A stretch of DNA of 64,000 bases from the NCBI GenBank assembly GCA_963704165.1, contig CAVPHD010000006.1:5497-69496 (forward strand), given 5' to 3'. The position numbers and the translations under genes are program-made. The stretch comes from an uncultured delta proteobacterium (GTDB taxonomy: Bacteria > Myxococcota_A > UBA9160 > SZUA-336). Below, one piece after another: positions 1 to 64,000 of this stretch; positions within the stretch are counted from its first letter, which is position 1; every line of letters begins with the position of its first letter. A model generated the notes under the pieces. It ran no database searches and had not been told where the DNA came from. It worked only from the letters and a program-made list of their open reading frames with translations.

Positions 1-523
1 GTGCGGCTTCTGCACCGGCTTGGGTACGACGTTGCGGCACGGCATCGAGAAGTACTTGCCCTCGTAACCGGGGTACGGGTCCATCGCCATCATGTTGGCG
101 ATCTGCTCGACGGCCTCGCGCCACTGATCGCGCTTCTCCGCGACGGGAACGTCGAAGCCGTCGAGCTCCGCGATCGAGCTCGACTCGCCGGTGCCGAAGT
201 CGACGCGCCCGTTCGAGACGAGATCGAGCGTGGCGATGCGCTCGGCGATTCGCGCCGGGTGGTTGTAGCCCGGCGGGCATCAGCACGATGCCGTGGCCGA
301 GCCGGATGCGCTTGGTGCGCTGGCTGCACGCAGCGAGGAAGACCTCGGGCGCGGACGAGTGCGAGTACTCCTCGAGGAAGTGGTGCTCGACCTCCCAGGC
401 GTAGTCGATGCCGAGCTGGTCGGCGAGCTCGACCTGGTCGAGCGCTTCCTGGAAGAGGCGCTGCTCCGCGCCCTCGGTCCACGGCCGCGGAAGCTGGTGC
501 TCGTAGAAGATCCCGAACTTCAT
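1..523 (-). pseudogene. LLM-class (luciferase-like) flavin/F420-dependent oxidoreductase, 5' part only (continues past window start); one frame disruption near 268-277
   Basis: ATG at 523 overlaps the peroxiredoxin stop (ATGA). Reads [85 protein letters not shown]. One base out of frame it continues [60 protein letters not shown]..., a typical LLM N-terminus. Not in the ORF track because it is open at the window edge. Confidence 0.75.
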
Positions 524-1005
524 TTCAGATCCGTCAGAATTCCCTCGGCGCGGCTGACTTCGAACTTGCCCGGCGCTTCGACGTGAAGCGTCTTCACGAC
601 TCCGTCTTCGACGAGCGCGGAGAAGCGCTGGCCGCGAATGCCCATGCCGAAGCCCGAGCCGTCGAACTCGAGCCCGAGCGCACGAGAGAACTCCGCGTTT
701 CCGTCGGCGAGAAGCGTGACCTTGTTCCCGACGTTGCGGTCCCGGCCCCAGGATTCCATCACGAACGCATCGTTGACGGAGATGCAGACGATCTCCGACA
801 CGCCCTTCGCCTTGATCTCGTCCGACTTCTCGACGAATCCCGGCAGGTGCTTCGCCGAGCAGGTCGGCGTGAACGCGCCGGGCACCGAGAAGAGCACGAC
901 CTTCCGGCCCTTGAAGAACTCCGCGGTGTCGATGTCCTTCAGGCCCTCGGCCGTCAGTCGTTTCAGCGTCGCCTTGGGAATGCGGTCGCCAACCTTGATC
1001 GCCAT
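520..1005 (-). CDS. peroxiredoxin, Prx5-like (AhpC/TSA-redoxin family)
   Basis: 161 aa from ATG 1005, inside track ORF 520..1533. GAGGAG RBS 8 nt upstream. [14 protein letters not shown] motif with the peroxidatic Cys. The upstream 176 aa of the track ORF is Arg/His-rich shadow of the mcl gene. Confidence 0.9.
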
Positions 1006-1077
1006 GGGGAGTTCTCCTCGGTACGGGTTGGCCTGATTATGCGTGGTAGAATCCGCGCGCCGCAAGGAGATGCTCGT

Positions 1078-2127
1078 ATGCGCAGCCCCCGGAATTTCTT
1101 CACGCCGAAGGCGATCGGTGCTCCCGCCCCCGTACGCGAGGTTCCGGTGCGTCCGTCGCGCATGATCCACTTCTTCGACCCGAGCAATCCACGCATGGCG
1201 TCGAAGGTGCCCGACATCGCGAAGCAGGTGGACATCCTGCTCGGCAACCTCGAGGACGCGATTCCGACCGAGCGCAAGCTCGACGCGCGTGAGGGCCTGA
1301 TCAAGATCGCGCGCGACGTCGACTTCGGAGAGACGCAGCTCTGGACGCGGATCAACTCGCTCGACAGTCCGTGGATGCTGGACGACCTGATCCGACTCGT
1401 CGGTGAGATCGGCGACAAGCTCGACGTAATCATGGTGCCGAAGGTCGAAGGCGCCTGGGACATCCACTACGTCGATCAGCTGCTCGCGCAGCTCGAGGCG
1501 AAGGCGGGGCTCAAGAAGCCCCTGCTCGTGCACGCGATCCTCGAGACGGCGCTCGGCGTCGCGAACGTCGAAGAGATCGCCGCCGCCTCACCGCGAATGC
1601 AGGGCATGAGTCTGGGGCCGGCCGACCTCGCCGCCTCGCGGCGAATGAAGACGACACGCGTCGGCGGCGGTCACCCGGGTTATCTCGTGCGCACCGACCC
1701 CGATCCGGGAAACGCGGATTCGCCCCGCACGACCGCGCAACAGGACCTCTGGCACTACACCATGGGGCGTATGGTCGACGCCTGCGCCGCGACCGGCGCC
1801 CTGCCCTTCTACGGACCGTTCGGCGCGATCGACGACCCGGTCGGCTGCGAAGACCAGTTCCGCAATGCCTTCCTGATGGGCTGCGTCGGCGCCTGGTCTC
1901 TCCATCCGAGCCAGATCGCGATCGCCAAGCGCGTCTTCAGCCCGCCGCCCGACGAGGTGCTCTGGGCCAAGCGCGTGATCGCCGCCATGCCCGACGGCAG
2001 CGGCACGGTGATGCTCGAGGGCAAGATGCAGGACGACGCGACCTTCAAGCAGTGCAAGGTCATGGTGACGCTGGCGGAGTTGATCGCCTCGCGCGATTCG
2101 GATCTGAAGAAGCTCTACGAGCTTTGA
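1078..2127 (+). CDS. mcl: L-malyl-CoA/beta-methylmalyl-CoA lyase-like CoA-ester lyase (HpcH/CitE family, Chloroflexus Mcl type)
   Basis: 349 aa from ATG 1078, with AAGGAGA RBS at 1064-1070. The first 1077 nt of track ORF 1..2127 are antisense shadow. From memory it resembles Chloroflexus aurantiacus Mcl over nearly the full length: [85 protein letters not shown]. Confidence 0.8.
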
Positions 2128-3014
2128 GCGGCGCGCCCGAGTGGTTCCGACGCGCTCTGGCGCAGAAGCCCGAAGACCTCCGCGTCGAGGTCGAAGGCTG
2201 CGAGATCCACTACCTGCGCTGGGGCGAGCAAGACAAGCCCGGGATCGTGCTCGTCCACGGCGGTGCGGCACACGCCCACTGGTGGAGCTTCATCGCGCCG
2301 CTGCTCTCGTCCCAGTACCACGTCGTCGCGCTCGATCTCTCCGGGCACGGTGACAGCGGCCGAAGGCCCGAGTACCGGCGAGAGGTCTGGGCCGAAGAGG
2401 TCATGGCCGTCGCGCGCCACGCGGGCATCGTCGGCGCACCGCTGCTGGTCGGACACAGCATGGGAGGGATCGTCTGCATCGCGGCGGCCGCGCGCTTCGG
2501 CGATCGACTCGCCGGCGCGATCATCGTGGATTCGCCGGTGCGGAGGCCCGATCCCGAATCCGAGGAGGGCACCCGCGGTCGCGCCTTCCGAAACCCGAAG
2601 ACGTACTCGGACTTCGAGACCGCGGTGCGGAAGTTCCGGCTGATTCCGCCGCAGCCGTGCGAGAACGACTGGATCGTCGATCACGTCGCGCGGCACTCGC
2701 TCCACCGGACGGCCGACGGCTGGACCTGGAAGTTCGACCCGGTGGTCTTCCGCCGCGCATCGCCGGAGTCGATCCAGGAGAACCTCGCGCAGGTGCGCTG
2801 TCGCGTCGCGGTGCTTCGCGGCGAACTCTCGTTCCTCGTCACACCCGACGTCGCCGACTACATGTACGAGCTTCTCGATCGCAACGCCCCGGTGGTCGAG
2901 ATCCCGCAGGCGCACCACCATCTGCTTCTCGACCAGCCGCTCGCCTTCGTCTCGGCCCTTCGCGCGATCCTCGCCGATTGGGAGCACTCGCTGCCGCGAC
3001 GGCCGCGGCCGTGA
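2124..3014 (+). CDS. alpha/beta hydrolase
   Basis: [10 protein letters not shown] oxyanion region, nucleophile elbow GHSMGG, C-terminal His region [11 protein letters not shown]. Start uncertain: TTG 2124 overlaps the mcl stop (TTGA), whereas the track start 2052 would overlap mcl by 76 nt. Confidence 0.8.
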
Positions 3015-3051
3015 GATACTGAACCCGCCTCGACGCACGGGAGAACGCTGC

Positions 3052-3813
3052 ATGTCGCTTCAAGGTCGTGTCGCTCTGGTCACCGGTGGCAGCCGGGGAA
3101 TCGGTCGTGGGATCGCGCTCGGACTCGCCGAGGACGGCGCGGACATCGCCGTGAACTACCGGAAGGACGAGGCCGCGGCCAAGGAGACCGTCGCCGCGAT
3201 CGAAGCGCTCGGCCGGCGCGCACGCGCGTACGCGGGCTCGGTCGACAGCTACGACGACTGCAAGGCGCTCGTCGACGCCACGATCCGCGACTTCGGCTTC
3301 GTCGACATCCTGGTCAACAACGCCGGCATCGCGAGCCGTGGGAACAGCGTGAAGAACACCGACCCGCTCGAGTTCGAGCGTGTGGTCCGCACCCACACCT
3401 TCGGGCCCTTCTACCTCTCGCAGCTCGCGATCCCGAGCATGCGCACGCGGCCGCGCGGCGACATCGTGATGATCTCGTCGGTGGCGACGCTCGGCATGGC
3501 CGGCGGCGGCTCGCCGTACAACGTGGGCAAGGCGGGAATGGAGGCGCTCGCGCTCACGCTCGCAAGGGAAGAGAAGAAGCACGGAATCCACGTGAACATC
3601 GTCGCGCCGGGCCTGGTCGAGACCGACATGGGCGTGCGCCTGGCGAAGGCGACGATGGGCGTGAAGGACATCCGCCAGCTCGACGCGGCCATGCCGTTCG
3701 GCCGGGTCTGCCAGCCGGACGACATCGCGAACGCCGTACGCTTCCTGGTGTCGGAGCGCGCGAGCTACATCACCGGCGAGAAGATCAACGTGTATGGCGG
3801 CGGATCGGCCTGA
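3052..3813 (+). CDS. SDR family oxidoreductase (FabG-like)
   Basis: 253 aa. TGGSRGIGRGIA Rossmann motif, NNAG, catalytic Ser and YNVGK (YxxxK). Confidence 0.9.
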   Translation: MSLQGRVALVTGGSRGIGRGIALGLAEDGADIAVNYRKDEAAAKETVAAIEALGRRARAYAGSVDSYDDCKALVDATIRDFGFVDILVNNAGIASRGNSVKNTDPLEFERVVRTHTFGPFYLSQLAIPSMRTRPRGDIVMISSVATLGMAGGGSPYNVGKAGMEALALTLAREEKKHGIHVNIVAPGLVETDMGVRLAKATMGVKDIRQLDAAMPFGRVCQPDDIANAVRFLVSERASYITGEKINVYGGGSA

Positions 3814-3828
3814 GACGGCGATCCGTCT

Positions 3829-4371
3829 TCAGTCGCCGATGCGCTTCCAGCTCGCGCGCCAGACGCAGACCGGATCGGACGTCGTGGTGCAGCCGAGCTT
3901 CTCGACCGTGATGTCGTCGGCGTCGTTCAGCCCGATCGTTCCCCGGATGTAGCCCTGGATCAAGAGACAGAGCTCGCGCCTGGGGCTCTTGAATTCCTGG
4001 AGTTCCACGCGCGCGCGCCCCGGCGCCTCCGTGATCCGTTGCATGCGCCCGGCGTCGAATTGCGTCGACCAGAGCGCGAAGACGCGGCTCGTCGATCCGA
4101 TCCCGCGAAGCAGGTCACCGTAGAACTCCGCGTGTGCACGCGCGGCGAACTCGCCCATGAATTCGAAGGCCGCGTCGCGCCCGGTGCCGAGCAGGTCGGC
4201 ACACACGGCGACGAGGTCCAAGAGGTCCGCGAGCGGATACCACGCCGAGCTCTTGATCGTCTCGTCGAGGTAGTGCTGATGCTCGGGTGCGAGGAACTTG
4301 ATCGCCTCGCCGCGTCGAGAACGCAGGAACTTCACGGCACCCAGGAGCGTCGATCCCTTCACGCGTCCCAT
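3829..4371 (-). CDS. DUF2378/TIGR02265-like small protein (V4R/H-NOX-like ligand-binding fold suspected), paralog 2
   Basis: 180 aa from ATG 4371; the track start 4410 is less likely. Lies 1 nt downstream of paralog 1. N-terminus MGRVKGSTLLGAVKFLR and C-terminal GCTTTSDPVCVWRASW are shared with the neighbour. Confidence 0.75.
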   Translation of the reverse strand: MGRVKGSTLLGAVKFLRSRRGEAIKFLAPEHQHYLDETIKSSAWYPLADLLDLVAVCADLLGTGRDAAFEFMGEFAARAHAEFYGDLLRGIGSTSRVFALWSTQFDAGRMQRITEAPGRARVELQEFKSPRRELCLLIQGYIRGTIGLNDADDITVEKLGCTTTSDPVCVWRASWKRIGD

Positions 4372-4372
4372 C

Positions 4373-4912
4373 TCACCCCTCTTCGCTCTTCCACGAACCT
4401 CGCCAGGCACAGCGGTCGTCGCCGCGGAGGCGACATCCGATCTTCTCGATCGCGAGGTTCTGGATTCCGTTCATCAAGAGAACTCCGCGGAAGTAGCCCT
4501 GCGTCAGCAGGCACATCTCGTGGGAGGGATCCTCGTAGCCGACGATCTCCATCCGTACGGTCGACCGCGTCTCCTCGGTCATCCGCAGCTCGCCGGTGTC
4601 GTGCTGCGTCGACCAGAGCGCGAATGCGCGGCTCGTCGAGGAGCCGTCCAGAAGGCCGCCGTAGACCTCGGCGTGCCCTCGCGCGCTCGCTTCGCCCATG
4701 GCCTCGAGCACGCGGTCGGTCGGTCCCGGCATGAGCCGTGCGGTCGCGCGGATCAACTCGAGCATGTCGCGCTCGGGGTACCAGATCGACATGCGGATGT
4801 GTTCGTCGAGGTAGGCGTGCAGCGCCGGAGGCAGCGCCACGAGCGCTTCGGCGCGGTGTTTCCGCAGGTACTTGACCGCCCCGACGAACGCCGTCCCCTT
4901 GGCTTTGCCCAT
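4373..4912 (-). CDS. DUF2378/TIGR02265-like small protein, paralog 1
   Basis: 179 aa. ATG 4912 lies 2 nt after the kinase stop. MGKAKGTAFVGAVKYLRKHR..., FALWSTQ, C-terminal GCRLRGDDRCAWRGSW. About 35-40% identical by eye to 3829-4371. Confidence 0.75.
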   Translation of the reverse strand: MGKAKGTAFVGAVKYLRKHRAEALVALPPALHAYLDEHIRMSIWYPERDMLELIRATARLMPGPTDRVLEAMGEASARGHAEVYGGLLDGSSTSRAFALWSTQHDTGELRMTEETRSTVRMEIVGYEDPSHEMCLLTQGYFRGVLLMNGIQNLAIEKIGCRLRGDDRCAWRGSWKSEEG

Positions 4913-4914
4913 CT

Positions 4915-6543
4915 CTAGGCCTCGCTCTTGGCGCGCAGGTAGCGCGCGAGGAGCGCGAAGAATCTCTCTCTCTCCACCGGCTTGGTCGCGAAGTCGTCGC
5001 AGCCGGCGGAGACGCAGCGGCCGCGCTCGGAATGCATCGCGTGCGCGGTCAACGCGACGATCGATCCGGTGTAGCCGCGACTTCGGAGCAGACGCGTCGC
5101 GGTGTAGCCGTCCATGACGGGCATCTGCATGTCCATCAGGATCAGATCGAACGGCGTCCCCGCCTCGCGCGCGAGCAGCGCCCGCTCGACACCCTCTTCA
5201 CCGTTCTCACAGATCGAGATCTCGAGCCCGAGCTTGGCCAGCAAGAGGCGAATCAGGCGTTGGTTGTCCACGCCGTCCTCGACGAGCAGCACCCGCCCCG
5301 ACAGCCGGGGCACCGGTTCGCGTTCGTTTCCGGTGCGCGGCGTGTCCACGAGCTCCTCCGAGACGTGTACGCGCTCGACACCTTCGAGCGGGCCGGTCGG
5401 GAGCGAGACGCGGACGGTGGTGCCCCGCCCGGTCTCGCTCTGGAATTCGATCGATCCATCCATCAGCTCGCAGAGGTGCTTCGAGATCGCGAGCCCGAGG
5501 CCGGTTCCACCGTAGCGGCGCGTCGTCGAGCCGTCGGCCTGGCGAAAGGGAAGAAACAGCCGTCCTCGCTCGTCGTCTGCAATCCCGATCCCCGTGTCGG
5601 CCACCTCGAATACGATCCGGCTCGAAACGCCGTCGTCGTGGAACGACGTGCGAAGTCGCACCGAACCCGTGGACGTGAACTTGATCCCGTTTCCGACCAG
5701 ATTGATCAGCACCTGTCGCATGCGCGTCGGATCGCCCTCGATGCTCACGGGCAGCTCGGACCCGAACTCGAGTCGGAACGAGATCCCCTTCGCTTCCGAA
5801 CGCACGCGCATCAGCCGCGCGACGTCGCGAACGATCGCGATCGGCGAGTACGCGACGCGCTCGACCTCGAGCCGACCCGATTCGATCTTCGACAGATCGA
5901 GGATGTCGTTCAGGAGCGTGAGCAGGTAATCGCCGTTGCGCTGGATCGTGCGCAGTGCGTCGACGGTCGCGCGCGGCGCTGCAACGTTCGCGGCCTCGTC
6001 GAGCAACTCTTCGGTGAAGCCGAGGATCGCCGTCATCGGCGTTCGGATCTCGTGGCTGACGTTCGCGAGGAACTCGCTCTTCACGCGCGTCGCCTGCTCG
6101 GCGTGCAGCATCGCCTCGCGCAGCGCGGAGTTCGCCTCTTCGAGAAGCTCGATGCGATTCTGGTCGGAGCGAAGCTTCCTGCGCTCCGTGGCGTCGCGCA
6201 CGACGAGCGCGAATCTCCCGTCCTGCGTGGCCCCGAGCCGGTACAAGGTCGCGAGGCCTGCGAATGCGCCACCGTCGTGCCGCGCGAGCTTGAACTCCCG
6301 CTCGCGGTCCGGCCGCACGTCGGCCGGGGCCGAGCGGCTCTCGGTGAGCATGCTCTGCCAGGTCTCGGCGAACCCCGGCGCGATGAGTGCATCGATCGAG
6401 CTGCCCTCGACGATCTCGGAGCGGTGCCCGAGTCGCCGCTCGACTGCGGCGTTCACGCCGATGATCCGAAGCTCGCCATCGAGGGTGATGACGAGGTCGG
6501 AAACCAGCGACAGGAGCGTCACCTCGGCGCGCGCCAAGCTCAT
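4915..6543 (-). CDS. hybrid sensor histidine kinase/response regulator (PAS-HisKA-HATPase_c-REC)
   Basis: H-box SHEIRTPM. N/G boxes [25 protein letters not shown]. Receiver with DLILMDMQMPVMDG and ALTAHAM...ATKP. ATG 6543 preferred over the TTG at 6549 used by the track. Confidence 0.9.
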   Translation of the reverse strand: MSLARAEVTLLSLVSDLVITLDGELRIIGVNAAVERRLGHRSEIVEGSSIDALIAPGFAETWQSMLTESRSAPADVRPDREREFKLARHDGGAFAGLATLYRLGATQDGRFALVVRDATERRKLRSDQNRIELLEEANSALREAMLHAEQATRVKSEFLANVSHEIRTPMTAILGFTEELLDEAANVAAPRATVDALRTIQRNGDYLLTLLNDILDLSKIESGRLEVERVAYSPIAIVRDVARLMRVRSEAKGISFRLEFGSELPVSIEGDPTRMRQVLINLVGNGIKFTSTGSVRLRTSFHDDGVSSRIVFEVADTGIGIADDERGRLFLPFRQADGSTTRRYGGTGLGLAISKHLCELMDGSIEFQSETGRGTTVRVSLPTGPLEGVERVHVSEELVDTPRTGNEREPVPRLSGRVLLVEDGVDNQRLIRLLLAKLGLEISICENGEEGVERALLAREAGTPFDLILMDMQMPVMDGYTATRLLRSRGYTGSIVALTAHAMHSERGRCVSAGCDDFATKPVERERFFALLARYLRAKSEA

Positions 6544-6596
6544 ACCCAAGTCCCATCGTCCGCGGACTCCGGTGTCTGAATCCAGCGAGCGTCGGT

Positions 6597-8144
6597 ATGC
6601 TACCCGCGGCCGTCGGGGCCGGGGGGCATCGGGTGGAGCGCGAGGCGGGCAGGCCGGTCGGTGCGGAGCGCTCCCGGTTCGAGATCGTGCGCGAGCGCGC
6701 CGGACTCGCGCTCGCGCCGATCGTGTTCACGGCGCTCTGGCTCGCACCGCTCGATCTTTCGCTCGAGGCTCATCGACTGGCGGCGATCATGGGCACGGTC
6801 GTCGTTCTCTGGGTCACGGAAGCGATCCCGATGGCGATGACGGCGTTTCTCGGCGTCGCCTTCGCGGTCGTGCTCGGGGTCGCGCCGGCCAGCGTCGCCT
6901 TCGCGCCGTTCGCCGACCCGCTGATCTTCCTGTTCATCGGGACGTTCATGCTGGCGCAGGCGATCTTCTTCCACGGCCTCGATCGCCGCTTCGCGTTCGC
7001 GATCCTGTCACTCCCCGGTGTCGGCGAGAGCCCGGGGCGCGTGCTGGTCGCCTATGCCGGCGTCGCCTGCGCGCTCTCGATGTGGATCAGCAACACCGCG
7101 ACGGTCGCGATGATGTTTCCGATCGGCGTCTCGCTGCTCGGCGCGCTCGAAAGCCGTTCCGGCGGCCGCCTGCCGGCGCAGTTCGGCACGGTGCTTCTGC
7201 TCTCGAACGCGCTGGCCGCATCGATCGGCGGACTCGCGACGCCGGTCGGCACGCCGCCGAACCTGATCGGACTCGGCTTCATCCGGCGCGAGCTGGGCGT
7301 CGATCTGCCCTTCTTCACCTGGATGGCGCTCGGCCTTCCGATCGCCTTGCTCCTGCTCTCGTGGGCGCTCTTCGATCTCTCGCGCTCGGGCGCCCCGCGC
7401 GGCCTGCGACTGACCGGCGCGAGCGAGGTCATCCGGCGCGAACGCGAGGCGCTCGGACCGTGGTCGCGCGGCGAGCGGAACACGCTCGCCGCGTTCGCGA
7501 TCACCGTCTTCCTCTGGGTGCTGCCGGGCGCGGTCGCGCTGATCGCCGGGCAGGACACCCCCGCGTACTCGTTTCTGATCCAGCATCTGCCCGAGGGCGT
7601 GGTCGCACTGCTCGGCGCGGGACTTCTCTTCGTCCTGCCGACGGACGTCCGGCGAAGCGAGTTCACCCTGCCCTGGAACGAGGCGCTGAAGATCGACTGG
7701 TGGATCGTCTTCCTCTACGGCGGCGGGATCGCGCTCGGCACGCTCGCGTTCAAGACCGGACTCGCCGAGGCCCTCGGGCGATCGCTCACCGATCTGCTCG
7801 GCGTGCAGTCCGCGTTCGGCCTGATCGCGCTCTCGACCGCGTTCGCGACCGTGCTCTCGGAAACGACGAGCAACACGGCATCCGCGAACATGGTGGTGCC
7901 GGTCGTGATCGCGTTCGCCCACTCCGCCGGAATCGACCCGCTTCTGCCCGCCGTGGCCGCGACGCTCGGTGCGTCGCTCGGCTTCATGCTGCCGGTCTCG
8001 ACGCCCTGCAACGCGATCGTCTACGGCTCGGGGCGAGTTCCGCTTGGGCGCATGATCCGACACGGGATCGTCTTGGACGTCGCCGGGATCGTCGTGATCG
8101 TCGCCGTCGTCAGCACGCTCGGTCCGTTCATCCTCGGTCGCTAG
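6597..8144 (+). CDS. DASS/SLC13-family anion:sodium symporter
   Basis: 515 aa polytopic membrane protein. VLWVTEAIPMAMTAFLG and SETTSNTASANMVVPV (SNT hairpin motifs). A later GTG start is possible. Confidence 0.85.
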   Translation: MLPAAVGAGGHRVEREAGRPVGAERSRFEIVRERAGLALAPIVFTALWLAPLDLSLEAHRLAAIMGTVVVLWVTEAIPMAMTAFLGVAFAVVLGVAPASVAFAPFADPLIFLFIGTFMLAQAIFFHGLDRRFAFAILSLPGVGESPGRVLVAYAGVACALSMWISNTATVAMMFPIGVSLLGALESRSGGRLPAQFGTVLLLSNALAASIGGLATPVGTPPNLIGLGFIRRELGVDLPFFTWMALGLPIALLLLSWALFDLSRSGAPRGLRLTGASEVIRREREALGPWSRGERNTLAAFAITVFLWVLPGAVALIAGQDTPAYSFLIQHLPEGVVALLGAGLLFVLPTDVRRSEFTLPWNEALKIDWWIVFLYGGGIALGTLAFKTGLAEALGRSLTDLLGVQSAFGLIALSTAFATVLSETTSNTASANMVVPVVIAFAHSAGIDPLLPAVAATLGASLGFMLPVSTPCNAIVYGSGRVPLGRMIRHGIVLDVAGIVVIVAVVSTLGPFILGR

Positions 8145-8674
8145 GTCACGCGCATGCCGCGGGCCATCACGAGCTTCCCGGAGCGGACGAGATCGCCGAG
8201 CTTGAACGGGCGCAGGAGATCGATGAACGCGTCGAGCTTCTCGCTCGGACCGTGCACCTGCAGGATCAGGGACTCCGAGCCGTAGTCCACGACCTTGGCC
8301 TTGAAGTGCTCGGCGATCTGCAGGATCTCGGTCCGGCGGTCGAGCGGCGCGAAGAGCTTCAGGAGCGCGATCTCCGTCTCGTAGCTCTCGTCGCCGGTGT
8401 GGTCGATCGCGTGCACGACGTCGACGAGCTTCGCGAGCTGCTTGATGATCTGTTCGAGATCCGCGCCATTGCCCGAACAGGCGATCGTCATTCGCGAGAA
8501 GCGGCCCTCCGCTCCGGCGGACACGACGAGGCTCTCGATGTTGAACCCGCGCCGCGAGAACACCAACGCGACGCGGACGAGCACGCCGGGCTTGTTGTTG
8601 ACGAAGAGCGAAATCGTGTGCAGGGGCGCCTTCGGCACGGTCTCGATCGGCGCAACGACGGCGGCGGTGGACAT
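8141..8674 (-). CDS. ilvN: acetolactate synthase small (regulatory) subunit
   Basis: 177 aa. ACT domain HTISLFVNNKPGVLVRVALVFSRRGFNIESL. Immediately downstream of ilvB, with a 1-nt gap. Confidence 0.9.
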   Translation of the reverse strand: MSTAAVVAPIETVPKAPLHTISLFVNNKPGVLVRVALVFSRRGFNIESLVVSAGAEGRFSRMTIACSGNGADLEQIIKQLAKLVDVVHAIDHTGDESYETEIALLKLFAPLDRRTEILQIAEHFKAKVVDYGSESLILQVHGPSEKLDAFIDLLRPFKLGDLVRSGKLVMARGMRVT

Positions 8675-8675
8675 C

Positions 8676-10391
8676 TCAGGTGCTCCCGGACGGCTTCTCG
8701 AGCCGGTGTTTGGGCTTCTCGATCAGCATCTCCGAGAGCGACGCGCCGGCCGGGATCATCGGGAAGACGTTGTCCTCCTTCGCCACCTCGGCGACGACGA
8801 TGCAGGGACCCGCGTCCCACGCATGCGCCTCGCGCAGGATGCGGTTCACATCGGCGGAGCGCCGGATGCGAAGACCCTTCGCGCCGTAGGCCTGCGCGAG
8901 CTTGACGAAGTCGGGATTGCCCTCGAGATCCGCGCCCGAGAGACGGTTGTCGTAGAACATCTCCTGCCACTGCCGGATCATTCCCAGGTAGTTGTTGTTG
9001 ATGATCAGGCACTTCACCGGGAGCTTGTTCACGCACGCCGTCGCGAGCTCCGGGCAGGTCATCTGGAATCCGCCGTCACCGACGACCGCCCAAACCTTCT
9101 TGTTCGGGTGGGCGAACTGCGCGCCGATCGCGGCGGGAAAGCCGAATCCCATGGTTCCCGCGCCGCCGCTCGAGATCCAGGAGCGGTTGCTTCGCGTCAG
9201 GCAGAACTGCGCGGCCCACATCTGGTGCTGTCCGACGTCGGTGGTGATGATCGCGCGGCCCGCGGTGATCTCGTTCAGCCGGTCGAGCACATGCTGGGCG
9301 CGCAGCCCCCCCTGCTTCGGGTATTTCAGCGGGTACTGCCTTCGCCAGCGCGCGATCTGCGCCAGCCACTCCGCGGTGTCGGCCAGCTCGACCTGCGGCA
9401 CGAGATCTTCGATCACGAGCCGCGCATCACCGAGAATCGCGACGTCGGGGGTGATGATCTTGGCGAACTCGGCCGGGTCGATGTCGACGTGGATCTTGAC
9501 GGCACGTCGGCAGAAATCGGACAGGCGCCCGGTGATGCGGTCGTCCCAGCGGCCGCCGATCGACATGATCAGATCGCAATCGGCTACGGCCTTGTTCGCG
9601 TAGGCGGTGCCGTGCATGCCGAACATTCCGAGGTGCAACGGGTGCGTCTCGTCCACCGCGCCCTTGCCGAGCAGCGTCGTCACGACCGGCGCGCGCAGCT
9701 TCTCGGCCAGCGCCGTGATCGCCTTGCCCGCATCCGAGATCACCGCGCCGTGACCGACGTAGAGCACCGGCCTTCTCGCCTCGCGCAGGAAGCGCGCGGC
9801 CTCGGCGATCCGTGCGGGTTCCCCGCGACCCGGAACGGTGTAGCCCGGCAGGTCGAGCTCGTCGGTGAAGGCCGCCGTGCACGGACCCTGGCCGATGTCC
9901 TTGGGCAGGTCGATCAGCACCGGACCCGGCCGCCCCGAGGTCGCGATGTGGAACGCCTCGCGAACGATCCGCGGGATGTCCGCCGGATCCTTCACCAGGT
10001 AGGAGTGCTTCACCACCGGGTAGGTGATTCCGGTGACGTCGGCCTCCTGGAACGCGTCCTTGCCGAGCATCGGTGAGATGGTCTGGCCGCAGATCACGAT
10101 CATCGGGGCCGAGTCCATCTGCGCCGTGAGCAATCCCGTGACCGTGTTCGTCGCCCCGGGTCCCGAGGTCACCAGCACCACGCCGGGCCGACCGGTCGAG
10201 CGCGCATACCCGTCGGCCATGTGAGTGGCGCCTTGTTCGTGGCGAACCAGGACCAGTTTGATCTTGGAATCGACCAGGGCGTCGAAGATGGGCATCGCCG
10301 CGCCGCCAGAGAGACCGAAGATGTACTCGACACCCTCTCTTTCAAGACAGCGGACGATCATCTCCCCGCCAGTTGGGGCTTTCTTCGACAA
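8676..10391 (-). CDS. ilvB: acetolactate synthase large subunit, biosynthetic type
   Basis: 571 aa. N-terminal GGEMIVRCLEREGVEYIFG. ThDP motif GDGGFQMTCPELATA...IINNN. TTG start at 10391 with AGGAGA RBS 7 nt upstream. Confidence 0.92.
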   Translation of the reverse strand: MSKKAPTGGEMIVRCLEREGVEYIFGLSGGAAMPIFDALVDSKIKLVLVRHEQGATHMADGYARSTGRPGVVLVTSGPGATNTVTGLLTAQMDSAPMIVICGQTISPMLGKDAFQEADVTGITYPVVKHSYLVKDPADIPRIVREAFHIATSGRPGPVLIDLPKDIGQGPCTAAFTDELDLPGYTVPGRGEPARIAEAARFLREARRPVLYVGHGAVISDAGKAITALAEKLRAPVVTTLLGKGAVDETHPLHLGMFGMHGTAYANKAVADCDLIMSIGGRWDDRITGRLSDFCRRAVKIHVDIDPAEFAKIITPDVAILGDARLVIEDLVPQVELADTAEWLAQIARWRRQYPLKYPKQGGLRAQHVLDRLNEITAGRAIITTDVGQHQMWAAQFCLTRSNRSWISSGGAGTMGFGFPAAIGAQFAHPNKKVWAVVGDGGFQMTCPELATACVNKLPVKCLIINNNYLGMIRQWQEMFYDNRLSGADLEGNPDFVKLAQAYGAKGLRIRRSADVNRILREAHAWDAGPCIVVAEVAKEDNVFPMIPAGASLSEMLIEKPKHRLEKPSGST

Positions 10392-10453
10392 GTTCCGTTC
10401 TCCTGATCAGGTCATCGGCCGGTGAATCCATGAAAACTGCGTATCGGCTTCGC

Positions 10454-10483
10454 ACTTTACATTGAATCCCGATCGATTGCCAA
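10454..10483 (-). promoter_or_regulatory. candidate sigma70-type promoter for ilvBN (TTGGCA - 18 nt - TAAAGT)
   Basis: Read on the minus strand in the comparatively AT-rich 169-nt divergent intergenic region. It would give a 5' UTR of about 55 nt. Motif match only. Confidence 0.3.
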
Positions 10484-10560
10484 GAACTTTGGGTTTGACG
10501 GGTAAACTTCGCATCGCTTACGGTGGCACAGTTCTAAAATATGGCACCAAGGAGGCGAAA

Positions 10561-11382
10561 ATGGCCGCTCGATTCGAAGGCAAGGTTGGAATTCTCACGG
10601 GAGCGGCCTCGGGGATCGGGGCGGCCAGCGCCCGCCGGCTGGCCAGCGAAGGCGCCCGGCTGATCCTGGCCGACGTCAATCGGGACGCAGGTGAGGCCCT
10701 CGCGAAGGAGCTCGGCGGCGGCGGCGACCGAGTCGGCTTCGCGCTCTGCGACGTGCGCGACCTGGCGCAGGTCGAGTCGCTCGTGGACTCGACGGCGAGC
10801 CGATTCGGGCGGCTCGACCTGCTGTTCAACAACGCCGGCGCGGCCGCGTTCGGCACCACACCCGAGATCGACCCGGCCGCGTGGCACGACCTGTTCGAGC
10901 TGAACGTCCACTCGATCTTCTACGCATGTCGCGCCGCGATTCCGCGGATGCGGAAGTCCGGCGGCGGCGCGATCGTCAACACCGCCTCGATCTCCGGCCT
11001 CTTCGCCGACTACTCGATCCCCGCCTACAACACGACCAAGGGCGCGGTCGTGAACCTGACCCGTTCACTCGCGGTCGATCACGCGCGCGACGGGATCCGC
11101 GTCAACGCCGTCTGTCCCGGACCGATCGACACGCCGCTGATCGCGGGAATGAAGGCCGTGCCCGCGATCATCGACGAGTACGCGCGCCAGATCCCCGCCG
11201 GCCGGATCGGCCGGCCCGACGAGATCGCCGCCGCCGTCGCGTTCCTGCTCTCGGACGACGCGTCCTACGTCTCGGGCGCGATGCTCGTCGTCGACGGCGC
11301 GCTGACCGCGCACACCGGCCAGCCGAATTTCCGGCGCGCGATCGAGGAGCTTCGGGGCTCGTCCGGCGGGAGCGGTTCCTAG
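10561..11382 (+). CDS. SDR family oxidoreductase
   Basis: 273 aa from ATG 10561, preceded by AAGGAGG; track start 10462 rejected. [22 protein letters not shown]. Confidence 0.9.
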   Translation: MAARFEGKVGILTGAASGIGAASARRLASEGARLILADVNRDAGEALAKELGGGGDRVGFALCDVRDLAQVESLVDSTASRFGRLDLLFNNAGAAAFGTTPEIDPAAWHDLFELNVHSIFYACRAAIPRMRKSGGGAIVNTASISGLFADYSIPAYNTTKGAVVNLTRSLAVDHARDGIRVNAVCPGPIDTPLIAGMKAVPAIIDEYARQIPAGRIGRPDEIAAAVAFLLSDDASYVSGAMLVVDGALTAHTGQPNFRRAIEELRGSSGGSGS

Positions 11383-11431
11383 GTTCGCAGGCGTCGCCTG
11401 GATCGCGTGGCGGGAGAGAGCCGCGCGGGCT

Positions 11432-12238
11432 TCAGCGAGTCCAAGAGAGCGACACGCGCTCGTCGGCGCCGATCCGCACGTGGGGCGCGGGCATGAGCCG
11501 CAGGCCGCGGCCGTCGCAGCTTCGCCCGCTCGCGAGATCGAAACGCCACCGGTGCCAGGGACACTCGAGTGTGTCGGACTCGGGCGTCGCGTCCTCGAGC
11601 GGGCCGAGCCGATGCGGGCAGAGCGTCGAGTGAGCGACGAGCGTGCCGTCGCCGAGCGCGATCACGCGGAACGGGCGGCCGTCGTATTCGACCCGAAGCG
11701 GCAGCCGCGCGCGCACGTCGGCATGCTCGCCGAGGTCGAGCGGTAACCGCCCGCGCTCGGGGAGCGAGCCGAGCCCTGCGAGCATGCTCTCGCGCCGGAT
11801 CATCATCGCCTCGTCCTCGTCCCAGAGCCTCGCGTACAGCGCAGCGTAGCCGCGGCCGAGCGCCTCGACGCTCGCGGACGGAACGCCGGGCAGCAGGAAC
11901 TCGACCCGGATCTCGGTCGCGTCTTCCCGCCCGGGTTCGAGCCGGGTCCGGATCTCGGAGCCGGCGCCCGGACCGGCGACGGTCGCGGTCACGTAGCGCA
12001 GATTCGGCCGGTCGAGGCGGACCTCGACCTCGATTTCGCCGGATTCGTCGGCACCGCGCCCGCGCAGGCGCGCGCGCCAGCCGTCGGCGCTGGACTCGAG
12101 GCAGCGGATCGCGTCGAACGAGCCGCGGTGCAGACCCGGCAAGTGCTCCCAGTCGAGCACGTTCTCCCAGATGCGCTCGAGCGAAGCGCGGATCGTGCGC
12201 TCGTAGACGCCGACGCGGACGAGATCGGTCGCGCTCAC
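11432..12238 (-). CDS. Rieske [2Fe-2S] protein with an N-terminal SRPBCC / ring-hydroxylating-oxygenase catalytic-like domain (permuted domain order)
   Basis: 268 aa from GTG 12238; the rest of track ORF 11432..13759 is shadow of the fumarase gene. N-terminal [14 protein letters not shown] fits E-x3-D-x2-H-x4-H. C-terminal [23 protein letters not shown] fits C-x-H-x16-C-x2-H. Confidence 0.8.
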
Positions 12239-12280
12239 CCGGCGATGATAGCAGCCCACCTCCCCTGCTATCGTTCGCGC

Positions 12281-13930
12281 ATGACCGACTTCATCTACCA
12301 GCCGATCTTCGAGCACGGACACGACGAGACGCCGTACCGCAAGCTCACCGCGAACCACGTCTCGACCGCGAAGCTCGACGGGCGCGAGCTCCTGCTCGTC
12401 GATCCCGAAGCGCTCGTGCTTCTCGCGCGCGAGGCGCTCGACGACGTCTCTCACCTGCTGCGTCCCGGTCACCTCGCCCAGCTCGCGAAGATCCTCGACG
12501 ATCCCGAAGCGAGCGAGAACGACCGCTTCGTCGCGCTCGAGCTCCTGACGAACGCGAACATCGCCGCGGGCCGCGTGCTGCCGAGCTGCCAGGACACCGG
12601 CACCGCGATCGTGATGGCGTACAAGGGCCAGCAGGTCTGGACGACCGGCGACGACGCCGAGGCGCTCTCGCGCGGGATCTTCGACGCGTATCAGCAGCGG
12701 AACCTGCGCTACTCGCAGATGGCCGCGCTCGACATGTACACCGAGAAGAACACCGGCACGAACCTGCCCGCACAGATCGACGTCTACGCGGAACCCGGGA
12801 ACGAGTACCGCTTCCTGTTCATCGCCAAGGGCGGCGGCTCCGCGAACAAGACGTTCCTGTACCAGGAGACGAAGGCGCTCTTGAATCCCGCGTCGCTGAC
12901 GAAGTTCGTGTCCGAGAAGATCCGTTCGCTCGGAACCTCCGCCTGTCCGCCGTACCATCTGGCGCTCGTGATCGGCGGCACCTCGGCCGAGATGACGCTG
13001 AAGACCGTGAAGCTCGCCTCGGCGCGGTACCTCGACGACCTGCCGACGACCGGCAACGAGCACGGCCGCGCGTTTCGCGACGTCGCGTTCGAGGAGCAGG
13101 TGCAGAAGCTCTGCAACGAGACGGGGATCGGCGCGCAGTTCGGCGGCAAGTACTTCGCGCACGACGTGCGCGTGATCCGCCTGCCGCGGCACGGCGCGTC
13201 GTGCCCGGTCGGGCTCGGCGTCTCGTGCTCCGCGGACCGACAGATCCTCGGCAAGATCACGCGCGACGGCGTCTTCCTCGAGCAGCTCGAGGCGAACCCC
13301 GCGAAGTATCTCCCCGAGGTGACTCACGCGGACCTCGGCGGCGAGGTCGTGAGGATCGACCTGCGTCGACCGATGCGCGAGATCCTGGCTGAACTCTCGA
13401 AGCACCCGGTCGGAACGCGGCTCTCGCTCAGCGGTCCGATGATCGTCGCGCGCGACATCGCCCACGCGAAGCTGAAGGAGCGACTCGATTCCGGCGCGGG
13501 CCTGCCGCAGTACTTCAAGGATCGGATGGTCTACTACGCCGGGCCGGCGAAGCAGCCGAAAGACCGCGCGTCGGGGTCGTTCGGCCCGACGACGGCGGGC
13601 CGCATGGACTCCTACGTCGATCTCTTCCAGAGCCAGGGCGGCAGCATGGTCATGCTCGCGAAGGGCAACCGCTCGAAGCAGGTTCGCGACGCGTGCGCGA
13701 AGTGGGGCGGCTTCTATCTCGGCTCGATCGGCGGACCGGCTGCGCGCCTCGCCGATCACTCGATCAAGAAGGTCCGCGTGCAGGAGTACGAAGAGCTCGG
13801 CATGGAGGCGATCTGGTCGATCGACGTCGAGGACTTCCCCGCCTTCATCGTGACCGACGACAAGGGCAACGACTTCTACGCGGACCTGCTCGAGAGCAAG
13901 CCCGGCCCCGTCCTGCAGATTGGGCAGTAA
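12281..13930 (+). CDS. fumA: class I (Fe-S dependent) fumarate hydratase
   Basis: 549 aa from ATG 12281. [49 protein letters not shown], and a C-terminal beta-domain [14 protein letters not shown]. Full-length single-chain FumA/FumB type. Confidence 0.9.
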
Positions 13931-14117
13931 GTCCCATCGCCGAGTGACTGCAAGCTGACTTGCTGATCGCGACGCTCATTCTTCGCTGACCGATCTTCGG
14001 AATCGAGTATGCTCCGCGGACTGCGCCGTAGCTGAGCGCTCCGTGGGTGCGATGAAGCGGTTCGACGTGGACGAGCTCTCGAAGTCGATCGAGAGCACCT
14101 ACGCCACCGCGACGCGG

Positions 14118-14157
14118 GTCGCGGGGCGGGCGAGTCGCCTGGAGCGCGCCTCGTGAT
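14118..14157 (+). repeat. 40-nt relic of a LuxR-paralog 3' end plus start junction (37/40 identical to 15296-15335)
   Basis: Hand alignment: gtcgcggggcgggcgagtcgcctggagcgcgcctcgtgat versus gtcgcggggctggcgagtcggctggaacgcgcctcgtgat. It encodes ...GRASRLERAS-stop directly in front of the paralog-1 start, copying the paralog-1/paralog-2 junction. Confidence 0.6.
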
Positions 14158-15334
14158 CGCGTCGAATTCCAGCCGTTCGCAAGCGCAGCTGAACTCGCTG
14201 ATCGGCGACATCTACGACGCCTCTCTCGACACGTCGAAGTGGCCAGCGCTCTTGCCGAAGCTGCTGGACGCCGCGGGCGCGCACCGCGGCGGACTCGGCA
14301 TCGCCATGCCTGGCGACACGGCATCCGACCTCACGCTCACGCACGAGCTCGATCCCGACCTGATGGGGCGATGGCAACGTGAGTTCTCTGGATTCGACCC
14401 CGTCTACGAGCGACAGGGAATGCCGCCGGTGGGCTCCGTGTTCCGCGCGTGGGACGTCGTCCCTCCCGATGAGTTCAGACGGCTCGCGGTCTACCGCGAG
14501 ATCTTCGGCCCGGGTGGCGTCGACGACCACCTCGTGACCATCCTGACCCGGGAGGGCGATCGCAGAGCGTTCTTCTCGGCCTACCGGAGTGAGTCCGAGG
14601 GACCGTTCTCGGAAGAAGATGTGCAGGCGTACACGATCCTCTCGCCGCACCTCACGAAGGCAGCCCGAATCCATGAGAAGCTCTCCGCGGTCTCCAACGC
14701 CAATACCGCCCGGGAAATCGCATTCGAGATCCTGCCGTTCGGCGTGCTGGTGCTCGATCGGGACGGATTCGTCGTCTCGCTCAATCGAGAGGCGGAGCGA
14801 ATCATCGCGGCGGGCGACGCGCTTCGGGTCCGCTCCGCCCGATTGACCTTGGTTCATCCACACGCGGACTCCGAGCTGCAGCGGGCGGTGGGACGGTCAC
14901 GCGTGCCGCTGGCGGCCGAGACCGCGCCTCGAGCCAGCGTCCTCGCAGCACCGCGTGCGGGTCTCAGGAAGCCCTACCAGCTCTTGATCACGCCGGTTCC
15001 GCGGCCCTCAGCCGAGACGATCTTCGGCACGATACGCCGGGTTGCCGCGAGCCTGATCGTCGTCAGCGACCCCGAAGTCAGCGCTCGGCCAGCGGCGGAA
15101 ACGCTCCTGCAGCTCTTCGCCCTCACGCCGGCGCTGTCGCGGCTTGCCGCAGCGATCGCGGCCGGCAAGACCCTCCGCGAGTACGCCGACGAGGCGCGCG
15201 TGACCGAGGGCACGGCGCGCCAGCAGCTGAAGGAGCTCTTCGTGCGAACGGGAACGTCGCGACAGGCGGAGCTCGTGCGGGTGATCCTCTCGAGTGTCGC
15301 GGGGCTGGCGAGTCGGCTGGAACGCGCCTCGTGA
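14153..15334 (+). CDS. LuxR-family (GerE-type HTH) transcriptional regulator, tandem paralog 1
   Basis: 393 aa. N-terminal LIGDIYDASLDTSKWPALLPKL. C-terminal HTH LTPALSRLAAAIAAGKTLREYADEARVTEGTARQQLKELFVRTGTSRQAELVRVIL. GTG start. Confidence 0.85.
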   Translation: MIASNSSRSQAQLNSLIGDIYDASLDTSKWPALLPKLLDAAGAHRGGLGIAMPGDTASDLTLTHELDPDLMGRWQREFSGFDPVYERQGMPPVGSVFRAWDVVPPDEFRRLAVYREIFGPGGVDDHLVTILTREGDRRAFFSAYRSESEGPFSEEDVQAYTILSPHLTKAARIHEKLSAVSNANTAREIAFEILPFGVLVLDRDGFVVSLNREAERIIAAGDALRVRSARLTLVHPHADSELQRAVGRSRVPLAAETAPRASVLAAPRAGLRKPYQLLITPVPRPSAETIFGTIRRVAASLIVVSDPEVSARPAAETLLQLFALTPALSRLAAAIAAGKTLREYADEARVTEGTARQQLKELFVRTGTSRQAELVRVILSSVAGLASRLERAS

Positions 15335-16494
15335 TGTCTTCGAACCCCGGTCGTTCCCACGAGCGACTGGTCACGCTGATCACCGACATCTACGACGCCG
15401 CGCTCGACGCTTCGCGGTGGCGGGCCCTCCTTCCGGAGCTCGTTCAGTTCGTCGGAGCGACGCGCTGCGGATTCGGCATCGCGGCGCCGGACGACACGAC
15501 CACCGACCTGACCCTCACGCACGAGCTCGACCCCGAGCTGCTCGAGAGATGGCAGCGCGACTTCGCGGGATTCGACCCGGTCTACGAGCGGGTCGGCGCG
15601 CTGCCCGAAGGCATGATCTTCCGCGCCTGGGACGCGATTTCCGCGCAGGAGCTCCGGCGGCTCGAGATGTACGCAGACTGCATCTCCCCGCTCGGCATCG
15701 ACGACCAGCTCGTCACGATCCTGACGAGCTCGGGCGATCGCCGGGCGTTCTTCTCCGCCTATCGCAGCCAGTCCGAGGGGCCGTTCTCGGCGGAGGACGT
15801 GCGCGCCTACCACGCCATCGGATCGCACCTGGTGCGGGCGGCCCGGATCCAGGAGAAGCTCCACTCGCTTTCCTTCGCCGAGGTTTTCCGCGACGTCGCG
15901 TTCGAGGTGCTCCCGTTCGGCGTCCTGATTCTCGACCCGGCGGGCGCCGTGGTCTCGGTCAATCGGGAAGCGGAGCGAATTCTCGCGGTCGGCGACGCGC
16001 TTCGGATCTGCGCGCGTCGCCTGACGTTGTACTCCCCGGAGGCCGAGGCCAAGCTGCACCGGGCGATCGGCCGGGCACGCGCGCCCGTTGCGCCTCCGGG
16101 CCTGTCGCAGGCGAGCGTTCTCGCGGCGCCGCGTCGCAACGCGAAGAAGCCCTACCAGCTTCTGGTCGCCCCGATTCCGCCGCATGCCGCGGAGGCGGTG
16201 TTCAGCTTCGAGAGCAGGAGTCCGGCGGCCCTCGTCGTCGTCAGCGACCCGGAGGCGAGTGTGGCTCCGGCTGCGGAAACGCTCCGGCGCCTCTTCTCCT
16301 TGACGCCCGCGCTCTCGCGGCTCGCCGCAGCGCTCGCCTCGGGAAAGACCCTCCGCGAGTACGCCGGCGAGTCCGGCGTGACGGAGGGCACCGCACGCCA
16401 GCAGCTGAAGGAGCTGTTCATGCGGACCGGCACGTCGCGCCAGGCGGATCTCATGCGGGTCCTGCTCAGCGGAGTGGGGCAGCTGCGGATCTGA
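15331..16494 (+). CDS. LuxR-family (GerE-type HTH) transcriptional regulator, tandem paralog 2
   Basis: 387 aa, about 65% identical by eye to paralog 1 over the full length. The start overlaps the paralog-1 stop (GTGATG; GTG 15331 or ATG 15334). Confidence 0.85.
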   Translation: MMSSNPGRSHERLVTLITDIYDAALDASRWRALLPELVQFVGATRCGFGIAAPDDTTTDLTLTHELDPELLERWQRDFAGFDPVYERVGALPEGMIFRAWDAISAQELRRLEMYADCISPLGIDDQLVTILTSSGDRRAFFSAYRSQSEGPFSAEDVRAYHAIGSHLVRAARIQEKLHSLSFAEVFRDVAFEVLPFGVLILDPAGAVVSVNREAERILAVGDALRICARRLTLYSPEAEAKLHRAIGRARAPVAPPGLSQASVLAAPRRNAKKPYQLLVAPIPPHAAEAVFSFESRSPAALVVVSDPEASVAPAAETLRRLFSLTPALSRLAAALASGKTLREYAGESGVTEGTARQQLKELFMRTGTSRQADLMRVLLSGVGQLRI

Positions 16495-16524
16495 TTCCGC
16501 TCCGCGGCAGCGCGGCGCGGGGAG

Positions 16525-17478
16525 TCACGCGCACTCCCAAGTCACGACCCCGATGCAGCCGGTCTCGACGTAGGTTGAGCGGGCGATCCGGTCGGCGGGA
16601 ATCTCGGAGCCCAGCGCCTCGATCTCTTCGCGTCTGCGATAGATCAGGGACCAGTCCTGGAACGCCTCCATCGCGGCGATGTTCGGCGTCGAAGGCAGGA
16701 AGTTCGCGACCAGCAGGCGGCCAGCCGGCTCGAGCGCGGCGAAGAGCCGGGCGACGACTCCGCGCGCGACTCGATCCTGAAGGTAGTCGAGCAGACAGAG
16801 CGCGTAGATGAAGTCGAATCGCTCGGCCGCCCCGACGCTTCCGACGAGGACGCCGAGCGTCTGTCGGCGGAGCTCGAGTCCGGCGAACGCCCGATAGCGC
16901 GCGATGTGACTCAGGCTCTCCTCGTCCTGATCGTGCGCGACGAAACGCCGGAACCTGCCCTGGGCGGTCGCGCTCCCGGGAGACACCTCCCGCAAGTGAC
17001 CGCACGCGACGGAGAGCACGCTGGCGCCGGGCTGACGCGAGGCGAGCTGATCGAGTTGCGCCTCTGCGAAGTCGCGGCGCGCACGGACGGCGGCGGCCGC
17101 CGGTGACTCCACCCAGAAATCGCAGATCGCGCGGCCGAGCGGTGTCGCGCGCTCCCAGAGCGAGGCGATCGTCGGCTCTCGATAGAGGAAATCGAGGAGC
17201 AACGCGTCGCCGGCGTAGCCGCGCGGCTTCGCGCTGGCACGCGCCGAGAACGGGCACTGCATCGCGTGACCGTAGAGCGGGTGCAGGTGCAGCATGGGCA
17301 GGAGCTCGCGCCGCCAGACCTCGACGCCAACGCTGCGGCGGATGGCGTCCAACCCGTGAAGCAGGACATCGAACTCCGCGTCGTCGACGACCTTGCGCGC
17401 CGCGGAGTCGAGCCACTGGGGAAACCGTCCGACGGCCGCCGACCCGAACTCGTCCTCTGACCGCGCCGGCACCGACAT
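16525..17478 (-). CDS. class I SAM-dependent methyltransferase (PhcB-like subgroup suspected)
   Basis: 317 aa. SVLSVACGHLREV (motif I region), FVAHDQDEESL, ERFDFIYALCLLDYLQD, LLVANFLPSTPNIAAMEAFQDWSLIYRRREEI. From memory this pattern is typical of methyltransferases annotated as 3-hydroxypalmitate methyl ester (PhcB-type) synthases. Confidence 0.75.
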   Translation of the reverse strand: MSVPARSEDEFGSAAVGRFPQWLDSAARKVVDDAEFDVLLHGLDAIRRSVGVEVWRRELLPMLHLHPLYGHAMQCPFSARASAKPRGYAGDALLLDFLYREPTIASLWERATPLGRAICDFWVESPAAAAVRARRDFAEAQLDQLASRQPGASVLSVACGHLREVSPGSATAQGRFRRFVAHDQDEESLSHIARYRAFAGLELRRQTLGVLVGSVGAAERFDFIYALCLLDYLQDRVARGVVARLFAALEPAGRLLVANFLPSTPNIAAMEAFQDWSLIYRRREEIEALGSEIPADRIARSTYVETGCIGVVTWECA

Positions 17479-17537
17479 CGATTCAGCCCGGACCCACGAG
17501 ATCTTTCTTCACCGCCGCCGCCCCCCGGACAAGGACT

Positions 17538-17552
17538 CTTGCTCAGAGCAAG
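17538..17552. promoter_or_regulatory. perfect 15-bp palindrome CTTGCTCAGAGCAAG in the methyltransferase/ABC-F divergent intergenic region
   Basis: 7-1-7 perfect inverted repeat read directly from the sequence, 60 nt upstream of the methyltransferase start (17478). Candidate operator; no binding evidence. Confidence 0.3.
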
Positions 17553-17755
17553 TGACCAAACATCTCCCGAATGGGGGATGTGTGGTGGAGGCCCGGCCGA
17601 GTAGATTCGGGGGCGCTAGTGGCGCTGTCTTTTGCACCTGAGACCGCTCCGTGCGGTCGTATCCCGGGGACGGGGTTGTTCCTTCCCACTCGTCTCCGGG
17701 GTACACCGCGTTTCCGGCGAGACAAATGCGGCGACCGCCCTATGCTCCCGGCCCG

Positions 17756-19636
17756 ATGCCGCTCCTCAGCTTCGAAAATGTCTCGCTCGCCTTCGGCCGG
17801 CACGCCCTCTTGGAAGGGGCGAGCCTGCAGGTCGAGGCCGGCGAGCGCGTCTGCCTGATCGGCCGCAACGGTGCCGGTAAGTCCACGCTCCTGAAGATCG
17901 TCGCGGGCGAGGTCGTGCCGGATGCCGGCGAGCTTTGGCGGATGCCCGGACTCTCGATCGCGACGCTCTCGCAGGAGCTGCCCCGCGACGACGACGCGAC
18001 GGTCTTCGACGCGGTCGCGTCGGGACTCTCCGAGGTGGGGCGGCTGCTCGCGGAGTTCCACCACGTCTCGCACGACCTGGAGCACGACCCGGCCCTGCTC
18101 TCGCGGATGGAGGACCTGCAGCACGCGATCGAGGCGTGCGACGGCTGGAGCCTCGGCCAGCGCGTCGATCAGATCCTCGCGCGGCTCGAGCTTCCGGCCG
18201 ATGCGCGGCTAGGCGAACTCTCCGGTGGCTGGCGCCGGCGCGTGGCGCTGGCGCAGGCGCTGGTGCGCGAGCCGGATCTGCTCCTTCTCGACGAGCCGAC
18301 GAACCACCTCGACATCGAGGTGATCTCGTGGCTCGAAGAACGGCTTCTCGAGTTCCGCGGCGGCGTGCTCTTCGTGACCCACGACCGCACCCTGCTCGCG
18401 CGGCTCGCGACGCGGATCGTCGAGCTCGATCGCGGCACGCTCAGATCGTGGGCGTGCAGCTACCCGGACTTCCTCAGCCGCAAGGCCGCCGCGCTCGAAG
18501 AAGAGGCGCGCCACGCATCGCTCTTCGACAAGAAGCTCGCGCAGGAAGAAGTCTGGATCCGCCAGGGAATCAAGGCGCGCCGCACGCGCAACGAGGGCCG
18601 CGTGCGCGCGCTCGTGGCCTTGCGCGAGGAGCGCTCGCAACGGCGCGAGCTCGAAGGCAAGGCGCGGCTCTCGCTCGACGAGGGCACTTCGTCGGGGAAG
18701 CTCGTCGCCGACGCGGAGCACGTCTCGTATTCGTGGGGCGATACGCCGATCGTGCGCGACTTCTCGCTGCGCATCATGCGCGGCGACCGGATCGGCCTGG
18801 TCGGGCCGAACGGCGTCGGCAAGACCACGTTGCTGCGCGTTCTGCTCGGCCAGCTCGCGCCGACCGCGGGCCGCGTTCGGCTCGGCACGAAGCTCGAGAT
18901 CGCCTACTACGACCAGCTTCGCGCGGTGCTCGAGCTCGAGAAGACCGTGATCGAGAACATCGCCGAGGGCCGTGAGTACGTGGACGTGAAGGGCCAGCGC
19001 CGGCACGTGATCAGCTACCTGCAGGACTTCCTCTTCAGTCCCGATCGCGCGCGCGTGCCGGTGAAGGCGCTCTCGGGCGGCGAGCGCAACCGGCTTCTGC
19101 TCGCGCGCCTGTTCGCACAGCCCGCGAACCTGCTCGTGCTCGACGAGCCGACCAACGATCTCGACATCGAGACGCTCGAGCTTCTCGAAGAGATCCTGAT
19201 CGACTACCGCGGCACGCTGCTCCTCGTCTCGCACGACCGCGCGTTCCTCGACAACGTCGTCACGTCGACGCTCGTCTTCGAGGGCGGCGGCCGCGTGCAG
19301 GAGTACGCGGGTGGCTACAGCGACTGGCTGCGGCAGCGCGCGAAGCCGGTGTCGATCGCGGCGAAGCCGGTCGCCGACGCGAAGCCCGCGGTGCCTGCAA
19401 GACCGAAGGGAGCGAAGCTCGGCTTCAAGGAGGCGCGCGAACTCGAAGAGCTTCCCGCGGCGATCGAGTCGCTCGAGCGCGAGCAGGACGAGCTCTCCGG
19501 ACGCCTCTCCGTGCCCGCCTTCTACAAGATCGATTCCACGGAGCAGGCGCGCGTGCACGCTCGACTCGCGACTCTCGACGACGAGATCCGCGCAGCGTAC
19601 GCGCGCTGGGACGCGCTCGACGAGCGGCGGCGTTAG
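17756..19636 (+). CDS. uup: ABC-F family ATPase (Uup-like, two ABC cassettes plus C-terminal coiled coil)
   Basis: 626 aa from ATG 17756 (MPLLSFENVSLAFG). Two Walker A motifs (GRNGAGKST, GPNGVGKTT), two LSGG signatures, no TM segments. Confidence 0.9.
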   Translation: MPLLSFENVSLAFGRHALLEGASLQVEAGERVCLIGRNGAGKSTLLKIVAGEVVPDAGELWRMPGLSIATLSQELPRDDDATVFDAVASGLSEVGRLLAEFHHVSHDLEHDPALLSRMEDLQHAIEACDGWSLGQRVDQILARLELPADARLGELSGGWRRRVALAQALVREPDLLLLDEPTNHLDIEVISWLEERLLEFRGGVLFVTHDRTLLARLATRIVELDRGTLRSWACSYPDFLSRKAAALEEEARHASLFDKKLAQEEVWIRQGIKARRTRNEGRVRALVALREERSQRRELEGKARLSLDEGTSSGKLVADAEHVSYSWGDTPIVRDFSLRIMRGDRIGLVGPNGVGKTTLLRVLLGQLAPTAGRVRLGTKLEIAYYDQLRAVLELEKTVIENIAEGREYVDVKGQRRHVISYLQDFLFSPDRARVPVKALSGGERNRLLLARLFAQPANLLVLDEPTNDLDIETLELLEEILIDYRGTLLLVSHDRAFLDNVVTSTLVFEGGGRVQEYAGGYSDWLRQRAKPVSIAAKPVADAKPAVPARPKGAKLGFKEARELEELPAAIESLEREQDELSGRLSVPAFYKIDSTEQARVHARLATLDDEIRAAYARWDALDERRR

Positions 19637-19665
19637 ACTCGGGAACTCGGAAGGAGGATGGCTGA

Positions 19666-20436
19666 GTGACGCGGATGCGTGTGCTCGTGGTCACCGCGAC
19701 CTGTCTCGCGAGCGCTCACGCCGCCATCGCCAGCGCCGCTTCTCCGCTCGAGTTCGCACCGGCGCAGGTGTCGATCGCGGCGCCGCCCTACCCGGTTCCC
19801 CAGCTCGCGACGGCTGTCTCGGTGGACGAGGGCAGCGGCCCGGAGACCGTCGAGAGCTTCGCGGTCATCGTGCACGCCGCGGATGCGCTGAACCCCTCCG
19901 CCGCGCTGCCGATCACCGCCGTCGCGGGGACGGCACCGGACGGCAAGTCGTTCGAAGTCGAGCTCCGCTGGACGCCGGCGGGACAGGAGTCCTTCCCCGA
20001 CGAGCTCCTCTTCGACCTGCGCATCGCGCTTGCGCCGGCGGGCGGCCGCACGCCGGAGCAGACCGGCCTCGACACGGGTGAGATCACGCGCGGCTTGCTC
20101 GTGACGCTGGCCGCCGAGCTCGCCGACCTGCAAGGCCAACTCGCGTCGGTGTACGCGAGCCACTTCGTCGAGGTCGCGGCCGGACCCTCGCTCGACGCGG
20201 CGTGGCTCGACCCCGACGTGTCCACGCTCGCCTTCGAGCCGCCGCTCGTGCGCGTCGGCTTCCGCCTCGCGCGCAACGGCCCGGCAACGCCCGCGCCGGG
20301 AGAGCCGATCTTGATCTTGACCGCGACCGGAACGACGGCCGGGTCCACACCGGGGGTATCGACACTGCCGCGTTGGGGAATGCTCGTCCTCGCTTTGGCC
20401 CTTTTCGCGGCGGCGCGGCTGCGCGCGCGAGACTAG
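19666..20436 (+). CDS. secreted protein with IPTL-CTERM-like C-terminal sorting signal
   Basis: GTG 19666, 8 nt after AAGGAGG. Signal peptide MTRMRVLVVTATCLASAHAAIASA. C-terminus VSTLPRWGMLVLALALFAAARLRARD resembles the IPTLSEWG + TM + basic tail signal. Confidence 0.7.
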   Translation: MTRMRVLVVTATCLASAHAAIASAASPLEFAPAQVSIAAPPYPVPQLATAVSVDEGSGPETVESFAVIVHAADALNPSAALPITAVAGTAPDGKSFEVELRWTPAGQESFPDELLFDLRIALAPAGGRTPEQTGLDTGEITRGLLVTLAAELADLQGQLASVYASHFVEVAAGPSLDAAWLDPDVSTLAFEPPLVRVGFRLARNGPATPAPGEPILILTATGTTAGSTPGVSTLPRWGMLVLALALFAAARLRARD

Positions 20437-20475
20437 CCGCTGGCGGTACACTGCGATCCACAGGAAGGAACTCCG

Positions 20476-21486
20476 ATGCCGAACGTCGAAATGTGGGGCA
20501 AGGCGCTCACGGTCATGCCGCGGATCAACAAGCAGGACTGGGACGGGCTCGACATCGTCTCGCGCTGGCTGATCGCGACCCGCTCCGCGGTCATCATCAT
20601 GACGTTCACCTCCGCGGCGTTCGCGGGGCTGCTCGCCGCGAAGGCGGGCCAGTTCGACGCCCTGCTCTTCGCGCTCGTGACGCTCGGGCTCTGCCTCGCG
20701 CACGCGACGAACAATCTGGTCAACGACCTCACCGACTACTGGAAGGGCGTGGACGAGGGCAACTACTTCCGCACGCAGTACGGGCCGCAGACGGTTCAGG
20801 ACGGATTCCTCAGCGTGAAGCAGCTCCTGCTCTACGCGGCGCTCACGGGAGCGGCGGCGCTCGCGGTCGGCGGCTACCTGGTCGCGCTGCGCGGCGAGAT
20901 CGTGTGGATCCTGCTCGGCGCAGGCGCATTCTTCGTGCTCTTCTACACCTGGCCACTGAAGTACATCGGGCTCGGCGAGCCGGCCGTGCTCGCGGTCTGG
21001 GGACCGCTGATGGTCGGTGGCGGCTACTACGTGATCACGGGTGAGTGGAGCAACCACGTCGCGGTCGCGAGCATTGCCTACGCGCTCGGCCCGACGGCGG
21101 TGCTCTTCGGCAAGCACATCGACAAGCTCGACGCCGACAGCGCGAAGTCGATCCGGACGATGCCCGTGATCCTGGGCGAACGGAAGTCGCGCTACACCGT
21201 TCTCGGTATGCTGGTCGCTCAGTTCGGCGTGATCGCCTACCTCGTCGCCGTCGGCTATTTCACCCCCGCGATGCTGATCCCGTTCGCGGCCGCACCGTCG
21301 CTGCGGCGCGTCTTCGCCACCTACAAGCACCCGCGCCCGGCGCAGGCGCCCCCGGAGCTTCCGAAGGGCGTCTGGCCGCTCTACTTCGTCGCGGTCACGT
21401 TCTGGTACAACCGCCGCTTCGGCATCCTGTTCCTGGTCGGACTCGTCGGCGACATCCTCTGGTCGCGAGTGGTCGCCGGCGCCTGA
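20476..21486 (+). CDS. UbiA-family prenyltransferase
   Basis: 336 aa polytopic protein. Asp-rich motifs NDLTDYWKGVD and KHIDKLDAD. Confidence 0.85.
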   Translation: MPNVEMWGKALTVMPRINKQDWDGLDIVSRWLIATRSAVIIMTFTSAAFAGLLAAKAGQFDALLFALVTLGLCLAHATNNLVNDLTDYWKGVDEGNYFRTQYGPQTVQDGFLSVKQLLLYAALTGAAALAVGGYLVALRGEIVWILLGAGAFFVLFYTWPLKYIGLGEPAVLAVWGPLMVGGGYYVITGEWSNHVAVASIAYALGPTAVLFGKHIDKLDADSAKSIRTMPVILGERKSRYTVLGMLVAQFGVIAYLVAVGYFTPAMLIPFAAAPSLRRVFATYKHPRPAQAPPELPKGVWPLYFVAVTFWYNRRFGILFLVGLVGDILWSRVVAGA

Positions 21487-22494
21487 CTAGCGCTTCACGA
21501 AGTCGGCGACGATCCGGGCGAGCTCGACGCCGCGTCCCTCCTGCAGGAAGTGCCCGCCGCCGGCGATCGTCACGTGCGGCTGCCCCTTCGCTCCCGGCAC
21601 GCGCTCGCGAAAGACCGCGTCCCCGCCACGCGTCACCGGGTCGTTGTCGCTGAAGGCGCAGAGCAGAGGCTTCGTCCACTTCGAAAACACCTCCCAGGCG
21701 CGCGCGTTCGCTTCGAGGGACGGATCGTCGGAGAGCGTCGGCACCTGACTCGGCATCGCGCGCGGTCCCATCTTGTACGACGGATCGGGGAATGGCGCGT
21801 CGTAGGCGGCGATCTCGGCCGGAGTGAGCCTGCGTCCGTCGACGCTGCCCGCGATCAACGGGCCAACCGGTGGATCGACCGTCTCCCAGGTGAACTTCTG
21901 CCAGTAGGCGAACGTGCGCTCGGGCCGCTCGCGATCGGGATTTCCGATCGCCTGCATCATCTCGACCATCGTCGGCGTCGGTGCGTCGCGCCGGAACGCC
22001 TTCACGGCGTCGATCCGCTCCTGCGGGACGTTCGCCGGCAGCGGCAGTCCCGTGTTCGCGACCACCACGCGCTCGAAGCGCTCGGGGTGCTCGGCGACCA
22101 TCCGTAGCCCGATCAGTCCGCCCCAGTCCTGACCGACGAACGTCGCGCCGCGGAGGTCGTTCTGCACGAGCCACGCCGCGAGCCAGTCGACCTGACGCTG
22201 ATAGGTGTAGTTCTCGCGCGCGGCCGGCTTGTCGGAGCGCCCGAAGCCGACCAGATCCGGCGCGATCACGCGCAGGCCGGCGCCGGTCAGCACGGGGATC
22301 ATGTGCCGGTACAGGTAGCTCCAGGTGGGCTGACCGTGCATGCAGAGCACGATCGGCGCGCCCGCGGGTCCCTCGTCGACGTGGTGGATCCGGAGCGTTC
22401 CCCCCTCGCCGTCCGGCACGTCGGTATAGCGCGGAGCGAACGGGAAACCGGGCAGGTTCGAGAATCGATCGTCGGGCGTGCGCAGGGTCTTCAT
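21487..22494 (-). CDS. haloalkane dehalogenase (alpha/beta hydrolase, HLD-I-like)
   Basis: 335 aa. MKTLRTPDDRFSNLPGFPF, HGQPTWSYLYRHM, nucleophile GQDWGG, C-terminal GGGHFLQE. Confidence 0.85.
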   Translation of the reverse strand: MKTLRTPDDRFSNLPGFPFAPRYTDVPDGEGGTLRIHHVDEGPAGAPIVLCMHGQPTWSYLYRHMIPVLTGAGLRVIAPDLVGFGRSDKPAARENYTYQRQVDWLAAWLVQNDLRGATFVGQDWGGLIGLRMVAEHPERFERVVVANTGLPLPANVPQERIDAVKAFRRDAPTPTMVEMMQAIGNPDRERPERTFAYWQKFTWETVDPPVGPLIAGSVDGRRLTPAEIAAYDAPFPDPSYKMGPRAMPSQVPTLSDDPSLEANARAWEVFSKWTKPLLCAFSDNDPVTRGGDAVFRERVPGAKGQPHVTIAGGGHFLQEGRGVELARIVADFVKR

Positions 22495-22542
22495 GCCCGA
22501 GAGCCTACATGGGTGCGCGTCGCCTTTCAGCGCGGTTGTCGA

Positions 22543-23331
22543 TCACCCGCGCATCTGCCGCAGCATCAATCGATCGTAGAGCGACGGCATCCACCGGATG
22601 ATCCACCACGACGCTTTGCCGACGGTCGAGAGGACCCGCAGGCGTCGCCGCGCGACCACGGCGCGGAGGATCGCGTCGGCGACGCTCTCCGGCGTCGCCG
22701 CCTTCCCCACGGTCGCGCGCTCTCCGCTGCCGAGCGCGTGCTGTTCGATCGCGGTGTCGGTGAATCCCGGACAGACCATCGTCACGTCCACGCCGCTGCC
22801 GTCGAGCTCGCAGCGCAGCGTCTCGAAGAGCCCGTGCAGGGCGTGTTTGCTCGCCGAGTAGCCGCTCCGCCCGTAGAGGGGCGCGAGCCCCGCGATGCTC
22901 GACAACACGACGATGGCGCCGCGCCGCGCGACCAGGCTCGAGAGCGCCGCCTGCGTGCAGTGGATCGCGCCGAAGACGTTGATGTCGAAGACGCGGCGGT
23001 ACAGCGACGGCTCCGTGTCGGCGAACTTCCCGAGCTGCGTCACGCCGGCGTTGTTGATCAGCACGTCGACGCCGCCCCAGCGCTCGATCACCGCGGCAAT
23101 CGCCGCTCGGCTCGCCTCTTCGCGCGTGACGTCACAGGGAAGCGCGATGGCGTCGAGTCCGCGCGCGCGCAGATCCGTCGCAACCGCCTCGCCTCCACCG
23201 GCATCCACGTCGAGGATCGCGACCTTCGCTCCAGCGCGCGCAAAGCGATGCGCCAGCGCGCGACCGATTCCGCTGGCCGCACCGGTGATCACGACCACGC
23301 GACCCGAAATCGTACGCTTCGACCGGCGCAT
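22543..23331 (-). CDS. SDR family oxidoreductase
   Basis: 262 aa from ATG 23331 with [32 protein letters not shown]. Confidence 0.88.
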
Positions 23332-23453
23332 CGACGGACCTCCTCGAGCACGAAGACGTGTCTCTGGCGGCTGTTGTATCAGCCTTCGCGCCACTCGGCT
23401 TCGTCACGCGCGCCACGGATCTGGCTTATCCTCGCGGAGGAAGGAGGTGCCCC

Positions 23454-24189
23454 ATGGCTGCTGCCGCGTTCGCGTATGGCGTCCTCAGCTACCTGATCTT
23501 CTTCGCGAGCTTCCTCTACTCGATCGGCTTCGTCGGCAACCTCGGGGTCCCGAAGGCGATCGACACCGGGCCGGCGGGGCCGGCGCCGGAGGCGCTTCTC
23601 GTCGACGTGCTTCTGCTCGGCGTGTTCGCCGTTCAGCACAGCGTCATGGCGCGCCGCGGATTCAAACGCTGGTGGACGCGGTTCGTGCCGGAGTCGGCCG
23701 AGCGCAGCACCTACGTCCTGCTCTCGGGCCTGCTTGCTGTTCCTGCTGTTCTGGAAGTGGCAGCCGATCCTCGGCGTGGTCTGGCAGGTCGAGAACGCCC
23801 TCGGCGTCACCGCGCTCGGGGTCCTGTTCTGGCTCGGCTGGGCGCTGGTCCTCTACTCCACGTTCGCGATCGACCACTTCGATCTCTTCGGCCTGCGCCA
23901 GGTCTGGTTTCGGCTCCGCGGCGCCGAGTACGTGCCGGTCGCCTTCGAGCAGCCGTGGATCTACACGGTCGTGCGGCATCCGCTGCTGCTGGGCTTCTTG
24001 ATCGCCTTCTGGTCGACACCGACGATGACGCAGGGGCACCTGCTCTTCAGCGCGACCGTCACGGCCTACACGTTCCTCGGAATCCTCCTGGAGGAACGCG
24101 ACCTCGTGGACGTCCACGGCGAGGCCTACGTGCAGTATCGTAAGGAGGTGCGCATGCTCCTGCCGCTTCGGCGGCGGAAGCGAGGATGA
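23454..24189 (+). pseudogene. MddA-like (ICMT-fold) membrane methyltransferase; one +1 frame disruption near 23734
   Basis: ATG 23454 after GGAGGAAGGAGG. Frame 1 gives ...[37 protein letters not shown]. Frame 2 gives [16 protein letters not shown]...[14 protein letters not shown]...[26 protein letters not shown]...EERDL. Removing one T restores a 244-aa protein. Confidence 0.75.
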
Positions 24190-24200
24190 GGGGAGAACGC

Positions 24201-25663
24201 ATGACGACGATACCCAAGCGCGGCCTCGAGACCGAGGCTTTGTTCCGCCGCCTCGAGGACTTTCGAAAGCACGACGTGAACTGGCGCGACGGCCGGGTCT
24301 GGGCGTACGTGTACGACCCCGGAGCCGAGGCCGAGGCCGTGATCAAGCGCGCGTACACGATGTACCTGACCGAGAACGCGCTCGACCCGACGGCGTTTCC
24401 GAGCGGGATGCACCTCGAGAACGAACTGGTCTCAATGGCCGCGACGCACCTGCGCGGCGACGCGAACGTGGTGGGCAACTTCACGAGCGGCGGCACGGAA
24501 TCGATCATCTGTGCGGTGAAGGCGGCGCGCGACTTCGCGCGCGAGCAGCGCCCGAAGGCGCTCCGGCCGCACGTTCTCTTGCCGACGACCGCGCACGCTG
24601 CGTTCCACAAGGCCTGTCACTACCTCGACATCGACACCCGCCTCGTTCCCGTCGATCCGAAGAGCTTCCGCGCCGATCCGCGCGCGGATGCGCGACGCCG
24701 TCGACGAGAGCACGATCCTGATGGTCGGTTCCGCGGTCTCCGTACGCGCACGGCGTGGTCGACCCGATTCGCGAGCTCGGCGAGATCGCGATCGAGAAGG
24801 ACCTGCTCTTCCACGTCGACGGCTGCATGGGCGGGTTCCTGCTGCCCTACTTCCGCCGGCTCGGCGCGAACGTGCCGGACTTCGAGTTCAACGTGCCGGG
24901 CGTGACGAGCCTCTCGATGGATTTCCACAAGTACGCGTTCGCCGCGAAGGGCGCGTCGGTGATCCTCTACCGCAGCGCCGATCTGCGGAAGTACCAGATG
25001 TACGCGTGCGCGAACTGGACGGGCTACACCGTGATCAACCCGACCGTGCAGAGCACGAAGTCGATCGGCCCGCTCGCCGCGGCCTGGGCCGTGCTCCATC
25101 ACTTCGGCGACGAGGGCTACCTCGAGATCGCGCGCCAGGTGCTCGACGCGACCCGACGCATCGCGGACGCGATCGAAGCGATGCCCGAGCTGCGCCTGCT
25201 CGGACGGCCCGACATGAACCTGGTCGCATTCGCTTCGGACACGGTGAACGTCTTCCACGTGATCGACGAGATGAAGCTGCGCGGTTGGTACATCCAGCCG
25301 CAGCTCGGCTACGCGAGCTCGCGCGAGAACATCCACCTGTCGATCATGCCGTCGAATGTACGCTGGGTCGACGCGATGCTCGCCGACCTGCGGGAGTGCG
25401 TCGCGAAGGCCGCCACGCTTCCGAGCGGAGAGATCGCGGCCAAGATCCAGGCGGCGTTCGGGAACGTGGACCCGGACTCGATCGGCGACGAGACGATCCG
25501 GGGATTGCTCGCGATGACCGGCGCCGCGGGGAACGCCCTGCCCGATCGCATGGCGGAAGTGAACGAGGTGCTGAACGCCCTGCCCGTTCCGATCCGCGAG
25601 AAGCTCCTCGTCGGCTACCTCAACACGCTCTATCGGCAGCCCGAGGACTCCGGCGGCGGCTGA
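24201..25663 (+). pseudogene. PLP-dependent decarboxylase/lyase (sphingosine-1-phosphate-lyase-like group II); two +1 frame disruptions near 24687 and 24742
   Basis: Three frames join cleanly: ...VDPKSFRADPRA / MRDAVDESTILMVGSAVS / YAHGVVDPIRELGEIAIEKDLLFHVDGCMGGF...SLSMDFHKYAFAAKG (PLP Lys). 1463 nt equals 487 codons plus 2. Confidence 0.8.
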
Positions 25664-25678
25664 GCCGCACCTGGGCCG

Positions 25679-28395
25679 TCAGGCCGACTCTCCGCGCGCC
25701 TTGTCCAGGTGGCGGGCGATCGTCGCGAGCAGAGTCGCACGGTCGATCGGCTTGGTCGCGTAGTCGTCGCAACCGGCTTCCACGCACTTCTCGCGCTCGC
25801 CGGTCATCGCGTGCGCGGTGAGCGCGACGATCGGGCCGCGGTAGCCATCGGCGCGCAGGCAGCGATGTCGCCTCGTAGCCGTCCATCTCCGGCATCTGCA
25901 TGTCCATGAGCACCACGTCGTAAGGCTCGTTCGCCAGCAACGAGGCGAGCGCCATGCGGTGCGCCTCGACGCCGTTCTCGGCGACGTCGACGCTGAGCCC
26001 CGCACGGACGAGCAGGTGGCGCACCAGCTTGCGTGAATCGGGGGTGTCCTCGGCCAGCAGAACCCGACCGCGCAGGTTCGTCGGAACCGCCACGGGCGTT
26101 GCGGCGACCGCCTGCACCACGGGCTGCTCCAGGTCGGTCATCCACTCGACTCCGTCGAGCGGCCCAGGGTCGAGCGAGACCCGGAAGTGGCTGCCCTCGC
26201 CCGGGATCGAGGCTCACGGAGATGTCGCCGCCGAGGAGCTCCGCCATGCGTCGGGAGATCGCGAGGCCGAGACCCGTCCCCCCGAAACGGCGCGTGGTCG
26301 ATGCGTCGGCCTGCGTGAAGGGCTGGAACATGCGACCGATCTGTTCCGCGGTCATGCCGATGCCCGTGTCGACGACGTCGATGACGAGCTTCGCGTCGCT
26401 GAGCCCGACGCGCACGCGCACCGAACCCGATTGCGTGAACTTGATCGCGTTGCCCACCAGGTTGATCAGGATCTGCCGCATTCGCACCGGGTCGGTCCGG
26501 ATGATCGCAGGGAGCGGCAGGACCCACTCGCTCGTCAGCTCGAGGCCCCTCTCGTCGGCTCGGACACGGAGCAGGGAGAGCGTTTCCTCGACGATCTGAC
26601 GCGGCGAGCACGCGATGAACTCCACGCGCATGCGGCCGGCCTCGATCTTCGAGAGATCGAGCACGTCGTTGAGGATCGCGAGCAGGTGACGTCCGTTGCG
26701 CCGGATCGTGTCGACCAGCTCCGCGCGTTCGCCCACTTCGGCGTCGTGTTCCGCGAGCACGTCCGCGAAGCCGAGGATCGCCGTCATCGGCGTGCGCATC
26801 TCGTGGCTCACGTTGGCGAGGAACTCGCTCTTGGCCTGGTTTGCGGCTTCGAGCGAGGCGTTGGTCTCGGCCAGCTCGCGCGTGCGCTCCGTGACCAGCT
26901 CTTCGATCTGGCGCGTGCGCTCGCCGATCACGTGCAGCCAGCCCGTGAGCAGCCCCGTGATCACCCAGCCGACGATCAGCGCCGCGAGCGGAGTCCACGT
27001 CCGGGTCGCTCGGAGAAAAGCCGGCGCGGGAGCCCAGATCGTCGGGAGGTTCCGATCTCCGAAGTGCAGCGTCGTGCGGATGGCGGCGTCCGTCGAGAGC
27101 CCGAGGAGCCGCTTCGCGTCTCGCGGCTCGAGTGGCGTTTCGCGTGTGCTCTCCCAGCCCAGATGCACGACGCGTGCATCGGGCCCCGGCCCGTCGGTCA
27201 CCACGACGTCGAGCCCGACGGGAAGCCAGTCGGCGAAGACCTGGTCGATCAACGGTCCCATCTTCACGATCGCCACCGCAAAGCCGCGGAGCTCGCTGAC
27301 GGGGCCGAACGGGTCGCTCCCGCCCTCGTAGATCGGCATCAGCATCAGATGCGTCGGCTCTCCGTCGGCCTCGTTCGGCAGGAGGATCGCGGGCGACGCC
27401 GCGATGTCGCGCGCGAGCCTCGCCTGCTCGATCGCGCCCGCGATCTCGGGAGACGACGTCAGCTCGTAGTCGAGCAAGCGTTCGTTGCCCGCCCGCGGAG
27501 CGAGCGCGGTGATGGCGAAGTGGTCTTCACCATCGCGCGTCGAGCGCGAGGCGAACGCGAACGCCTGCACCGACCAGGCGTGGATCAGCAACCGGTCGCC
27601 GAAGGCCTCGAACTCCTCCGGCGAAACGTACTCGGAAGCGTCGTGGAGACCCGCGACCGCGTCGAGCGCGTCGCTGACCACGGCGAAGCCGCGTTGGATC
27701 GAGAGCGTTCGTTCGAGCGCGGCGTGGTCCAGGCGACGCGCGGCCGCGTCGACCTCGAGCCGGTTCAGCGCGTCCCAGCCGGCGAAGCTCGCGGTCAGGC
27801 CGATGATGACCGCGACGCGCACCGTCCAACTCGTCCGCGCGCCGAGGAGCGAGATCGCGATCGGGGTGAACGCGATCGTTCCGATCAGCTCCGACCCGAG
27901 CCACGCGATCCAGGTCGACGACACCTCCCCGCGCGGCAACAGACCCGCCAGGTACATCACGGCGACGCCGTACGAAGAGCAGAAGAGCGCGACCAGCGGG
28001 GGCGCGACGATCACGACGCGCACCAGCGCGCGCAGATCGCGAATGTCCTGGCTCGACGCAACCCATCGCCCCGCGGCCGCGGCCACGAGGATCGCGAAGC
28101 TCGCGCCCGTCGCGTAGGTGAATGCAGCGAGCACGCGCGCGAGAGGTTCTTGGAAGTTGAGCGGCATCAGGAGCCCGACGGCGACGATCCCGCAGAAGAG
28201 CCCCGGCCAGACGCGCCAGCCCCAGATCAACGCACCCGCCAACGCGATTCCCGAGGCGGGCCAGACCGGCGCGATCCCGTCGGCGCGAACCGGCGTCATC
28301 CAGACGACTTGCGCGCAGATCATGTACCCGGCCGCGAGGAGCAAATTGGCTCCCCAGGGGAATCTGCGGACGAGACTCGACCACGGCCCGGACAT
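25679..28395 (-). pseudogene. hybrid sensor histidine kinase (MASE1-CHASE-TM-HisKA-HATPase_c-REC); two frame disruptions near 26210 and 25865
   Basis: ATG 28395. MASE1-like N-terminus ([25 protein letters not shown]) and a CHASE-like periplasmic block. [33 protein letters not shown]. Reading then continues in other frames as [13 protein letters not shown]...[14 protein letters not shown]...[17 protein letters not shown] and [18 protein letters not shown]...ATKPIDR. Confidence 0.85.
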
Positions 28396-28434
28396 GTTCC
28401 TCGTATCGGGAAGGACCCGTTTCGGCTTTGGAGT

Positions 28435-28460
28435 CAGATCACGCGCGAGGCGCGGATCTG
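28435..28460 (-). terminator. GC-rich hairpin (11-bp stem with one bulged A, GAG loop) between the PEP-CTERM gene and the kinase start
   Basis: cagatcacgcgc-gag-gcgcggatctg paired by hand. About 70 nt downstream of the PEP-CTERM stop. No U-tract, so terminator function is uncertain. Confidence 0.35.
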
Positions 28461-28528
28461 TGGCGGACGCTTCCGCGAACGGGCCATGTACGACACCCCT
28501 GTCTCGCGGGTGTCGACACCGCAAACGG

Positions 28529-29254
28529 TCAGTGGCTCGCGAACCCCCGTCGGAGAACGAGGAGCGCGACGCCGGTGGAGAGAAGCCATACGGCCGACGG
28601 TTCGGGAACGGCGGTCACGACGACGTTGTCGATCTTGCCGTAGTCGCCCTCGCCATTGTCGAGCCAGAACGCGACCCAGATCGAGGCTTGGTTGTCGGGC
28701 AGCGCGAAGTTCGCGTGCTGCATGACATCGTTCTTGCCGCTGAGCAGCGGCGTCCAGTTCGACCACGCGTAGGGCGTCGATCGCGCGTCGAAGAAGTCGC
28801 TCGATGCGAAAGCCGGAATCGCGCCGACGAAGTAGCCCACCCGGAGCCGATCCGCGCCCGAAGCCGAGAATGTCCGCCAGTCGAAGTCGAGCAGCGTGTT
28901 CGTCATCCCGATCGTGTTGACCTGGAACACGAGACCCGCTTCGTCCTCGAAGCGACCGACCGGCGTGAGATTCGCGGAGCTGCCATAGCGCTGGACCGCG
29001 AGGTCGTTGTTGATCGTGCCGCTGTTGCTCGGGTTCTCGAATCGGATCCCGTACCACCTCTCGTCGGCGCCCTCGGCGATCGTCGGAAGCCCAAGATTCA
29101 CCGGATCGTTCGCGGGATCGAAGGATGGAAAGCTCGTGTAGCCGTTGAACGTCTCCAGGAAGAGCGTCGCTGCGCCTGCGGGGCTCGCACCGAGGCCGAG
29201 CGCGCCGGATATGGCCGTGACGATCAGAGCTGCCCTTGCGATTCGAAGCGACAT
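28529..29254 (-). CDS. PEP-CTERM sorting-domain secreted protein
   Basis: 241 aa from ATG 29254 (GGAGGGA RBS). Signal peptide [29 protein letters not shown]-terminus [26 protein letters not shown]. Confidence 0.8.
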
Positions 29255-29294
29255 CCGAGTCTCCCTCCGACGCTCGACGCTGAGAACTCTTGAA

Positions 29295-29320
29295 TCGCGT
29301 GGTGTGAATCGACCACGCGA
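29295..29320. other. perfect 9-bp inverted repeat (tcgcgtggt / accacgcga, 8-nt loop)
   Basis: Read directly. Lies between the monooxygenase stop (29420) and the PEP-CTERM start (29254). Could be a terminator or an operator. Confidence 0.35.
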
Positions 29321-29419
29321 CCGAGGGCATCCTACCCGCACCGAGTCCGGCAGCACAACGAAATTGTGCAGTTCCGCCACAGAGAGACTGCGTCGTATGT
29401 GAACCCGGAGAGGGCGGGA

Positions 29420-30900
29420 TCAGCGCATGCGCTCGAAGCTCTCGAGCTTGGGCTGCGCCATCTCGTCGCGGAAGCGCTCGAAGGTCCACGGCCAGATCGC
29501 GGGGATGCCGCGGTCGTCGAGGTACCAGCTCCGGCAGCCGGTGGTCCAGATGCGTGTTCTTCGCGGCCATCTCGCTGCGCTCGGCCTCGAACGTCTCCGT
29601 CGCAGCCTCGCGCTCGGGCTGATCTCTCGGCAGCGGCCCGACGCGGAGCTGCTCGACGAGCTGCAGGATGTAGCCGAACTGCAGCTCGGCGACCTCGATC
29701 AGCGAGAAGTTCCCGACCGGTCCGTTCGGGCCGTTCAGCATGAAGAGGTTCGGGAAGTCCGGAATCGAGATCGACGAGGTACGCGCTCGGCCGCTTCGCC
29801 CAGACGCTCGTCGAGCGTGACGCCGCCGCGCGCCGACGATCTTCGATCGGGCCGCATGAAGCGATCGACCGGAAGCCGGTCGCGAGCACGAGCACGTCGA
29901 GCTCGTGCAGGCGCCCGTCCGCGCGTTCGCACGCCCTCGGCTCGATGCGCTCGATCGCCTCGGTCACGAGCTCGGCGTTCGGCTTCTGGATCGCGGCGTA
30001 GAAGTCCGGCGAGATGACGAGCCGCTTGCACGCCGCGCGGTAGTTCGGCCGCAGCTTCTCGCGCAGCACGGGATCGGTCACGCTGGTCTCGAGGTTCGCG
30101 CAGGCACGCCGCCTCGATCACCTTCATCTGCGGCGAGTTCGCATCGACCACGGCGTTCGCGAACATGCCGGCGAACAGACTGCGACATGTTCTCGTGCAG
30201 CTCGCGCAGGAGCTCCGGGTTGCGGCGGAAGCTCTCCTTCTCCTCCTCGCTGTAGGCGAGGTTCTCGTGCGGCATGATCCACTGCGGCGGTGCGCTGGAA
30301 GAGCGAGAGCTTCGCCGACGCGGTCGACGAGCGCCGAGACGATCTGCACCGCCGTCGAGCCGGTGCCGATGATGCCCGACGCGCCGCCCGTCGAGCGTCG
30401 CCGTGTGATCCCAGCGCGCGCTGTGGAAGCACGCGCCGGCGAAGCGAGTCGAGGCCCGCGATGTCGGGCATGCGCGGGTGGTGCAGGACGCCGGTGGCCG
30501 CGATCACGACGTCGGCCTGGTCGCGAGGCCCCGACTTCATCTCGAGCTGCCAGCGACCCTCGCGGAATTCGGCCATCGCGAGCTCCTGGCCATACCGGAT
30601 GAGCTTCTCGACGCCGTACTTGCGCGCGACGCCCTCGAAGTACGTCTGGATCTCGCCGCCGAGGCGAGAAGTGCTCGGCTCCAGTCGGGATTCGGCTCGA
30701 AGGAGTAGGTGTAGAGGTGCGACGGCACGTCGCATGCGACGCCGGGGTATGTGTTCTCGCGCCACGTCCCGCCGAGCCGGTCCGTCTTCTCGTAGATCGT
30801 GATGTCGCGTGAAGCCGGCCTCGTGCAGCTTGATGGCCGACAGGATTCCCGACATTCCCGCACCGATGATCGCGAATCGAAGCTCCCGCTCGCCCGACAT
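29420..30900 (-). pseudogene. Baeyer-Villiger / flavin-containing monooxygenase (type I BVMO-like); about 13 frame disruptions
   Basis: ATG 30900 (GGTGGAGG RBS). Consecutive pieces in alternating frames: [22 protein letters not shown] / [43 protein letters not shown] / [16 protein letters not shown]... / FAGACFHSARWDH / GIIGTGSTAVQIV / ...ATGF... / FPNLFMLNGPNGP / WTTGCRSWYLDD...FERMR-stop. Confidence 0.8.
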
Positions 30901-30997
30901 GCGCACCTCCACCTGGGTTTCGTGGAATCCGCCTTCAATTCGCGCGCCAGCGAGCGCTGCGCTCCTCGAGCGGGCCGCGTGTATATTCCGCGCGGGC

Positions 30998-32298
30998 ATG
31001 AGCAACGTCGCGCTCGCGGTGCAGTTCTTCCTCCAGCTGGCCGCCATCCTGGCGTTCTGCCGGATCGTCGGCGCCGTCGCTGCGAGACTCGGCCAACCGC
31101 AGGTCGTGGCCGAGATGATCGCGGGCGTGATGCTCGGCCCCTCGCTCTTCGGGCTGCTGCTGCCGGAGGCCCAGGCGTGGCTCTTTCCGTGGGACGAGAC
31201 GCCAGTCGGGGCGCGACACGCAGAGCTACCTCTTCCCCGCCTCGCAGCTCGGCCTCGCCCTGTACATGTTCGTGGTCGGCATGGAGTTCCGCACCGACAT
31301 CGTACGGCGCCGACTGCGGAGCTCGATCGTCGTCTCGCTCGCCGGGATGGCCGCGCCGTTCGCGCTCGGCGCCGGTCTGGCCTGGGTCTTCTTCCATCAC
31401 ACGGACTGTTCCCGGCGCAGACGACGCTCGTCGAGGCGATGCTCTTCCTCGGCGCATCGATGTGCATCACGGCGTTCCCGATGCTCGCGCGGATCATCCA
31501 CTTCAAGCGGCTCGCGGGCACCACGATGGGTACCGTCGCGCTCGGCGCGGGCGCGATCGACGACGCCACCGCGTGGTGTCTGCTCGCGGTCGTGCTCGCG
31601 AGCTTCGACGGCGATTGGAGCCACGCCATCTACAACATCGGCGGCGGACTCGCGTACGTGGCCTTCGCGCTCGGCGTGCTCCGCCCGCTTCTCCGCCGCG
31701 CACAGCACTGGTTGCTCCGCGACGGCGCCCTGGGCGAAACCGGGCCTCGCCGTCGGTCTCGCGTTCCTGTCGGTCGGCGCGTGGTTCACGGATTGGATCG
31801 GCCTGCACGCGGTCTTCGGCGCGTTCGTGATGGGAGCGGCGATGCCGCGCGGTGTCGTATCGCGCGGACTGACCACACGCATCGAGCCGCTCACCGTGGC
31901 GCTTCTGCTGCCCGCTCTTCTTCACCTACTCGGGTCTGAACACGAAGATCGGCCTGCTCGACTCGGCGTCGCTCTGGCTGATCTGCGGCGCGGTCCTCGT
32001 CGCAGCGGTGCTCGGCAAGGGCGTCGCATGCGGGCTCGCGGCGCGCGCGACGGGCATCGCCTCGCGCGAGGCGATCGGCATCGGCGCGCTGATGAACGCG
32101 CGCGGGCTGATGGAGCTGATCATCATCAACATCGGCCTCGCTCGCGGCGTGATCTCGAACGAGCTCTTCGCCACGCTCGTGATCATGGCGATCATCACGA
32201 CGCTGATGGCCTCGCCGATCTTCGAGCTCGTCGTCGGCAGTGGGAACGTCGTGGCCGAACCGGAAGCGGACGCGTCGCGCGACGCCGAAGCGGCCTGA
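30998..32298 (+). pseudogene. cation:proton antiporter (CPA2/Kef-like); about 4 frame disruptions
   Basis: [49 protein letters not shown]... continues in other frames as [80 protein letters not shown]. Shifts near 31200, 31402, 31740 and 31915. Confidence 0.8.
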
Positions 32299-32320
32299 CC
32301 TCGGGGAGAGCGGGCGGCCG

Positions 32321-33497
32321 CTAGCCGGGTTGCCCGTCGAGACGCGGACGCACGAGCATCGGCACGTAGTGCAGCAGGAAGACCGCGTACGCCGCGGCCC
32401 AGAGAAACGCGGCGAGCGCGATCACGTGCAGGTACGGATCGGGAAACACGAGCGCGCCCAGCGTGCGCACGAGCGCGGCGGCGCTGACGAGCAGATAGGC
32501 GATGGTCGCGGCGCGCGGAGCCAGGCAGCGGACGGCCGGTGTGACCGAGCACGACGCGGGTCATCACGGCGAGAATCATCGTGCCGATCGCGCCCGTCGT
32601 CTCGGCGTGCAGGCCGACGCTCGACGGGATCGCGCCCGTGAGGTCGGCGAGCGCGACCGCGCCGAGCCCGATCGCGACCCACGCATAGCCGAGATGCAGC
32701 GACCAGAGCAGCGGATCGTGCTTCGTGCGCAGCGTCTGCCAGCCGGACATGCGCAGAGCGACGGCGAGCGCGGCGAAGAGCGCGATCGCTCCGCTCGCGG
32801 CCGTGCGCGGGAAGAGCAGGTTCGCGAGCGCGACGCCGACCGCCCCGACGATCGCGGCGCGGTCGAGCCACGGCCGGGTGACGACGACGGCTGCGATGCC
32901 GTCACGGCGGAAGGTGTTCGCGGTGAAGGCCGGCGTGATGCGGCCACCCATCACGACGATCAGGACGATCGCGAGATCGACGCCGACGCGAAGACGCGAT
33001 CGGCGCCAGGCCGGGCGCGAGGCCCAGCGCGTCGAGATGCGCGATGACGTTCAGGAGCGCGAGCGCCGTCAGGATCAGCGGGAAGCCGAAGTTCCGCTTC
33101 TGCCGCGCGGCGACGATCGGCCGCGCGATCACGAACGCGAGCGCCGGCAGGAACGCGACGTCGATCGCCCGCGACCCACGCGACGCGGAACGACCCCCGC
33201 GAAGACCATCGCGACGCGGCCGGCGAGCCAGAGCGCCGCGAGAGCTCCGAGCCCGGCGCCGGTGACCGGTCGCGACTGCGTCCAGGTCGGCGCCGCCGTG
33301 AGCAGGAACCCGGATGCGGCCGCGACGACGAAGCCGAAGACCATCTCGTGCGCGTGCCAGAGCGAGGGCGTGTAGGCGAGCCAGCCCGGCTCGGGCAGGA
33401 CGCCCGCGTAGATCGCGAGCCAGGCGAGCACGGCGACCGACGCCTGCAGGCCCGCGAGCAGGAAGAACGGACGGAACGCGCGACCGAGCAGCGTCAC
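32321..33497 (-). pseudogene. NnrS family membrane protein; at least 3 frame disruptions
   Basis: GTG 33497 (VTLLGRAFRPFFLLAGLQA...WHAHEMVFGFV). Continues AIDVAFLPALAFVIARPIVAARQKRNF, then MGGRITPAFTAN...HLGYAWVAIG...HAETTGAIGTMILAVMTRVVLGHTGRPL, then ...FLLHYVPMLVRPRLDGQPG-stop at 32321. Shifts near 33165, 32990 and 32525. Confidence 0.75.
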
Positions 33498-34689
33498 GCC
33501 GGGACCGCGGTCGTCGAGCACGCAGCGCACGCCGCCGACATCCATCTCGGCGACGCAGACGTTGCAGTGCGTGCAGCGCGAGCGCGCGCGCCGCATCGCT
33601 CGCCATGCGCCGAACCAGATCGGGATCGGCGATCAGCGCGCGGCCCATCGCGACGAAGTCGAACCCTTCCGCCATCGCGGCGTCGACGTTCGCGCGCGAG
33701 ACGATCCCGCCGAGCAGGACGAGCGGCATGCGACACGGCCGCTCGCACCTCGCGCGCCTGCTTCAGGAAGAACATCTCCTCGAACGGGTACTCGCGGATC
33801 ACGCGCTCGCCAAAGTAGCGCAGCACGAACTTCTGCCCATCCGGCTCTTGTCCGCCGCGATCATCTCGGCGAGCGGGCGCTGGCCGCGGAACAGGTAGAA
33901 CGGCGACTTGCTCGTGAAGCCGCCGGACAGCACGAGGGCGCTCGCGCCCTCGCGCTCGAGCAGGCGCGCGAGCGCGACCGCGTCGGGAAGCTCGAGCCCG
34001 CCGCGGAAGCCGTCGCGCAGGTTCATCTTGCACAGGATCGGAAAGCCCGGCGCCGACCACCTCGCGCACGCGCCGCAGCACCTCGAGCGAGAACCGCGCG
34101 CGGGCCTCGAGATCGCCGCCGTAGCCGTCCTTGCGCCGGTTCGTCGCCGGGCGAGAGGAACTGCGAGAGCAGGTAGCCGTGACCGAGGTGGAGCTCGACC
34201 GCGTCGAAGCCGGCGTCGCGCGCCAGACCCGACGCGCGACCGAAGTCCTCGACCACGCGCGCGATCTCGCGCGCGTTCATCGCAAGCGCCAGCGGCTCGC
34301 CCGCGCTGAGCCCGTAGCCGTTCACGGCGAGCGACGGGCCGCGCGGAAACCACGTCGAGAGCTCCGCGTTCTTCGTGAACCAGCCGCAGTGACCGAGCTG
34401 GAGCGACGCCGCGCCGCCCTCGCGGTGCACCGCGTCGGTGACGCGGCGCAACGGCGACACCGTCTCGGGCCGCATCGTCATCTGCTCCGCGAACGTGCGG
34501 CCGTCGGGCGAGACCGCGCAGTACGCGACGGTCGTCAGCCCGACGCCCGCCGGCGGCGAGCACGCGGTGGTGCTCGACGAGCGCGTCCGACGGGATCCCG
34601 CCCGGGCACATGCCCTCGTAGGTCGCCGTCTTGATCACGCGGTTGCGCAGGTCGAGCGCGCCGAGGCGCGCGGGCGCGAAAGCATTCAT
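33494..34689 (-). pseudogene. NADH:flavin oxidoreductase (Old Yellow Enzyme family); 6-7 frame disruptions
   Basis: ATG 34689 (MNAFAPARLGALDLRNRVIKTATYEGM). Then ...LQLGHCGW..., GFDAVELHLGHGYLLSQFLSP, NRRKDGYGGDLEARARF, FPILCKMNLRDG, MPLVLLGGIVS...FVAMGRALIADPDLV, CTHCNVCV. The last readable frame has no stop before the NnrS start; the stop at 33494 is reached only after one more shift. Confidence 0.78.
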
Positions 34690-34702
34690 TTCCGTGTCCA
34701 CC

Positions 34703-35471
34703 TCAGAAGCGATCGGGTCGGATCTCGGCGTCGTTCCCGCCGTCGATGTAGTGGATCGAGCCGTGGATCCAGCTCGCGCGGCGACCGAGCAGGAACGCCG
34801 CGAACTCGGCGATCTCCTCGGGCTCGCCGATCCGCCCGAGCGGGATCTGAGAGCCTTTCGATCGCAGCGCCGGTGACGGGATCGGCCATGTCCCCCGCGA
34901 GCAGCGGCGTTCTCACCGGACCGGGCGCGACGGCGTTGAGCCGCACACCCGCGCGTCCCCAGTCGCCCGCTCGCCGACGCACGGCGCGCCCGAGTGCGTG
35001 CTTCGCGCCGAGGTACGCGACGATCGAGCTGTCGCCGGCGTCGGCGAGCCGGCGCGCCTCGGCCTCGTCCTGCGCGAGCAGCGCGACGACGTACGGATGC
35101 TCGTCGAGCCGGGCCATCTGCGCGGAGTTCGAGCAGACCACGAGCGCCGCGGGATCGGTGCCCGAGCGCAGCGCGGGAAGCAGGCGATCGAGAACCTCGA
35201 CCGCCCCGAAGAAGTTCACCGAAGCGACGCGCGACGGCGGCCGCACGTGCGTCCCCACGCCGGCCGAGAGCACCAGCCGATCCAGGCACTGCTCACTTCG
35301 CGAGAGCACGGCCTCGACCGCCGCCTCCCGGCCATCGCGCGTCGAGAGATCCGCGATCACCTCGGCGTCCCGCAGATCGATCCCGATCACCCGCGCGCCA
35401 TCCGCCTCGAGGCGGCGTCGGATCGCCGCGCCAATCCCCGACGCGCTGCCCGTGACCGCGGCGACGCTCAT
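34703..35471 (-). pseudogene. SDR family oxidoreductase (3-alpha-hydroxysteroid-dehydrogenase-like); one frame disruption near 34860
   Basis: ATG 35471 overlaps the asnS stop (ATGA). MSVAAVTGSASGIGAA, YLGAKHA, NAVAPGPVRTPLL. The last about 50 aa continue in another frame: IPLGRIGEPEEIAEFAAFLLG...YIDGGNDAEIRPDRF-stop at 34703. Confidence 0.75.
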
Positions 35472-36825
35472 CAGAACTCCGCGTACCCGGGAACGCGCGG
35501 AAACGGAATGACGTCGCGGATGTTCGCCATTCCCGTCAGGTAGAGCACGAGCCGTTCGAAGCCCAGACCGAAGCCCGCGTGCGGCACCGATCCGAAGCGC
35601 CGCAGGTCGAGGTACCACTGGTACGGCGACTCGGGAAGGCCGCACTCCGCCAGGCGCGCGCGCAGCACATCGACCCGGTCCTCGCGCTGCGAGCCCCCGA
35701 TGATCTCGCCGACCTTCGGCACGAGCACGTCCATCGCCCGCACGGTCCGGTCGTCGTCGTTCAGGTACATGTAGAAGGCTTTGATCGTCTTCGGGTAGTC
35801 GGTGACGATCACGGGGCGGCCGACGTGCGTCTCGGTCAGGTAGCGCTCGTGCTCGCTCGCGAGGTCGGCGCCCCACTTCACCGGAAACTCGAAGTCCTGG
35901 CCGGAACGCTTCGAGGATCGCGACCGCATCTCCGTAGGTCAGGTGCTCGAACGCGCTCTCGGCCACGTGCTCGAGCGTCGCGCGCAGTCCCTTCGAGATC
36001 CGCTCGTCGAAGAACGCGAGGTCCTCGGCCGACTCGTCGAGGACGGCCTTCACCACGTAGCGCAGGAACGACTGGGCGAGATCCATGTCGCCGCGCAGAT
36101 CGCAGAAGGCCATCTCGGGCTCGATCATCCAGAACTCCGCGAGGTGGCGGCTGGTGTTCGAGTTCTCGGCGCGGAAGGTCGGTCCGAAGCGTGTAGACGT
36201 TCGAGAGCGCGAGCGCGCCGATCTCGGCCTCGAGCTGGCCCGAGACGGTCAGGAACGCGGGCCGGCCGAAGAACTCCGCCGTCGAACTCCGGCACGGTCA
36301 CGCGGAACATCGAGCCCGCCCCCTCCGCGTCGCTCGTCGTGATGATCGGCGTGTGCAGCCAGACGAAGCCCCGCTCCTGGAAGAAGCGGTGCACGGCGCG
36401 CGCGGCGACGTTTCGCACGCGCAGCACCGCGCCGAGCGTGTTCGTGCGCGGGCGCAGGTGGGCGATCGTGCGCAGGAACTCGAAGCCGTGGCGCTTCTTC
36501 TGCAGCGGATAGTCGGGATCGGCCCAGCCGACGACCTCGAGCCGCGTGGCGCGAAGCTCGACGCGTCTGCCCCTTGCCCTGCGAGGGAACGAGCTCACCG
36601 TCGACCACGACCGCGCAGCCGGTGTCGAGCTTCGACGATCTCCGCTTCGTAGTTCGCAAGCTCGGGACCGGCGACGACCTGCAGCCCCGCGAGGCTCGAT
36701 CCGTCGGAGAGATCGAGGAACGAGACGCCCTTCGAGTGCCGCGCCGTGCGCAGCCAGCCGCGCACGCCGACCGATTCGCCCGCGCTTCCGCGCGCGAGCA
36801 GGTCCACGACCCGCGAGAACGCCAT
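35471..36825 (-). pseudogene. asnS: asparagine--tRNA ligase; 4 frame disruptions plus an in-frame lesion in motif 2
   Basis: ATG 36825. [26 protein letters not shown] / [15 protein letters not shown] / [34 protein letters not shown]...[21 protein letters not shown] / [17 protein letters not shown]...[24 protein letters not shown] / [11 protein letters not shown]...GGSQRE...[34 protein letters not shown]. Shifts near 36640, 36570, 36275 and 35925. Confidence 0.85.
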
Positions 36826-36874
36826 CCACCTCTCCCCGGAGCCGATCCGTTCGGGCCATCCTAGCGGAGCGAGA

Positions 36875-36903
36875 TTGACAGCGAGAGTGCGTTTCCGTTT
36901 CAT
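36875..36903 (+). promoter_or_regulatory. candidate sigma70-type promoter TTGACA - 17 nt - TTTCAT, giving a near-leaderless MFS transcript
   Basis: Consensus -35 hexamer at 36875-36880, exact 17-nt spacer, -10 hexamer at 36898-36903. ATG at 36916 has no Shine-Dalgarno sequence (ccgcgcgcgcgcATG). Confidence 0.35.
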
Positions 36904-36915
36904 CCGCGCGCGCGC

Positions 36916-38351
36916 ATGTCAGACGACCCCGACGACGAGCGGCCGTTCGGAATCCTGGGCGGACGACGCTACCCGCGAGTGCCGATCGCGCGCGACGCGG
37001 CGATCCTCCGCCGCGACCTCGCCTACGTCCACACCGACGCGATCGCCGCGAGCGTGATGGTCGGCACCGGCGAGACCTACATCGCCGCGTTCGCGCTCGC
37101 GCTCGGCCTCGGCGACATCGTCGCCGGCATCGTCGCGTCGGGGCCGCTGCTCGCCGGCGCGGTGCTCCAGCTGATCTCACCCTGGGCGGTTCGACGTCTC
37201 GGCTCGCACCGACGCTGGGTGGTGTGGACGGCCGGAGCTGCAGGCCGCGAGCTTCGTCGCCGCTGATCGTCGCCGCGCTGCTCGGACGGCTCAGCGCCAT
37301 CGGCTTGCTCGCGATCGCGACCTTCTACTGGGCCACCGGCATGGCCGCGGGCCCGGCCTGGAACACCTGGGTCGGCACGATCGTTCCCCGCCGCCTGCGC
37401 GCGCGCTTCTTCGCGCGTCGCAGCCGCGTCGGCCAGGCGGCGCTGCTCGCGGGCCTGCTCGGCGGCGGCGCGATCCTGCACGTCTGCGAGTCGGCGGGAG
37501 AGAAGCTGATCGGCTTCGCGCTGCTCTTCGCGCTCGCGGGAGCTGGCGCGCGGCGTATCTCTGCCTGGCTGCTCGCGCACCAGAGCGAGCCGGACCCGCT
37601 CGTCGAACGCGTGAGCGGCGGCCTCGACCTCGCGCCCCCGCCCTCGACCCCCGGCAATCGCCGTCTGCTCGCGTACCTGCTCGCGGTGCAGACGAGCGTG
37701 CACATCGCTGCGCCCTTCTTCACGCCCTACATGCTCGGCGAGGGCGCGCTCGGCCTCTCGTACGTCGGCTACATGACGCTGATCGCGGCGTCGTTCGTCT
37801 CGAAGATCTTCGCGCTGCCCTGGCTCGGGCACTTCTCGGCGCGGCACGGCGCACGGCGATTGCTGCGGCTCGCGGGCCTCTCGATCGTGCCGCTGCCCGC
37901 ACTCTGGACGTTCTCGAACGACTTTTCGGTTCTGCTCGCGATCCAGCTCGTCAGCGGCGTCGCGTGGGGCGCGCACGAGCTCGCCACCTTCCTGCTCTTC
38001 TTCGACGCGATCCGCCCGGAGGAGCGCACGCGTGTGCTCACCTGGTTCAACCTGGCGAGCGCGACGGCCATGGTCGTCGGAGCCGCGGCCGGCGGCTGGT
38101 TCCTGAGCTCGCAGGGCGCCGATCTGCCCGGCTACGCGACACTTTTCTGGATCAGCGCGGGAGCACGCGCGCTGACGCTGCCGCTGCTCGCGTGGATGCC
38201 GGACATCAAGATCTCGGCCCCGCCGCCGGCGATGCGCATTCTGGCGGCGCGTCCGTCCTCGGGCTCGATCGACCGGCCGGTGCTCTCCGACCGCGAGGAC
38301 AGCCCGATCGACGGGCCGCCCGAGCCCGCCCCGCTCAGCGCGCCTCCGTAG
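36916..38351 (+). pseudogene. MFS transporter; one frame disruption near 37235
   Basis: N-terminal 105 aa (track ORF 36916..37266) and the remainder (track ORF 37224..38351) are both multi-TM, and they join at ...SHRRWVVW / ...[16 protein letters not shown]. 1436 nt equals 479 codons minus 1. Confidence 0.72.
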
Positions 38352-39931
38352 CGCGGAGCCGCTCGAGCGCGCGCAGCGCGCGCTCGTCGCCGGGCAGGAG
38401 CGCGAGGTGTACGCGGTACTCCGCGATCGCGTCGTCTCTCCGGCCGGCCTGCTCGAGGGCGGACGCGAGGTAGAGATGGCGTTCGCCGTTGCCCCCGGTC
38501 GAGGGATCGATTCCCAACGCGAGCGTCAAGTGGTGGGCGGCTTCCTCCGCGCGGCCGACGCGAAGCAGCACGAAGCCGTAGTTCGCCTGCGCCCGCTCCC
38601 AGTTCGGCGCGATCGAGACCGCGCTCGCCAGCCGCGCGAGCGCCTCCACGTCGCGCCCGCGCGCGGCCAGCTCGATTCCCGCTTCGGTGTCGGCGAACCA
38701 GTTTCGCTCGGTGACGTCCACCGCGCGCTGCCAGAGCACGAGGTCGTCGATCCAGAAGGCCAGCTGCGCGCGGCTGGTCGCGGCGAACGCGACCAGCGCG
38801 GCGCAGACGGCGAGCCGTCGCGACGCGGAGAGCCAGCCTCGTGCCCGGCACCGCGAAGACCAGCGCGAGCCAGACACCGATCTGTGGCAGGTAGGTGTAG
38901 CGGTCGGCGGTCGATTGGAAGCCGACTTGCACGACGCCGAGCGTCGGCGCGAGCCCGATCGCGAAGAACGCCAGCCCCGAAGCGATGAACGGCATGCGCC
39001 TGCGGAGCGCGAACGCGATCGCCGCGAGCGCCAGGACCGACGCGCCCGAGGCGATCACCGTGCCGAGCGGCCAGGTTCCCGGGTGCGGGTACAGCACCGC
39101 GAGATCGCTCGGCCAGAGCGCGCGGCCGAGCTGGCTCGCGAGGCCGACGAGCGCGTTCGAGATCCGGTCGATGAGCCCGAGGTCGGGCGAGATCGCGCCG
39201 ACCTGCGCGCGGAGCGTGACGAGCGAGGAGCCGAGCGCGAGCGCTGCGTACGGGAGCTTCTCGATGATGCGCAGGCCCCGACGCAGCGGCCAGAAGTCGA
39301 AGACGAAGAGCATCAACGGCAACGACACGAGCATCGGCTTCGCGAGCAGCCCGAGCGCCATGCAGGCGAGCGAGATCCCGTAGGCCGCGAACGAGCGGCT
39401 CCGGGCGAAGCGCGTCCACGCCAGCAGCGAGAGCAGCGTGAAGCCCGCGCAGAGCAGGTCCTTGCGTTCGGCGATCCAGGCCACCGACTCGACGCGCTGC
39501 GGGTGCAGTGCGAAGAGCGCGGCGATCGCCGCACTCCGGCCGGTCGAGCCGGTGAGTCCCGCGAGCCAGAGGAAGACCAGACACGCGTTCAGCGCGTGAA
39601 GAAGCGCGTTCTCGACGTGCGGTCCCGATGCGCCCGTCCCGAAGACCTCGACGTCCACCATGTGCGAGAGCCAGGTCAGCGGATGCCAGTTGCTGGCGTG
39701 AAAGCTCGTGAACGCCCAGCGCACGCTCGCGACGGTGAGGCCCGCCTGGACCTCGGGGTTCTCGGTCACGTACTGCTCGTCGTCGTAGAACAGGAACGGA
39801 AGACCGCGAACCGGGGCGTAGACGACGAGCGTCGCGGCGACGAGCGCGGCACAGACAACGATCGAACCCGCCCGGCGGCTCAAAGCGCGCCCCTCCCCGC
39901 AGAGACGGCAGTCTACAACGCGGGCTATCAT
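38335..39931 (-). pseudogene. TMTC/PMT-like membrane glycosyltransferase (DUF1736 region) with C-terminal TPR repeats; one frame disruption near 38850
   Basis: ATG 39931. Polytopic N-terminus with NWHPLTWLSHM and LHPQRVESVAWIAERKDLL. The C-terminal TPR part (track ORF 38335..38877: ...NWERAQANYGFVLLRVGRAEEAAHHLTLAL...) is in another frame. Confidence 0.7.
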
Positions 39932-39959
39932 CCGCCGACTCGAGCCGAGGAGATCTGCG

Positions 39960-40805
39960 ATGCGCTGGAAGATCGGAAACGTGACGATCACGCGGGTGGT
40001 CGAGGTGGAGATGCCGACGTCCGGCGACTTCGTGCTGCCGGACGCCAGCCCGGCGAACGTCGCGAAGATCCCCTGGCTTGCGCCGCACTTCGTGACCCCC
40101 GACGGGATGCTCCGGCTCAGCATCCACGCGCTCGTCGTCGAATCGCAGGGCCGGAAGATCCTGGTCGATACGTGCCTCGGCAACGACAAGAAGCGCGCGA
40201 TCCCGGACTGGAACATGCGCACCGGTCCGTTCCTGAAGCAGCTCAGCGACGCGGGCGCCGCGCGGGAATCGGTGGACACGGTGGTCTGCACGCACCTGCA
40301 CGTCGATCACGTCGGCTGGAACACGATGCTCGTGAAGGGCGAGTGGCTTCCGACCTTCCCCAACGCCCGATACCTGATCGGCCGCAAGGAATGGGAATAC
40401 TGGAAGGGCGAGCCCGAGAGCCCGGACATGCCGATCATGAGCGACTCGGTGAAACCGATTCTCGACGCGGGGCTCGCGGATCTGGTCGATGCGGACCACA
40501 AGCTGACGAGCGAGGTCTGGCTCGAACCCACGCACGGCCATACACCGGGACACGTCAGCGTGCGCATCTCGTCGGGCGGCGCGGATGCGGTGATCACGGG
40601 CGACATGATCCATCACCCGTCGCAGTTCGCGAAGCCGGAGTGGGCGTCGAGCTTCGACTGGAACTCGGGGGTGAGCACGGCGACGCGGAAGTCGTCCTTC
40701 AAGCGCTGGGCCGAGGCCGGGTATCTCGTGATCGGCACGCACTTCGCCACGCCAACCGCCGGCAAGATCGTCCGCGACGGCGACGCCTGGCGCTTCGACG
40801 TCTAG
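39960..40805 (+). CDS. MBL-fold metallo-hydrolase
   Basis: 281 aa. THLHVDHVGW (HxHxDH), downstream HGHTPGH, GDMIHH. Confidence 0.88.
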   Translation: MRWKIGNVTITRVVEVEMPTSGDFVLPDASPANVAKIPWLAPHFVTPDGMLRLSIHALVVESQGRKILVDTCLGNDKKRAIPDWNMRTGPFLKQLSDAGAARESVDTVVCTHLHVDHVGWNTMLVKGEWLPTFPNARYLIGRKEWEYWKGEPESPDMPIMSDSVKPILDAGLADLVDADHKLTSEVWLEPTHGHTPGHVSVRISSGGADAVITGDMIHHPSQFAKPEWASSFDWNSGVSTATRKSSFKRWAEAGYLVIGTHFATPTAGKIVRDGDAWRFDV

Positions 40806-40815
40806 CGGGGAACCG

Positions 40816-41724
40816 ATGAGCGAAGAGGTCACGAGCTTCCCGGGCGCGCGCCGCCCGGATCGAACCCGCCGCGTGGACGCGCACGGCGTCGGCATCGCCG
40901 TCTACGAGTGGGGCAAGCCCGAGGCCAGACCGCTGCTGCTCGCGCACGGCGGGTTCGACTTCGCGGGCACCTTCGACGGCTTCGCCCCGCTGCTCGCCGA
41001 CGGTGGATTTCGCGTCGTGTCCTGGGATCACCGCGGACACGGGGACTCCGATCACGCCGCGCTCTACTCCTGGCAGGCGGACCTGCGCGACGCGCTCGTG
41101 GTGATGGACTCGATCGGTCACGAACCGATGCCGATCGTCGGTCACTCGAAGGGCGGCGGGGTCTGCATGCAGCTCACCGAGGCGCGGCCGCACCGGGTCG
41201 AGCGCTTCGTGAACCTGGACGGCATGCCCGGCAAGTCGCGGCACCCCGACGTCGCCGATCGCGAGCGCACCAAGCTGCTCGACAGCGAGCTCTCGAACTG
41301 GCTCGACTGGCGCAAGCGCGCCGGCACGCTCGCGCGCAAACCCGGCACGATCGACGAGCTGGCCACGCGCCGCGGCCGCATGAACCCGAGGCTCTCGCGC
41401 GATTGGCTGCGCTACCTGGTGCCGATCGGTGCGCGCCGCGACGCGGACGGCTGGCGCTGGAAGATCGACCCGTCGATGCGCTTCGGCGGCTTCGGCCCGT
41501 GGCGACCCGACTGGTCGCTCGAGCGCATGCGCGGATTCCCCGTGCCGCTGCTCGCGATCCTCGGCTCGATCGAGGAGGAAATGGGCTGGGGAACGACGGC
41601 TGCCTTCCTCGAGCCCTACATGCCGCGCGACACGCGCATCGTCACGCTCGAGGACTCCGGTCACTTCGTGCACATCGAGCACCCCCGCCGCGTCGCGGAC
41701 CTGGTTCTGGAGTTCCTCGCGTGA
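40816..41724 (+). CDS. alpha/beta hydrolase
   Basis: 302 aa. LLLAHGGFDFAGTF, nucleophile GHSKGGG, C-terminal SGHFVHIEHP. Confidence 0.88.
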   Translation: MSEEVTSFPGARRPDRTRRVDAHGVGIAVYEWGKPEARPLLLAHGGFDFAGTFDGFAPLLADGGFRVVSWDHRGHGDSDHAALYSWQADLRDALVVMDSIGHEPMPIVGHSKGGGVCMQLTEARPHRVERFVNLDGMPGKSRHPDVADRERTKLLDSELSNWLDWRKRAGTLARKPGTIDELATRRGRMNPRLSRDWLRYLVPIGARRDADGWRWKIDPSMRFGGFGPWRPDWSLERMRGFPVPLLAILGSIEEEMGWGTTAAFLEPYMPRDTRIVTLEDSGHFVHIEHPRRVADLVLEFLA

Positions 41725-42377
41725 GCGCAAATCCCGTGCTCCTCCGACACAACCTCGTCGATCTGGCGCTGCACACGCTTCGCTCCGGCGACGGCGCGGC
41801 GCTTCTGCTCCTGCACGGGCTCGGCGAGCGCTCGCCCACGCGCATTCCGCCGGAGTTCGAGTCCTGGCCGGGACCGGTCTTCGCGCTCGACTTCACCGGT
41901 CACGGCGACTCGAGCATCCCGCACGGCGGGGGCTACACGAGCGAGATCCTGATGGGCGACGTCGACGCCGCGCTCGCGCAGATCGGCGCTTCGACGCTGG
42001 CCGGGCGCGGACTCGGCGCCTACATCGCACTCCTGTCCGCGGGCGCGCGGCCCCGGCTCGTGCGCGGTGCGATCCTGCTCGACGGACCCGGGCTCGCGGG
42101 CGGAAGCGCGCGGCCCGGCACGCCGCTCGTGCCGATGCCCGATCCCGGCGCCGTCGCCCCGCCCGATCCGTTCGCGCTCGTCGAGCTCGCGACCGACGTG
42201 CGTCCGCCCGACTACGCGACCTCGTTCGTGCGCCAGGCCACGCACCTGTCCGGGCTCGAGCGGCCGATCAGCGTCTGCACGCTCGAGCGCCCGGACTGGC
42301 TGCGCGCCGTGGTCGACGAGCCCGGCGTCGAGACGACCGATCTCGACGAGGCGCTCACCATCTACGCTTCGCGCTGA
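41721..42377 (+). CDS. alpha/beta-hydrolase-fold protein lacking the nucleophile serine
   Basis: GTG 41721 overlaps the upstream stop (GTGA). LLLLHGLGERS...FTGHGDS. The nucleophile elbow reads AGRGLGAY (Gly in place of Ser). 218 aa. Confidence 0.7.
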   Translation: MSANPVLLRHNLVDLALHTLRSGDGAALLLLHGLGERSPTRIPPEFESWPGPVFALDFTGHGDSSIPHGGGYTSEILMGDVDAALAQIGASTLAGRGLGAYIALLSAGARPRLVRGAILLDGPGLAGGSARPGTPLVPMPDPGAVAPPDPFALVELATDVRPPDYATSFVRQATHLSGLERPISVCTLERPDWLRAVVDEPGVETTDLDEALTIYASR

Positions 42378-42417
42378 GCCGCGCCCCGTCCGAGATCCCG
42401 CGAATCCGAAGTCCGCG

Positions 42418-43599
42418 CTAGTAGATCTCGAAGAGCCCCGCGGCACCTTGCCCGCCGCCGATGCACATCGTGACGACGCCCCACTTGGCCTTGCGGCGCT
42501 TGCCTTCGAGCAGCAGGTGACCGACGCAGCGCGCGCCCGTCATGCCGAAGGGATGGCCGACCGAGATCGAGCCGCCGTTCACGTTGTACTTCGACGGGTC
42601 GATGCCGAGCGTGTCGCGGCAGTAGAGGCACTGGCTCGCGAACGCCTCGTTGAGCTCCCAGAGATCGATGTCGTCGATCGAAAGGCCCGCGCGTTTGAGC
42701 AGCTTGGGAACCGCGTAGATCGGACCGATGCCCATCTCGTCGGGCTCGCAGCCGGCCGCCGCGAATCCGCGGAACGCGCCGAGCGGCTCGATGCCACGCC
42801 GCTTCGCCTCGCCGACCTCCATCAGAACGACCGAGGCCGCGCCGTCGGAAAGCTGCGACGCGTTGCCGGCCGTGATGAACTGACCCTCACCGCGGACCGG
42901 CTTCAGGCTCGCGAGACCCGCGAGCGTCGTGTCTGGACGATTGCACTCGTCCTTCGTCACCGTGTAGTCGACCTCGGACGTCTCACCGGTCTCCTTGTTC
43001 GTGACGACCATCCGCGTCTTCATCGGGACGATCTCGTGGTCGTACAGCCCGGCATTCTGCGCGGCCGCCGTGCGCTTCTGACTCTCGAGCGAGTACTGGT
43101 CCTGGTACTCGCGGCTCACCTTGTAACGCTCGGCGACGATGTCGGCGGTCTCGATCATCGGCATCCAGAGGCCCGGGTACTGCGCGGCGAGCGGCTTGTC
43201 GACCTGGAGCGTGAAGCCCTTGCCGGTCTGGCTGTGGGTGATCGACTCGACGCCCGCGCCGACGACGATCTGCTCGCCGTCGACGATGATGCGACCGGCG
43301 GCGGTCGCAATCGCGTTCAGGCCCGAGGAGCAGTGGCGACTCACCGTCACCCCCGTCGTCGTCACCGGGCAGCCCGCCTTGATCGCCGCGAGGCGCCCGA
43401 TGTTGTTGCCCGTCGTGCCCTGCGGCGTGCCGCAGCCGAGGACGACCTCGTCCACCTCGGCGGGATCGATGCCCGCGCGCTCGATCGAATGGCGGATCGC
43501 GTGGCCCGCCATGGCGACTCCGCCGGTGTTGTTGAATCCGCCGCGGTGGGACTTGGCGAGTCCGGTCCGCGCGGTCGAGACGATGACGGCTTCACGCAT
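42418..43599 (-). CDS. acetyl-CoA C-acyltransferase (thiolase)
   Basis: 393 aa, [21 protein letters not shown] (active Cys), [26 protein letters not shown]. Confidence 0.92.
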
Positions 43600-44050
43600 T
43601 TTCGTTTCCTCCTGGATCGAGAACGACGACCGGGATCACGCGCGCGGCTGCGCGCTTCTGGTAGTCGGCATACGGTGGGTAGAGTTCGACCATCCGCTTC
43701 CAGATCTGCGCGCGCTCGTCGCCTTCCGCGACGCGCGCTCGAGCCCGGAGCTTCCTGGCGCCGACCTGCAGCTCGCACTCGGGCTTCGCCTCGAGATTGC
43801 GGAACCAGATCGGGTGATCGGGCATGCCGCCCTTCGACGCGATCACGACGTAGCTCTCGCCGTGGCGGCCGTAGATCAGCGGCAACGCGCGCGGCTGACC
43901 GGAGCTGCGTCCGGTCGTCGTCAGCAGCAAGGTCGGAAGCAGGCCGGGTCCGCCGAGCGCGGACGAGTCCCACATGTGCGCCTTCTCGGGGTCGCTGCGG
44001 TAGAGCGCGATGTGTTCCGCGATCCAGGGAATCGCACTGAAATCGGCCAT
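43592..44050 (-). CDS. deazaflavin(F420)-dependent nitroreductase family protein (DDN/DUF385-like split barrel)
   Basis: 152 aa from ATG 44050 (GGAGG RBS). LLLTTTGRSSGQPRALPLIYGRHGESYVVIASKGGMPDHPIWFRNLEAKPECELQVG...RVIPVVVLDP. Confidence 0.8.
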   Translation of the reverse strand: MADFSAIPWIAEHIALYRSDPEKAHMWDSSALGGPGLLPTLLLTTTGRSSGQPRALPLIYGRHGESYVVIASKGGMPDHPIWFRNLEAKPECELQVGARKLRARARVAEGDERAQIWKRMVELYPPYADYQKRAAARVIPVVVLDPGGNENA

Positions 44051-44118
44051 GAATCCTCCGCTGGGGGGCCGAGTATGTGTCATCGTTCCGGCCGATGCAC
44101 ATCCTCGAAGAGGGGGCG

Positions 44119-44595
44119 ATGGACCGGCTGCAGCGAATCATGATCGGGCACGGCCTGCTGGTCATTCTCGTGGCGATGTTGGCCGGCTTCATGCTGATGT
44201 TCTCGCTGCTCGGCGGGTTCGAGATCTGGCCCGGTCGCTTCCTGCCGTTTCGCGTCTACGGGACGCCCGAGGGTTGGATTCGCGCGCACTCCGGCGGCAC
44301 CATGAATGGCCTGTTGGTGATCGTCGTCGCGCTCGCCTTGCCGAAGCTGAACCTCGGAACGCGGATGCAGAAGTTCACCGCATATGGATTCGCCTACGTC
44401 GCGTGGTCGTTCACGGTCTTCTACTGGTTCGGAAACGCCGCTGCCAACCGCGGGCTCAGCGTCGGAGACAACACCTTCGGCGCGTCGGATTGGATCGGCG
44501 TCCTCGCGTTCCTGCCGGCCCTGCCGAGCGTCGTGATCGTCGTCGTGCTGCTGGCGATCGCCGCGACGGGTGTCGCTTCGGCACGTCGCGACTAG
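44119..44595 (+). CDS. styrene-oxide-isomerase (StyC)-like small integral membrane protein
   Basis: 158 aa from ATG 44119, four predicted TM helices. GHGLLVILVAMLAGFMLMFSLLGGFEIWPG, GTPEGWIRAHSGGTMNGLLVIVVALALP and FYWFGNAAANRGLSVG resemble my recollection of Pseudomonas StyC (GHGILMIF...LVGGFEIIPG, GSPEGWARAHSGPALNG, NRGL). Confidence 0.6.
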   Translation: MDRLQRIMIGHGLLVILVAMLAGFMLMFSLLGGFEIWPGRFLPFRVYGTPEGWIRAHSGGTMNGLLVIVVALALPKLNLGTRMQKFTAYGFAYVAWSFTVFYWFGNAAANRGLSVGDNTFGASDWIGVLAFLPALPSVVIVVVLLAIAATGVASARRD

Positions 44596-44993
44596 CGCGG
44601 GTCGAGCCGGACGGAGAGCGGGTCGCTGCGCTGGACGAGGCCGTACCACCCATCGACCCAGCCGTACTTCGCGGCAAACGCGCGCTCGACCGCGCGAAGC
44701 TGCGCGTCGTCGCGGACGATCACGGCCGTACACCGGACGGTGACGCCCGCGCGCGTGAGTTCGACTTCGGGGTTCGCCCGAAGCTCCGCACCCAAGCTCC
44801 GAACCGAGCGCGCGATGCGCACGTACGGGCGACCATCGACGTCGACGATCCAGAGCTTCGTTTCGTGCGGGCGCCCGGCGTCGTCGAAGCTGCGCAGCTC
44901 CGCGACCTCCGTTCGCTCACCCGCGAGCCAGGCGCCGAGTGCGATCAGGAACAGGCCCGAGAGCGAGATCGACGCGATCCTGCGGAGACTCAC
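44592..44993 (-). CDS. membrane-anchored hypothetical protein, split-barrel (DUF385/PNPOx-like) domain suspected
   Basis: 133 aa, GTG start, N-terminal TM (IASISLSGLFLIALGAWLAG). Then HETKLWIVDVDGRPYVRIARS...LRANPEVELTRAGV...AKYGW. Confidence 0.55.
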   Translation of the reverse strand: MSLRRIASISLSGLFLIALGAWLAGERTEVAELRSFDDAGRPHETKLWIVDVDGRPYVRIARSVRSLGAELRANPEVELTRAGVTVRCTAVIVRDDAQLRAVERAFAAKYGWVDGWYGLVQRSDPLSVRLDPR

Positions 44994-45029
44994 CCCGCCA
45001 ACTTGACTTCGCCGACGCTCCCGTAGAAG

Positions 45030-45044
45030 GCAGCGAATCGCTGC
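45030..45044 (-). terminator. short hairpin gcagcg-aat-cgctgc 7 nt downstream of crcB
   Basis: Perfect 6-bp stem read directly, followed on the minus strand by CUUCUAC. Weak. Confidence 0.3.
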
Positions 45045-45050
45045 ACCGGA

Positions 45051-45440
45051 TCAGCCGCCCAGGAGCCACCGGGCGACGACCTGACCGACGAGACACGCGA
45101 CCAGACAGCCGACCAACGTCGCAGCGGCGTAGCCGGTACCCAGAACCCACGCGCCGTCCTGCAAGAGGGCGAGCGTCTCGACGCTGAACGCCGAGTAGGT
45201 CGTGAAGCCACCGAGGAATCCCGCACCCAGCGCGATCCGAAGCCCGGGCGGAACCGCGTCGGTCTCGAGCGAGACGACGACGAGCGCGGCCAGAAGCGCG
45301 GATCCGAGCAGGTTCACCGCCAGCGTCCCGAGCGGGAGCGCGGTCGGGAAGCGCTCGAGCAGGAACGATCCGATCCAGTAGCGCAGGCCCGAGCCGAGTC
45401 CGCCCGCGAGAAACACCCACCCGAACGTCGTCGTGCTCAT
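45051..45440 (-). CDS. crcB: fluoride channel CrcB/FluC
   Basis: 129 aa from ATG 45440, the C-terminal part of track ORF 45051..46916. GGLGSGLRYW, GTLAVNLLGS, GFLGGFTTYSAFS. Confidence 0.88.
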   Translation of the reverse strand: MSTTTFGWVFLAGGLGSGLRYWIGSFLLERFPTALPLGTLAVNLLGSALLAALVVVSLETDAVPPGLRIALGAGFLGGFTTYSAFSVETLALLQDGAWVLGTGYAAATLVGCLVACLVGQVVARWLLGG

Positions 45441-45500
45441 CGCGCGAGCATACCCCTGCGGCCCGGGAGTCCGCCGCACGCAAAGTGCTAGGCTGCGCCG

Positions 45501-46925
45501 GTGCAGGACGTCAGCGAACTCGAGCCCGGGACGGAAGCGAAGCTCGAGCGCCAGAGCCTGATCGGGTTCTTTCGCGACCGCGATCACACCCGCGGCAACC
45601 TGCTCGTCTCGACGCTCGTGCTCGCGCTGCCGTCGATCCTGACGATGACGTTCTCGTTCGGCGTGTTCCAGGTGATCGAGCTCTCGTTTCTCGGCCGCCT
45701 CGGTGATCACGCGCTCGCCGCCGCGGGCTCGAGCGATCAGGTCCTGCGCCAGGGACTCATGCTCCTGGTGATGGGCATGACGGTCGCGTCGCAGATGATG
45801 ATCTCGCGGCTCGTCGGCGCCGGGCAGGTCGAGGGCGCCGAGCACGTCGCAGGCCAGACCTTCCTGCTCGGAGCCGGTCTGGCGCTGATCGCCGCGCTGA
45901 CGGGCGGGCTCTTTCCCGAAGCGCTCGTGCGCCTGATCACGAGCGACGCCGAGGTGATCGCGCTCGCGACGGTCTACGTGCGGATCGTCTTCCTCAGCTT
46001 CTTCGTGATGGTCGCGAGCCAGATCTTCTCGACCGTGCTGAACGGCGCGGGCGATTCGACGACGCCGATGCTGACCTCCTTCGTCGTGACGCCGGTCTCG
46101 ATCTTCTCGCAGTGGGCGCTCACCTTCGGCCACGCGGGCTTCTCGCCGATCGGGATCGCGGGAATTCCGCTCGGTGCGGCGATCGGCGGCGCGTGCGGCG
46201 CGGCCGTCTCGCTCTACATGCTCTTCAGCGGCCGCTGTCGCGTGCACTTGCGCGCGCGCCACGTCGTTCCGGACTTCCCGCTGCTCGGCCGGATTCTCGC
46301 CACCAGCTTGATGCCCGCGGCCCACATGCTCGCGCGCTCGCTGATCGTGATGTTCTTCATGATCATGGCGGGCCGGCTCGGAGGAAAGGTGCAGGCCGCG
46401 TACACCGTCGGACTCCGGCTCGAGATGCTCGCGATCATGCTCGCCTTCCCGATCGCGAACGCGTGCGCGACGCTGGTCGGCCAGAACCTGGGCGCGAAGA
46501 ACCTGCGCCGCGCCTGGGGCGCGGTCTGGGCGAGCTCCCTCGTCGAGCTCGCCGCGCTCTGGCCGCTCGCGCTCGGCATCTTCCTGTTCCGGCACGCGCT
46601 CGTCGCTCTCTTCGTCGACGACGCCGAGGTCGCCGCGATGTCCGAAGAGTATCTCGCCTACTCCGCCGGGGTCCTCGCCTTCTACGGTCTGTACTTCGTC
46701 GCGTTTCGCACGCTTCAGGCCGCGGGCGACATGCTCTCGCCGATGCTCATCTCCGTCTCGACGGCGGTCTTCGTCGGCGCGCCGCTCGGCTGGTATCTGG
46801 CCACGCGCACCGATCTGGGCGCGACGGGGATGTGGATCGCGAACGTGGCGTATGCACTGGTGAACGCCGGCATGATGATCGGCTGGCTGCTCACCGGACG
46901 TTGGGCGCGCAGACACGCGACGTGA
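45501..46925 (+). CDS. MATE family efflux transporter
   Basis: 474 aa, about 12 TM helices, internal two-fold repeat. Typical MATE N-terminus ...LLVSTLVLALPSILTMTFS. Confidence 0.88.
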   Translation: MQDVSELEPGTEAKLERQSLIGFFRDRDHTRGNLLVSTLVLALPSILTMTFSFGVFQVIELSFLGRLGDHALAAAGSSDQVLRQGLMLLVMGMTVASQMMISRLVGAGQVEGAEHVAGQTFLLGAGLALIAALTGGLFPEALVRLITSDAEVIALATVYVRIVFLSFFVMVASQIFSTVLNGAGDSTTPMLTSFVVTPVSIFSQWALTFGHAGFSPIGIAGIPLGAAIGGACGAAVSLYMLFSGRCRVHLRARHVVPDFPLLGRILATSLMPAAHMLARSLIVMFFMIMAGRLGGKVQAAYTVGLRLEMLAIMLAFPIANACATLVGQNLGAKNLRRAWGAVWASSLVELAALWPLALGIFLFRHALVALFVDDAEVAAMSEEYLAYSAGVLAFYGLYFVAFRTLQAAGDMLSPMLISVSTAVFVGAPLGWYLATRTDLGATGMWIANVAYALVNAGMMIGWLLTGRWARRHAT

Positions 46926-46989
46926 TCGGGCTCGTCGAAACGGGCGCTCATCCTGCGCGACGTCTCGCGATCCGGGCTAGACTTCGCGG

Positions 46990-47781
46990 ATGAACGACGA
47001 GACGTACTACAAGGATCACTGGGTCGAGATCGAGCCCGAACGGATCGAGGCCTACGAGCAGATGTTCGAATGGCGGCCGCAGAACGCGCCGCTGCTCGAG
47101 CCGGCCGGGCTCGCACCCGGACAGACGGTGATCGACTACGGCTGCGGACCCGGCGGGCTCGCGGTCGAGCTCGCGAGGCGCGTCGCCCCGACCGGGCACG
47201 TGCATGGCGTGGATCTGAACAAGCTCTTTCTCGAGCGTGCCCGCGCACGCGCAAAGCGCGACGGTGTGGAGCCGCTGATCGACTGGCATCACACCGACGG
47301 CGATCGCATCCCACTCGATTCGGGGCTGGCCGACCGGCTCGTGTGCAAGAACGTGATGGAGTACGTGCCCGACGTCGCCGCCACGCTCGCGGAGTTTCGC
47401 CGTGTCTTGAAGCCCGGCGGGCTCGCGCACGTGATCGACAGCGACTGGGGAATGCTGGTCGTGGAACCGATCGGCGCCGAGCGCATCGCGGAGCTCTTCG
47501 AGGCCGCGAAGCCCGCCTACAAGACGCCCCTGATCGGCCGCAAGCTCTGGGGCGCGATGCGCGGCGCCGGCTTCTCCGACGTGAAGGTGAAGATCCTCAC
47601 CAGCGCCGACACCAAGGGCTTCACCGCACCGATCGTCTTCAACATGATGTCGTACGCACGCGCCTCCGGTCGGCTCTCGAAGCCGGCGCTCGACGCGCTC
47701 ACGGCCGACCTGAAGACGTCCCTCTCGGACGGCACGTTCCTGCTGATCCTGCCGCAGTTCCTCGTCACGGGGATGGCGTGA
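46990..47781 (+). CDS. class I SAM-dependent methyltransferase
   Basis: 263 aa. Motif I VIDYGCGPGG; post-I HVHGVDLN; LKPGG. Confidence 0.85.
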   Translation: MNDETYYKDHWVEIEPERIEAYEQMFEWRPQNAPLLEPAGLAPGQTVIDYGCGPGGLAVELARRVAPTGHVHGVDLNKLFLERARARAKRDGVEPLIDWHHTDGDRIPLDSGLADRLVCKNVMEYVPDVAATLAEFRRVLKPGGLAHVIDSDWGMLVVEPIGAERIAELFEAAKPAYKTPLIGRKLWGAMRGAGFSDVKVKILTSADTKGFTAPIVFNMMSYARASGRLSKPALDALTADLKTSLSDGTFLLILPQFLVTGMA

Positions 47782-48427
47782 AGATCAGGAAGGACTGATC
47801 CGCGAGGAAGTCATCCTGCTCGACGAGCTGGTATCCGGCGGCCTCGAGCTCCTGCTGAATCACCGCGATCGCCGTTCCGTGCCCGCCGGATCGGTACTCG
47901 ACGATCGCGATCCGCCCCCCGGGGCGAAGCCGATCCTGCAGCGCTGCGAAGTAGGCGATCCGATCCGAGAGGTGGTGGTAGGTGTTGCACACGAAGATCA
48001 GGTCGACGCCGTCGGCGGGGATGCGCGGGTCGTCGGGTGCGCCCTCGATCACCCCGACGTTCTCGCGCTTCTCCTTCGCCACGCGACTGCGCAGGTAGCC
48101 GAGCATGTCGGGATCGACGTCGATGGCGTAGACGCGCCCCTCGGGCCCGACCGCATCGGCGAAGCGAAACGTGAAGTAGCCGCCCCCCGCACCGAGATCC
48201 GCGACGTGCGCGCCCGGAACGATCTCGAGCGCCGCGACGACGCGCTCGGGCTGCTGCGAAGCGTCGCGGCCCGGACCCGCGTAAGCGAGGCGCTTGAGCG
48301 CGCCGCACCCGGACACGACCGAGAGCGCGAGCAGCACGGCGATCCAGAGCCGCGCGTGCGACGAACGAAGCCCGGGATCATCGCGATCCCGATCCATGGA
48401 TTCGACATCGAGAGCGTCGATCGACAT
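47765..48427 (-). CDS. class I SAM-dependent methyltransferase with N-terminal hydrophobic segment/lipobox-like LSVVSGC
   Basis: Motif I VADLGAGGGYFT, AIDVDPDML, LRPGGRIAIVEY. Start uncertain (ATG 48427 chosen; the track start 48478 overlaps the divergent SDR). Confidence 0.75.
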   Translation of the reverse strand: MSIDALDVESMDRDRDDPGLRSSHARLWIAVLLALSVVSGCGALKRLAYAGPGRDASQQPERVVAALEIVPGAHVADLGAGGGYFTFRFADAVGPEGRVYAIDVDPDMLGYLRSRVAKEKRENVGVIEGAPDDPRIPADGVDLIFVCNTYHHLSDRIAYFAALQDRLRPGGRIAIVEYRSGGHGTAIAVIQQELEAAGYQLVEQDDFLADQSFLIFTPSP

Positions 48428-48465
48428 GCCTGAATCGTAGTCGATCGGCGGGCTATGATGGGGAA

Positions 48466-49314
48466 ATGGCTGACTCACCGCGAAGTGACGAGCGAATCAT
48501 CGGCCCGGTGTCGGTAGAAGGCGCGGGAATCGCACCCGGTCGCGACCGGCTCGCGGGACGCCGGATCCTGGTCGTCGGCGCGGGCACGCAGGCCAGCCCC
48601 GAGCTCGACGCGCCGATCGGCAACGGGCGCGCGATCGCGCTGCTCGCCGCGCGGGAAGGCGCTTCGGTCGCGTGCGCGGACATCGATCCGAACGCGGCGA
48701 GAGAGACGCTCTCGCAGATCGAGAAGGAAGGGGGCCGCGGCTGCGTGATCGTCGGCGACGTCTCCGAACCTTCCGCCTGCGTTCGGATCGTCGCCGAGGC
48801 CGAGCACACGCTCGGCGGAGTCGACGGCTTGGTTCTGAACGTCGGCATCGCGGCGGGCGCACGGCTCGCCGGCACCGATGCCGAGGCCTGGGACCGGACC
48901 TTCGCGGTGAATCTGCGCGCGCACTTCCTGATCGCGCGCGAGCTCCTGCCCCGCCTGGCGCCCGGCGCCTCGATCGTCTTCATCAGCTCGATCGCCGCGC
49001 TCGGTCCGGGCTCGCGCCTGCCGTCGTACGACGCGTCGAAGGCCGGGCTCGCGGGGCTGATGCGCCACGTCGCGTTCGAGGGCGCGCGAAGCGGAGTCCG
49101 CGCGAACGTCGTACTCCCCGGACTGATCGACACGCCGCTCGGCCGCAGCGCGACGCGCGGCCGTCCGTCGCGCGCGCGCACGCCGGTTCCGCTCGGGCGC
49201 CAGGGGACGGGCTGGGAAGTCGCGCACGCCACGGTCTTCCTGCTCTCGGGCGAAGCGAGCTACATCACGGGCCAATCGCTCGTCGTGGACGGCGGACTCT
49301 CCGCGCTGACCTAG
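48466..49314 (+). CDS. SDR family oxidoreductase
   Basis: 282 aa. ILVVGAGT...GNGRAIA, NVGIA, YDASKAG, VLPGLIDTP. Confidence 0.85.
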   Translation: MADSPRSDERIIGPVSVEGAGIAPGRDRLAGRRILVVGAGTQASPELDAPIGNGRAIALLAAREGASVACADIDPNAARETLSQIEKEGGRGCVIVGDVSEPSACVRIVAEAEHTLGGVDGLVLNVGIAAGARLAGTDAEAWDRTFAVNLRAHFLIARELLPRLAPGASIVFISSIAALGPGSRLPSYDASKAGLAGLMRHVAFEGARSGVRANVVLPGLIDTPLGRSATRGRPSRARTPVPLGRQGTGWEVAHATVFLLSGEASYITGQSLVVDGGLSALT

Positions 49315-50786
49315 CGCCGAGACGGCGCGTTCATGCGCGCGAGCCGCGGGTCGAGCTCCGGCTGAAGCGTCGACGGACGCGATGCGGCCTCGATCTCGAC
49401 GAGCGCGTCGTCGAGATCGCGTCCGAGCTGGTCGAGGTCCGGCGCGAGCTCCCAGTCGCCGATCAGTCCCCAGCAGAGCTTGCCGTCGTAGCTGAGCGCG
49501 GCGACGCCAAGACCCTGGCGCGCGAAGAGCGGCAGCTGCGGATGGATCTCGAGAACGCGCGCGCCGAGCAGGTAGAGCGGCTGCTGCGGCCCCGGCACCG
49601 TCGAGACGATCAGGTTGTAGGGATGCAGCCGCGTCGCGAGATCGACCCCGAGGCGCGTCAATGCGACCGATCCCGTTGCGTCGGCGAGGTTGCTGAGCAG
49701 CTCGATGCCACGGGCCGCGTCGGTCTGCCTCAGCCGCAGCTTCTGTTCACGGATCTGCCGGAAGCGCTCGCGCGGGTCGGGCTCGTCGATGGGCAGCGAA
49801 ACGAAAAGGGCCGAGACGTGGTTCGCTTCGTCGATCTCGCCCGACGTCCCGCGCCGATTCACGGGGATGCACACCTTGTAGTCGAGCTTCGCGAGCGGCA
49901 CGCCGCGTCCGATCAGGTAGCTGCGGATCGCTCCCGCGACGAGCGCGAGCACGACGTCATTCAGCGTTCCGTCGAGCCGGTTCTTCAGCGCCGTCAGCCG
50001 TGCGAGCTCGGTGGTGCGGAGCGCCGCGCGTCGGTGCGGGCCGATACGCTCGTTGAAGGGCGTCTCCGCGGGTGGGAGCAGCGCGCCCGAGAGCGACGTC
50101 GCGACCGCGCGGCCGCTCTCGACGAGGCCCGTGAGCGCCGCCCCGGGATCCCGCGCGACGGCCGCGGCCGCCCCGAGCAACCGGATCGGAAGCGCCAATC
50201 GCCGAACGAGCTCGTCGATGCCGAGCCGGAACGTGCCCGGATGCGCGCGTGCCTCGAAGTCGAGAACGCGTGAACCCTCGTGGACCTCGGGCGAGGGCGA
50301 GAGCAGCTTCGCGAGCACCCCCATTCCGCCGACGGCATCGACCATGCAGTGGTGAAGTTTGGAGATCATCGCGAATCGGTCCCCGGTGAGGGAGTCGACG
50401 ATCCACGTCTCCCAGAGCGGTTTCTCGCGATCGAGGTGCTGGGAGAGGATCCGACCGACGAGCGCCTCGAGCTGGGCGTCGGTTCCCGGGGTGGGCAACG
50501 CGGTGTGGCGCACGTGGTAGCCGAGGTTGAAGTGTTCGTCGTCCACCCAGATCGGCCGGCGCGTGATCGGCGTCCACGCCAGACGCTCCCGGTGGTGCGG
50601 CATGTCGTCGAGCGTCGCCTCGATGTGCGCGGCGATGCGATCGAAGTCGAGCGCGCCGTCCGCGCGCGCGAGCTTCGCCCGCTCGAAGATCGAGACCGCC
50701 GCCACGTGCATCGGCGTGGCCCGGTGCTCGAAGTGGAGGAACCAGCGGTCCTTGGAGGAAAGGGGCTCGTAGCCCGACGTTCGCAT
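49311..50786 (-). CDS. wax ester synthase/acyl-CoA:diacylglycerol acyltransferase (WS/DGAT)
   Basis: 491 aa. Catalytic HHCMVDAVGG (HHxxxDG). C-terminal DUF1298-type region NRRGTSGEIDEANHVS...PLY. Confidence 0.9.
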   Translation of the reverse strand: MRTSGYEPLSSKDRWFLHFEHRATPMHVAAVSIFERAKLARADGALDFDRIAAHIEATLDDMPHHRERLAWTPITRRPIWVDDEHFNLGYHVRHTALPTPGTDAQLEALVGRILSQHLDREKPLWETWIVDSLTGDRFAMISKLHHCMVDAVGGMGVLAKLLSPSPEVHEGSRVLDFEARAHPGTFRLGIDELVRRLALPIRLLGAAAAVARDPGAALTGLVESGRAVATSLSGALLPPAETPFNERIGPHRRAALRTTELARLTALKNRLDGTLNDVVLALVAGAIRSYLIGRGVPLAKLDYKVCIPVNRRGTSGEIDEANHVSALFVSLPIDEPDPRERFRQIREQKLRLRQTDAARGIELLSNLADATGSVALTRLGVDLATRLHPYNLIVSTVPGPQQPLYLLGARVLEIHPQLPLFARQGLGVAALSYDGKLCWGLIGDWELAPDLDQLGRDLDDALVEIEAASRPSTLQPELDPRLARMNAPSRR

Positions 50787-50798
50787 GCCCGACGGGCG

Positions 50799-51941
50799 TC
50801 AGCCGGCGGCGTTTGCGGCGCTCACCGGCGCGATGCCCAGATCGTTCATCATCATCGTGAACTTGCTGCGCGGGATCCGATCCTCGAATCCGGCACGGCG
50901 CAGACGGTGGAAGTACTCCTGCATCTGCTTCACCTGCAGGTCACCGACGATCTTCACGCCGTCTGCGATCTGGGCGGGTTTCGTGCCCTTGCCCGCGAGC
51001 ACGATCATGCACTCGGTGAGCGCGGCGTCGAACTGGCTGATCGTGACCGACTCCCCCTCGTCGAGCGCCGAGTGAAGCTGTTCCTTGCGCTCCGGCGTAT
51101 GGTCGATGGTCCACTTCAGGTGCTGCAGGCCGTACGAGACGTGACGTGCCTCGTCCTGCATCACGAGCTGGAACATGCGCTTGTCCACGGGCGTCGGCGA
51201 AATGAACTCGCTGAAGCGGAACATCGTCAGGATGTTGCCCTCGGCCAGGAGGTGCATGAACGCCGAAGCGTCGCTGTAGGTGTCGCCGTCGAGGATCGCC
51301 TTGAGGGAGTGCTCGGCCTGCGGCAGCGCCTCCATCAGACCGACGCCGCCCGCGAGCGCCCGCTTTCGGAACACTTCGGCGTGTCGCGCCTCGTCCATCG
51401 CTTGCGTGGCGATGAAGTGCTTCACCTCGTGGAACTGGTTGTTCATCCGCCAGAGCCACTTCGCCGGCAGGTCGGTCGCGATCATCTCGACCTCGGTGAA
51501 GAACGTGCAGAGCTGCGCGAATGCGACCTCGAGCTCCTCGCTGCGCTCGTACTTGTCGAGATCGCCCCAGGGAATGTCCGTCGTCGCGTCCCACTGGCGC
51601 GAGACCGCTTCCTCCGTGAACGACGCCACCTTGTACGCCCAGACGTCGGACTTGCGGTTCAGCTCCGGCTCGAGATCGGCCTGGACCTTCGGGTCGAAGG
51701 CCGCGCCCCGCGGCACCGCGCCCCGCGGCCCGCGCGGAACCTCGGGGAGCTCGTCGTAGCCGTAGCTGCCCTTGTTCACGTCGAGGTAGGTGAACCCGCG
51801 CTTCGGGTTCTCCTGCGAGAATCGCAGCTTCTCGGTGCCGGCCTTCATCCAGCCGAGATCGAGGTTGCCCTTGCGGATGTCGCGCATGCGCAACGCGAGG
51901 TCGGAGTTGCGGCTCCAGTCGATCGGTCCGTAGTAGCTCAT
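50799..51941 (-). CDS. ferritin-like di-iron oxygenase-type protein (complete 2x E...DEARH ligand set)
   Basis: 380 aa from ATG 51941 (GAAGGGGAGAG RBS). FFTEVEMIA-(30 aa)-MDEARHAEVF and LLAEGNILT-(26 aa)-MQDEARHVSYG. Confidence 0.8.
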   Translation of the reverse strand: MSYYGPIDWSRNSDLALRMRDIRKGNLDLGWMKAGTEKLRFSQENPKRGFTYLDVNKGSYGYDELPEVPRGPRGAVPRGAAFDPKVQADLEPELNRKSDVWAYKVASFTEEAVSRQWDATTDIPWGDLDKYERSEELEVAFAQLCTFFTEVEMIATDLPAKWLWRMNNQFHEVKHFIATQAMDEARHAEVFRKRALAGGVGLMEALPQAEHSLKAILDGDTYSDASAFMHLLAEGNILTMFRFSEFISPTPVDKRMFQLVMQDEARHVSYGLQHLKWTIDHTPERKEQLHSALDEGESVTISQFDAALTECMIVLAGKGTKPAQIADGVKIVGDLQVKQMQEYFHRLRRAGFEDRIPRSKFTMMMNDLGIAPVSAANAAG

Positions 51942-51960
51942 CGCTCTCCCCTTCCCCGGC

Positions 51961-53043
51961 TCAGCTGCGGAGCAGCCGCAGGAACTCCGGCAACGGGCTG
52001 CGCGAGCGGCGGTCGCCAAGACCCGCCGCCATGCAGCGCCTGAAGTATTCGTCGGTCGTCCGCTCGTAGAGGCCGGCGACGGGCTCGAATCCGCCCGAGA
52101 TCAGCACGAGCGGCTCGATCATCTCGGGCGCGCCGAGCGCCCCGACGAGCGCGTTCTCGGACAGGTCGAGGTGGTTCGAGATCCGCTCGGCCTCGATCGG
52201 CCGCGCGTGCAGCAGGCCGCGGATGTGATCGACGCCGTAGGCGATGAAGCGCGTCGCATCCTGCGCGAGTCGAACGCCGAGGAACGAGTCCACCGCGTTG
52301 GTCGCGGTGTATTCGAGGTGACGTCCGATCGCCTGAATCCACGAGAAGAGCAGGAGGTTCATCGAGGCCGAGGCCTCGGGGTACGAGTCGGCGGTGAAGA
52401 TCGACTTCAGAAACGCACCGAACTCCGGACAATCGACCCCGAGCTGGCCGTCCCCCGCGAGCGCGCGTTTCCGGAACGCCTCGGAGATGCGCGCGGCGTC
52501 GTACATCTGCACGCACATCAGGTACTTGATCTCGTGGAACTCCTGGTTCATCCGGAACTCGTACGAAGCGGCCGTGTCGCAGGCGACGAATCCGGCCGAG
52601 ACCAGATTCGTCGAGAGCTGGCGGATGGCGTGCGCGACCTGCTCGGAGTGACCCGGCTCGTCGAGCGCGGTCCAGGGCACGTCGTGCGCCGGCGCCCAGC
52701 GCCGGGACTTCGCCTCCTCGAAGAGGGTCGGTGCGACCTCGGCCCAGACATCGCTCTTTCGATTCAGGCGGTAGCCGAGCGACGGCAGGCCCGGGGGCAG
52801 GATCGCCCCGCGCGGCGCCATCGAGAAGTTGTGCCGCACGACCTCGGGGAGGTGATCCGGCGAGTACGCGCCGTGGTTGATGTCGGTGAGCGTCAGCCCC
52901 CGCGCGGGTTGGCTGGGCCGGAACGAGGCCCGCTCGCCGATCTTCTTCATCCACGACAGGTCGAGCTGGCCGGAGATCGTGCGGATCATCTTCGCGACGA
53001 TCTCGGGATCCTGGCTGTAATCCTTGGGTGCGATGTAGGACAT
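51961..53043 (-). CDS. paralog of the di-iron protein with all metal-ligand positions substituted (putative non-catalytic partner subunit)
   Basis: 360 aa from ATG 53043 (AGGAGA RBS). Collinear with 50799-51941 (MSY..P.D, RKSDVWA, FRKRALAG), but the ligand helices read VSAGF...YDAARISEAF and LLLFSW...AQDATRFIAYG. Confidence 0.75.
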   Translation of the reverse strand: MSYIAPKDYSQDPEIVAKMIRTISGQLDLSWMKKIGERASFRPSQPARGLTLTDINHGAYSPDHLPEVVRHNFSMAPRGAILPPGLPSLGYRLNRKSDVWAEVAPTLFEEAKSRRWAPAHDVPWTALDEPGHSEQVAHAIRQLSTNLVSAGFVACDTAASYEFRMNQEFHEIKYLMCVQMYDAARISEAFRKRALAGDGQLGVDCPEFGAFLKSIFTADSYPEASASMNLLLFSWIQAIGRHLEYTATNAVDSFLGVRLAQDATRFIAYGVDHIRGLLHARPIEAERISNHLDLSENALVGALGAPEMIEPLVLISGGFEPVAGLYERTTDEYFRRCMAAGLGDRRSRSPLPEFLRLLRS

Positions 53044-53051
53044 CGGTTCTC

Positions 53052-53474
53052 CTACGAGGCCTTCACTTCGAGATACCGCGCCTGGTCGAAGAACTCCTGG
53101 ATCGATGCCATGAAGCGGTAGAACTTGTCGTGCCCTTCGGCGTCGGCGGTTTCGACCCGGAGCAGGTCGCCGACGTGCGAGAGCGTGTTCAGGGTGTGCT
53201 TCGCGTCCGCGCCGCCGTGCTCGACGATCGCCTCGATCATCTCCTTCCAGATCGCCGGCGAACCGCTGAGGACGAAGTCGAGCCGCGCGGGATCTCCGCC
53301 CTCCTGGACGTGGACACACTCGTAGACCTCGAACCCGATCGTGTAGAGGTCCTTCCCGACCCGAACGCCGAAGCTCGTGTCGCAGTAGCCGAGCTTCTCG
53401 AATCGGACCTTGTCTTCCTTCGTGCGCTGCTGGAGCGCCTGAAAGAACTCGAGCGATGGGAAACGGATCGCCAT
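53052..53474 (-). CDS. small SCP2-like (putative lipid-binding) protein
   Basis: 140 aa, GGAGGA RBS. MAIRFPSLEFFQALQQRT...FGVRVG...YTIGFE...DFVLSGSPAIWKEMI pattern resembles SCP2-type sterol/lipid carrier domains. Family call is tentative. Confidence 0.55.
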   Translation of the reverse strand: MAIRFPSLEFFQALQQRTKEDKVRFEKLGYCDTSFGVRVGKDLYTIGFEVYECVHVQEGGDPARLDFVLSGSPAIWKEMIEAIVEHGGADAKHTLNTLSHVGDLLRVETADAEGHDKFYRFMASIQEFFDQARYLEVKAS

Positions 53475-53578
53475 GACATCCTCCGCGCGGGTCTAGAACG
53501 ATTTTACGCCAGCAAGGTCCGTTCCCGCAGCCGACGTCGCACGGGCGGGATCTCCCGCGCGGCCTGCTGCAACCCGCC

Positions 53579-54349
53579 TCAGCTCCCGAAGGAGCCGTGG
53601 CGCCCGGCCCCTCGCGCGAATCGCGAAGCCCCCTCGAGCGTCTCGCCCGAGGCGATCACCTCGAGCCCGAGGCGCGTCTCGAGGCGAAGCGCATCGTCCT
53701 GCGAGAGCGGCCACTGCTGATAGGAGGAGAGCCGGTCGCTGCGCAGGCATCGCTGCGGGAACGCGGCGAGCTGGCGCGCGAGCTCGATCGCTTCCGGCAG
53801 GGCGCGGCCCGGATCGACCAGCCGGTTCGCGAGCCCCATCATGCGCGCCTCTTCACCCGAGACGCCGCGGCCGGTCAGGATCAGATCGAGCGCGTGGGAG
53901 TGGCCGATCATGCGGGCGAGGCGAATCGTTCCGCCGTCGATCAGCGGCACGCCCCAACGGCGGCAGAAGACGCCGAAGACCGCGTCGCGCGCGGCCACGC
54001 GCAGGTCGCACCAGATGGCGAGCTCGAGGCCGCCGGCGACCGCGTAGCCCTCGACCGCGGCGATCACCGGCTTGCCGAGCAGCATGCGCGACGGCCCCAT
54101 CGGACCGTCGCCGTCGGGGCTGACGCGATTCCCGCGCCCCTCCGAGACGCCCTTCAGATCGGCACCGGCGCAGAAGGTCCCCTTCGCTCCGGTGAGAACC
54201 GCCACCGACGATGATTCGTCCGCGTCGAAGCGCCGGAACGCCTCGGCGAGCGCCGATGCGGTCGGACCGTCCACCGCGTTGCGCGCGGCCGGCCGGTCGA
54301 TCGTCACGATCGCGACCGGCCCGTCGGTCTCGTAGCTGACTTCCGCCAT
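53579..54349 (-). CDS. enoyl-CoA hydratase/isomerase (crotonase) family protein
   Basis: 256 aa. VAIVTIDRPAARNAV, LTGAKGTFCAGADLKG, AAVEGYAVAGGLELA. Confidence 0.9.
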   Translation of the reverse strand: MAEVSYETDGPVAIVTIDRPAARNAVDGPTASALAEAFRRFDADESSSVAVLTGAKGTFCAGADLKGVSEGRGNRVSPDGDGPMGPSRMLLGKPVIAAVEGYAVAGGLELAIWCDLRVAARDAVFGVFCRRWGVPLIDGGTIRLARMIGHSHALDLILTGRGVSGEEARMMGLANRLVDPGRALPEAIELARQLAAFPQRCLRSDRLSSYQQWPLSQDDALRLETRLGLEVIASGETLEGASRFARGAGRHGSFGS

Positions 54350-54416
54350 CGTGCCCTCCGAAATCCGTCCAGCGACCGTACCACGCGCGCGCGTCTGCTA
54401 GCGTACGCGCGCCGCC

Positions 54417-56795
54417 ATGGATGCCCCGATCCTGTCACTTCCTCCGACCGGGCTCGTCGCCATCCTGGTCTCGCTCACGTACCTCGCCCTCGCGGTCGTG
54501 CGCATTCGGCCGGAATGGGTGGTGGACCACGCGCGCGCCGTGCTCGGCGTGCTCGCGGCGATCTCGCTCGTCGCCGCCGTCGCGCTCGTCGATCTGCGCA
54601 CGCTCGAGCCGCGCGTCCGCCTCGACGCCTCCGAAGAGCCGCTGATGCTCCGCCACGATCCGGCGCGGGCGGTCTACGCCGAGGCCATCCGCACGTTCGG
54701 CAACGACGACATCTACGTGATCGCGATGCTCACCGACGACGTCTTCACGGAGGCCGATCTCGGAGCGCTGCGTCGGATCAGCCACGCGGTCCTGAAGCTT
54801 CCAGGCGTGCGGCGCGCCGAGAGCCTGGTCGACATCCCGAGCTATCGCTGGGATCCGGAGAAGCTCTGGCTCGACGTCTCGGACTTCATCGACGACATCC
54901 CCTCCGAACCCGCGAGGCTCGTGGATCTGCGCCGGCGCGCGCTCGCCGATCCGATCTATCCGAAGCTGGTCGTGTCGCGCGACGGCTCGGCCGCCGCGAT
55001 CAACCTGTCCTTCCACGAGATCGGCGACCGGGCGTTCGTCGATCTCGGGCTCGACGACGCGATTCGCGCGATCGCGCAGGCGGAGACGGCCCCCGGCCGC
55101 GAGTTCCGTTTCGCGGGACGCCCCCACGTGAAGTCGCGCGCCGCGCTGATCATGGCGCGGGATCTCTCGCTCCTGATCCCGCTCGCGGTCCTCGTCGCGG
55201 CGTTGGTGGTCTTCCTGACGACGGGCTCCGTGCGCGGGGTGTTCTCGCCGCTGCTCGCGTGCCTGACGTCGGTGCTCTGGACGTTCGGCCTGCTCGCGTT
55301 CGCCGGGCTCTCGATCAACCTGATCACGATCGTGCTCGGCCCGATCCTGATCACGCTCGGCGGGCTGTACGGCGTGCACATCATCGCGCGCTGGGAGCAG
55401 GAACGAGAGCACGTGGACAACGCGCGCGATGCCGCGCTCGCGACGCTCCGCGACGTCTTCGTTCCGGTCGTCCTGTCGGGCGTCACGACCAGTGCGGGAT
55501 TCGCCGCGCTCGCTCCCGGTGGCATTCCGGGCATCGAGGAGCTCGGCACGTTCGCGCTCTTCGGAACGTCGGTGCTGACGCTGATCTCGATCACCGGGAT
55601 CCCCGCCGCGCTCGCGCTGCTTCCGCACCGAAAGGGCGCGAGCGGGACGACGCGCTCCGGTGCGACCTTCGGACGAAGACTCGACGACGGGCTCGCCCGG
55701 CTCGCCGTCGCCTGCTGCACGCACGCGACTCCGATTCTGATCGCTTGGGGCGTGATGACGGCGATCGGGATCGCCGCGCTGCCGCGAATCGTGATCGACA
55801 CCGACTACCTGACCTACTTCGCCGAGAGCTCGCAGGTCCGACGCGACTTCGCGTCGGTCAACGAGCGTCTGATCGGACCGGTGCCGCTCTACGTCGAGCT
55901 GATCGGCGAGATCGAGGGCACGTTTCGGGAGCCCGAGAACCTGCGCCGGATCGAGGCGCTTCAACGCGAGATCGAGGCGCTTCCCGGAGTGGCCGCGACG
56001 ATCTCGATGGTGGACCCGCTTCGGCTCCTGAATCGCGCGCTCGAGCGCGGCGATCCCGACGAGGAGCGCATCCCGGACACGCGCGAAGAGGTCAGCGATC
56101 TCGTCTTCATGGTTCCGAAGGCGGAGCTGCGCCGCTTCGCGAATTCGAACCACAGCGAAGCGAACGTGATCGTGCGCACGGGCGAGCTCGGCTCGCGCGC
56201 GGTGCGAACATTGGTCGGACGGATCGAGGACGTCGTCGCGCGGCTCGAGCTCGAGCCCGGGCTGCGTGTCGAGGTGACCGGCAATGCGGTCGTGCTGAAC
56301 CGCAGCGCCGATTCGCTCTCGGGAAACCAGATCGCGAGCATCGCGCTCGCGAGCGCGACCATCTTCGCCCTCGTCTACGGGGTCTTCCGCTCGTTGCGCG
56401 TCAGCCTGCTGGTGATGATTCCGAACCTTGCGCCGGTGATCCTGTTCTTCGGCTTGCTCGGGCTCGGGCTCGCCCCGCTCTCTCTGCCGACGAGCATGAT
56501 CGGATGCGTCGTGCTCGGAGTCGCGGTGGACGACACGGTCCATGTGCTGGTGTCGTACCGGCGCATGCGCGAGCGGGGATCGTCGCCCGAGGACGCGGTG
56601 CTCGAGACCCTGCGTCGGGTCGGCCGGCCGGTCGTGATCTCCTCGCTGATGCTGGTCGCGGGGTTCCTGACGATCATGATCTCGGGCTTCGCGACGATCG
56701 TCGAGTTCGGCTACCTAACGGCGCTCACGATGGCGATCTGCCTCTGCGCCGATCTGATCATGCTGCCGGCGCTACTCGTTCGCGCTCGCGCGTAG
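54417..56795 (+). CDS. MMPL/RND-superfamily transporter (HpnN-like, two sterol-sensing-like TM bundles)
   Basis: 792 aa, two 6-TM blocks each preceded by a soluble loop. Typical GVHIIARW...and VAVDDTVHVLVSY segments. Confidence 0.88.
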   Translation: MDAPILSLPPTGLVAILVSLTYLALAVVRIRPEWVVDHARAVLGVLAAISLVAAVALVDLRTLEPRVRLDASEEPLMLRHDPARAVYAEAIRTFGNDDIYVIAMLTDDVFTEADLGALRRISHAVLKLPGVRRAESLVDIPSYRWDPEKLWLDVSDFIDDIPSEPARLVDLRRRALADPIYPKLVVSRDGSAAAINLSFHEIGDRAFVDLGLDDAIRAIAQAETAPGREFRFAGRPHVKSRAALIMARDLSLLIPLAVLVAALVVFLTTGSVRGVFSPLLACLTSVLWTFGLLAFAGLSINLITIVLGPILITLGGLYGVHIIARWEQEREHVDNARDAALATLRDVFVPVVLSGVTTSAGFAALAPGGIPGIEELGTFALFGTSVLTLISITGIPAALALLPHRKGASGTTRSGATFGRRLDDGLARLAVACCTHATPILIAWGVMTAIGIAALPRIVIDTDYLTYFAESSQVRRDFASVNERLIGPVPLYVELIGEIEGTFREPENLRRIEALQREIEALPGVAATISMVDPLRLLNRALERGDPDEERIPDTREEVSDLVFMVPKAELRRFANSNHSEANVIVRTGELGSRAVRTLVGRIEDVVARLELEPGLRVEVTGNAVVLNRSADSLSGNQIASIALASATIFALVYGVFRSLRVSLLVMIPNLAPVILFFGLLGLGLAPLSLPTSMIGCVVLGVAVDDTVHVLVSYRRMRERGSSPEDAVLETLRRVGRPVVISSLMLVAGFLTIMISGFATIVEFGYLTALTMAICLCADLIMLPALLVRARA

Positions 56796-57629
56796 CGCGT
56801 CCACCGATTTCAGGCGCTGGGGCGCGAAGATCGAATCCTCGATCACCGGGTTGTCGACCACACGATCGATCTCGAGCACGGACTTCGTCTTCTCGGACAG
56901 GTCGTACATCGTGCTCTCGAGCGGAATCCAGACGCCGGAGTACGGCTTGATCTTCCCGCGCGGAATCTCGAGCTGCTTCACTTCGACGCCCGCTTCGTCC
57001 CAGTGTCGGGTGCGCAGCGGGACGTCGTAGTCCTTGTCGACGTAGAGCAGGCTCCGAGCGTAGGCCGGGTCCGTCTCGGGTCGGTGGTTCACGTCCACGA
57101 CCCAGACGGGGACGCCCTGGACCTCTTCGTCGGGAAGACGTTCGTAGGTCGCGTCGTCGATGTGACTGACCACGGCCAAGTCGTCGAGGCTGAAGTCACT
57201 GCCGAAGATCGACTCCTTCGCGGGCGCGATCCGCATCACACGCTCTCGCTTGCGCGAATAGTGGAACCCCTCGTCCTCGGTGCCCTTCCGCTCGATGAAC
57301 AGGTACGCGGTGTCGCGTTTGTCGTAGGGCTCGGTGAACTTCATGATCGTCTTCGAGATGACCGTGCCCTTGGGCGCGGACTCGGACGTGCGAAGATCCT
57401 TGAAACGCGACCAGAACTTCAGGTTCTGGACGCTCCCGCCGGGATCGGTCGAAGACATCCGATGCTCGAAGTACGCCGTCTCGAGCTTGTTGTCGAGAAC
57501 GCGTTGGTAGATCGCGCGCCCGTCGAGCCCGTCGGTCCCGGGCAAGGCATCGTCGGCGGCGCGCGACGTCGGAGCGACGAGCGGGAGAGACAGGAAGAGC
57601 AGGAGGATCCGGGCGTTCCGCACTCGCAT
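56772..57629 (-). CDS. outer-membrane lipoprotein-sorting (LolA-like, PF17131-type) protein
   Basis: 285 aa. Signal peptide MRVRNARILLLFLSLPLVAPTSRA. ...FHYSRKRERVMRIAPAKESIFGSDFSLDDL..., a family commonly paired with MMPL/RND genes. Confidence 0.8.
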   Translation of the reverse strand: MRVRNARILLLFLSLPLVAPTSRAADDALPGTDGLDGRAIYQRVLDNKLETAYFEHRMSSTDPGGSVQNLKFWSRFKDLRTSESAPKGTVISKTIMKFTEPYDKRDTAYLFIERKGTEDEGFHYSRKRERVMRIAPAKESIFGSDFSLDDLAVVSHIDDATYERLPDEEVQGVPVWVVDVNHRPETDPAYARSLLYVDKDYDVPLRTRHWDEAGVEVKQLEIPRGKIKPYSGVWIPLESTMYDLSEKTKSVLEIDRVVDNPVIEDSIFAPQRLKSVDALRASANE

Positions 57630-57672
57630 GGCCGGACATCGTGCGAAACCGACGCGGCCGCTTCAACTCCGG

Positions 57673-58572
57673 CTAGTCCCGCTTCGGCTTCGCTCCTCCC
57701 TTGCGGCCGGAGCGGGTCCGGCTCCCGTAGTCACCGAACGGATCGTCGCGATCGCGCACGGCGTCGCGGAAGCCCTTGCGCTGAGCGTTTGCGACGAAGT
57801 CGAGCCCCTCCTGGGTATGGCGAGCGATCCCGTCGAAGAGCGTGCCGAGCAGGCGGCTCGAGGCCAGGCCCATGTTCTCGGCGGTCTGGTTGCAGAGCAG
57901 CTTCAACATCACGAGCTGATTGGTCGGAACGCGCGCCATGCGCTTCGCGAGCGCGAGCGCGTGATCGTCGAGCTCGGCGTCGGGAACGGTTTCGAGAATC
58001 AGCCCGATCTCCGCGGCTTTGCTCGCGGAGATCTCGTCGCCGGTCAGCATGTAGCGCTTGGCCTGCTCGAGACCCATGCGGTAGACCCACATCGCGGTCG
58101 TCGGCGTGCCCCAGACGCGCGACGGCGGATAGCCGAAGCGCGCGCCCTCGCCGGCGACGATCAGGTCGGCGCAGAGAACCATGTCGGTGCCGCCGCCGAT
58201 GCACCAGCCCTGCACGGCCGCGATCGTCGGCTTCTTCGCGTACCAGAGCTTCATGTAGGTCTCGACGAAGCGGCCCATCATGCGCAGGTCGGAGACCGAG
58301 TCCCAGACACGCTTCCGTGTCGCCCCGCCCTCGGCGCCCTGGGCGGCCGTTCCCCAGTCGAGCGCATAGCCGGCACAGAACGCCGGGCCTTCGGCGCGGA
58401 GCAGGATGACGTGGGCCGCCGTCGCGGCGTCACCGGCATCGATGGCCGCCTCCAGCTCGTCGCGGAGCTCGGGCGTGATGGTGTTGTACTCGCTCGCCCG
58501 CGAGAGAGTGATCACGAAGACGCCCTCGTCGACGTGGGTGCGCAGACACTTCGGCTTGGTCCTGGTCGTCAC
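57673..58572 (-). CDS. enoyl-CoA hydratase-related (crotonase-fold) protein
   Basis: 299 aa, GTG start with GGGGAGGG RBS. VFVITLSRASEYNTI, RAEGPAFCAGYAL, AAVQGWCIGGGTD. Confidence 0.85.
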   Translation of the reverse strand: MTTRTKPKCLRTHVDEGVFVITLSRASEYNTITPELRDELEAAIDAGDAATAAHVILLRAEGPAFCAGYALDWGTAAQGAEGGATRKRVWDSVSDLRMMGRFVETYMKLWYAKKPTIAAVQGWCIGGGTDMVLCADLIVAGEGARFGYPPSRVWGTPTTAMWVYRMGLEQAKRYMLTGDEISASKAAEIGLILETVPDAELDDHALALAKRMARVPTNQLVMLKLLCNQTAENMGLASSRLLGTLFDGIARHTQEGLDFVANAQRKGFRDAVRDRDDPFGDYGSRTRSGRKGGAKPKRD

Positions 58573-58650
58573 GGAATCCCTCCCCTCGGAAGTCTGCGAA
58601 GCCGCCGCTCATGGTACCCTCGCAGACGTCGAATCGGAGGCACGCACGCG

Positions 58651-59511
58651 ATGATCGTCGGTCGGATCCTCGAGCTCTGGCGCTACCCCGTGAAGTCGAT
58701 GATGGGCGAGCGGATCGAATCCACCTCGCTTGGCGCGAACGGGATTCCCGGCGATCGCGCCTGGGCAGTGCGCGACGAGGTGCGCGGCGGAATTCGCGGC
58801 GCCAAGAAGCTCGCGGGGCTCATGGGCTTTCGCGCGCGCTACCTCGAAGAGCCGGTGTTCGAGCGCGTGCCGGCGCCCGAGATCACGCTGCCCGGCGGCG
58901 CCCGCTTGCGCGCATCCGAGAGCGACGCCTCGAAGCGCGTCAGCGAGGCCCTCGGAAGCGAGGTCACGCTCTGGCCGCTGCTCTCGCCCGAGCAGCTCGA
59001 TCACTACCGGCGCGGCGCGCCGACGCACGAGGACATGGAGCAGGAGCTGCGCGCGATCTTCGGCCGCACGAAGGACGAGCCGCTCCCCGATTTCTCGATC
59101 TTCCCGCCCTCGATCTTCGAATTCGAATCGCCTCCCGGTACCTACTTCGACGCGTTCCCCCTCCTGCTGATGACGAGCGCGACGCTCCGCCACCTGCAGA
59201 AGCTCGCGCCGACGTCGCGCGTGGACGTTCGCCGCTTCCGGCCCAATCTCGTCGTCTCGACGCCGGACGACGTCGAGGGCTTCGCCGAGCTCGACTGGAT
59301 CGGCAAGCGGCTGCGAATCGGCGAGGTCGAGATCTCCCTGCCTTCGGCGTGCCCGCGCTGCGTGATGATCTCGCACGCCTTCGACGATCTGCCGAAGGAC
59401 CCCGGCCTGATCCGCACCGTCGTGCGCGAGGCCAACCAGAACGTCGGCTCGTACGCGGTCGTCGAGCGCGCGGGTCGGATCGCCGTCGGCGACGCCGTGG
59501 AGCTGCTTTGA
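58651..59511 (+). CDS. MOSC domain-containing protein
   Basis: 286 aa from ATG 58651 (GGAGG upstream). LWRYPVKSMMGE, RRFRPNLVV, conserved Cys in LPSACPRCVMI. Confidence 0.85.
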   Translation: MIVGRILELWRYPVKSMMGERIESTSLGANGIPGDRAWAVRDEVRGGIRGAKKLAGLMGFRARYLEEPVFERVPAPEITLPGGARLRASESDASKRVSEALGSEVTLWPLLSPEQLDHYRRGAPTHEDMEQELRAIFGRTKDEPLPDFSIFPPSIFEFESPPGTYFDAFPLLLMTSATLRHLQKLAPTSRVDVRRFRPNLVVSTPDDVEGFAELDWIGKRLRIGEVEISLPSACPRCVMISHAFDDLPKDPGLIRTVVREANQNVGSYAVVERAGRIAVGDAVELL

Positions 59512-60377
59512 TGAAGATCGGCCTGATCCCGTTCAACATGGCCGTCGCCGACGCCCGGCAGATGGTCGCGGCCGCGCAGAAGGCCGAGGCGATCGGCATC
59601 GAATCGCTCTGGACGTTCGAGCACGTGATGATCCCGATCGACTACGAGTCGAAGTACCCGTACAACGCGACCGGAAAGATGGGCGCGCCGCCCGAGACCA
59701 ACCTGGTCGATCCGCTGATCGCGCTCGCCGCGATCGCGTCCGCCACCTCGAAGCTGCGGCTCGCGACCGGGGTGAACATCCTCCCGCAGACGAATCCGCT
59801 GTATCTGGCGAAGCAGGCCGCGAGCCTGGACTTCGTCTCGAACGGACGCTTCATGCTCGGTGTCGGCATCGGCTGGCTGCGCGAGGAGTTCGACGCGCTC
59901 GGCGTGCCGTTCGAACGCCGCGGCGCGCGCTTCGACGACTACGTCGAGGCGATGCGGAAGGTCTGGTCGGGCGACGTCGTCGAGCACCGGAGCGAGTTCC
60001 TGAACTGGTCCGGTTTCAAGAGCTACCCGATCCCGATCCAACGCCCGGGCGTGCCGATCATCGTCGGCGGCTCGAAGGGAAAGGTCTTCGAGCGGATCGC
60101 GAAGTACGGCGACGGCTGGTACGCGCCGACCCAGAACGCGGAGCAGCTCTCGCAGATGCTCGTGCCGCTCCGCAAGGCCTGCGACGCGATCGGTCGCAGC
60201 GCGTCGAGCGTCGAGATCTCGGCGATGTGGATCCCCGCCGCGGAGGGGATCGACGCCGTGAAGCGCTACGAGGATCTCGGCGTGAGCCGGCTCGTCGTTC
60301 CGGTCTTCGCGATCGGGGGCGTGGGCGCCGACGCGCTCGACCGTTTCGGCTCCGAGGTCCTCGCGAAGCTCGCCTGA
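59511..60377 (+). CDS. LLM-class oxidoreductase (F420-dependent subgroup suspected)
   Basis: 288 aa. The ATG overlaps the MOSC stop (TGATG). MKIGLIPF...AEAIGIESLWTFEHVMIP, GVGIGWLREEFDALGVPFERRGARFDDYVEAMR. Confidence 0.85.
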   Translation: MKIGLIPFNMAVADARQMVAAAQKAEAIGIESLWTFEHVMIPIDYESKYPYNATGKMGAPPETNLVDPLIALAAIASATSKLRLATGVNILPQTNPLYLAKQAASLDFVSNGRFMLGVGIGWLREEFDALGVPFERRGARFDDYVEAMRKVWSGDVVEHRSEFLNWSGFKSYPIPIQRPGVPIIVGGSKGKVFERIAKYGDGWYAPTQNAEQLSQMLVPLRKACDAIGRSASSVEISAMWIPAAEGIDAVKRYEDLGVSRLVVPVFAIGGVGADALDRFGSEVLAKLA

Positions 60378-61352
60378 TCAGGAGAGGCCGAGCGCGAGCC
60401 AGACGCGCTCGATCAGCCAGAATCCCGCGAGCGACCCGAAGGCATAGGCGAGGGGTCGCTCGAACGCGCGCAGCGAGCGGACGAAGAGCAGGAGCACGGC
60501 GACGAAGGCGAGCTGACCGAGCTCGATTCCGACGTTGAAGCTCGCGAGCGCGAGCGGCACGTCGCTCGCGGGCAAGCCCGCCTCGCGGAGCGCGGCGGCG
60601 AAGCCGAAGCCGTGGAGCAGGCCGAACGCGGCCGCGACCGGCGCGGGCCGCAGACGGCGCGGACGACCGGACGCGAGCTCGACCGCGAGCCAGAAGACAC
60701 TCGCGGCGATCGCGACCTCGATCGGGCCGGCCGGCAGCTGCACGAAGCCGAGCGCAGACGCGCAGAGCGTCAACGCGTGACCCGCGGTGAACGACGTCAC
60801 CGTCGCGATCAGCGTGCGACGGCTTCTCACCAGGAGCACCAGCCCGGCGACGAAGAGCAGGTGATCCAGACCGCCGAGGATGTGCCAGAGACCGAGCTCG
60901 AGGTACGAGCGGATCGTGTCGATCGGCTCGGCGCGCGCGGGGACCACGAAGAGCGGACGGTCGGCGTCGATCACCGCCCGCGCGACCGTCCCGTCCTCGA
61001 GCTCGACGCGCACCAGCGCGTTGGTCGCGCTCGCGCGCAGCCCCTCGATGCCGAGCGTCCGGCCGGCGAGCGGCTCCGGACCGCAGTCGAGCGCCGAGAC
61101 ACGCGTCTGCGCGAGCGCATCGCGTTCGAATCGCGCCGGCGAGCTCTCGCGGCAGCCCGCGGGTAGAACGGGAACGAGCGGCGCGCCCTGCGCGCGCACG
61201 ATCGGGGTGCGAAAGATCAGGCTCGCACGGCCGTTCGCGTGCTCGCGAAGTTCGAGCAGCGAAGGTGCGAAGGGATGCGCGCGCGCATTCGCAGCGCCGA
61301 GCACGCCGAGCGCGGCCAGCAGGAACGACGCCACGAGCGTCGCGGACTTCAC
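60378..61352 (-). CDS. HupE/UreJ family membrane protein with N-terminal periplasmic extension
   Basis: 324 aa from GTG 61352, which overlaps the upstream stop (GTGA). Signal peptide, then GLWHILGGLDHLLFVAGLVLL and FGLLHGFGFAAAL, NVGIELGQL. Confidence 0.8.
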   Translation of the reverse strand: MKSATLVASFLLAALGVLGAANARAHPFAPSLLELREHANGRASLIFRTPIVRAQGAPLVPVLPAGCRESSPARFERDALAQTRVSALDCGPEPLAGRTLGIEGLRASATNALVRVELEDGTVARAVIDADRPLFVVPARAEPIDTIRSYLELGLWHILGGLDHLLFVAGLVLLVRSRRTLIATVTSFTAGHALTLCASALGFVQLPAGPIEVAIAASVFWLAVELASGRPRRLRPAPVAAAFGLLHGFGFAAALREAGLPASDVPLALASFNVGIELGQLAFVAVLLLFVRSLRAFERPLAYAFGSLAGFWLIERVWLALGLS

Positions 61353-62323
61353 GAGCGCTCCCCTTCGACGCGGATCTCGTAGCGATGGCGCAGCCGTTCG
61401 AGCGCAGCGCGCAGAGCCGCGTCTTCGCGCTCGCGCGAGAGCGCCGCCGAGATCTCGATGCGTCGCGCGGCGAATACGGGCTCTGCCGCTTCGGTTCGCT
61501 CGTGCACCCAGACGAGATGGATCCCGTAGCTCGACGGAATCGGCGCGGAGACGCGTCCCGGTTCGAGAGCGAAGACCTCGCGCGCGAACCCCGCGCCGAA
61601 GACGCGCTCGAGATCCGTCCGAGAGCGATTCGGAGCGTGTGACCGAGCAGGAAGGCATCGCCGCGCCCGATCGCCCCCTCGATCTCGAGCGCCCCGTCGG
61701 AGATCTGCTCGGCGAGTCTTCGCGCGTCCGCGGCGAGCCGCATCCCCACGTCGCTCTCGAGAGAGGAAGACGTGCGAGAGTCGGACGCGCACGGGGCCGA
61801 CGACGCGCGCGCGATCCCGAGCGAATCGCGCTGCGATCTCGGACTCGCTCGGCATCGAGCCCTCGCCGATCGAAAGCTCCGCGCGCATTCGCTCGATCAG
61901 CCGCCGTCGCACGACCAGATCGCCCCGCCCGATCCCGAGCGCGAGCGCTTGCGCCACGCGCGACGCGTCGCCCGCGGCATTCGCGCGCTCGTCCTCGCCG
62001 GAGATGAAGCCGATGTTCCGCGCCAGTCGCGTCCGGACGACGGGGTCGCCGACGTCGAATCCCCGAACGCGCGCTTCGCGAAGCAGGATCTCGTCGTCGA
62101 TCTCGGCCCCGATCAGCGCGTCGAGCGTTTCCTCGTCGGGCCACGCTCCGGTTCGCGCGGCCCAGTCCGCACGCAGCTCGTCGATTCGCACGGCGCGGAT
62201 CTCGATCCGATCCCGAGGCCGCTCGTCGGGGAACGCCTCCGCGACGATCCAGCGATCCGCCGCGAACAGCACCGCGCCGAGCGCGAGAAAGTGAAGCGCG
62301 GGAGACGCGAGGACGCGCCGCAT
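61349..62323 (-). pseudogene. PpiC/parvulin-type peptidyl-prolyl isomerase-like protein; two compensating frame disruptions near 61745 and 61635
   Basis: Track ORF 61349..62323 is open throughout. However, residues between RLSHVFLSRER and NRSRTDLERVFG read as Arg-rich junk, whereas the alternative frame gives ADARRLAEQISDGALEIEGAIGRGDAFLLGHTL, which fits the parvulin domain. C-terminus ...SAPIPSSYGIHLVWVHER. Confidence 0.65.
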
Positions 62324-62329
62324 CGCGGG

Positions 62330-63655
62330 TCAGCGCCCCGCAGTCTTGAGCTTGGTGGTGTCGTAGTACTTCTTGCTCGCGGCGACGTCGAACTCCATCG
62401 CGTTCATGCCGTCGAACTGGCCGAGGTTCGACGCGCCGCTCTGCACGTTCACGATCATGACGGAGGTGCCGAGCAGCACGAAACGGCCCTGGTTCTCGGC
62501 GAGCCCCGTCGCCTCGCTCCACTTTCCGACGCCGCCGATCAGCTTGTACGGCTTGCCTGCGCGGTCGTACACGACGGCGAGGCCGGGCGCCATCGTCTCC
62601 TTGTCGTACCAGATCTTCTTGCGGCTGTAGGGGTGCCCCTTCTGGCGCGGGATGTCGTCGAGCTCGAAGCTCCGCCGCTTCTGCCAGCTCTCGCCGATCA
62701 TCGGAAGCGCGCCGTAGGGATCGAAACGACACGCGCTCCACTCCTCGTTCGTCCCGAGCCGGACCATGCTCGTCGGGGAAATCGCATCGGTGACCCTCGG
62801 AAAGCAGGTGCGCGAGCTGTTCGACGCTGCGAGCTGGACGCTCTCGCCCCCGAACTCCCAGACGTGATCCCAGACGTAGCCGGAGAACAGGTAGAAGTCC
62901 TCGAGCGTGAACTCGGTGCCGAGCAGGGAGTCGCTCTTCTGCGTCGCGGCAATTCTGCGCACGCGCCGCAGCGCCGGGATGTACGCCCAGGTGTCGTCTT
63001 CCTGTCCGTTCCGGTAGCGGTAGAGCAGGAACATGGTTCCGCGCAGATCGAAGGGCGACTTGACGTCGAAGTACTCCGCCCATTCCGTGTTCGTTCCCGG
63101 CTCGAGCTCCGTCGTCTCGGGGAGGAGATCCGCGCGGCCGCTGAAATAGGTGCGCCGGTATTCGCCCTGCGAGATCCGCCAGGTCTCGCGACCCGCGTTG
63201 CGCATGTTCGCGAATCCCCAGTGCGGAATGTTGAAGCCCGAGCCGCCCTGCCAGCGCTGATTCACGTTCCAGGCGAGCTTCAGCGCGAACTGCGGGTCGT
63301 CCGGCGTCAGGTCGCAGCGGTGTCCGGTCGCCTGCTTCGCCCATTCCGAGTACGGGAAGGGCTGTCCGGCGGTGTAGTTCGCGAGCCGTCGGTCGGCGTC
63401 GATCGATGCCTGACACGCGAACCGGACGGTCGCCTCGACGTACTTCGGGTGGGGCGGGTAGGACTCCGTCGCCGCGATTCGCATCTCGAGCTCCGCGAAC
63501 GGCTCGATCGCGTAGCTGTAGAACTCCGCGGGCACGAGCTCCCGCACCTGCTCCCGGTTCGCGGTCGTGATCACGTCACCGGGCGCGACGTCGGCGGAGG
63601 CCGTTCGCGAAGCGAACGTGCACACGAGCAGAAGCGACACCGTCGTGCGTCTCAA
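62330..63655 (-). CDS. DUF1329-like (LolA-like superfamily) periplasmic protein
   Basis: About 441 aa. TTG 63655 overlaps the upstream stop (TTGA) and gives signal peptide MRRTTVSLLLVCTFASRTASA. DDTWAYIPALRRVRRIAATQKSDSLLGTEFTLEDFYLFSG core. Confidence 0.72.
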   Translation of the reverse strand: MRRTTVSLLLVCTFASRTASADVAPGDVITTANREQVRELVPAEFYSYAIEPFAELEMRIAATESYPPHPKYVEATVRFACQASIDADRRLANYTAGQPFPYSEWAKQATGHRCDLTPDDPQFALKLAWNVNQRWQGGSGFNIPHWGFANMRNAGRETWRISQGEYRRTYFSGRADLLPETTELEPGTNTEWAEYFDVKSPFDLRGTMFLLYRYRNGQEDDTWAYIPALRRVRRIAATQKSDSLLGTEFTLEDFYLFSGYVWDHVWEFGGESVQLAASNSSRTCFPRVTDAISPTSMVRLGTNEEWSACRFDPYGALPMIGESWQKRRSFELDDIPRQKGHPYSRKKIWYDKETMAPGLAVVYDRAGKPYKLIGGVGKWSEATGLAENQGRFVLLGTSVMIVNVQSGASNLGQFDGMNAMEFDVAASKKYYDTTKLKTAGR

Positions 63656-64000
63656 GGCACCGCCGCCGCGGCTTTGGCCGGTGAAAACCAGATCGGCGAG
63701 GTCCAGGAGCGCTCCTGCACCGTCTTCGGGACGTTCGCGTCGCAGCACGGCTCGAATCCCTCCCTCAACGAGGACGGGTCGTCGCAGCGCACGCGCCCGG
63801 CGTTGCAGACGCGCGTCGTCCAGCGGCAGGTCGGGTTCTCGATCACGCGCGCGTACCAGACGGCGCGCTCTGCGGGATCGAAGTCGGGATCGGTCCAGAC
63901 GGCGCAGAGCGCATCGGCGCCGGGACCGCGGGGCTCGCAGGTCTCGAGATCGACGCTCGCCGGGCTTTCCGGTTCGCCCGCGACGTCGTAGACCCGTTCG
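63652..64000 (-). CDS. DUF3604-like protein, C-terminal fragment (gene starts beyond window end)
   Basis: Open frame from the window edge: RVYDVAGEPESPASVDLETCEPRGPGADALCAVWTDPDFDPAERAVWYARVIENPTCRWTTRVC...VQERSWTSPIWFSP-stop. The YARVxENPTCRW...QERxWTSPIW ending matches my recollection of DUF3604 C-termini. Confidence 0.6.
   Translation of the reverse strand, partial: ERVYDVAGEPESPASVDLETCEPRGPGADALCAVWTDPDFDPAERAVWYARVIENPTCRWTTRVCNAGRVRCDDPSSLREGFEPCCDANVPKTVQERSWTSPIWFSPAKAAAAVP

Follow-up and report, generated by a model that had tools for sequence, protein, structure and literature searches.

A small Rieske oxygenase-like protein with the catalytic-type domain in front of the Rieske domain, and its widespread family

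In the Rieske oxygenase trimer the [2Fe-2S] cluster of one subunit feeds the mononuclear iron of its neighbour, and in the canonical alpha3 and alpha3beta3 enzymes the inter-subunit distance between the Rieske cluster and this iron is about 12 Å and is bridged by a conserved Asp. To our knowledge, every described Rieske oxygenase carries its Rieske domain first and assembles as a head-to-tail trimer. An open reading frame in a 64-kb stretch of DNA from an uncultured member of the Myxococcota (this whole stretch is referred to below as the window) raises the question whether a protein with the opposite order of domains is an oxygenase of this kind. The initial annotation of the frame, made from its letters alone, had proposed a short SRPBCC-like catalytic domain at the N-terminus and a canonical Rieske site at the C-terminus. 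Here the gene, both of its domains, the putative iron site, the family to which it belongs and the genomic surroundings of its relatives were analysed, and the readings compatible with the results were weighed against each other.

Reading frame, Rieske domain and order of the domains

The gene occupies positions 11432..12238 of the window on the minus strand and consists of 268 codons, read from a GTG start at 12238, and a TGA stop (11432-11434). The 268-aa translation assigned to this frame was confirmed, and the same architecture and motifs are present in hundreds of species, well beyond anything that chance would produce. An alternative GTG start at 12259, which was chosen in the database gene call P0002, would give a protein of 275 aa; the start at 12238 is supported because homologues in the family alignment begin in the alignment column of this codon. 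The possibility that the true start lies elsewhere and that a normal N-terminal Rieske domain had been overlooked was checked for both starts. No Rieske domain was found upstream of either, since the DNA at this place encodes a class I fumarase on the other strand and the in-frame stretch preceding the gene is a shadow of that gene. A scan of positions 11250-12450 revealed no promoter-like or terminator-like site.

The search of the 268-aa protein against Pfam found the Rieske domain (PF00355) at residues 169-240 with an E-value of 1e-13, and at the N-terminus matches to VanA_C (E 0.028) and Polyketide_cyc2 (E 0.012) that both remain below threshold in the target itself. With VanA_C (PF19112) the score of the full-length target is 15.0 bits and that of its isolated N-terminal domain 16.8 bits, the cut-off being 23.5 bits, and with Polyketide_cyc2 (PF10604) the target reaches 16.4-18 bits, below a gathering cut-off of 27.4. 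None of the NCBIfam models fits the whole protein, which gave weak ferredoxin-subunit matches only; with the models of stand-alone Rieske ferredoxins (AndAb, MocE, HcaC) the best score was 25 bits against a cut-off of 150.

Three segments can be delimited. The N-terminal catalytic-type domain comprises residues 1-157 (11768..12238, minus strand), as defined by an AlphaFold2 model, by matches to VanA_C, KshA_C and Ring_hydroxyl_A and by hhalign comparisons. It is followed by an interdomain linker of residues 158-166 (11741..11767, minus strand), which has no regular secondary structure in the model and is variable and gapped in the family alignment, and by the C-terminal Rieske [2Fe-2S] domain of residues 167-268 (11435..11740, minus strand), which was recognised by PF00355 and by family profile matches. 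The canonical order, with the Rieske domain first and the catalytic domain last, is thus reversed in this protein, as had been suspected, and the reverse order was found in all aligned family members.

The cluster ligands are contained in the motif C207-P-H209, x16, C226-P-W-H229 (11552..11620, minus strand), for which the coordinates given previously are exact. It conforms to the pattern C-x-H-x15-17-C-x2-H within a domain of Rieske fold, and its ligands are conserved in nearly all of 74 diverse members of the family (C207, C226 and H229 in 73 each, H209 in 72). The best match of a profile built from the family's Rieske domains was mouse RFESD (3d89; E 1.3e-12). Ferredoxins of oxygenase systems followed at E 3.5e-10 to about 1e-8, and interleaved with them were oxygenase alpha subunits, ranging from KshA (E 2.3e-9) down to SxtT, NdmA and DMO (about 1e-7). 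These profile matches assign the domain to the low-potential ferredoxin/oxygenase type. RFESD and the stand-alone ferredoxins CarAc (3gce), NDO (2qpz) and BphF (1fqt), which rank as the best matches at E 1e-12 to 1e-9 and have a similar CPWHGYRFD..TG loop, are single-domain proteins of about 100-157 aa, whereas the Rieske domain of the target is fused behind a catalytic-type domain. In these comparisons, RFESD and the stand-alone ferredoxins are marginally closer to the Rieske domain than the alpha subunits of oxygenases are. For this reason, the family is at least as likely to have arisen when a catalytic-only gene became fused to a ferredoxin gene as through a circular permutation by duplication. 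The term 'permuted', which had been applied to the arrangement, therefore holds for the reversed order, but a circular permutation as its origin is not favoured over a fusion.

A trimmed catalytic-type domain and its putative iron site

The AlphaFold2 model of the protein, calculated from a 32-sequence alignment, reached a pLDDT of 94.4 and a pTM of 0.84. Its N-terminal domain begins with a strand (residues 6-16) and two helices (20-28 and 30-36), continues with six strands (41-117), ends with a long helix (121-157), and is thus predicted to have a minimal helix-grip topology; after the linker, the modelled Rieske domain spans residues 167-265. The best 50 structural neighbours of the model in Foldseek were small proteins of the Bet v 1, PYR or TcmN type and included no oxygenases; the TM scores for such generic SRPBCC/Bet v 1-like neighbours, normalised to the target, were 0.6-0.75. 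These neighbours show a domain pared down to the minimal fold, and taken alone they do not separate an oxygenase domain from a generic START domain.

Sequence profiles were more discriminating. When the N-terminal domains of 37 diverse family members were compared singly with Pfam, 32 matched VanA_C (best E 7.5e-9), 21 Polyketide_cyc2, seven KshA_C, six Ring_hydroxyl_A and one LigXa_C. Five full-length relatives (P0038, P0066, P0089, P0111 and P0115) exceeded the VanA_C gathering cut-off with 25.5-31 bits, and in P0038 the match extended from residue 17 to 160 and covered positions 2-169 of the 193 in the profile, so that the long helix was included. A profile of the family's N-terminal domains was further aligned by hhalign with the catalytic domains of canonical VanA-like oxygenases that are encoded by genomes of the same lineage and carry the iron motifs NDNLCDLSHLDFVH and LENALDVPHTAFVH. 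This alignment spanned 134 columns (Prob 80.4%, E 1.3e-5), whereas a control comparison of the same profile with a hand-checked set of generic SRPBCC proteins, the Polyketide_cyc2 proteins of the same lineage, yielded 26 columns with a Prob of 8.8% and an E-value of 0.004. A search of PDB sequences with the N-domain profile (hmmsearch) returned chance matches only and no oxygenase. Because of the Pfam matches and the difference between the hhalign comparison and its control, the domain is regarded as homologous to the catalytic domains of oxygenases rather than to generic SRPBCC proteins. An assignment to the helix-grip domains of the RHO_alpha_C type is supported by the modelled fold as well as by the Pfam and hhalign results, and these sequence comparisons show the N-terminal domain to be a trimmed homologue of the catalytic domains of VanA-, DMO-, NdmA- or KshA-type Rieske oxygenases. 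The SRPBCC-like catalytic domain that had been claimed was thereby recovered, and the converse possibility, that HMM alignment would reveal merely a generic START or polyketide-cyclase domain, was not borne out.

The putative mononuclear-iron motif, W24-E-N26-V-L-D29-W-E-H32-L-P-G-L-H37, lies at 12128..12169 on the minus strand (residues 24-37). It had been recognised previously at nt 12128-12166, an interval whose upper bound is one codon short. In the model the motif is located on the two helices of residues 20-28 and 30-36, and the 37-residue helix (121-157) bears D140 and D142. N26, D29, H32 and H37 are in register with the two canonical motifs in the hhalign comparison and also with residues 177-200 of NdmA, and D142 is paired with the Asp in the 'QD' ligand motif of the canonical enzymes. 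By this alignment, N26 is a putative active-site Asn, D29 the putative Asp bridging the Rieske cluster and the iron, and H32 and H37 are putative iron ligands. The combination of (N/E)-x2-D-x2-H-x4-H and a distal Asp that characterises the alpha subunits of Rieske oxygenases is thus present at the sequence level only.

The carboxylate ligand had been sought in the stretch LWDEDEAMM (residues 138-146), which belongs to a longer acidic segment, L138-W-D140-E-D142-E-A-M-M-I-R-R149 (11792..11827, minus strand), on the long C-terminal helix of the domain. This stretch does hold a suitable candidate, D142 (11813-11815, minus strand), but its first Asp, D140, is not a likely ligand: it is D142 that lines up with the Asp ligand of canonical enzymes, and D142 is kept in 71 of 74 family members, D140 in 59 of 74, so that D142 is most likely the carboxylate ligand if conservation and alignment are taken as guides. 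These counts refer to a set of 74 diverse members with a mean column identity of 29%, in which D29 is the sole invariant residue (74 of 74); H37 is kept in 73, E25 in 72, N26 in 69 and H32 in 65 of them.

The full N-D-H-H-D-D set was found in 178 of 202 near-full-length members. H32 is replaced in 11 of the 202 (about 5%), by Arg in eight of these cases, and the replacements correspond to at least 5-6 independent events. One of the sequences without H32 is P0119, an orthologue from the Myxococcota that has the same synteny of fumarase, target gene and ilvBN. Because H32 was lost repeatedly, even in this syntenic orthologue, the conserved function may not strictly need the full triad. The losses are not independent of each other: N26 is missing in six of the 11 members without H32 and in one of the remaining 191 (Fisher p 4e-8), and both members without D142 also lack H32 (p 0.003). 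Phylogenetically independent pairs all point in the same direction, their number being too small for significance. Joint decay of the motif residues is as expected of one functional site, and the pattern of substitutions can be read as such a site, intact in most members including the target and degenerate in a minority.

Distribution of the family and genomic context

A word-indexed protein search returned 978 matches, the best 120 of which are proteins of 258-308 aa that align with 90-100% of the query and are 50-77% identical to it. They are labelled in the database as "Rieske (2Fe-2S) protein" or "nitrite reductase/ring-hydroxylating ferredoxin subunit". An exhaustive HMMER search of 1.84 billion representative proteins gave 1,501 matches with E <=0.001, among them 113 with E <=1e-30. 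Relatives are encoded in at least 545 species-representative genomes, so that the family with reversed domain order is widespread; its holders belong to the Myxococcota, Binatia, Alphaproteobacteria, Spirochaetales and Pseudomonadales, and the alphaproteobacterial ones include Caulobacter ginsengisoli, Glacieibacterium frigidum, Sandarakinorhabdus, Parvibaculaceae and Novosphingobium. In the target's own class the gene was detected in 91 of 151 genomes (63 of 104 high-quality genomes) and is present as a single copy in 88 of these 91. The source genome likewise has one copy. One relative, P0157, carries a fusion to HPPK (folK). As a functional clue this fusion was discarded, with no HPPK gene near any of 80 related loci, and it probably reflects an isolated fusion event or two genes joined in gene calling.

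In the window the target gene (minus strand) is flanked by a divergent class I fumarate hydratase gene (12281..13930, plus strand; Pfam Fumerase and Fumerase_C), separated from it by a 42-nt gap, and by a convergent SDR gene (10561..11382, plus strand; Pfam adh_short_C2), so that both neighbours named in the initial annotation were identified correctly. The local gene order is Na+/dicarboxylate symporter (+), ilvN (-), ilvB (-), SDR (+), target (-), fumarase (+) and two unannotated paralogues (+). The neighbourhoods of 80 related loci were compared with this arrangement, using a GC3-based choice of open reading frames against the antisense shadow frames of GC-rich DNA. According to tblastn searches, a fumarase gene is near the target homologue in only five of the 80 loci, all from close relatives in the Myxococcota and syntenic in L083 and L085. 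Close relatives also retain ilvBN around the gene. A functional link to the fumarase was consequently rejected, its proximity being a matter of synteny and not of an operon. The SDR gave only weak, scattered tblastn matches in the 80 loci and is not conserved with the family. In one close relative, an arsR-MIP-arsC cassette is inserted directly upstream of the gene.

Other clades have other neighbours. In Sphingomonadales and Caulobacter, with 9-12 of the 80 loci, the gene comes first in an overlapping operon that also encodes transferases of the TIGR04282 and TIGR04283 families, near which an unclassified radical SAM enzyme, a PNP_UDP_1 protein, an SDR epimerase and an FAD disulfide oxidoreductase are encoded. 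Another set of Myxococcota has genes of an acyl-CoA synthetase and an alpha/beta hydrolase on one side, and of a VOC protein, an amidohydrolase_2 protein and a CoA-transferase on the other, and in Parvibaculaceae a carboxyltransferase gene precedes the target homologue. Since the context differs in this way between clades, no substrate can be inferred from it.

The lack of an adjacent reductase or ferredoxin gene, which had been pointed out before, was borne out by Pfam analysis of the genes in the window: none adjoins the target within these 64 kb, and none is consistently linked to the gene in the loci of the relatives. Elsewhere, the source genome contains seven matches to plant-type ferredoxin (Fer2) domains, so that candidate domains of an electron carrier or a reductase exist. 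Two canonical oxygenase genes lie on a different contig, and no protein of the VanA_C type was found in this genome.

Possible functions and relation to known systems

Taken together, the gene product is probably a small non-haem iron oxygenase of the Rieske type whose domains stand in reversed order, a reading that the results largely support and that we hold with moderate confidence. In such an enzyme the N-terminal domain would bind one Fe(II) via H32, H37 and D142, and N26 would belong to the active site. The Rieske cluster would be reduced by an external partner encoded away from the gene, either an NAD(P)H-dependent reductase or a ferredoxin. From the cluster the electron would reach the mononuclear iron by way of the invariant D29, and the iron would then activate O2 for the hydroxylation or demethylation of a small substrate in the helix-grip cavity. 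The catabolic-looking operons of some relatives, with their alpha/beta hydrolase, acyl-CoA synthetase, VOC, amidohydrolase_2 and CoA-transferase genes, favour an oxygenase; the VanA_C score of the target below the cut-off, the generic Foldseek neighbours, the losses of H32 and the missing adjacent reductase count against it. A bolder version, which we regard as speculative and rather doubtful, is that the family represents a distinct, self-contained class of Rieske oxygenases, in which a trimmed catalytic domain is fused to a ferredoxin-type Rieske domain and the cluster docks on the iron site of its own chain, so that electron transfer would be intramolecular, with no alpha3 head-to-tail assembly, and the reaction a conserved, non-xenobiotic one. 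The idea of a conserved reaction is based on the occurrence of the gene, usually in one copy, in about 60% of the genomes of this class of the Myxococcota as well as in many Alphaproteobacteria, Binatia and Spirochaetales.

A serious though unlikely competitor of the oxygenase reading is a redox-active ligand-binding protein, whose SRPBCC domain would lack catalytic iron and bind a small molecule of hydrophobic or acidic character and whose Rieske domain would act as a ferredoxin or redox sensor, for example by passing electrons to another enzyme or by reporting the redox state, the iron motif being a reused relic. It would account for structural neighbours that comprise ligand-binding Bet v 1, PYR and cytokinin-binding proteins along with cyclases, for a Rieske domain whose nearest matches are stand-alone ferredoxins and RFESD, and for the dispensability of H32 in some members, the syntenic orthologue included. 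The missing reductase fits as well, and so does the gene's occurrence mostly as a single copy beside housekeeping neighbours, which suggests a general rather than a catabolic role. A relic, however, would neither keep N26, D29, H32, H37 and D142 together (178 of 202 members) nor lose them together, and the only invariant residue of the family is D29, whose counterpart in canonical enzymes bridges the cluster and the iron. Moreover, the profile of the domain is far nearer to the catalytic domains of oxygenases than to SRPBCC proteins of the generic kind.

The same invariant Asp, which speaks for electron delivery to a metal site, weighs against a metal-dependent enzyme that is not an oxygenase, in which the two His and the Asp would hold Fe or another divalent metal for a hydration, isomerisation, cyclisation or cleavage of a C-heteroatom bond and the Rieske domain would be structural or regulatory. 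Cyclases and dehydratases do occur among helix-grip domains, and neither the radical SAM enzyme and the nucleosidase-like protein that accompany the TIGR04282/TIGR04283 transferases nor the arsR-MIP-arsC genes upstream in one relative are typical of aromatic catabolism. Nonetheless, each of the four Rieske ligands is kept in 72-73 of 74 members, we know of no enzyme with this pair of motifs that is redox-neutral, and we consider such a function improbable. That the reversed order is an artefact of annotation or assembly, through a misplaced start, an N-terminal Rieske domain concealed by a frameshift or a frame of chimeric origin in a GC-rich metagenome-assembled genome, is practically out of the question. 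Although the genome is indeed GC-rich with many long shadow frames, and the start is ambiguous between 12238 and 12259, the same architecture of 260-280 aa recurs in hundreds of independent assemblies, among them complete chromosomes and cultured strains (Caulobacter ginsengisoli, Glacieibacterium frigidum, Sandarakinorhabdus), and the DNA upstream belongs to the opposite-strand fumarase gene. The breadth of conservation already refutes this explanation.

Among characterised enzymes, the alpha3-type two-component oxygenases without beta subunit, such as the vanillate demethylase VanA, the dicamba monooxygenase DMO (PDB 3gb4), the caffeine demethylase NdmA (6ick) and 7qwt (Pfam Rieske and VanA_C), come closest. 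They share with the target the cofactor motifs CxH-x16-CxxH and N-x2-D-x2-H-x4-H with a downstream Asp, and their catalytic domain has the same helix-grip fold and is detectably homologous; the Rieske part of the target matches 7qwt, NdmA and DMO in phmmer with E 1.5e-5 to 1.6e-4. They differ from the target in the order of the domains, in the size of the catalytic domain (about 190-210 aa as compared with ~157 aa) and in total length (about 330-370 aa as compared with 268 aa), and the target has no adjacent gene for a VanB-type reductase. KshA, the oxygenase component of 3-ketosteroid 9alpha-hydroxylase (2zyl, 4qdc), is matched by the family's Rieske profile (E about 2e-9), just as KshA_C is matched by seven of the 37 N-terminal domains, but it has about 390 aa in canonical order, and the target's window offers no steroid-catabolic context. 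Generic SRPBCC/Bet v 1-like proteins such as TcmN ARO/CYC (2rer), PYR/PYL and Polyketide_cyc2 proteins have the same minimal size of about 150 aa as the target's N-terminal domain and, unlike the target, neither an iron motif nor a Rieske domain.

For a catalytic domain preceding the Rieske domain, the initial annotation had named no described example. A search of the literature (full text, few subscription journals) for reversed, permuted or C-terminal-Rieske oxygenases likewise found no catalytic-first description, but only NamH and cytochrome b6f contexts. The nearest precedent is NamH, the mycobacterial UDP-N-acetylmuramate hydroxylase, in which a C-terminal Rieske domain stands behind another domain (PMC10050696). 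This partner domain has a UlaG/metallo-beta-lactamase-type fold and not an SRPBCC fold, and it is not homologous to the catalytic part of the target. What appears to be new is a widespread and unnamed family of Rieske oxygenase-like proteins with the catalytic domain first; both types of domain were already known.

If the iron site is not catalytic, the family would constitute a redox-linked ligand-binding module derived from an oxygenase. The reversed order, together with a catalytic domain of ~157 residues, asks whether the head-to-tail quaternary logic of Rieske oxygenases is obligatory, and it raises the question of a minimal, engineerable scaffold for C-H oxygenation. The family also raises the question which reaction hides behind the label "Rieske (2Fe-2S) protein" or "ferredoxin subunit", and for finding its substrate the tight operons of some members offer handles.

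Surroundings of the family gene in its own genome

The starts of the family gene (window 11432-12238, minus strand) and of the divergently transcribed class I fumarase gene (12281-13930, plus strand) are separated by 42 nt (12239-12280), or by 21 nt if the family gene begins at the alternative GTG at 12259, and the promoters of both genes must therefore overlap coding sequence. The Shine-Dalgarno-like GGAGG closest to the GTG at 12238 is unusually far from it, approximately 23 nt upstream. The window also has a tandem pair of paralogous ORFs, each about 390 amino acids long (14153-15334 and 15331-16494, plus strand), that share a 4-nt overlap and resemble each other at the N-terminus. Pfam gave no match to either at E-values up to 1e-4; judged from their sequences, their C-termini read like helix-turn-helix domains of the LuxR/GerE type.

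The genome also contains two adjoining genes for canonical Rieske oxygenase alpha subunits on another contig (C4, 90759-95345; loci L088 and L090). The second appears to be divided over two reading frames (L088 2020-3207 and 1925-2800), pointing to either a frameshift or an error in the assembly.

Variant members of the family

H32, one of the putative mononuclear-iron-site residues, is replaced in 11 family members (P0119, encoded at L085 8001-8792, and ten others), in eight of them by arginine. This change arose independently at least five to six times. N26 is frequently lost with it, and D142 in two cases; both residues also belong to the putative site. The Rieske ligands and D29 are retained in these proteins, as is H37 in 10 of the 11. 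They may represent an iron-free form of the family that has arisen repeatedly. In one metagenomic protein (P0157; 462 amino acids), an HPPK (folK) domain is joined to the C-terminus of the family protein. Since HPPK was not found near the family gene at any of the 80 related loci, P0157 probably reflects an isolated fusion or a merged gene call.

Gene neighborhoods of relatives

A recurring gene set surrounds the family gene in Myxococcota (L072 1063-9883, L074 3035-9483, and L060 1652-11132). Genes for an alpha/beta hydrolase, an acyl-CoA synthetase, and an unannotated protein of approximately 405 amino acids precede it, and a small VOC/glyoxalase protein, an amidohydrolase_2, and a CoA-transferase III follow; L060 additionally encodes luciferase-like monooxygenases. 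This block resembles a CoA-dependent catabolic operon.

In Sphingomonadales and Caulobacter, the family gene and a TIGR04282 gene share 4 nt, and the TIGR04282 gene in turn overlaps a TIGR04283 gene (L087 8001-10029 of Glacieibacterium frigidum; same arrangement at L026, L028, L032, L037, L039, L059, L061, L065, L067, L071, and L082). NCBI names both families "arsenosugar biosynthesis glycosyltransferase." Nearby are genes for a PNP_UDP_1 protein, an SDR epimerase, an FAD disulfide oxidoreductase, and a radical SAM enzyme, the last unclassified, scoring under the cut-offs of ArsS, Rv1681, and HpnH. In the closest named relative, a Myxococcota MAG (72% identity), a cassette of arsR, MIP channel, and LMW arsenate reductase genes (L083 6823-8801 and L084 991-2930) is placed between fumarase and family gene, 44 nt upstream of the latter on the same strand. 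It provides a second arsenic-flavored context, or could equally be a mere insertion. The gene neighborhood in Sphingomonadales and Caulobacter may offer a pathway clue to the substrate.

Follow-up and report, generated by a model that had tools for sequence, protein, structure and literature searches.

The frame breaks that interrupt a run of neighbouring genes in the window, the whole stretch of 64,000 nucleotides that was analysed, most probably (we put the probability at about 0.93) are insertion errors left behind where the polishing of a metagenome-assembled genome, presumably built by a long-read or hybrid strategy, locally failed, and not mutations of the organism. The observation is almost certainly a data-quality problem, neither gene decay nor new biology. 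The affected block is one instance of a defect found throughout the genome and is not unique in it.

In the block (23.46-39.85 kb), 11 out of 12 genes require frame changes for read-through. The total is about 48-50 events, compared to three in the remaining 47 kb of the window. In the GC3 frame plot, best-frame runs are about 1,200 nt long outside the interval 23.4-39 kb but only about 300 nt long inside it. A codon-usage dynamic-programming (DP) caller yields 30 frame switches at positions 23733-38815, whereas credible switches outside the block are found only at 271, 61619 and 61762. Were these 33 events spread uniformly over the window, at least 30 would fall into the block with binomial probability about 5e-15 (hand calculation). 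The first-pass annotation had listed disruptions in all block genes save the small PEP-CTERM gene, as well as three more breaks near 272 and 61745/61635. This list agrees with the DP caller and, for the block, with the ortholog alignments, and the approximate positions given there are nearly matched in the deposited sequence. The block is not uniform: there are five events in 23.7-26.2 kb, none in the clean 3-kb interior at 26.2-29.4 kb, and a dense series in 29.5-37.3 kb. The breaks pay no heed to strand (four affected genes are on the plus strand, seven on the minus strand) or to operon boundaries. With the frames corrected, about 2,900 codons of the block read through without a single internal stop, in accordance with the earlier remark that nonsense codons are absent. 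Searching the window with Rfam yielded no structural RNA suitable as a frame-independent error check.

A genome of the same genus, G007, has intact syntenic orthologs and served as the reference for indel calls. The first-pass annotation had proposed protein alignment with orthologs as a check. Frameshift-aware alignment to G007 places two events in the kinase gene, 15 in BVMO, four in CPA2, three in NnrS, six in OYE, one in SDR, five in asnS and two in the MFS gene (full names are given below), and none in six flank genes (ABC-F, UbiA, MBL, alpha/beta hydrolase, MATE, methyltransferase). The DP caller produced no switches on the 8.86-kb syntenic stretch of G007 itself. In the DNA alignment, the G007 orthologs lack all of these block insertion sites.

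The first gene of the block, encoding an NnrU/MddA-like membrane methyltransferase (23463..24189, plus strand), has one +1 break near 23733, as detected by the DP caller. The Pfam NnrU match extends over residues 49-206 of the read-through product, hence across this break at about residue 90. The same caller finds two +1 breaks, near 24669 and 24739, in the PLP-dependent decarboxylase-like gene (24213..25663, plus strand), and both are crossed by the Pfam Pyridoxal_deC match at residues 35-340. In the hybrid sensor histidine kinase gene (25679..28524, minus strand), two single-base insertions (about 26211 and about 25859) break the C-terminal receiver part, and the region 26.2-28.5 kb is clean. 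The tblastn matches of the kinase are spread over three frames, and its identity to the G007 ortholog in the frameshift-aware alignment is 78%. The sole intact gene of the block encodes a PEP-CTERM-tailed secreted protein (28529..29227, minus strand) and has no breaks according to the DP caller. The tail is read at the C-terminus of the DP gene, and no Pfam match was found for the protein. This gene is absent from the corresponding position in G007, where BVMO adjoins the kinase gene.

The densest spot is the gene for a Baeyer-Villiger-type flavin monooxygenase, BVMO (29422..30900, minus strand). DNA alignment to the G007 coding sequence (87% identity) contains 15 single-base insertions, one 2-base insertion, three single-base deletions and two in-frame 3-base insertions, that is, about 21 indels in 1.25 kb, 19 of them frame-breaking. 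Despite this, the divergence of the gene is ordinary: the protein alignment has 82% identity and no stops, and dN/dS is 0.235.

The next gene encodes a CPA2 cation/proton antiporter (30998..32296, plus strand). It has three insertions (31200, 31742, 31910) and one deletion (31405), as placed by tblastn and the G007 alignments. The positions in the following genes come from the G007 alignments. The gene for an NnrS family membrane protein (32323..33497, minus strand) has insertions at 33184, 33165, 32997 and 32523. That for an Old-yellow-enzyme type NADH:flavin oxidoreductase, OYE (33494..34695, minus strand), has six insertions (34548, 34154, 34050, 33733, 33590, 33510), plus one of 2 bases at 33838. 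The short-chain dehydrogenase (SDR) gene (34705..35471, minus strand) contains one inserted A at 34848 in the MAFFT alignment.

The gene asnS, encoding asparagine-tRNA ligase (35473..36858, minus strand), has insertions at 36633, 36562, 36277, 36190 and 35913 relative to G007. According to whole-genome tblastn, it is a single-copy gene, and its dN/dS is 0.167. The read-through asnS protein was compared to a collection of 5.8 billion proteins. Nearly all of the 120 listed relatives are full-length (about 446-475 aa, with 449 aa in those from the same genus), and all of them are encoded by a plain open frame. No same-species sequence is among these 120, the best match having 92% identity. A 41-mer taken from asnS has no exact match in metagenome_contigs, and no exact-protein match was found for the flanking MBL gene.

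At the right end of the block, the MFS transporter gene (36916..38349, plus strand) has insertions at 37238 and 37257, seen both by tblastn and in the G007 alignments. An additional +1/+2 pair at 37541/37556 adds up to one codon, possibly a natural in-frame difference. The last gene encodes a PMT_2-type glycosyltransferase with C-terminal TPRs (38335..39850, minus strand; Pfam PMT_2 and TPR) and has one +1 break near 38815. It is absent from this position in G007. In the relatives G008, G003 and G002, residues 1-501 of the query are matched in one open frame, and in the genome under study (G000) the matches are 1-346 and 345-504 in two frames. A small separate spot of the same kind lies outside the block, in the gene for a PpiC-type PPIase (61349..62293, minus strand). 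The DP caller finds breaks there at 61762 and 61619, and the Rotamase_2 domain (residues 148-274) crosses both.

Alignment with the G007 coding sequences yields 46 indels: 37 single-base insertions, three two-base insertions, four single-base deletions and two in-frame 3-base insertions. There are no large deletions relative to G007, and indeed no deletions longer than 1 nt. Only five of the 37 inserted single bases copy a neighbour, and 32 form a run of length 1, so replication slippage, in homopolymers or otherwise, is ruled out as the source of the indels. Out of 28 inserted G or C bases, 18 are followed by the complementary base, and they often split CC or GG. This context is odd, and we cannot assign it to a specific technology.

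One alternative, also considered in the first-pass annotation, is that the genes of a real contiguous tract were recently inactivated in the organism, through local or genome-wide decay. We consider it very unlikely. The breaks do stand in the deposited sequence, and the fraction of affected genes in the genome, 13% of those predicted, is what a decaying genome could show. Pseudogene-rich decaying genomes, such as those of Mycobacterium leprae and recently host-restricted symbionts, also contain many disrupted frames, including those of consecutive genes. However, such genomes carry nonsense mutations, deletions, IS insertions and traces of relaxed selection, and none of these is seen here: nonsense codons and IS insertions are absent, no deletion exceeds 1 nt, and selection is not relaxed. 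Indel mutations of bacteria tend towards deletions and repeat contexts. Here, on the contrary, 40 insertions are observed versus four deletions, and about 90% of events are +1 insertions, mostly not copying a neighbour.

The absence of stops is also telling. The share of stop-creating changes among possible substitutions in the corrected codons is 2.46%. If neutral substitutions are at least ten times as frequent as indels, which is our own assumption, about 45 indels would be accompanied by about 450 substitutions and about 11 new stops. None is seen (Poisson P about 2e-5). Same-frame pairs of genes split by a stop are not in excess genome-wide, and hence there is no nonsense signal at that scale either. 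The selection pressure is normal as well: dN/dS is 0.17-0.34 and dS is 0.25-0.43 in the block genes, compared to 0.12-0.34 and 0.30-0.38, respectively, in three clean flank genes. Thus the relaxed selection or extra divergence expected of broken genes is not observed. Finally, the clusters of breaks cross strands and operons and follow the GC content, and single-copy asnS carries five insertions. The lack of nonsense codons, large deletions and relaxed selection, together with the state of asnS, thus speaks against a tract of dead genes.

Even less probable, in our opinion, is that the +1 insertions are real in the living population, having arisen in a recent localized burst of non-templated single-base insertions in GC-rich tracts, or with the extra bases removed or skipped in expression. 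Either of these, if true, would amount to a mutational or recoding process not yet known in Myxococcota. The specific variant in which the genes stay functional and real extra bases are bypassed by programmed +1 frameshifting, transcript-level nucleotide deletion or quadruplet decoding deserves hardly any credence. In its favour, nearly all events share the +1 sign, the corrected proteins are well conserved, and a +1 frame change inside a conserved gene resembles the situation in prfB, but sites of programmed +1 ribosomal frameshifting are single, motif-defined and conserved in orthologs, whereas here there are dozens of sites, missing both from the G007 orthologs and from the plain open frames of the listed asnS relatives, with a density that reaches about 15 per kb in one gene and falls to zero in neighbouring ones, and clustered by genomic position rather than by gene, strand or transcript. 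A shared recoding motif was looked for and rejected, as the 37 sites have nothing in common beyond the GC-rich context.

We now return to consensus errors of the assembly as the preferred explanation. The genome consists of 12 contigs (up to 701 kb), totalling 3.87 Mb, with 84% estimated completeness. The DP caller applied genome-wide yields approximately 854 frame switches (+1 in 662 cases, the other type in 192) in 460 of 3,582 predicted genes and on all 12 contigs. These figures are approximate: the caller gives some false positives, with one probable case in 4.2 kb of another genome, and in dense stretches about 40% of events escape it. The switches are strongly clustered: 55% of them fall into 70 segments comprising 3.6% of the genome, and clean gaps reach 54 kb. 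The GC content of the patches is 70.0% versus 68.3% elsewhere (p = 3e-9). The reading of the block as an unpolished stretch, the other possibility raised in the first-pass annotation, is supported by these approximately 70 similar patches on all contigs, by the indel spectrum, by the lack of decay signs and by the five insertions in single-copy asnS. The defect extends across the assembly independently of gene function and strand, it consists of 1-2-base indels with neither nonsense codons nor excess substitutions, and orthologs are intact at the same positions (in G007; in G008, G003 and G002 for the TPR-glycosyltransferase; in the relatives for asnS).

Most probably, the greater part of the genome was brought to good accuracy, and scattered patches of 1-7 kb retained errors of the raw-read type, mainly isolated extra bases with a frequency of about 3-5 per kb. 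The largest such patch is the core of the block. Each extra base shifts the frame, so that any sizeable gene of a patch looks broken on either strand, while the well-polished flanks read clean. The likeliest cause of the patchiness is that short-read polishing or short-read contigs missed slightly GC-richer stretches; local dips of depth or strain heterogeneity are alternatives. Residual indels and frameshifts are documented in long-read assemblies, where low coverage or local heterogeneity leaves regions unpolishable, and a frameshift-aware tool, proovframe, exists for such errors (bioRxiv 10.1101/2021.08.23.457338). Homopolymer-derived indels needed short-read polishing for correction (Sereika et al. 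2022, PMC9262707).

The present case resembles errors of long-read or hybrid assemblies in that single-base indels split conserved genes genome-wide in a very contiguous assembly, the estimated completeness is lowered, there is no signature of nonsense mutations or substitutions, and the events are concentrated where polishing presumably did not reach. Indirectly, from its 12 contigs of up to 701 kb, in a genome of an uncultured lineage with 84% estimated completeness, we infer that it was built from long reads. On the other hand, residual Nanopore errors are usually described as homopolymer-related, whereas here they are overwhelmingly insertions and mostly outside homopolymers. This insertion-dominated pattern appears more like PacBio CLR than Nanopore; the raw error rates of PacBio are reported as about 8% insertions versus 3% deletions (bioRxiv 10.1101/2021.08.23.457338). 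Also unlike the usual residual errors of long reads, the mosaic is very sharp, with no events in the 20-kb flanks and 3-15 per kb in the core.

The bearing of these observations is on annotation rather than on biology. About one in eight predicted genes of this genome is split or mistranslated, including asnS and, as judged by eye, the genes for methionine synthase and a class A penicillin-binding protein. Patches of errors imitate pseudogene islands. Since no same-species sequence was found and the collection contains one genome per species, this genome is probably the representative of its species in reference sets. Without correction of the frames or renewed polishing of the assembly, the errors will pass into gene calls, completeness estimates, pathway reconstructions and pseudogene counts based on it. 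A simple triage rule can be suggested: an artefact is indicated when the breaks are clustered, nearly all +1 and not copies of a neighbour, with no nonsense codons and with normal dN/dS.

Frameshifted genes recognised by eye elsewhere in the genome include those for MetH, the class A PBP, an acyl-CoA carboxylase, an RND pump, a P-type ATPase and an NRPS. The 23S rRNA gene is located at C3:29370-32349, and its neighbourhood is fairly clean.

The frame breaks between approximately 23.4 and 39.9 kb of the window are most simply explained as residual insertion errors, left where polishing missed parts of a long-read or hybrid MAG (probability about 0.93). This estimate rests on comparative and statistical evidence. 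No independent same-species sequence was found by exact look-up of the flanking MBL protein, among the listed asnS relatives (best 92% identity) or, for an exact 41-mer of asnS, in metagenome contigs.

In G007, a genome of the same genus, the genes encoding the MFS transporter, AsnS, a short-chain dehydrogenase (SDR), an old-yellow-enzyme type oxidoreductase (OYE), NnrS, the CPA2 antiporter, a Baeyer-Villiger-type monooxygenase (BVMO) and a hybrid sensor histidine kinase have the same order as in the window, and all are intact ORFs. When these eight proteins are compared with the window by tblastn, all eight matches are broken across frames; each of six flanking genes gives one full-length match. 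The protein-to-genome placement proposed in the first-pass annotation was done by frameshift-aware alignment to the G007 proteins. It yields 38 events: two in the kinase gene, 15 in BVMO, four in CPA2, three in NnrS, six in OYE, one in SDR, five in asnS and two in MFS, as against none in the flanking genes. The corrected proteins are 78-90% identical to those of G007 (82-94% in the flanks), and this alignment reveals no internal stops in the frame-corrected block genes. Four block genes had no G007 counterpart at hand. In two of them, the NnrU/MddA-like and the PLP-decarboxylase-like genes, Pfam domains continue through the breaks, as is also the case in the PPIase gene at 61.3-62.3 kb, outside the block. 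Residues 1-501 of the TPR-glycosyltransferase are matched in one open frame by three further relatives (G008, G003, G002), and here the gene is split into 1-346 and 345-504. The fourth, the PEP-CTERM gene, is intact, in agreement with the initial reading that it is the only unbroken gene of the block.

The breaks are also seen without a reference. With third-codon-position GC as the marker of the true frame in this 68% GC genome, the best-frame run length is about 1.2 kb in the flanks and about 0.3 kb at 23.4-39 kb. A Viterbi-type gene caller, using codon log-odds learned from 765 long ORFs of this genome and allowed to skip one or two bases at a penalty, finds 30 frame switches at 23733-38815, nearly all of them a few bases from the breaks initially listed. 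After calls at most 45 nt from gene ends are dropped, only 271, 61619 and 61762 remain outside the block, where three breaks had been noted. The binomial chance of such crowding, calculated by hand under uniform spread, is about 5e-15; the flanks of about 20 kb are clean. The same caller finds no switches in the 8.86-kb syntenic stretch of G007. The description as one contiguous tract is only partly correct: there are five events at 23.7-26.2 kb and a dense core at 29.5-37.3 kb, where BVMO alone contains about 21 indels within 1.25 kb in the DNA alignment to G007, but none at 26.2-29.4 kb.

Seven coding sequences were aligned base by base to G007 DNA, itself verified by translation. The window contains 37 single-base insertions, three 2-base insertions, four single-base deletions and two in-frame 3-base insertions. 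The 37 inserted bases are strand-symmetric (G 14, C 14, T 6, A 3); only five repeat a neighbour and 32 form runs of length 1. Many are unambiguous, with perfectly matching flanks, e.g. CTACAC[G]CTTCGG in asnS and GCCGTG[T]CGCATG in OYE. Most natural single-base insertions duplicate a base within a run, and deletions predominate among bacterial indel mutations. A spectrum with approximately 90% insertions that do not copy the neighbour is a sequencing-consensus signature. For raw PacBio reads, errors of about 8% insertions versus 3% deletions are reported (bioRxiv 10.1101/2021.08.23.457338). At aligned sites in 29554-36633, the complementary base directly follows the inserted G or C in 18 of 28 cases, often CC to CGC or GG to GCG, and CG directly follows the inserted T in five of six; this odd context may point to one specific basecaller or polisher.

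The alternative, a real tract of inactivated genes, fails its defining tests, spectrum and selection. After the frame-breaking bases were taken out, dN/dS relative to G007 is 0.17-0.34 in seven block genes and 0.12-0.34 in three clean neighbours, with dS of 0.25-0.43 and 0.30-0.38, respectively. Even BVMO, despite its roughly 19 frame-breaking indels, is in line with the other genes (dN 0.085, dS 0.36). Approximately 2,900 corrected codons contain no stops, confirming the first-pass annotation, although 2.46% of possible substitutions would create one; about 11 would be expected if neutral indels came with ten times as many substitutions, an assumed ratio. The asnS gene, with five insertions, is the sole copy in the genome; it is intact in all 120 relatives listed, nearly all of them full-length and none same-species. 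Recoding of the extra bases was rejected on its own defining tests, motif and conservation.

Genome-wide, there are about 854 edge-filtered frame switches (662 of type +1, 192 other). They affect 460 of 3,582 predicted genes and every one of the 12 contigs; these counts are approximate, as one call in a 4.2-kb locus of another genome was probably false. The switches are strongly clustered (variance-to-mean 3.6 in 5-kb bins, 57% of bins empty): 70 segments with median length 1.7 kb, or 3.6% of the genome, hold 55% of events, and clean gaps extend up to 54 kb. The longest such segment is the core of the block. The segments are slightly richer in GC (70.0% vs 68.3%, p = 3e-9). Relative to out-of-frame junctions, gene pairs separated by an in-frame stop are not in excess, and therefore there is no genome-wide nonsense signal.

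Thus the spectrum, normal selection, genome-wide patches and intact G007 orthologs all support the unpolished-assembly reading of the first-pass annotation. Residual insertion errors would account for patches that take no notice of strand or operon boundaries, for the perfect flanks and the otherwise normal conservation of the proteins, and for the same mosaic across the whole genome. Possible causes of the patchiness are a loss of short reads in GC-rich stretches, long-read consensus used to fill gaps, local drops in depth, or strain heterogeneity. Judging by the source names of close homologs, the genome belongs to an uncultured lineage of Myxococcota (formerly Deltaproteobacteria). The assembly (3.87 Mb, 68% GC, 12 contigs, the longest 701 kb; the window is C6:5497-69496) combines high contiguity with a depressed estimated completeness of 84%, which suggests an error-prone long-read MAG. 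Another genome of the genus, G005, is also very contiguous (3 contigs, 4.9 Mb) with a low estimated completeness, 74%, and may contain frameshift errors of the same kind.

About 70 other patches of this type are spread over all contigs of the genome, for instance at C4:361079-367239, C4:23986-27522, C10:19707-23447 and C11:215916-224111. Among the broken genes, those for methionine synthase (C7:6453-9227) and a class A penicillin-binding protein (C1:518809-521172) were recognised by eye, as were genes for an acyl-CoA carboxylase, an RND pump and an NRPS.

The gene content also differs from that of G007. The PEP-CTERM gene (28529-29227) and the TPR/PMT_2 glycosyltransferase gene (38335-39850) are absent at the syntenic positions, where BVMO adjoins the kinase and MFS adjoins an MBL-fold gene, respectively. 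They are small lineage-specific insertions, possibly connected with exopolysaccharide or exosortase functions. In the interval from UbiA to the kinase, the window (20476-25663) contains genes for an alpha/beta hydrolase, an SDR, the NnrU/MddA-like methyltransferase and the PLP-decarboxylase-like protein, and G007 (L011:2152-5733) a TetR regulator and a second BVMO. The hybrid histidine kinase belongs to a large set of paralogs in this genome and in the genus (window 4924-6150 and many other loci), its HisKA-HATPase part having dozens of matches at 66-72% DNA identity.

Follow-up and report, generated by a model that had tools for sequence, protein, structure and literature searches.

Phenylacetyl-CoA epoxidase (PaaA/PaaC/PaaB, with the reductase PaaE) pairs a catalytic di-iron subunit of the ferritin fold with a homologue that no longer carries the metal ligands, and adds a small third subunit. 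It acts on a CoA thioester and is encoded near crotonase-family genes, which we count as likenesses to the gene trio described here. Soluble di-iron monooxygenases (sMMO and the phenol, toluene and alkene enzymes) have an alpha/beta(/gamma) hydroxylase, in which a metal-bearing alpha subunit is joined to a beta subunit that shares its fold but has no ligands; they also comprise a reductase and require a small accessory protein of 100–140 aa (the MmoB/DmpM effector). The paired subunits and the small protein are further likenesses. R2lox has an R2-like fold with a channel for hydrophobic ligands, and a Phe occupies the place of the radical Tyr of RNR. Hydroxy fatty acids of C16/C18 length co-purify with it (PMC9314684), and one report on crude recombinant enzyme ascribes alkane hydroxylase activity to it (PMC10867098). 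The VlmB type, comprising azoxy synthase and ‘protein 60’ (8wvr, 6d9f), consists of di-iron enzymes accepting aliphatic substrates, and ‘protein 60’ has aldehyde-deformylating activity. In the UbiJ/UbiT systems (with UbiI/H/F or UbiU-UbiV), and functionally in COQ9/COQ7, a small lipid-binding protein is encoded together with a hydroxylase and hands it a very hydrophobic substrate. Here, we analyze a myxococcotal locus encoding three proteins, A, B and C, and propose, with a probability of about one half, that they form a three-component enzyme of a kind not described before, which would activate oxygen at a two-metal (Fe/Fe or Mn/Fe) site and hydroxylate or desaturate a hydrophobic chain delivered by an SCP2-fold protein.

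The locus and its conserved three-gene module

The window, that is, the whole 64,000-nucleotide stretch of DNA that was analyzed, carries the following genes around the trio.

49311-50786, minus strand: WS/DGAT (wax-ester synthase / diacylglycerol acyltransferase), PF03007 and PF06974, TIGR02946, HHxxxDG motif
50799-51941, minus strand: A, 380 aa, predicted ferritin/R2-fold protein with a putative complete two-metal site
51961-53043, minus strand: B, 360 aa, putative metal-free paralogue of A
53052-53474, minus strand: C, 140 aa, accessory protein with a predicted SCP2 fold, first gene of the trio
53579-54349, minus strand: crotonase-family enoyl-CoA hydratase/isomerase, ECH_1 E = 1.9e-39, NCBIfam PRK08259 412 bits against a cut-off of 273
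54417-56795, plus strand: MMPL/HAE3 RND transporter, PF03176 E = 4.9e-36, HAE3 TIGR00921 211 bits, under the cut-off
56772-57629, minus strand: LolA-like lipoprotein-sorting-fold protein, PF17131 E = 9.4e-35, the partner of the RND transporter

The open reading frames and spacing are as originally predicted: C, B, A and the WS/DGAT gene are all read from the minus strand and are spaced 8, 19 and 12 nt apart, the co-directional crotonase gene ends 104 nt upstream of C, and the MMPL gene is divergent from it. The reported lack of a reductase or ferredoxin gene also agrees with our search, which found none within ~10 kb of the trio in the window. The fourth gene is a true WS/DGAT, as first proposed, scoring 383 bits on TIGR02946 against a cut-off of 310, matching both Pfam models and containing HHCMVDAVGG in its translation.

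The C/B/A trio is shared among uncultured bacteria, with about 50 loci known from Myxococcota and Binatia and often two in one genome, in the order C-B-A or, in a second paralogous set, C-A-B, with variable flanks. Mean pairwise identity is 80% for A and 65% for both B and C, and slower change in A is expected if A is the catalytic subunit and the others are accessory. A WS/DGAT gene directly after A is confined to the window and two closely related metagenome contigs (L074 and L075, with 92% identity in A); an otherwise fully syntenic relative (L069-L071, A 91% identical) does not have it. No co-directional WS/DGAT gene immediately follows the trio in any other genome locus, the nearest other case being L031, in which it abuts A on the opposite strand. 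The remaining neighbors are conserved only in the same narrow clade: the crotonase gene adjoins C in L069-L071 and L074/L075, the MMPL gene is kept only in L069, L070, L074 and L075, and the LolA-like gene has an 82% identical copy in L069. What is conserved is the module of three genes, C/B/A, and the WS/DGAT gene is a clade-specific addition 12 nt downstream of A. The earlier ideas of a four-gene operon as the unit and of a module feeding neutral-lipid synthesis are thus unsupported as stated, the WS/DGAT link being limited to a few close relatives.

Of 55 other loci, ~9 have enoyl-CoA hydratase (ECH) genes a few kb or less from the trio, a possible hint at acyl-CoA, although the gene families that give it (ECH, ACAD) are common ones. 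Some flanks are unrelated to lipids, as in L060 with CBS, AdoMet synthetase and diadenylate cyclase genes. In many loci the trio is directly preceded by a TetR or AraC regulator, which suggests ligand-inducible expression. In Actinomycetota, C-like genes adjoin A-like genes (L063, L064); one locus there places an A-like gene, a C-like gene and a second SCP2 protein within a beta-oxidation cluster that also contains ferredoxins. In one case, in Acidimicrobiia, the order is acyl-CoA dehydrogenase, A-like, C-like and 4Fe-4S ferredoxin.

A putative two-metal protein and its ligand-free paralogue

The original prediction of a six-ligand-type di-iron signature in the 380-aa protein is borne out, with TEVEM, MDEARHAEVF, LLAEGNILT and MQDEARHVSYG present in the translation. 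The candidate site comprises E150, E152, E184, H187, E234, E264 and H267 (E184xxH187 and E264xxH267), in which E150 and E152 are both candidates for the helix-1 ligand, and all seven residues are kept in 45 of 46 A orthologues. Together with the predicted structure (pLDDT 91.5), this supports an R2-like ferritin fold with a complete carboxylate/histidine two-metal site. Against Pfam and NCBIfam, A gave DUF455, RNR R2, AurF and R2lox matches, all sub-threshold, and no match to PF05138 (PaaA/PaaC) at E <= 0.1; the Phenol_Hydrox and MmoB/DmpM Pfam models gave none. Foldseek ranks VlmB/‘protein 60’ (6d9f, 8wvr), RNR R2 and R2lox as the best matches of the model. A profile of the A family hits a VlmB homologue among PDB sequences at E = 2.9e-10 over ~150 residues and R2lox at ~5e-7. 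The likeness to VlmB and R2lox, with identities of 15–19%, is at fold or profile level only, and there is no characterized homologue.

These matches raise the possibility of an R2lox-like ‘ligand-binding oxidase’, in which A would bind a fatty-acid-type ligand and activate O2 a single time for self-modification or sensing instead of turning over repeatedly as an oxygenase, with B and C only stabilizing the protein or loading the ligand. R2lox is among the best fold matches (target-normalized TM 0.65–0.69), F191 of A lies at the position of the RNR R2 radical tyrosine, a Phe as in R2lox and R2c, and the lack of a linked reductase gene would fit, as would the still debated physiological role of R2lox (PMC9314684). 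However, the NCBIfam R2lox model scores 29.9 bits on A against a cut-off of 194, and the cross-linked Tyr and Val of R2lox have no counterpart: Tyr does not occur among the ten residues that precede E234, and neither E150 nor E152 has a Val at the third position after it. R2lox is also a homodimer with neither a ligand-free nor an SCP2 partner, and the Acidimicrobiia ferredoxin gene directly after the A-like and C-like genes points to turnover. We regard this reading as unlikely.

The top profile and fold match, VlmB homologue / azoxy synthase, together with the weak AurF matches, would suit an N-oxygenase or azoxy-synthase-type (VlmB/AurF-like) enzyme of a specialized-metabolite pathway. This is highly improbable: the AurF score is 15.5 bits, under the 29.6 cut-off, the trio is nowhere embedded in a biosynthetic gene cluster, neither VlmB nor AurF has a ligand-free or SCP2 partner, and strong conservation across many genomes (80% identity) amid varying flanks is unlike typical secondary-metabolite genes.

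B aligns with A over its full length (36% identity, E = 2e-72), and EEEHEEH in A corresponds to SGAIFAF in B (S, G, A, I, F, A, F), with VSAGF, DAARI, LLFSW and QDATRF in the B translation. The claim that the collinear paralogue has every ligand replaced therefore stands; the ligand set is present in none of 49 B orthologues, against 45 of 46 for A, so the split is not a chance event. The B reading frame is intact across orthologues, and B has no match in Pfam or NCBIfam. A distant relative, L068, holds a second, independent intact/degenerate pair (EEEHEEH beside QAAHGNH), which further supports the suggested PaaA/PaaC-type logic of a catalytic subunit plus a metal-free paralogue. B is a retained ligand-free paralogue of A, and we propose that it is a structural (beta-like) subunit.

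Alternatively, A might be no oxygenase at all but a ferroxidase, a ferritin-like protein that handles iron or detoxifies peroxide, or a radical generator of the R2 type whose partner is encoded elsewhere. The ExxH pairs, which all of the ferritin superfamily shares, the strong fold matches to RNR R2 proteins and the lack of a linked reductase gene speak for this. We consider it highly improbable: at 380 aa the protein has an R2-like rather than a compact ferritin or rubrerythrin fold, the radical tyrosine is missing, none of the loci has an NrdA-like gene next to the trio, and neither storing iron nor detoxification would call for an obligatory SCP2-fold partner and a ligand-free paralogue.

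A putative lipid carrier and the proposed mechanism

C matches nothing in Pfam (SCP2 included), NCBIfam or PDB sequences. Its AlphaFold2 model (pLDDT 91.5, pTM 0.87) nevertheless retrieves only SCP2 proteins as top Foldseek matches: 2cx7 (TM 0.65–0.72), 1wfr and UbiJ-SCP2 6h6o. The SCP2-like assignment is thus confirmed at the level of predicted structure but not by the Pfam SCP2 sequence search, and the suggested MmoB/DmpM comparison gave no Pfam match. C adjoins A/B in 43+ loci; L007, L022 and L061 have no adjacent C. Cys31 and Cys53 are not kept in distant C-like proteins, so C is not a metal or Fe-S protein. We propose that C is the carrier of a hydrophobic substrate.

Such a carrier might also serve a hydroxylase of a polyprenyl/isoprenoid lipid (a quinone intermediate, sterol or hopanoid), as the SCP2 domains of UbiJ/UbiT do for ubiquinone hydroxylases or COQ9 for the di-iron COQ7. 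The UbiJ-SCP2 fold match, the behavior of the trio as a self-contained and strongly conserved module that has variable flanks and occurs as two paralogous copies in a genome, and the weak likeness of the window's RND transporter to the HpnN and BstA hopanoid/sterol transporters are consistent with this. These phyla use menaquinone, though, the synthesis of which involves no ring hydroxylation. C is nearer to the generic bacterial SCP2 protein 2cx7 than to UbiJ, the transporter falls far short of the HpnN and BstA cut-offs, and no quinone, sterol or hopanoid biosynthesis genes lie next to the trio in any locus examined. UbiU-UbiV-UbiT offers a known precedent of a paralogous heterodimer with an SCP2 protein (PMC6747719). 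On balance we find an isoprenoid substrate quite unlikely.

For the three-component enzyme that we favor, we infer an A–B–C complex, O2 use, substrate type and chemistry as follows. A would be the catalytic (alpha-like) subunit, its four-helix bundle of the R2 type housing two metal ions bridged by carboxylates, and B would pair with it structurally, like PaaC with PaaA or beta with alpha in soluble di-iron monooxygenases. C would bind a hydrophobic chain, most likely a long aliphatic acyl or alkyl group, possibly as a CoA thioester, and present it to A, which would receive electrons from the product of an unlinked ferredoxin or reductase gene. The chain would thereby be hydroxylated or desaturated, and in the window's narrow clade, with WS/DGAT added at the operon's 3' end, the product may enter wax esters or triacylglycerol. 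In favor of this reading, the nearest solved relatives of A (VlmB/‘protein 60’ type and R2lox) hold aliphatic chains at the metal site, the crotonase, the RND/LolA-like exporter pair and WS/DGAT flank the trio in this clade, the A-like/C-like pairing crosses phyla, in the Acidimicrobiia and Actinomycetota loci, and synteny is kept in about 50 loci while flanks vary. Against it stand the heterogeneity of those flanks, the lack of a linked reductase or ferredoxin gene in Myxococcota loci and the few loci without adjacent C.

Comparison with described systems

The module was first called uncharacterized, and this holds, given that none of A, B and C reaches a Pfam or NCBIfam threshold or belongs to a described family. 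The claim that sizes, N-terminal extension and partners set it apart from PaaA/PaaC and soluble di-iron monooxygenases agrees with the comparison below, and Pfam gives no match to either. In the literature searched we found no described system joining an SCP2-fold partner to a ferritin-fold two-metal enzyme.

Unlike PaaA and PaaC, A and B are larger, share an N-terminal extension of ~110 residues and lack the PF05138 match, while the small subunit has an SCP2 fold in the trio and PaaB is helical; no PaaE-type reductase gene or aromatic-acid pathway genes are linked. Among soluble di-iron monooxygenases, MMOH alpha matches A at fold level (TM about 0.45–0.48), but alpha subunits have ~500 aa against 380 aa for A, C has the SCP2 rather than the MmoB fold, and the operon contains no reductase or Rieske ferredoxin gene. 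UbiU-UbiV is likewise a heterodimer of paralogues; unlike A, however, UbiI/H/F and UbiU-UbiV belong to the flavoproteins or to the Fe-S proteins of the U32 family, and the fold of COQ9 is not that of SCP2. R2lox gives the best structural superposition on A by target TM, with sequence likeness at profile level, yet it is a homodimer, whereas the trio has both a degenerate paralogue and an SCP2 partner. The VlmB type is the closest solved relative of A by sequence profile (19% identity, TM ~0.5), but VlmB acts alone inside a biosynthetic gene cluster, whereas A stands outside any such cluster with two dedicated partners.

Gene layout and metal ligands of the trio

Four co-directional open reading frames lie on the minus strand, with gaps of 8, 19 and 12 nt (C/B, B/A and A/WS/DGAT, respectively) in the ORF translation of the window, exactly at the coordinates of the original prediction. 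Three of them form the trio treated here, which consists of a ligand-complete protein (A), its ligand-free paralogue (B) and a small protein of predicted SCP2 fold (C).

Features of the window around the trio (coordinates, strand, description)
42418-43599, minus, thiolase
43592-44083, minus, F420H2-dependent quinone-reductase-family gene
44592-44993, minus, PNPOx-like gene
48466-49314, plus, SDR, convergent with WS/DGAT with a 4-nt overlap (Pfam/NCBIfam)
49311-50786, minus, WS/DGAT, 491 aa (PF03007, PF06974 and TIGR02946)
50799-51941, minus, A, 380 aa
51961-53043, minus, B, 360 aa
53052-53474, minus, C, 140 aa
53579-54349, minus, crotonase (enoyl-CoA hydratase, ECH), ending 104 nt upstream of C (PRK08259, 412 bits against a cut-off of 273)
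54417-56795, plus, MMPL-type RND (MMPL/HAE3) transporter, divergent from the crotonase (Pfam/NCBIfam)
56772-57629, minus, LolA-like protein, next after the MMPL gene (Pfam/NCBIfam)
57673-58572, minus, second crotonase, beyond the RND/LolA-like pair
about 58.6-59.5 kb, plus, MOSC protein, beyond the RND/LolA-like pair

Upstream extensions that would lengthen the ORFs of A and B were set aside because homologues begin at the MSYY.../MSYI... methionines; these homologues are 379-381 aa (A) and 360 aa (B) long. A promoter and terminator scan of 48.8-54.8 kb returned no sites and is thus uninformative.

A had been described as carrying a full ligand set and B as a collinear paralogue lacking it, and this description is borne out. 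The two proteins align end to end with 36% identity (E = 2e-72). The ligand positions of A are E150 and E152 (TEVEM), E184xxH187 (DEARH), E234 (AEGN) and E264xxH267 (DEARH), all seven of them replaced in B (by S, G, A, I, F, A and F). When the window proteins were compared by tblastn with 55 loci of MAGs assigned to Myxococcota, 'Deltaproteobacteria' and Binatia, the set EEEHEEH proved to be kept in 45/46 A orthologues but in 0/49 B orthologues, so the split is not peculiar to the window's genome. Despite the loss of its ligands, B is an intact and conserved ORF. Either E150 or E152 could be the helix-1 ligand of A; both are kept in ligand-complete relatives and both are gone in degenerate ones. 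In three loci (L024, L025 and L042) the tblastn-derived A sequence has an in-frame stop. Among the closest set of trios (group 1, with A 74-84% identical to that of the window and the same gene order, C-B-A), A has a mean pairwise identity of 80% and B and C have 65% each, a pattern that would be expected of a catalytic subunit with two accessory subunits.

Family and fold assignments

A is a member of the ferritin-like superfamily with an R2-like di-metal carboxylate site, carrying E...ExxH...E...ExxH on a helical bundle. The AlphaFold2 model (pLDDT 91.5, pTM 0.89) has a long, mostly non-helical N-terminal arm of ~100 residues followed by an R2-like bundle. Its best Foldseek matches in the PDB are the azoxy synthase VlmB and a homologue, 'protein 60' (8wvr, 6d9f), together with RNR R2 proteins, among them the Mn/Fe Chlamydia R2c. 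With TM normalised to the target, R2lox superposes best (0.65-0.69), and MMOH alpha matches at the level of fold only (TM about 0.45-0.48). Foldseek probability is 1.0 for RNR R2, R2lox, VlmB and MMOH. In a search of PDB sequences with a family profile, the VlmB homologue scores E = 2.9e-10 and R2lox about 5e-7, both ExxH motifs being aligned, and single-sequence searches of PDB chains (phmmer) returned nothing significant for A, B or C.

The search of A and B against ferritin-like families (PF11583, PF05138, PF03405 and R2-like) proposed in the original prediction gave no match above cut-off. For A, the sub-threshold matches in Pfam and NCBIfam are DUF455 (19 bits), RNR R2 (PF00268, 18.5 bits against a cut-off of 33.6), AurF (PF11583, 15.5 against 29.6) and two R2lox models (NF006200, 29.9 against 194; NF006202, 13.2 against 315), and for B and C there is no Pfam or NCBIfam match. 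At E <= 0.1, neither A nor B matches PF05138 (PaaA/PaaC) or PF02332 (hydroxylase of soluble di-iron monooxygenases, SDIMOs), C does not match PF02406 (MmoB/DmpM), and PF03405 (soluble acyl-ACP desaturases) is likewise without a match. On these family models A does not qualify as an AurF-type enzyme, a PaaA/PaaC protein, an SDIMO hydroxylase or an acyl-ACP desaturase.

Two structural relatives were also considered. An RNR R2 protein is argued against by the PF00268 score, by the lack of an NrdA-like neighbour at any locus examined and by the lack of the radical tyrosine: its position, four residues after the first His ligand, is taken in A by F191, which is nearly invariant in the family. R2lox is argued against by NCBIfam scores far under cut-off and by the missing residues of its Tyr-Val cross-link, which were sought as a Val at +3 from the first Glu ligand and a Tyr at -5 from the third. 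A has M153 (counted from E150) or T155 (from E152) at the first position and M229, before E234, at the second; the R2lox register was taken from the profile alignment and is ambiguous in this stretch, and no Tyr occurs anywhere in residues 224-233. BioE, a ferritin-like acyl-thioester-cleaving oxygenase with its own repressor, was rejected as a match, being a small ADO-like homodimer whose ligands lie at residues 26-158.

A complete HMMER search of 1.84 billion cluster representatives recovered 800 family clusters at E <= 1e-3, of which 365 pass E <= 1e-10. We scanned 48 members (A, B and 46 full-length representatives), none of which reaches the Pfam gathering score of a ferritin-type family; weak AurF matches occur in 9/48. 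About half of the 48 have the full ligand set and the remainder are degenerate to varying degrees, and 10/48 have an N-terminal TusA-like domain. The only names given in the source databases are 'hypothetical', 'ferritin-like domain-containing protein', 'DUF455 domain-containing protein' and 'sulfurtransferase TusA family protein'. The last two are the sole annotations of a large sister subfamily (P0267, P0281, P0277 and about 100 relatives), in which the full ligand set is fused to the TusA-like domain; its hosts are Dehalococcoidia, Actinomycetota, Armatimonadota and the cultured Firmicutes Cohnella caldifontis and Neobacillus sp. LXY-4. Some degenerate members (P0260, P0269, P0284 and P0361) share a remodelled site, in which position 150 is E or Q, 187 is H, 234 is D or G, 264 is K and 267 is H. 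These residues are conserved and not random, a hint of another cofactor, or of a function without metal, rather than simple decay.

C is without a match to Pfam SCP2 (PF02036), NCBIfam or PDB sequences, and none of 120 listed homologues has a precomputed Pfam domain. Its model (pLDDT 91.5) points to the SCP2 alpha/beta fold: the best 15 Foldseek matches in the PDB are all SCP2 proteins or domains, including Thermus SCP2 2cx7 (TM 0.65-0.72, E = 4e-5), 1wfr, 1ikt (the SCP2 domain of human MFE-2) and UbiJ-SCP2, and MmoB is not among them. Since the top matches are exclusively SCP2, the earlier 'SCP2-like' call was right by predicted structure and fold search, though the relationship is invisible to sequence methods. 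A redox, metal or Fe-S role of C through Cys31, Cys53, His93 and His100 was discarded, given that the cysteines and His100 are not kept in distant C-like proteins.

Conservation of the trio and distribution of the WS/DGAT gene

Besides group 1 there is a second, paralogous trio (group 2), in which A is 52-62% identical to that of the window and the order is C-A-B (loci L035-L046, L048, L049, L051 and L054; for example, L039 at 6762-10242). Many genomes carry both sets (for example, L023 with L041, L016 with L044 and L027 with L054), which suggests two substrates or two regulatory regimes. A TetR gene of the TetR_C_15 type lies directly upstream of group 2 nearly always (14 loci), and an AraC-type regulator is found at some group-1 loci. 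At three group-1 loci (L007, L022 and L061) B and A are present with no C detectable beside them; C may be encoded elsewhere in these genomes or may be dispensable.

Across 165 ORFs that neighbour the trio at 45 loci, Pfam shows no family besides TetR and AraC in more than three loci, and no ferredoxin or reductase family at all. Occasional neighbours in these loci are AraC, TonB-receptor and SDR genes. The flanks of single loci vary widely, from TonB-receptor, KstD-like flavoprotein, ECH and CoA-transferase genes (L056) to CBS, AdoMet synthetase and diadenylate cyclase genes (L060) or thioesterase, TPP-enzyme and sugar-modification genes (L061). The flanks are thus not conserved, and the conserved unit is the trio.

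The gene at 49311-50786 is a WS/DGAT, as predicted: it matches PF03007 (E = 8.7e-60), PF06974 (E = 3.7e-26) and TIGR02946 (383.5 bits against a cut-off of 309.95) and contains the HHxxxDG motif as HHCMVDAVGG. The original prediction went further and read the genes as a lipid-oxidising or desaturating module that feeds neutral-lipid synthesis. Two metagenome contigs, found by scanning with the window's WS/DGAT, do have the four-gene arrangement (L074 and L075, A 92% identical; MMPL-ECH-C-B-A-WS/DGAT), with a WS/DGAT that is 77-78% identical and starts 7 nt after A. However, L069-L071, the closest relative among the genomes (A 91% identical), lacks the gene; it is otherwise syntenic (MOSC, ECH, LolA-like, MMPL, ECH, C, B, A, SDR, two methyltransferases, MatE and CrcB), and its A directly adjoins the convergent SDR. 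Nor does any other genome locus carry a co-directional WS/DGAT immediately behind the trio. Elsewhere, a WS/DGAT abuts A on the opposite strand (L031), distant paralogues lie kilobases from the trio (L010, L021 and L040), and two further metagenome contigs carry a 73-74% identical WS/DGAT in other contexts. This distribution indicates that the four-gene arrangement is real and has survived some divergence, yet only within a narrow clade. Most likely it arose by gene addition at the 3' end of the trio operon. Set against L069 9145-10673, window 48466-50799 has acquired the WS/DGAT in the interval from A to the SDR that converges on it; beyond the SDR, L069 has a nitroreductase gene that is missing from the window. 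The stretch just downstream of the trio is a hotspot of gene turnover. As a conserved partner the WS/DGAT was rejected, and it gives a weak local hint to function rather than a defining feature: the prediction was right on the enzyme module but over-read the WS/DGAT link.

More distant relatives occur in other gene contexts. In the Acidimicrobiia, L063 (GCA_027494115.1, 8001-9981) encodes, in this order, an FAD oxidoreductase, an acyl-CoA dehydrogenase (ACAD), an A-like protein (41% identical), a C-like protein (38%) and a 4Fe-4S ferredoxin (128 aa). It is the only locus seen with an electron carrier directly beside the module, and a MOSC-domain gene lies near, as in the window. An Actinomycetota contig encodes an A-like protein (32%), a zinc-type alcohol dehydrogenase, a C-like protein (34%) and a second SCP2 protein, and these genes close a run of MaoC hydratase, ECH, thiolase, ACAD, ECH and SDR genes with two ferredoxins. 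At L068 a ligand-complete A-like gene is directly followed by a degenerate paralogue (QAAHGNH), and ACAD genes lie near one TusA-fused and one Chloroflexota homologue. These loci show that the A-C partnership spans phyla, that the pairing of intact and degenerate proteins recurs and that the linked electron carrier, where present, is a ferredoxin. The recurrence of ECH and ACAD genes near family members is only suggestive.

Proposed mechanism and relation to known systems

The conserved operon encodes an intact R2-like two-metal protein, a ligand-free paralogue and an SCP2-fold protein. In the mechanism we propose, the three proteins would assemble into a complex: A would activate O2 at an Fe/Fe or Mn/Fe site, B would act as its structural partner in the manner of PaaC and SDIMO beta subunits, and C, with its predicted SCP2 fold, would deliver a hydrophobic chain. 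Electrons would be supplied by a ferredoxin whose gene lies elsewhere, as happens with acyl-ACP desaturases, ADO and AurF-type enzymes, and the outcome would be hydroxylation or desaturation of an aliphatic chain. An aliphatic substrate is argued for by the SCP2 fold, the nature of the nearest solved relatives of A, the acyl-CoA gene neighbourhoods and the lipid-related flanking genes in the window's clade. R2lox binds C16/C18 hydroxy fatty acids (PMC9314684), and one report, using crude recombinant enzyme, assigned alkane hydroxylase activity to it (PMC10867098).

We give roughly even odds (about 0.5) to the overall reading of A, B and C as a three-component two-metal oxygenase or desaturase acting on an aliphatic chain brought by C. 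A more tentative extension, which we consider rather unlikely as a whole, is that the trio founds a new class in which an SCP2-fold protein, in place of an effector or coupling protein, hands a water-insoluble lipid (an alkane, a long acyl chain or a polyprenyl compound) to an alpha/pseudo-beta hydroxylase of ferritin fold. In the window's clade the oxygenated or desaturated chains would then be esterified by the WS/DGAT, for example from alkane to fatty alcohol to wax ester. If true, such a class would be a previously unrecognised route of hydrocarbon or lipid oxidation for uncultured Myxococcota and Binatia.

Among the reactions of ferritin-fold two-metal enzymes are some of the hardest C-H oxidations, those of methane, alkanes, fatty-acyl chains and aromatic CoA esters, and new members have repeatedly led to new chemistry, as with BioE, VlmB and possibly R2lox. 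The present family comprises about 800 clusters at 50% identity, has neither a Pfam or NCBIfam model nor a characterised member, and is strongly conserved in uncultured lineages that are abundant (Myxococcota, Binatia, Acidimicrobiia and Chloroflexota). The trio is a well-defined and widespread candidate enzyme family, and with three small genes the hypothesis is directly testable.

In the libraries and papers that could be searched we found no description of an SCP2-plus-di-iron system, of an SCP2 partner and a dead paralogue on a ferritin-fold enzyme, or of the protein family itself. Placing an SCP2-fold partner beside a live subunit and its dead paralogue suggests a general way to feed insoluble substrates to soluble oxygenases. 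Each half of this logic has a precedent. PaaA/PaaC and the SDIMO alpha/beta subunits likewise pair a live subunit with a dead, ligand-free paralogue, to which the trio adds the SCP2-fold partner, and UbiJ and UbiT are likewise SCP2-type helpers of lipid hydroxylases, whereas the enzyme of the trio has the ferritin fold.
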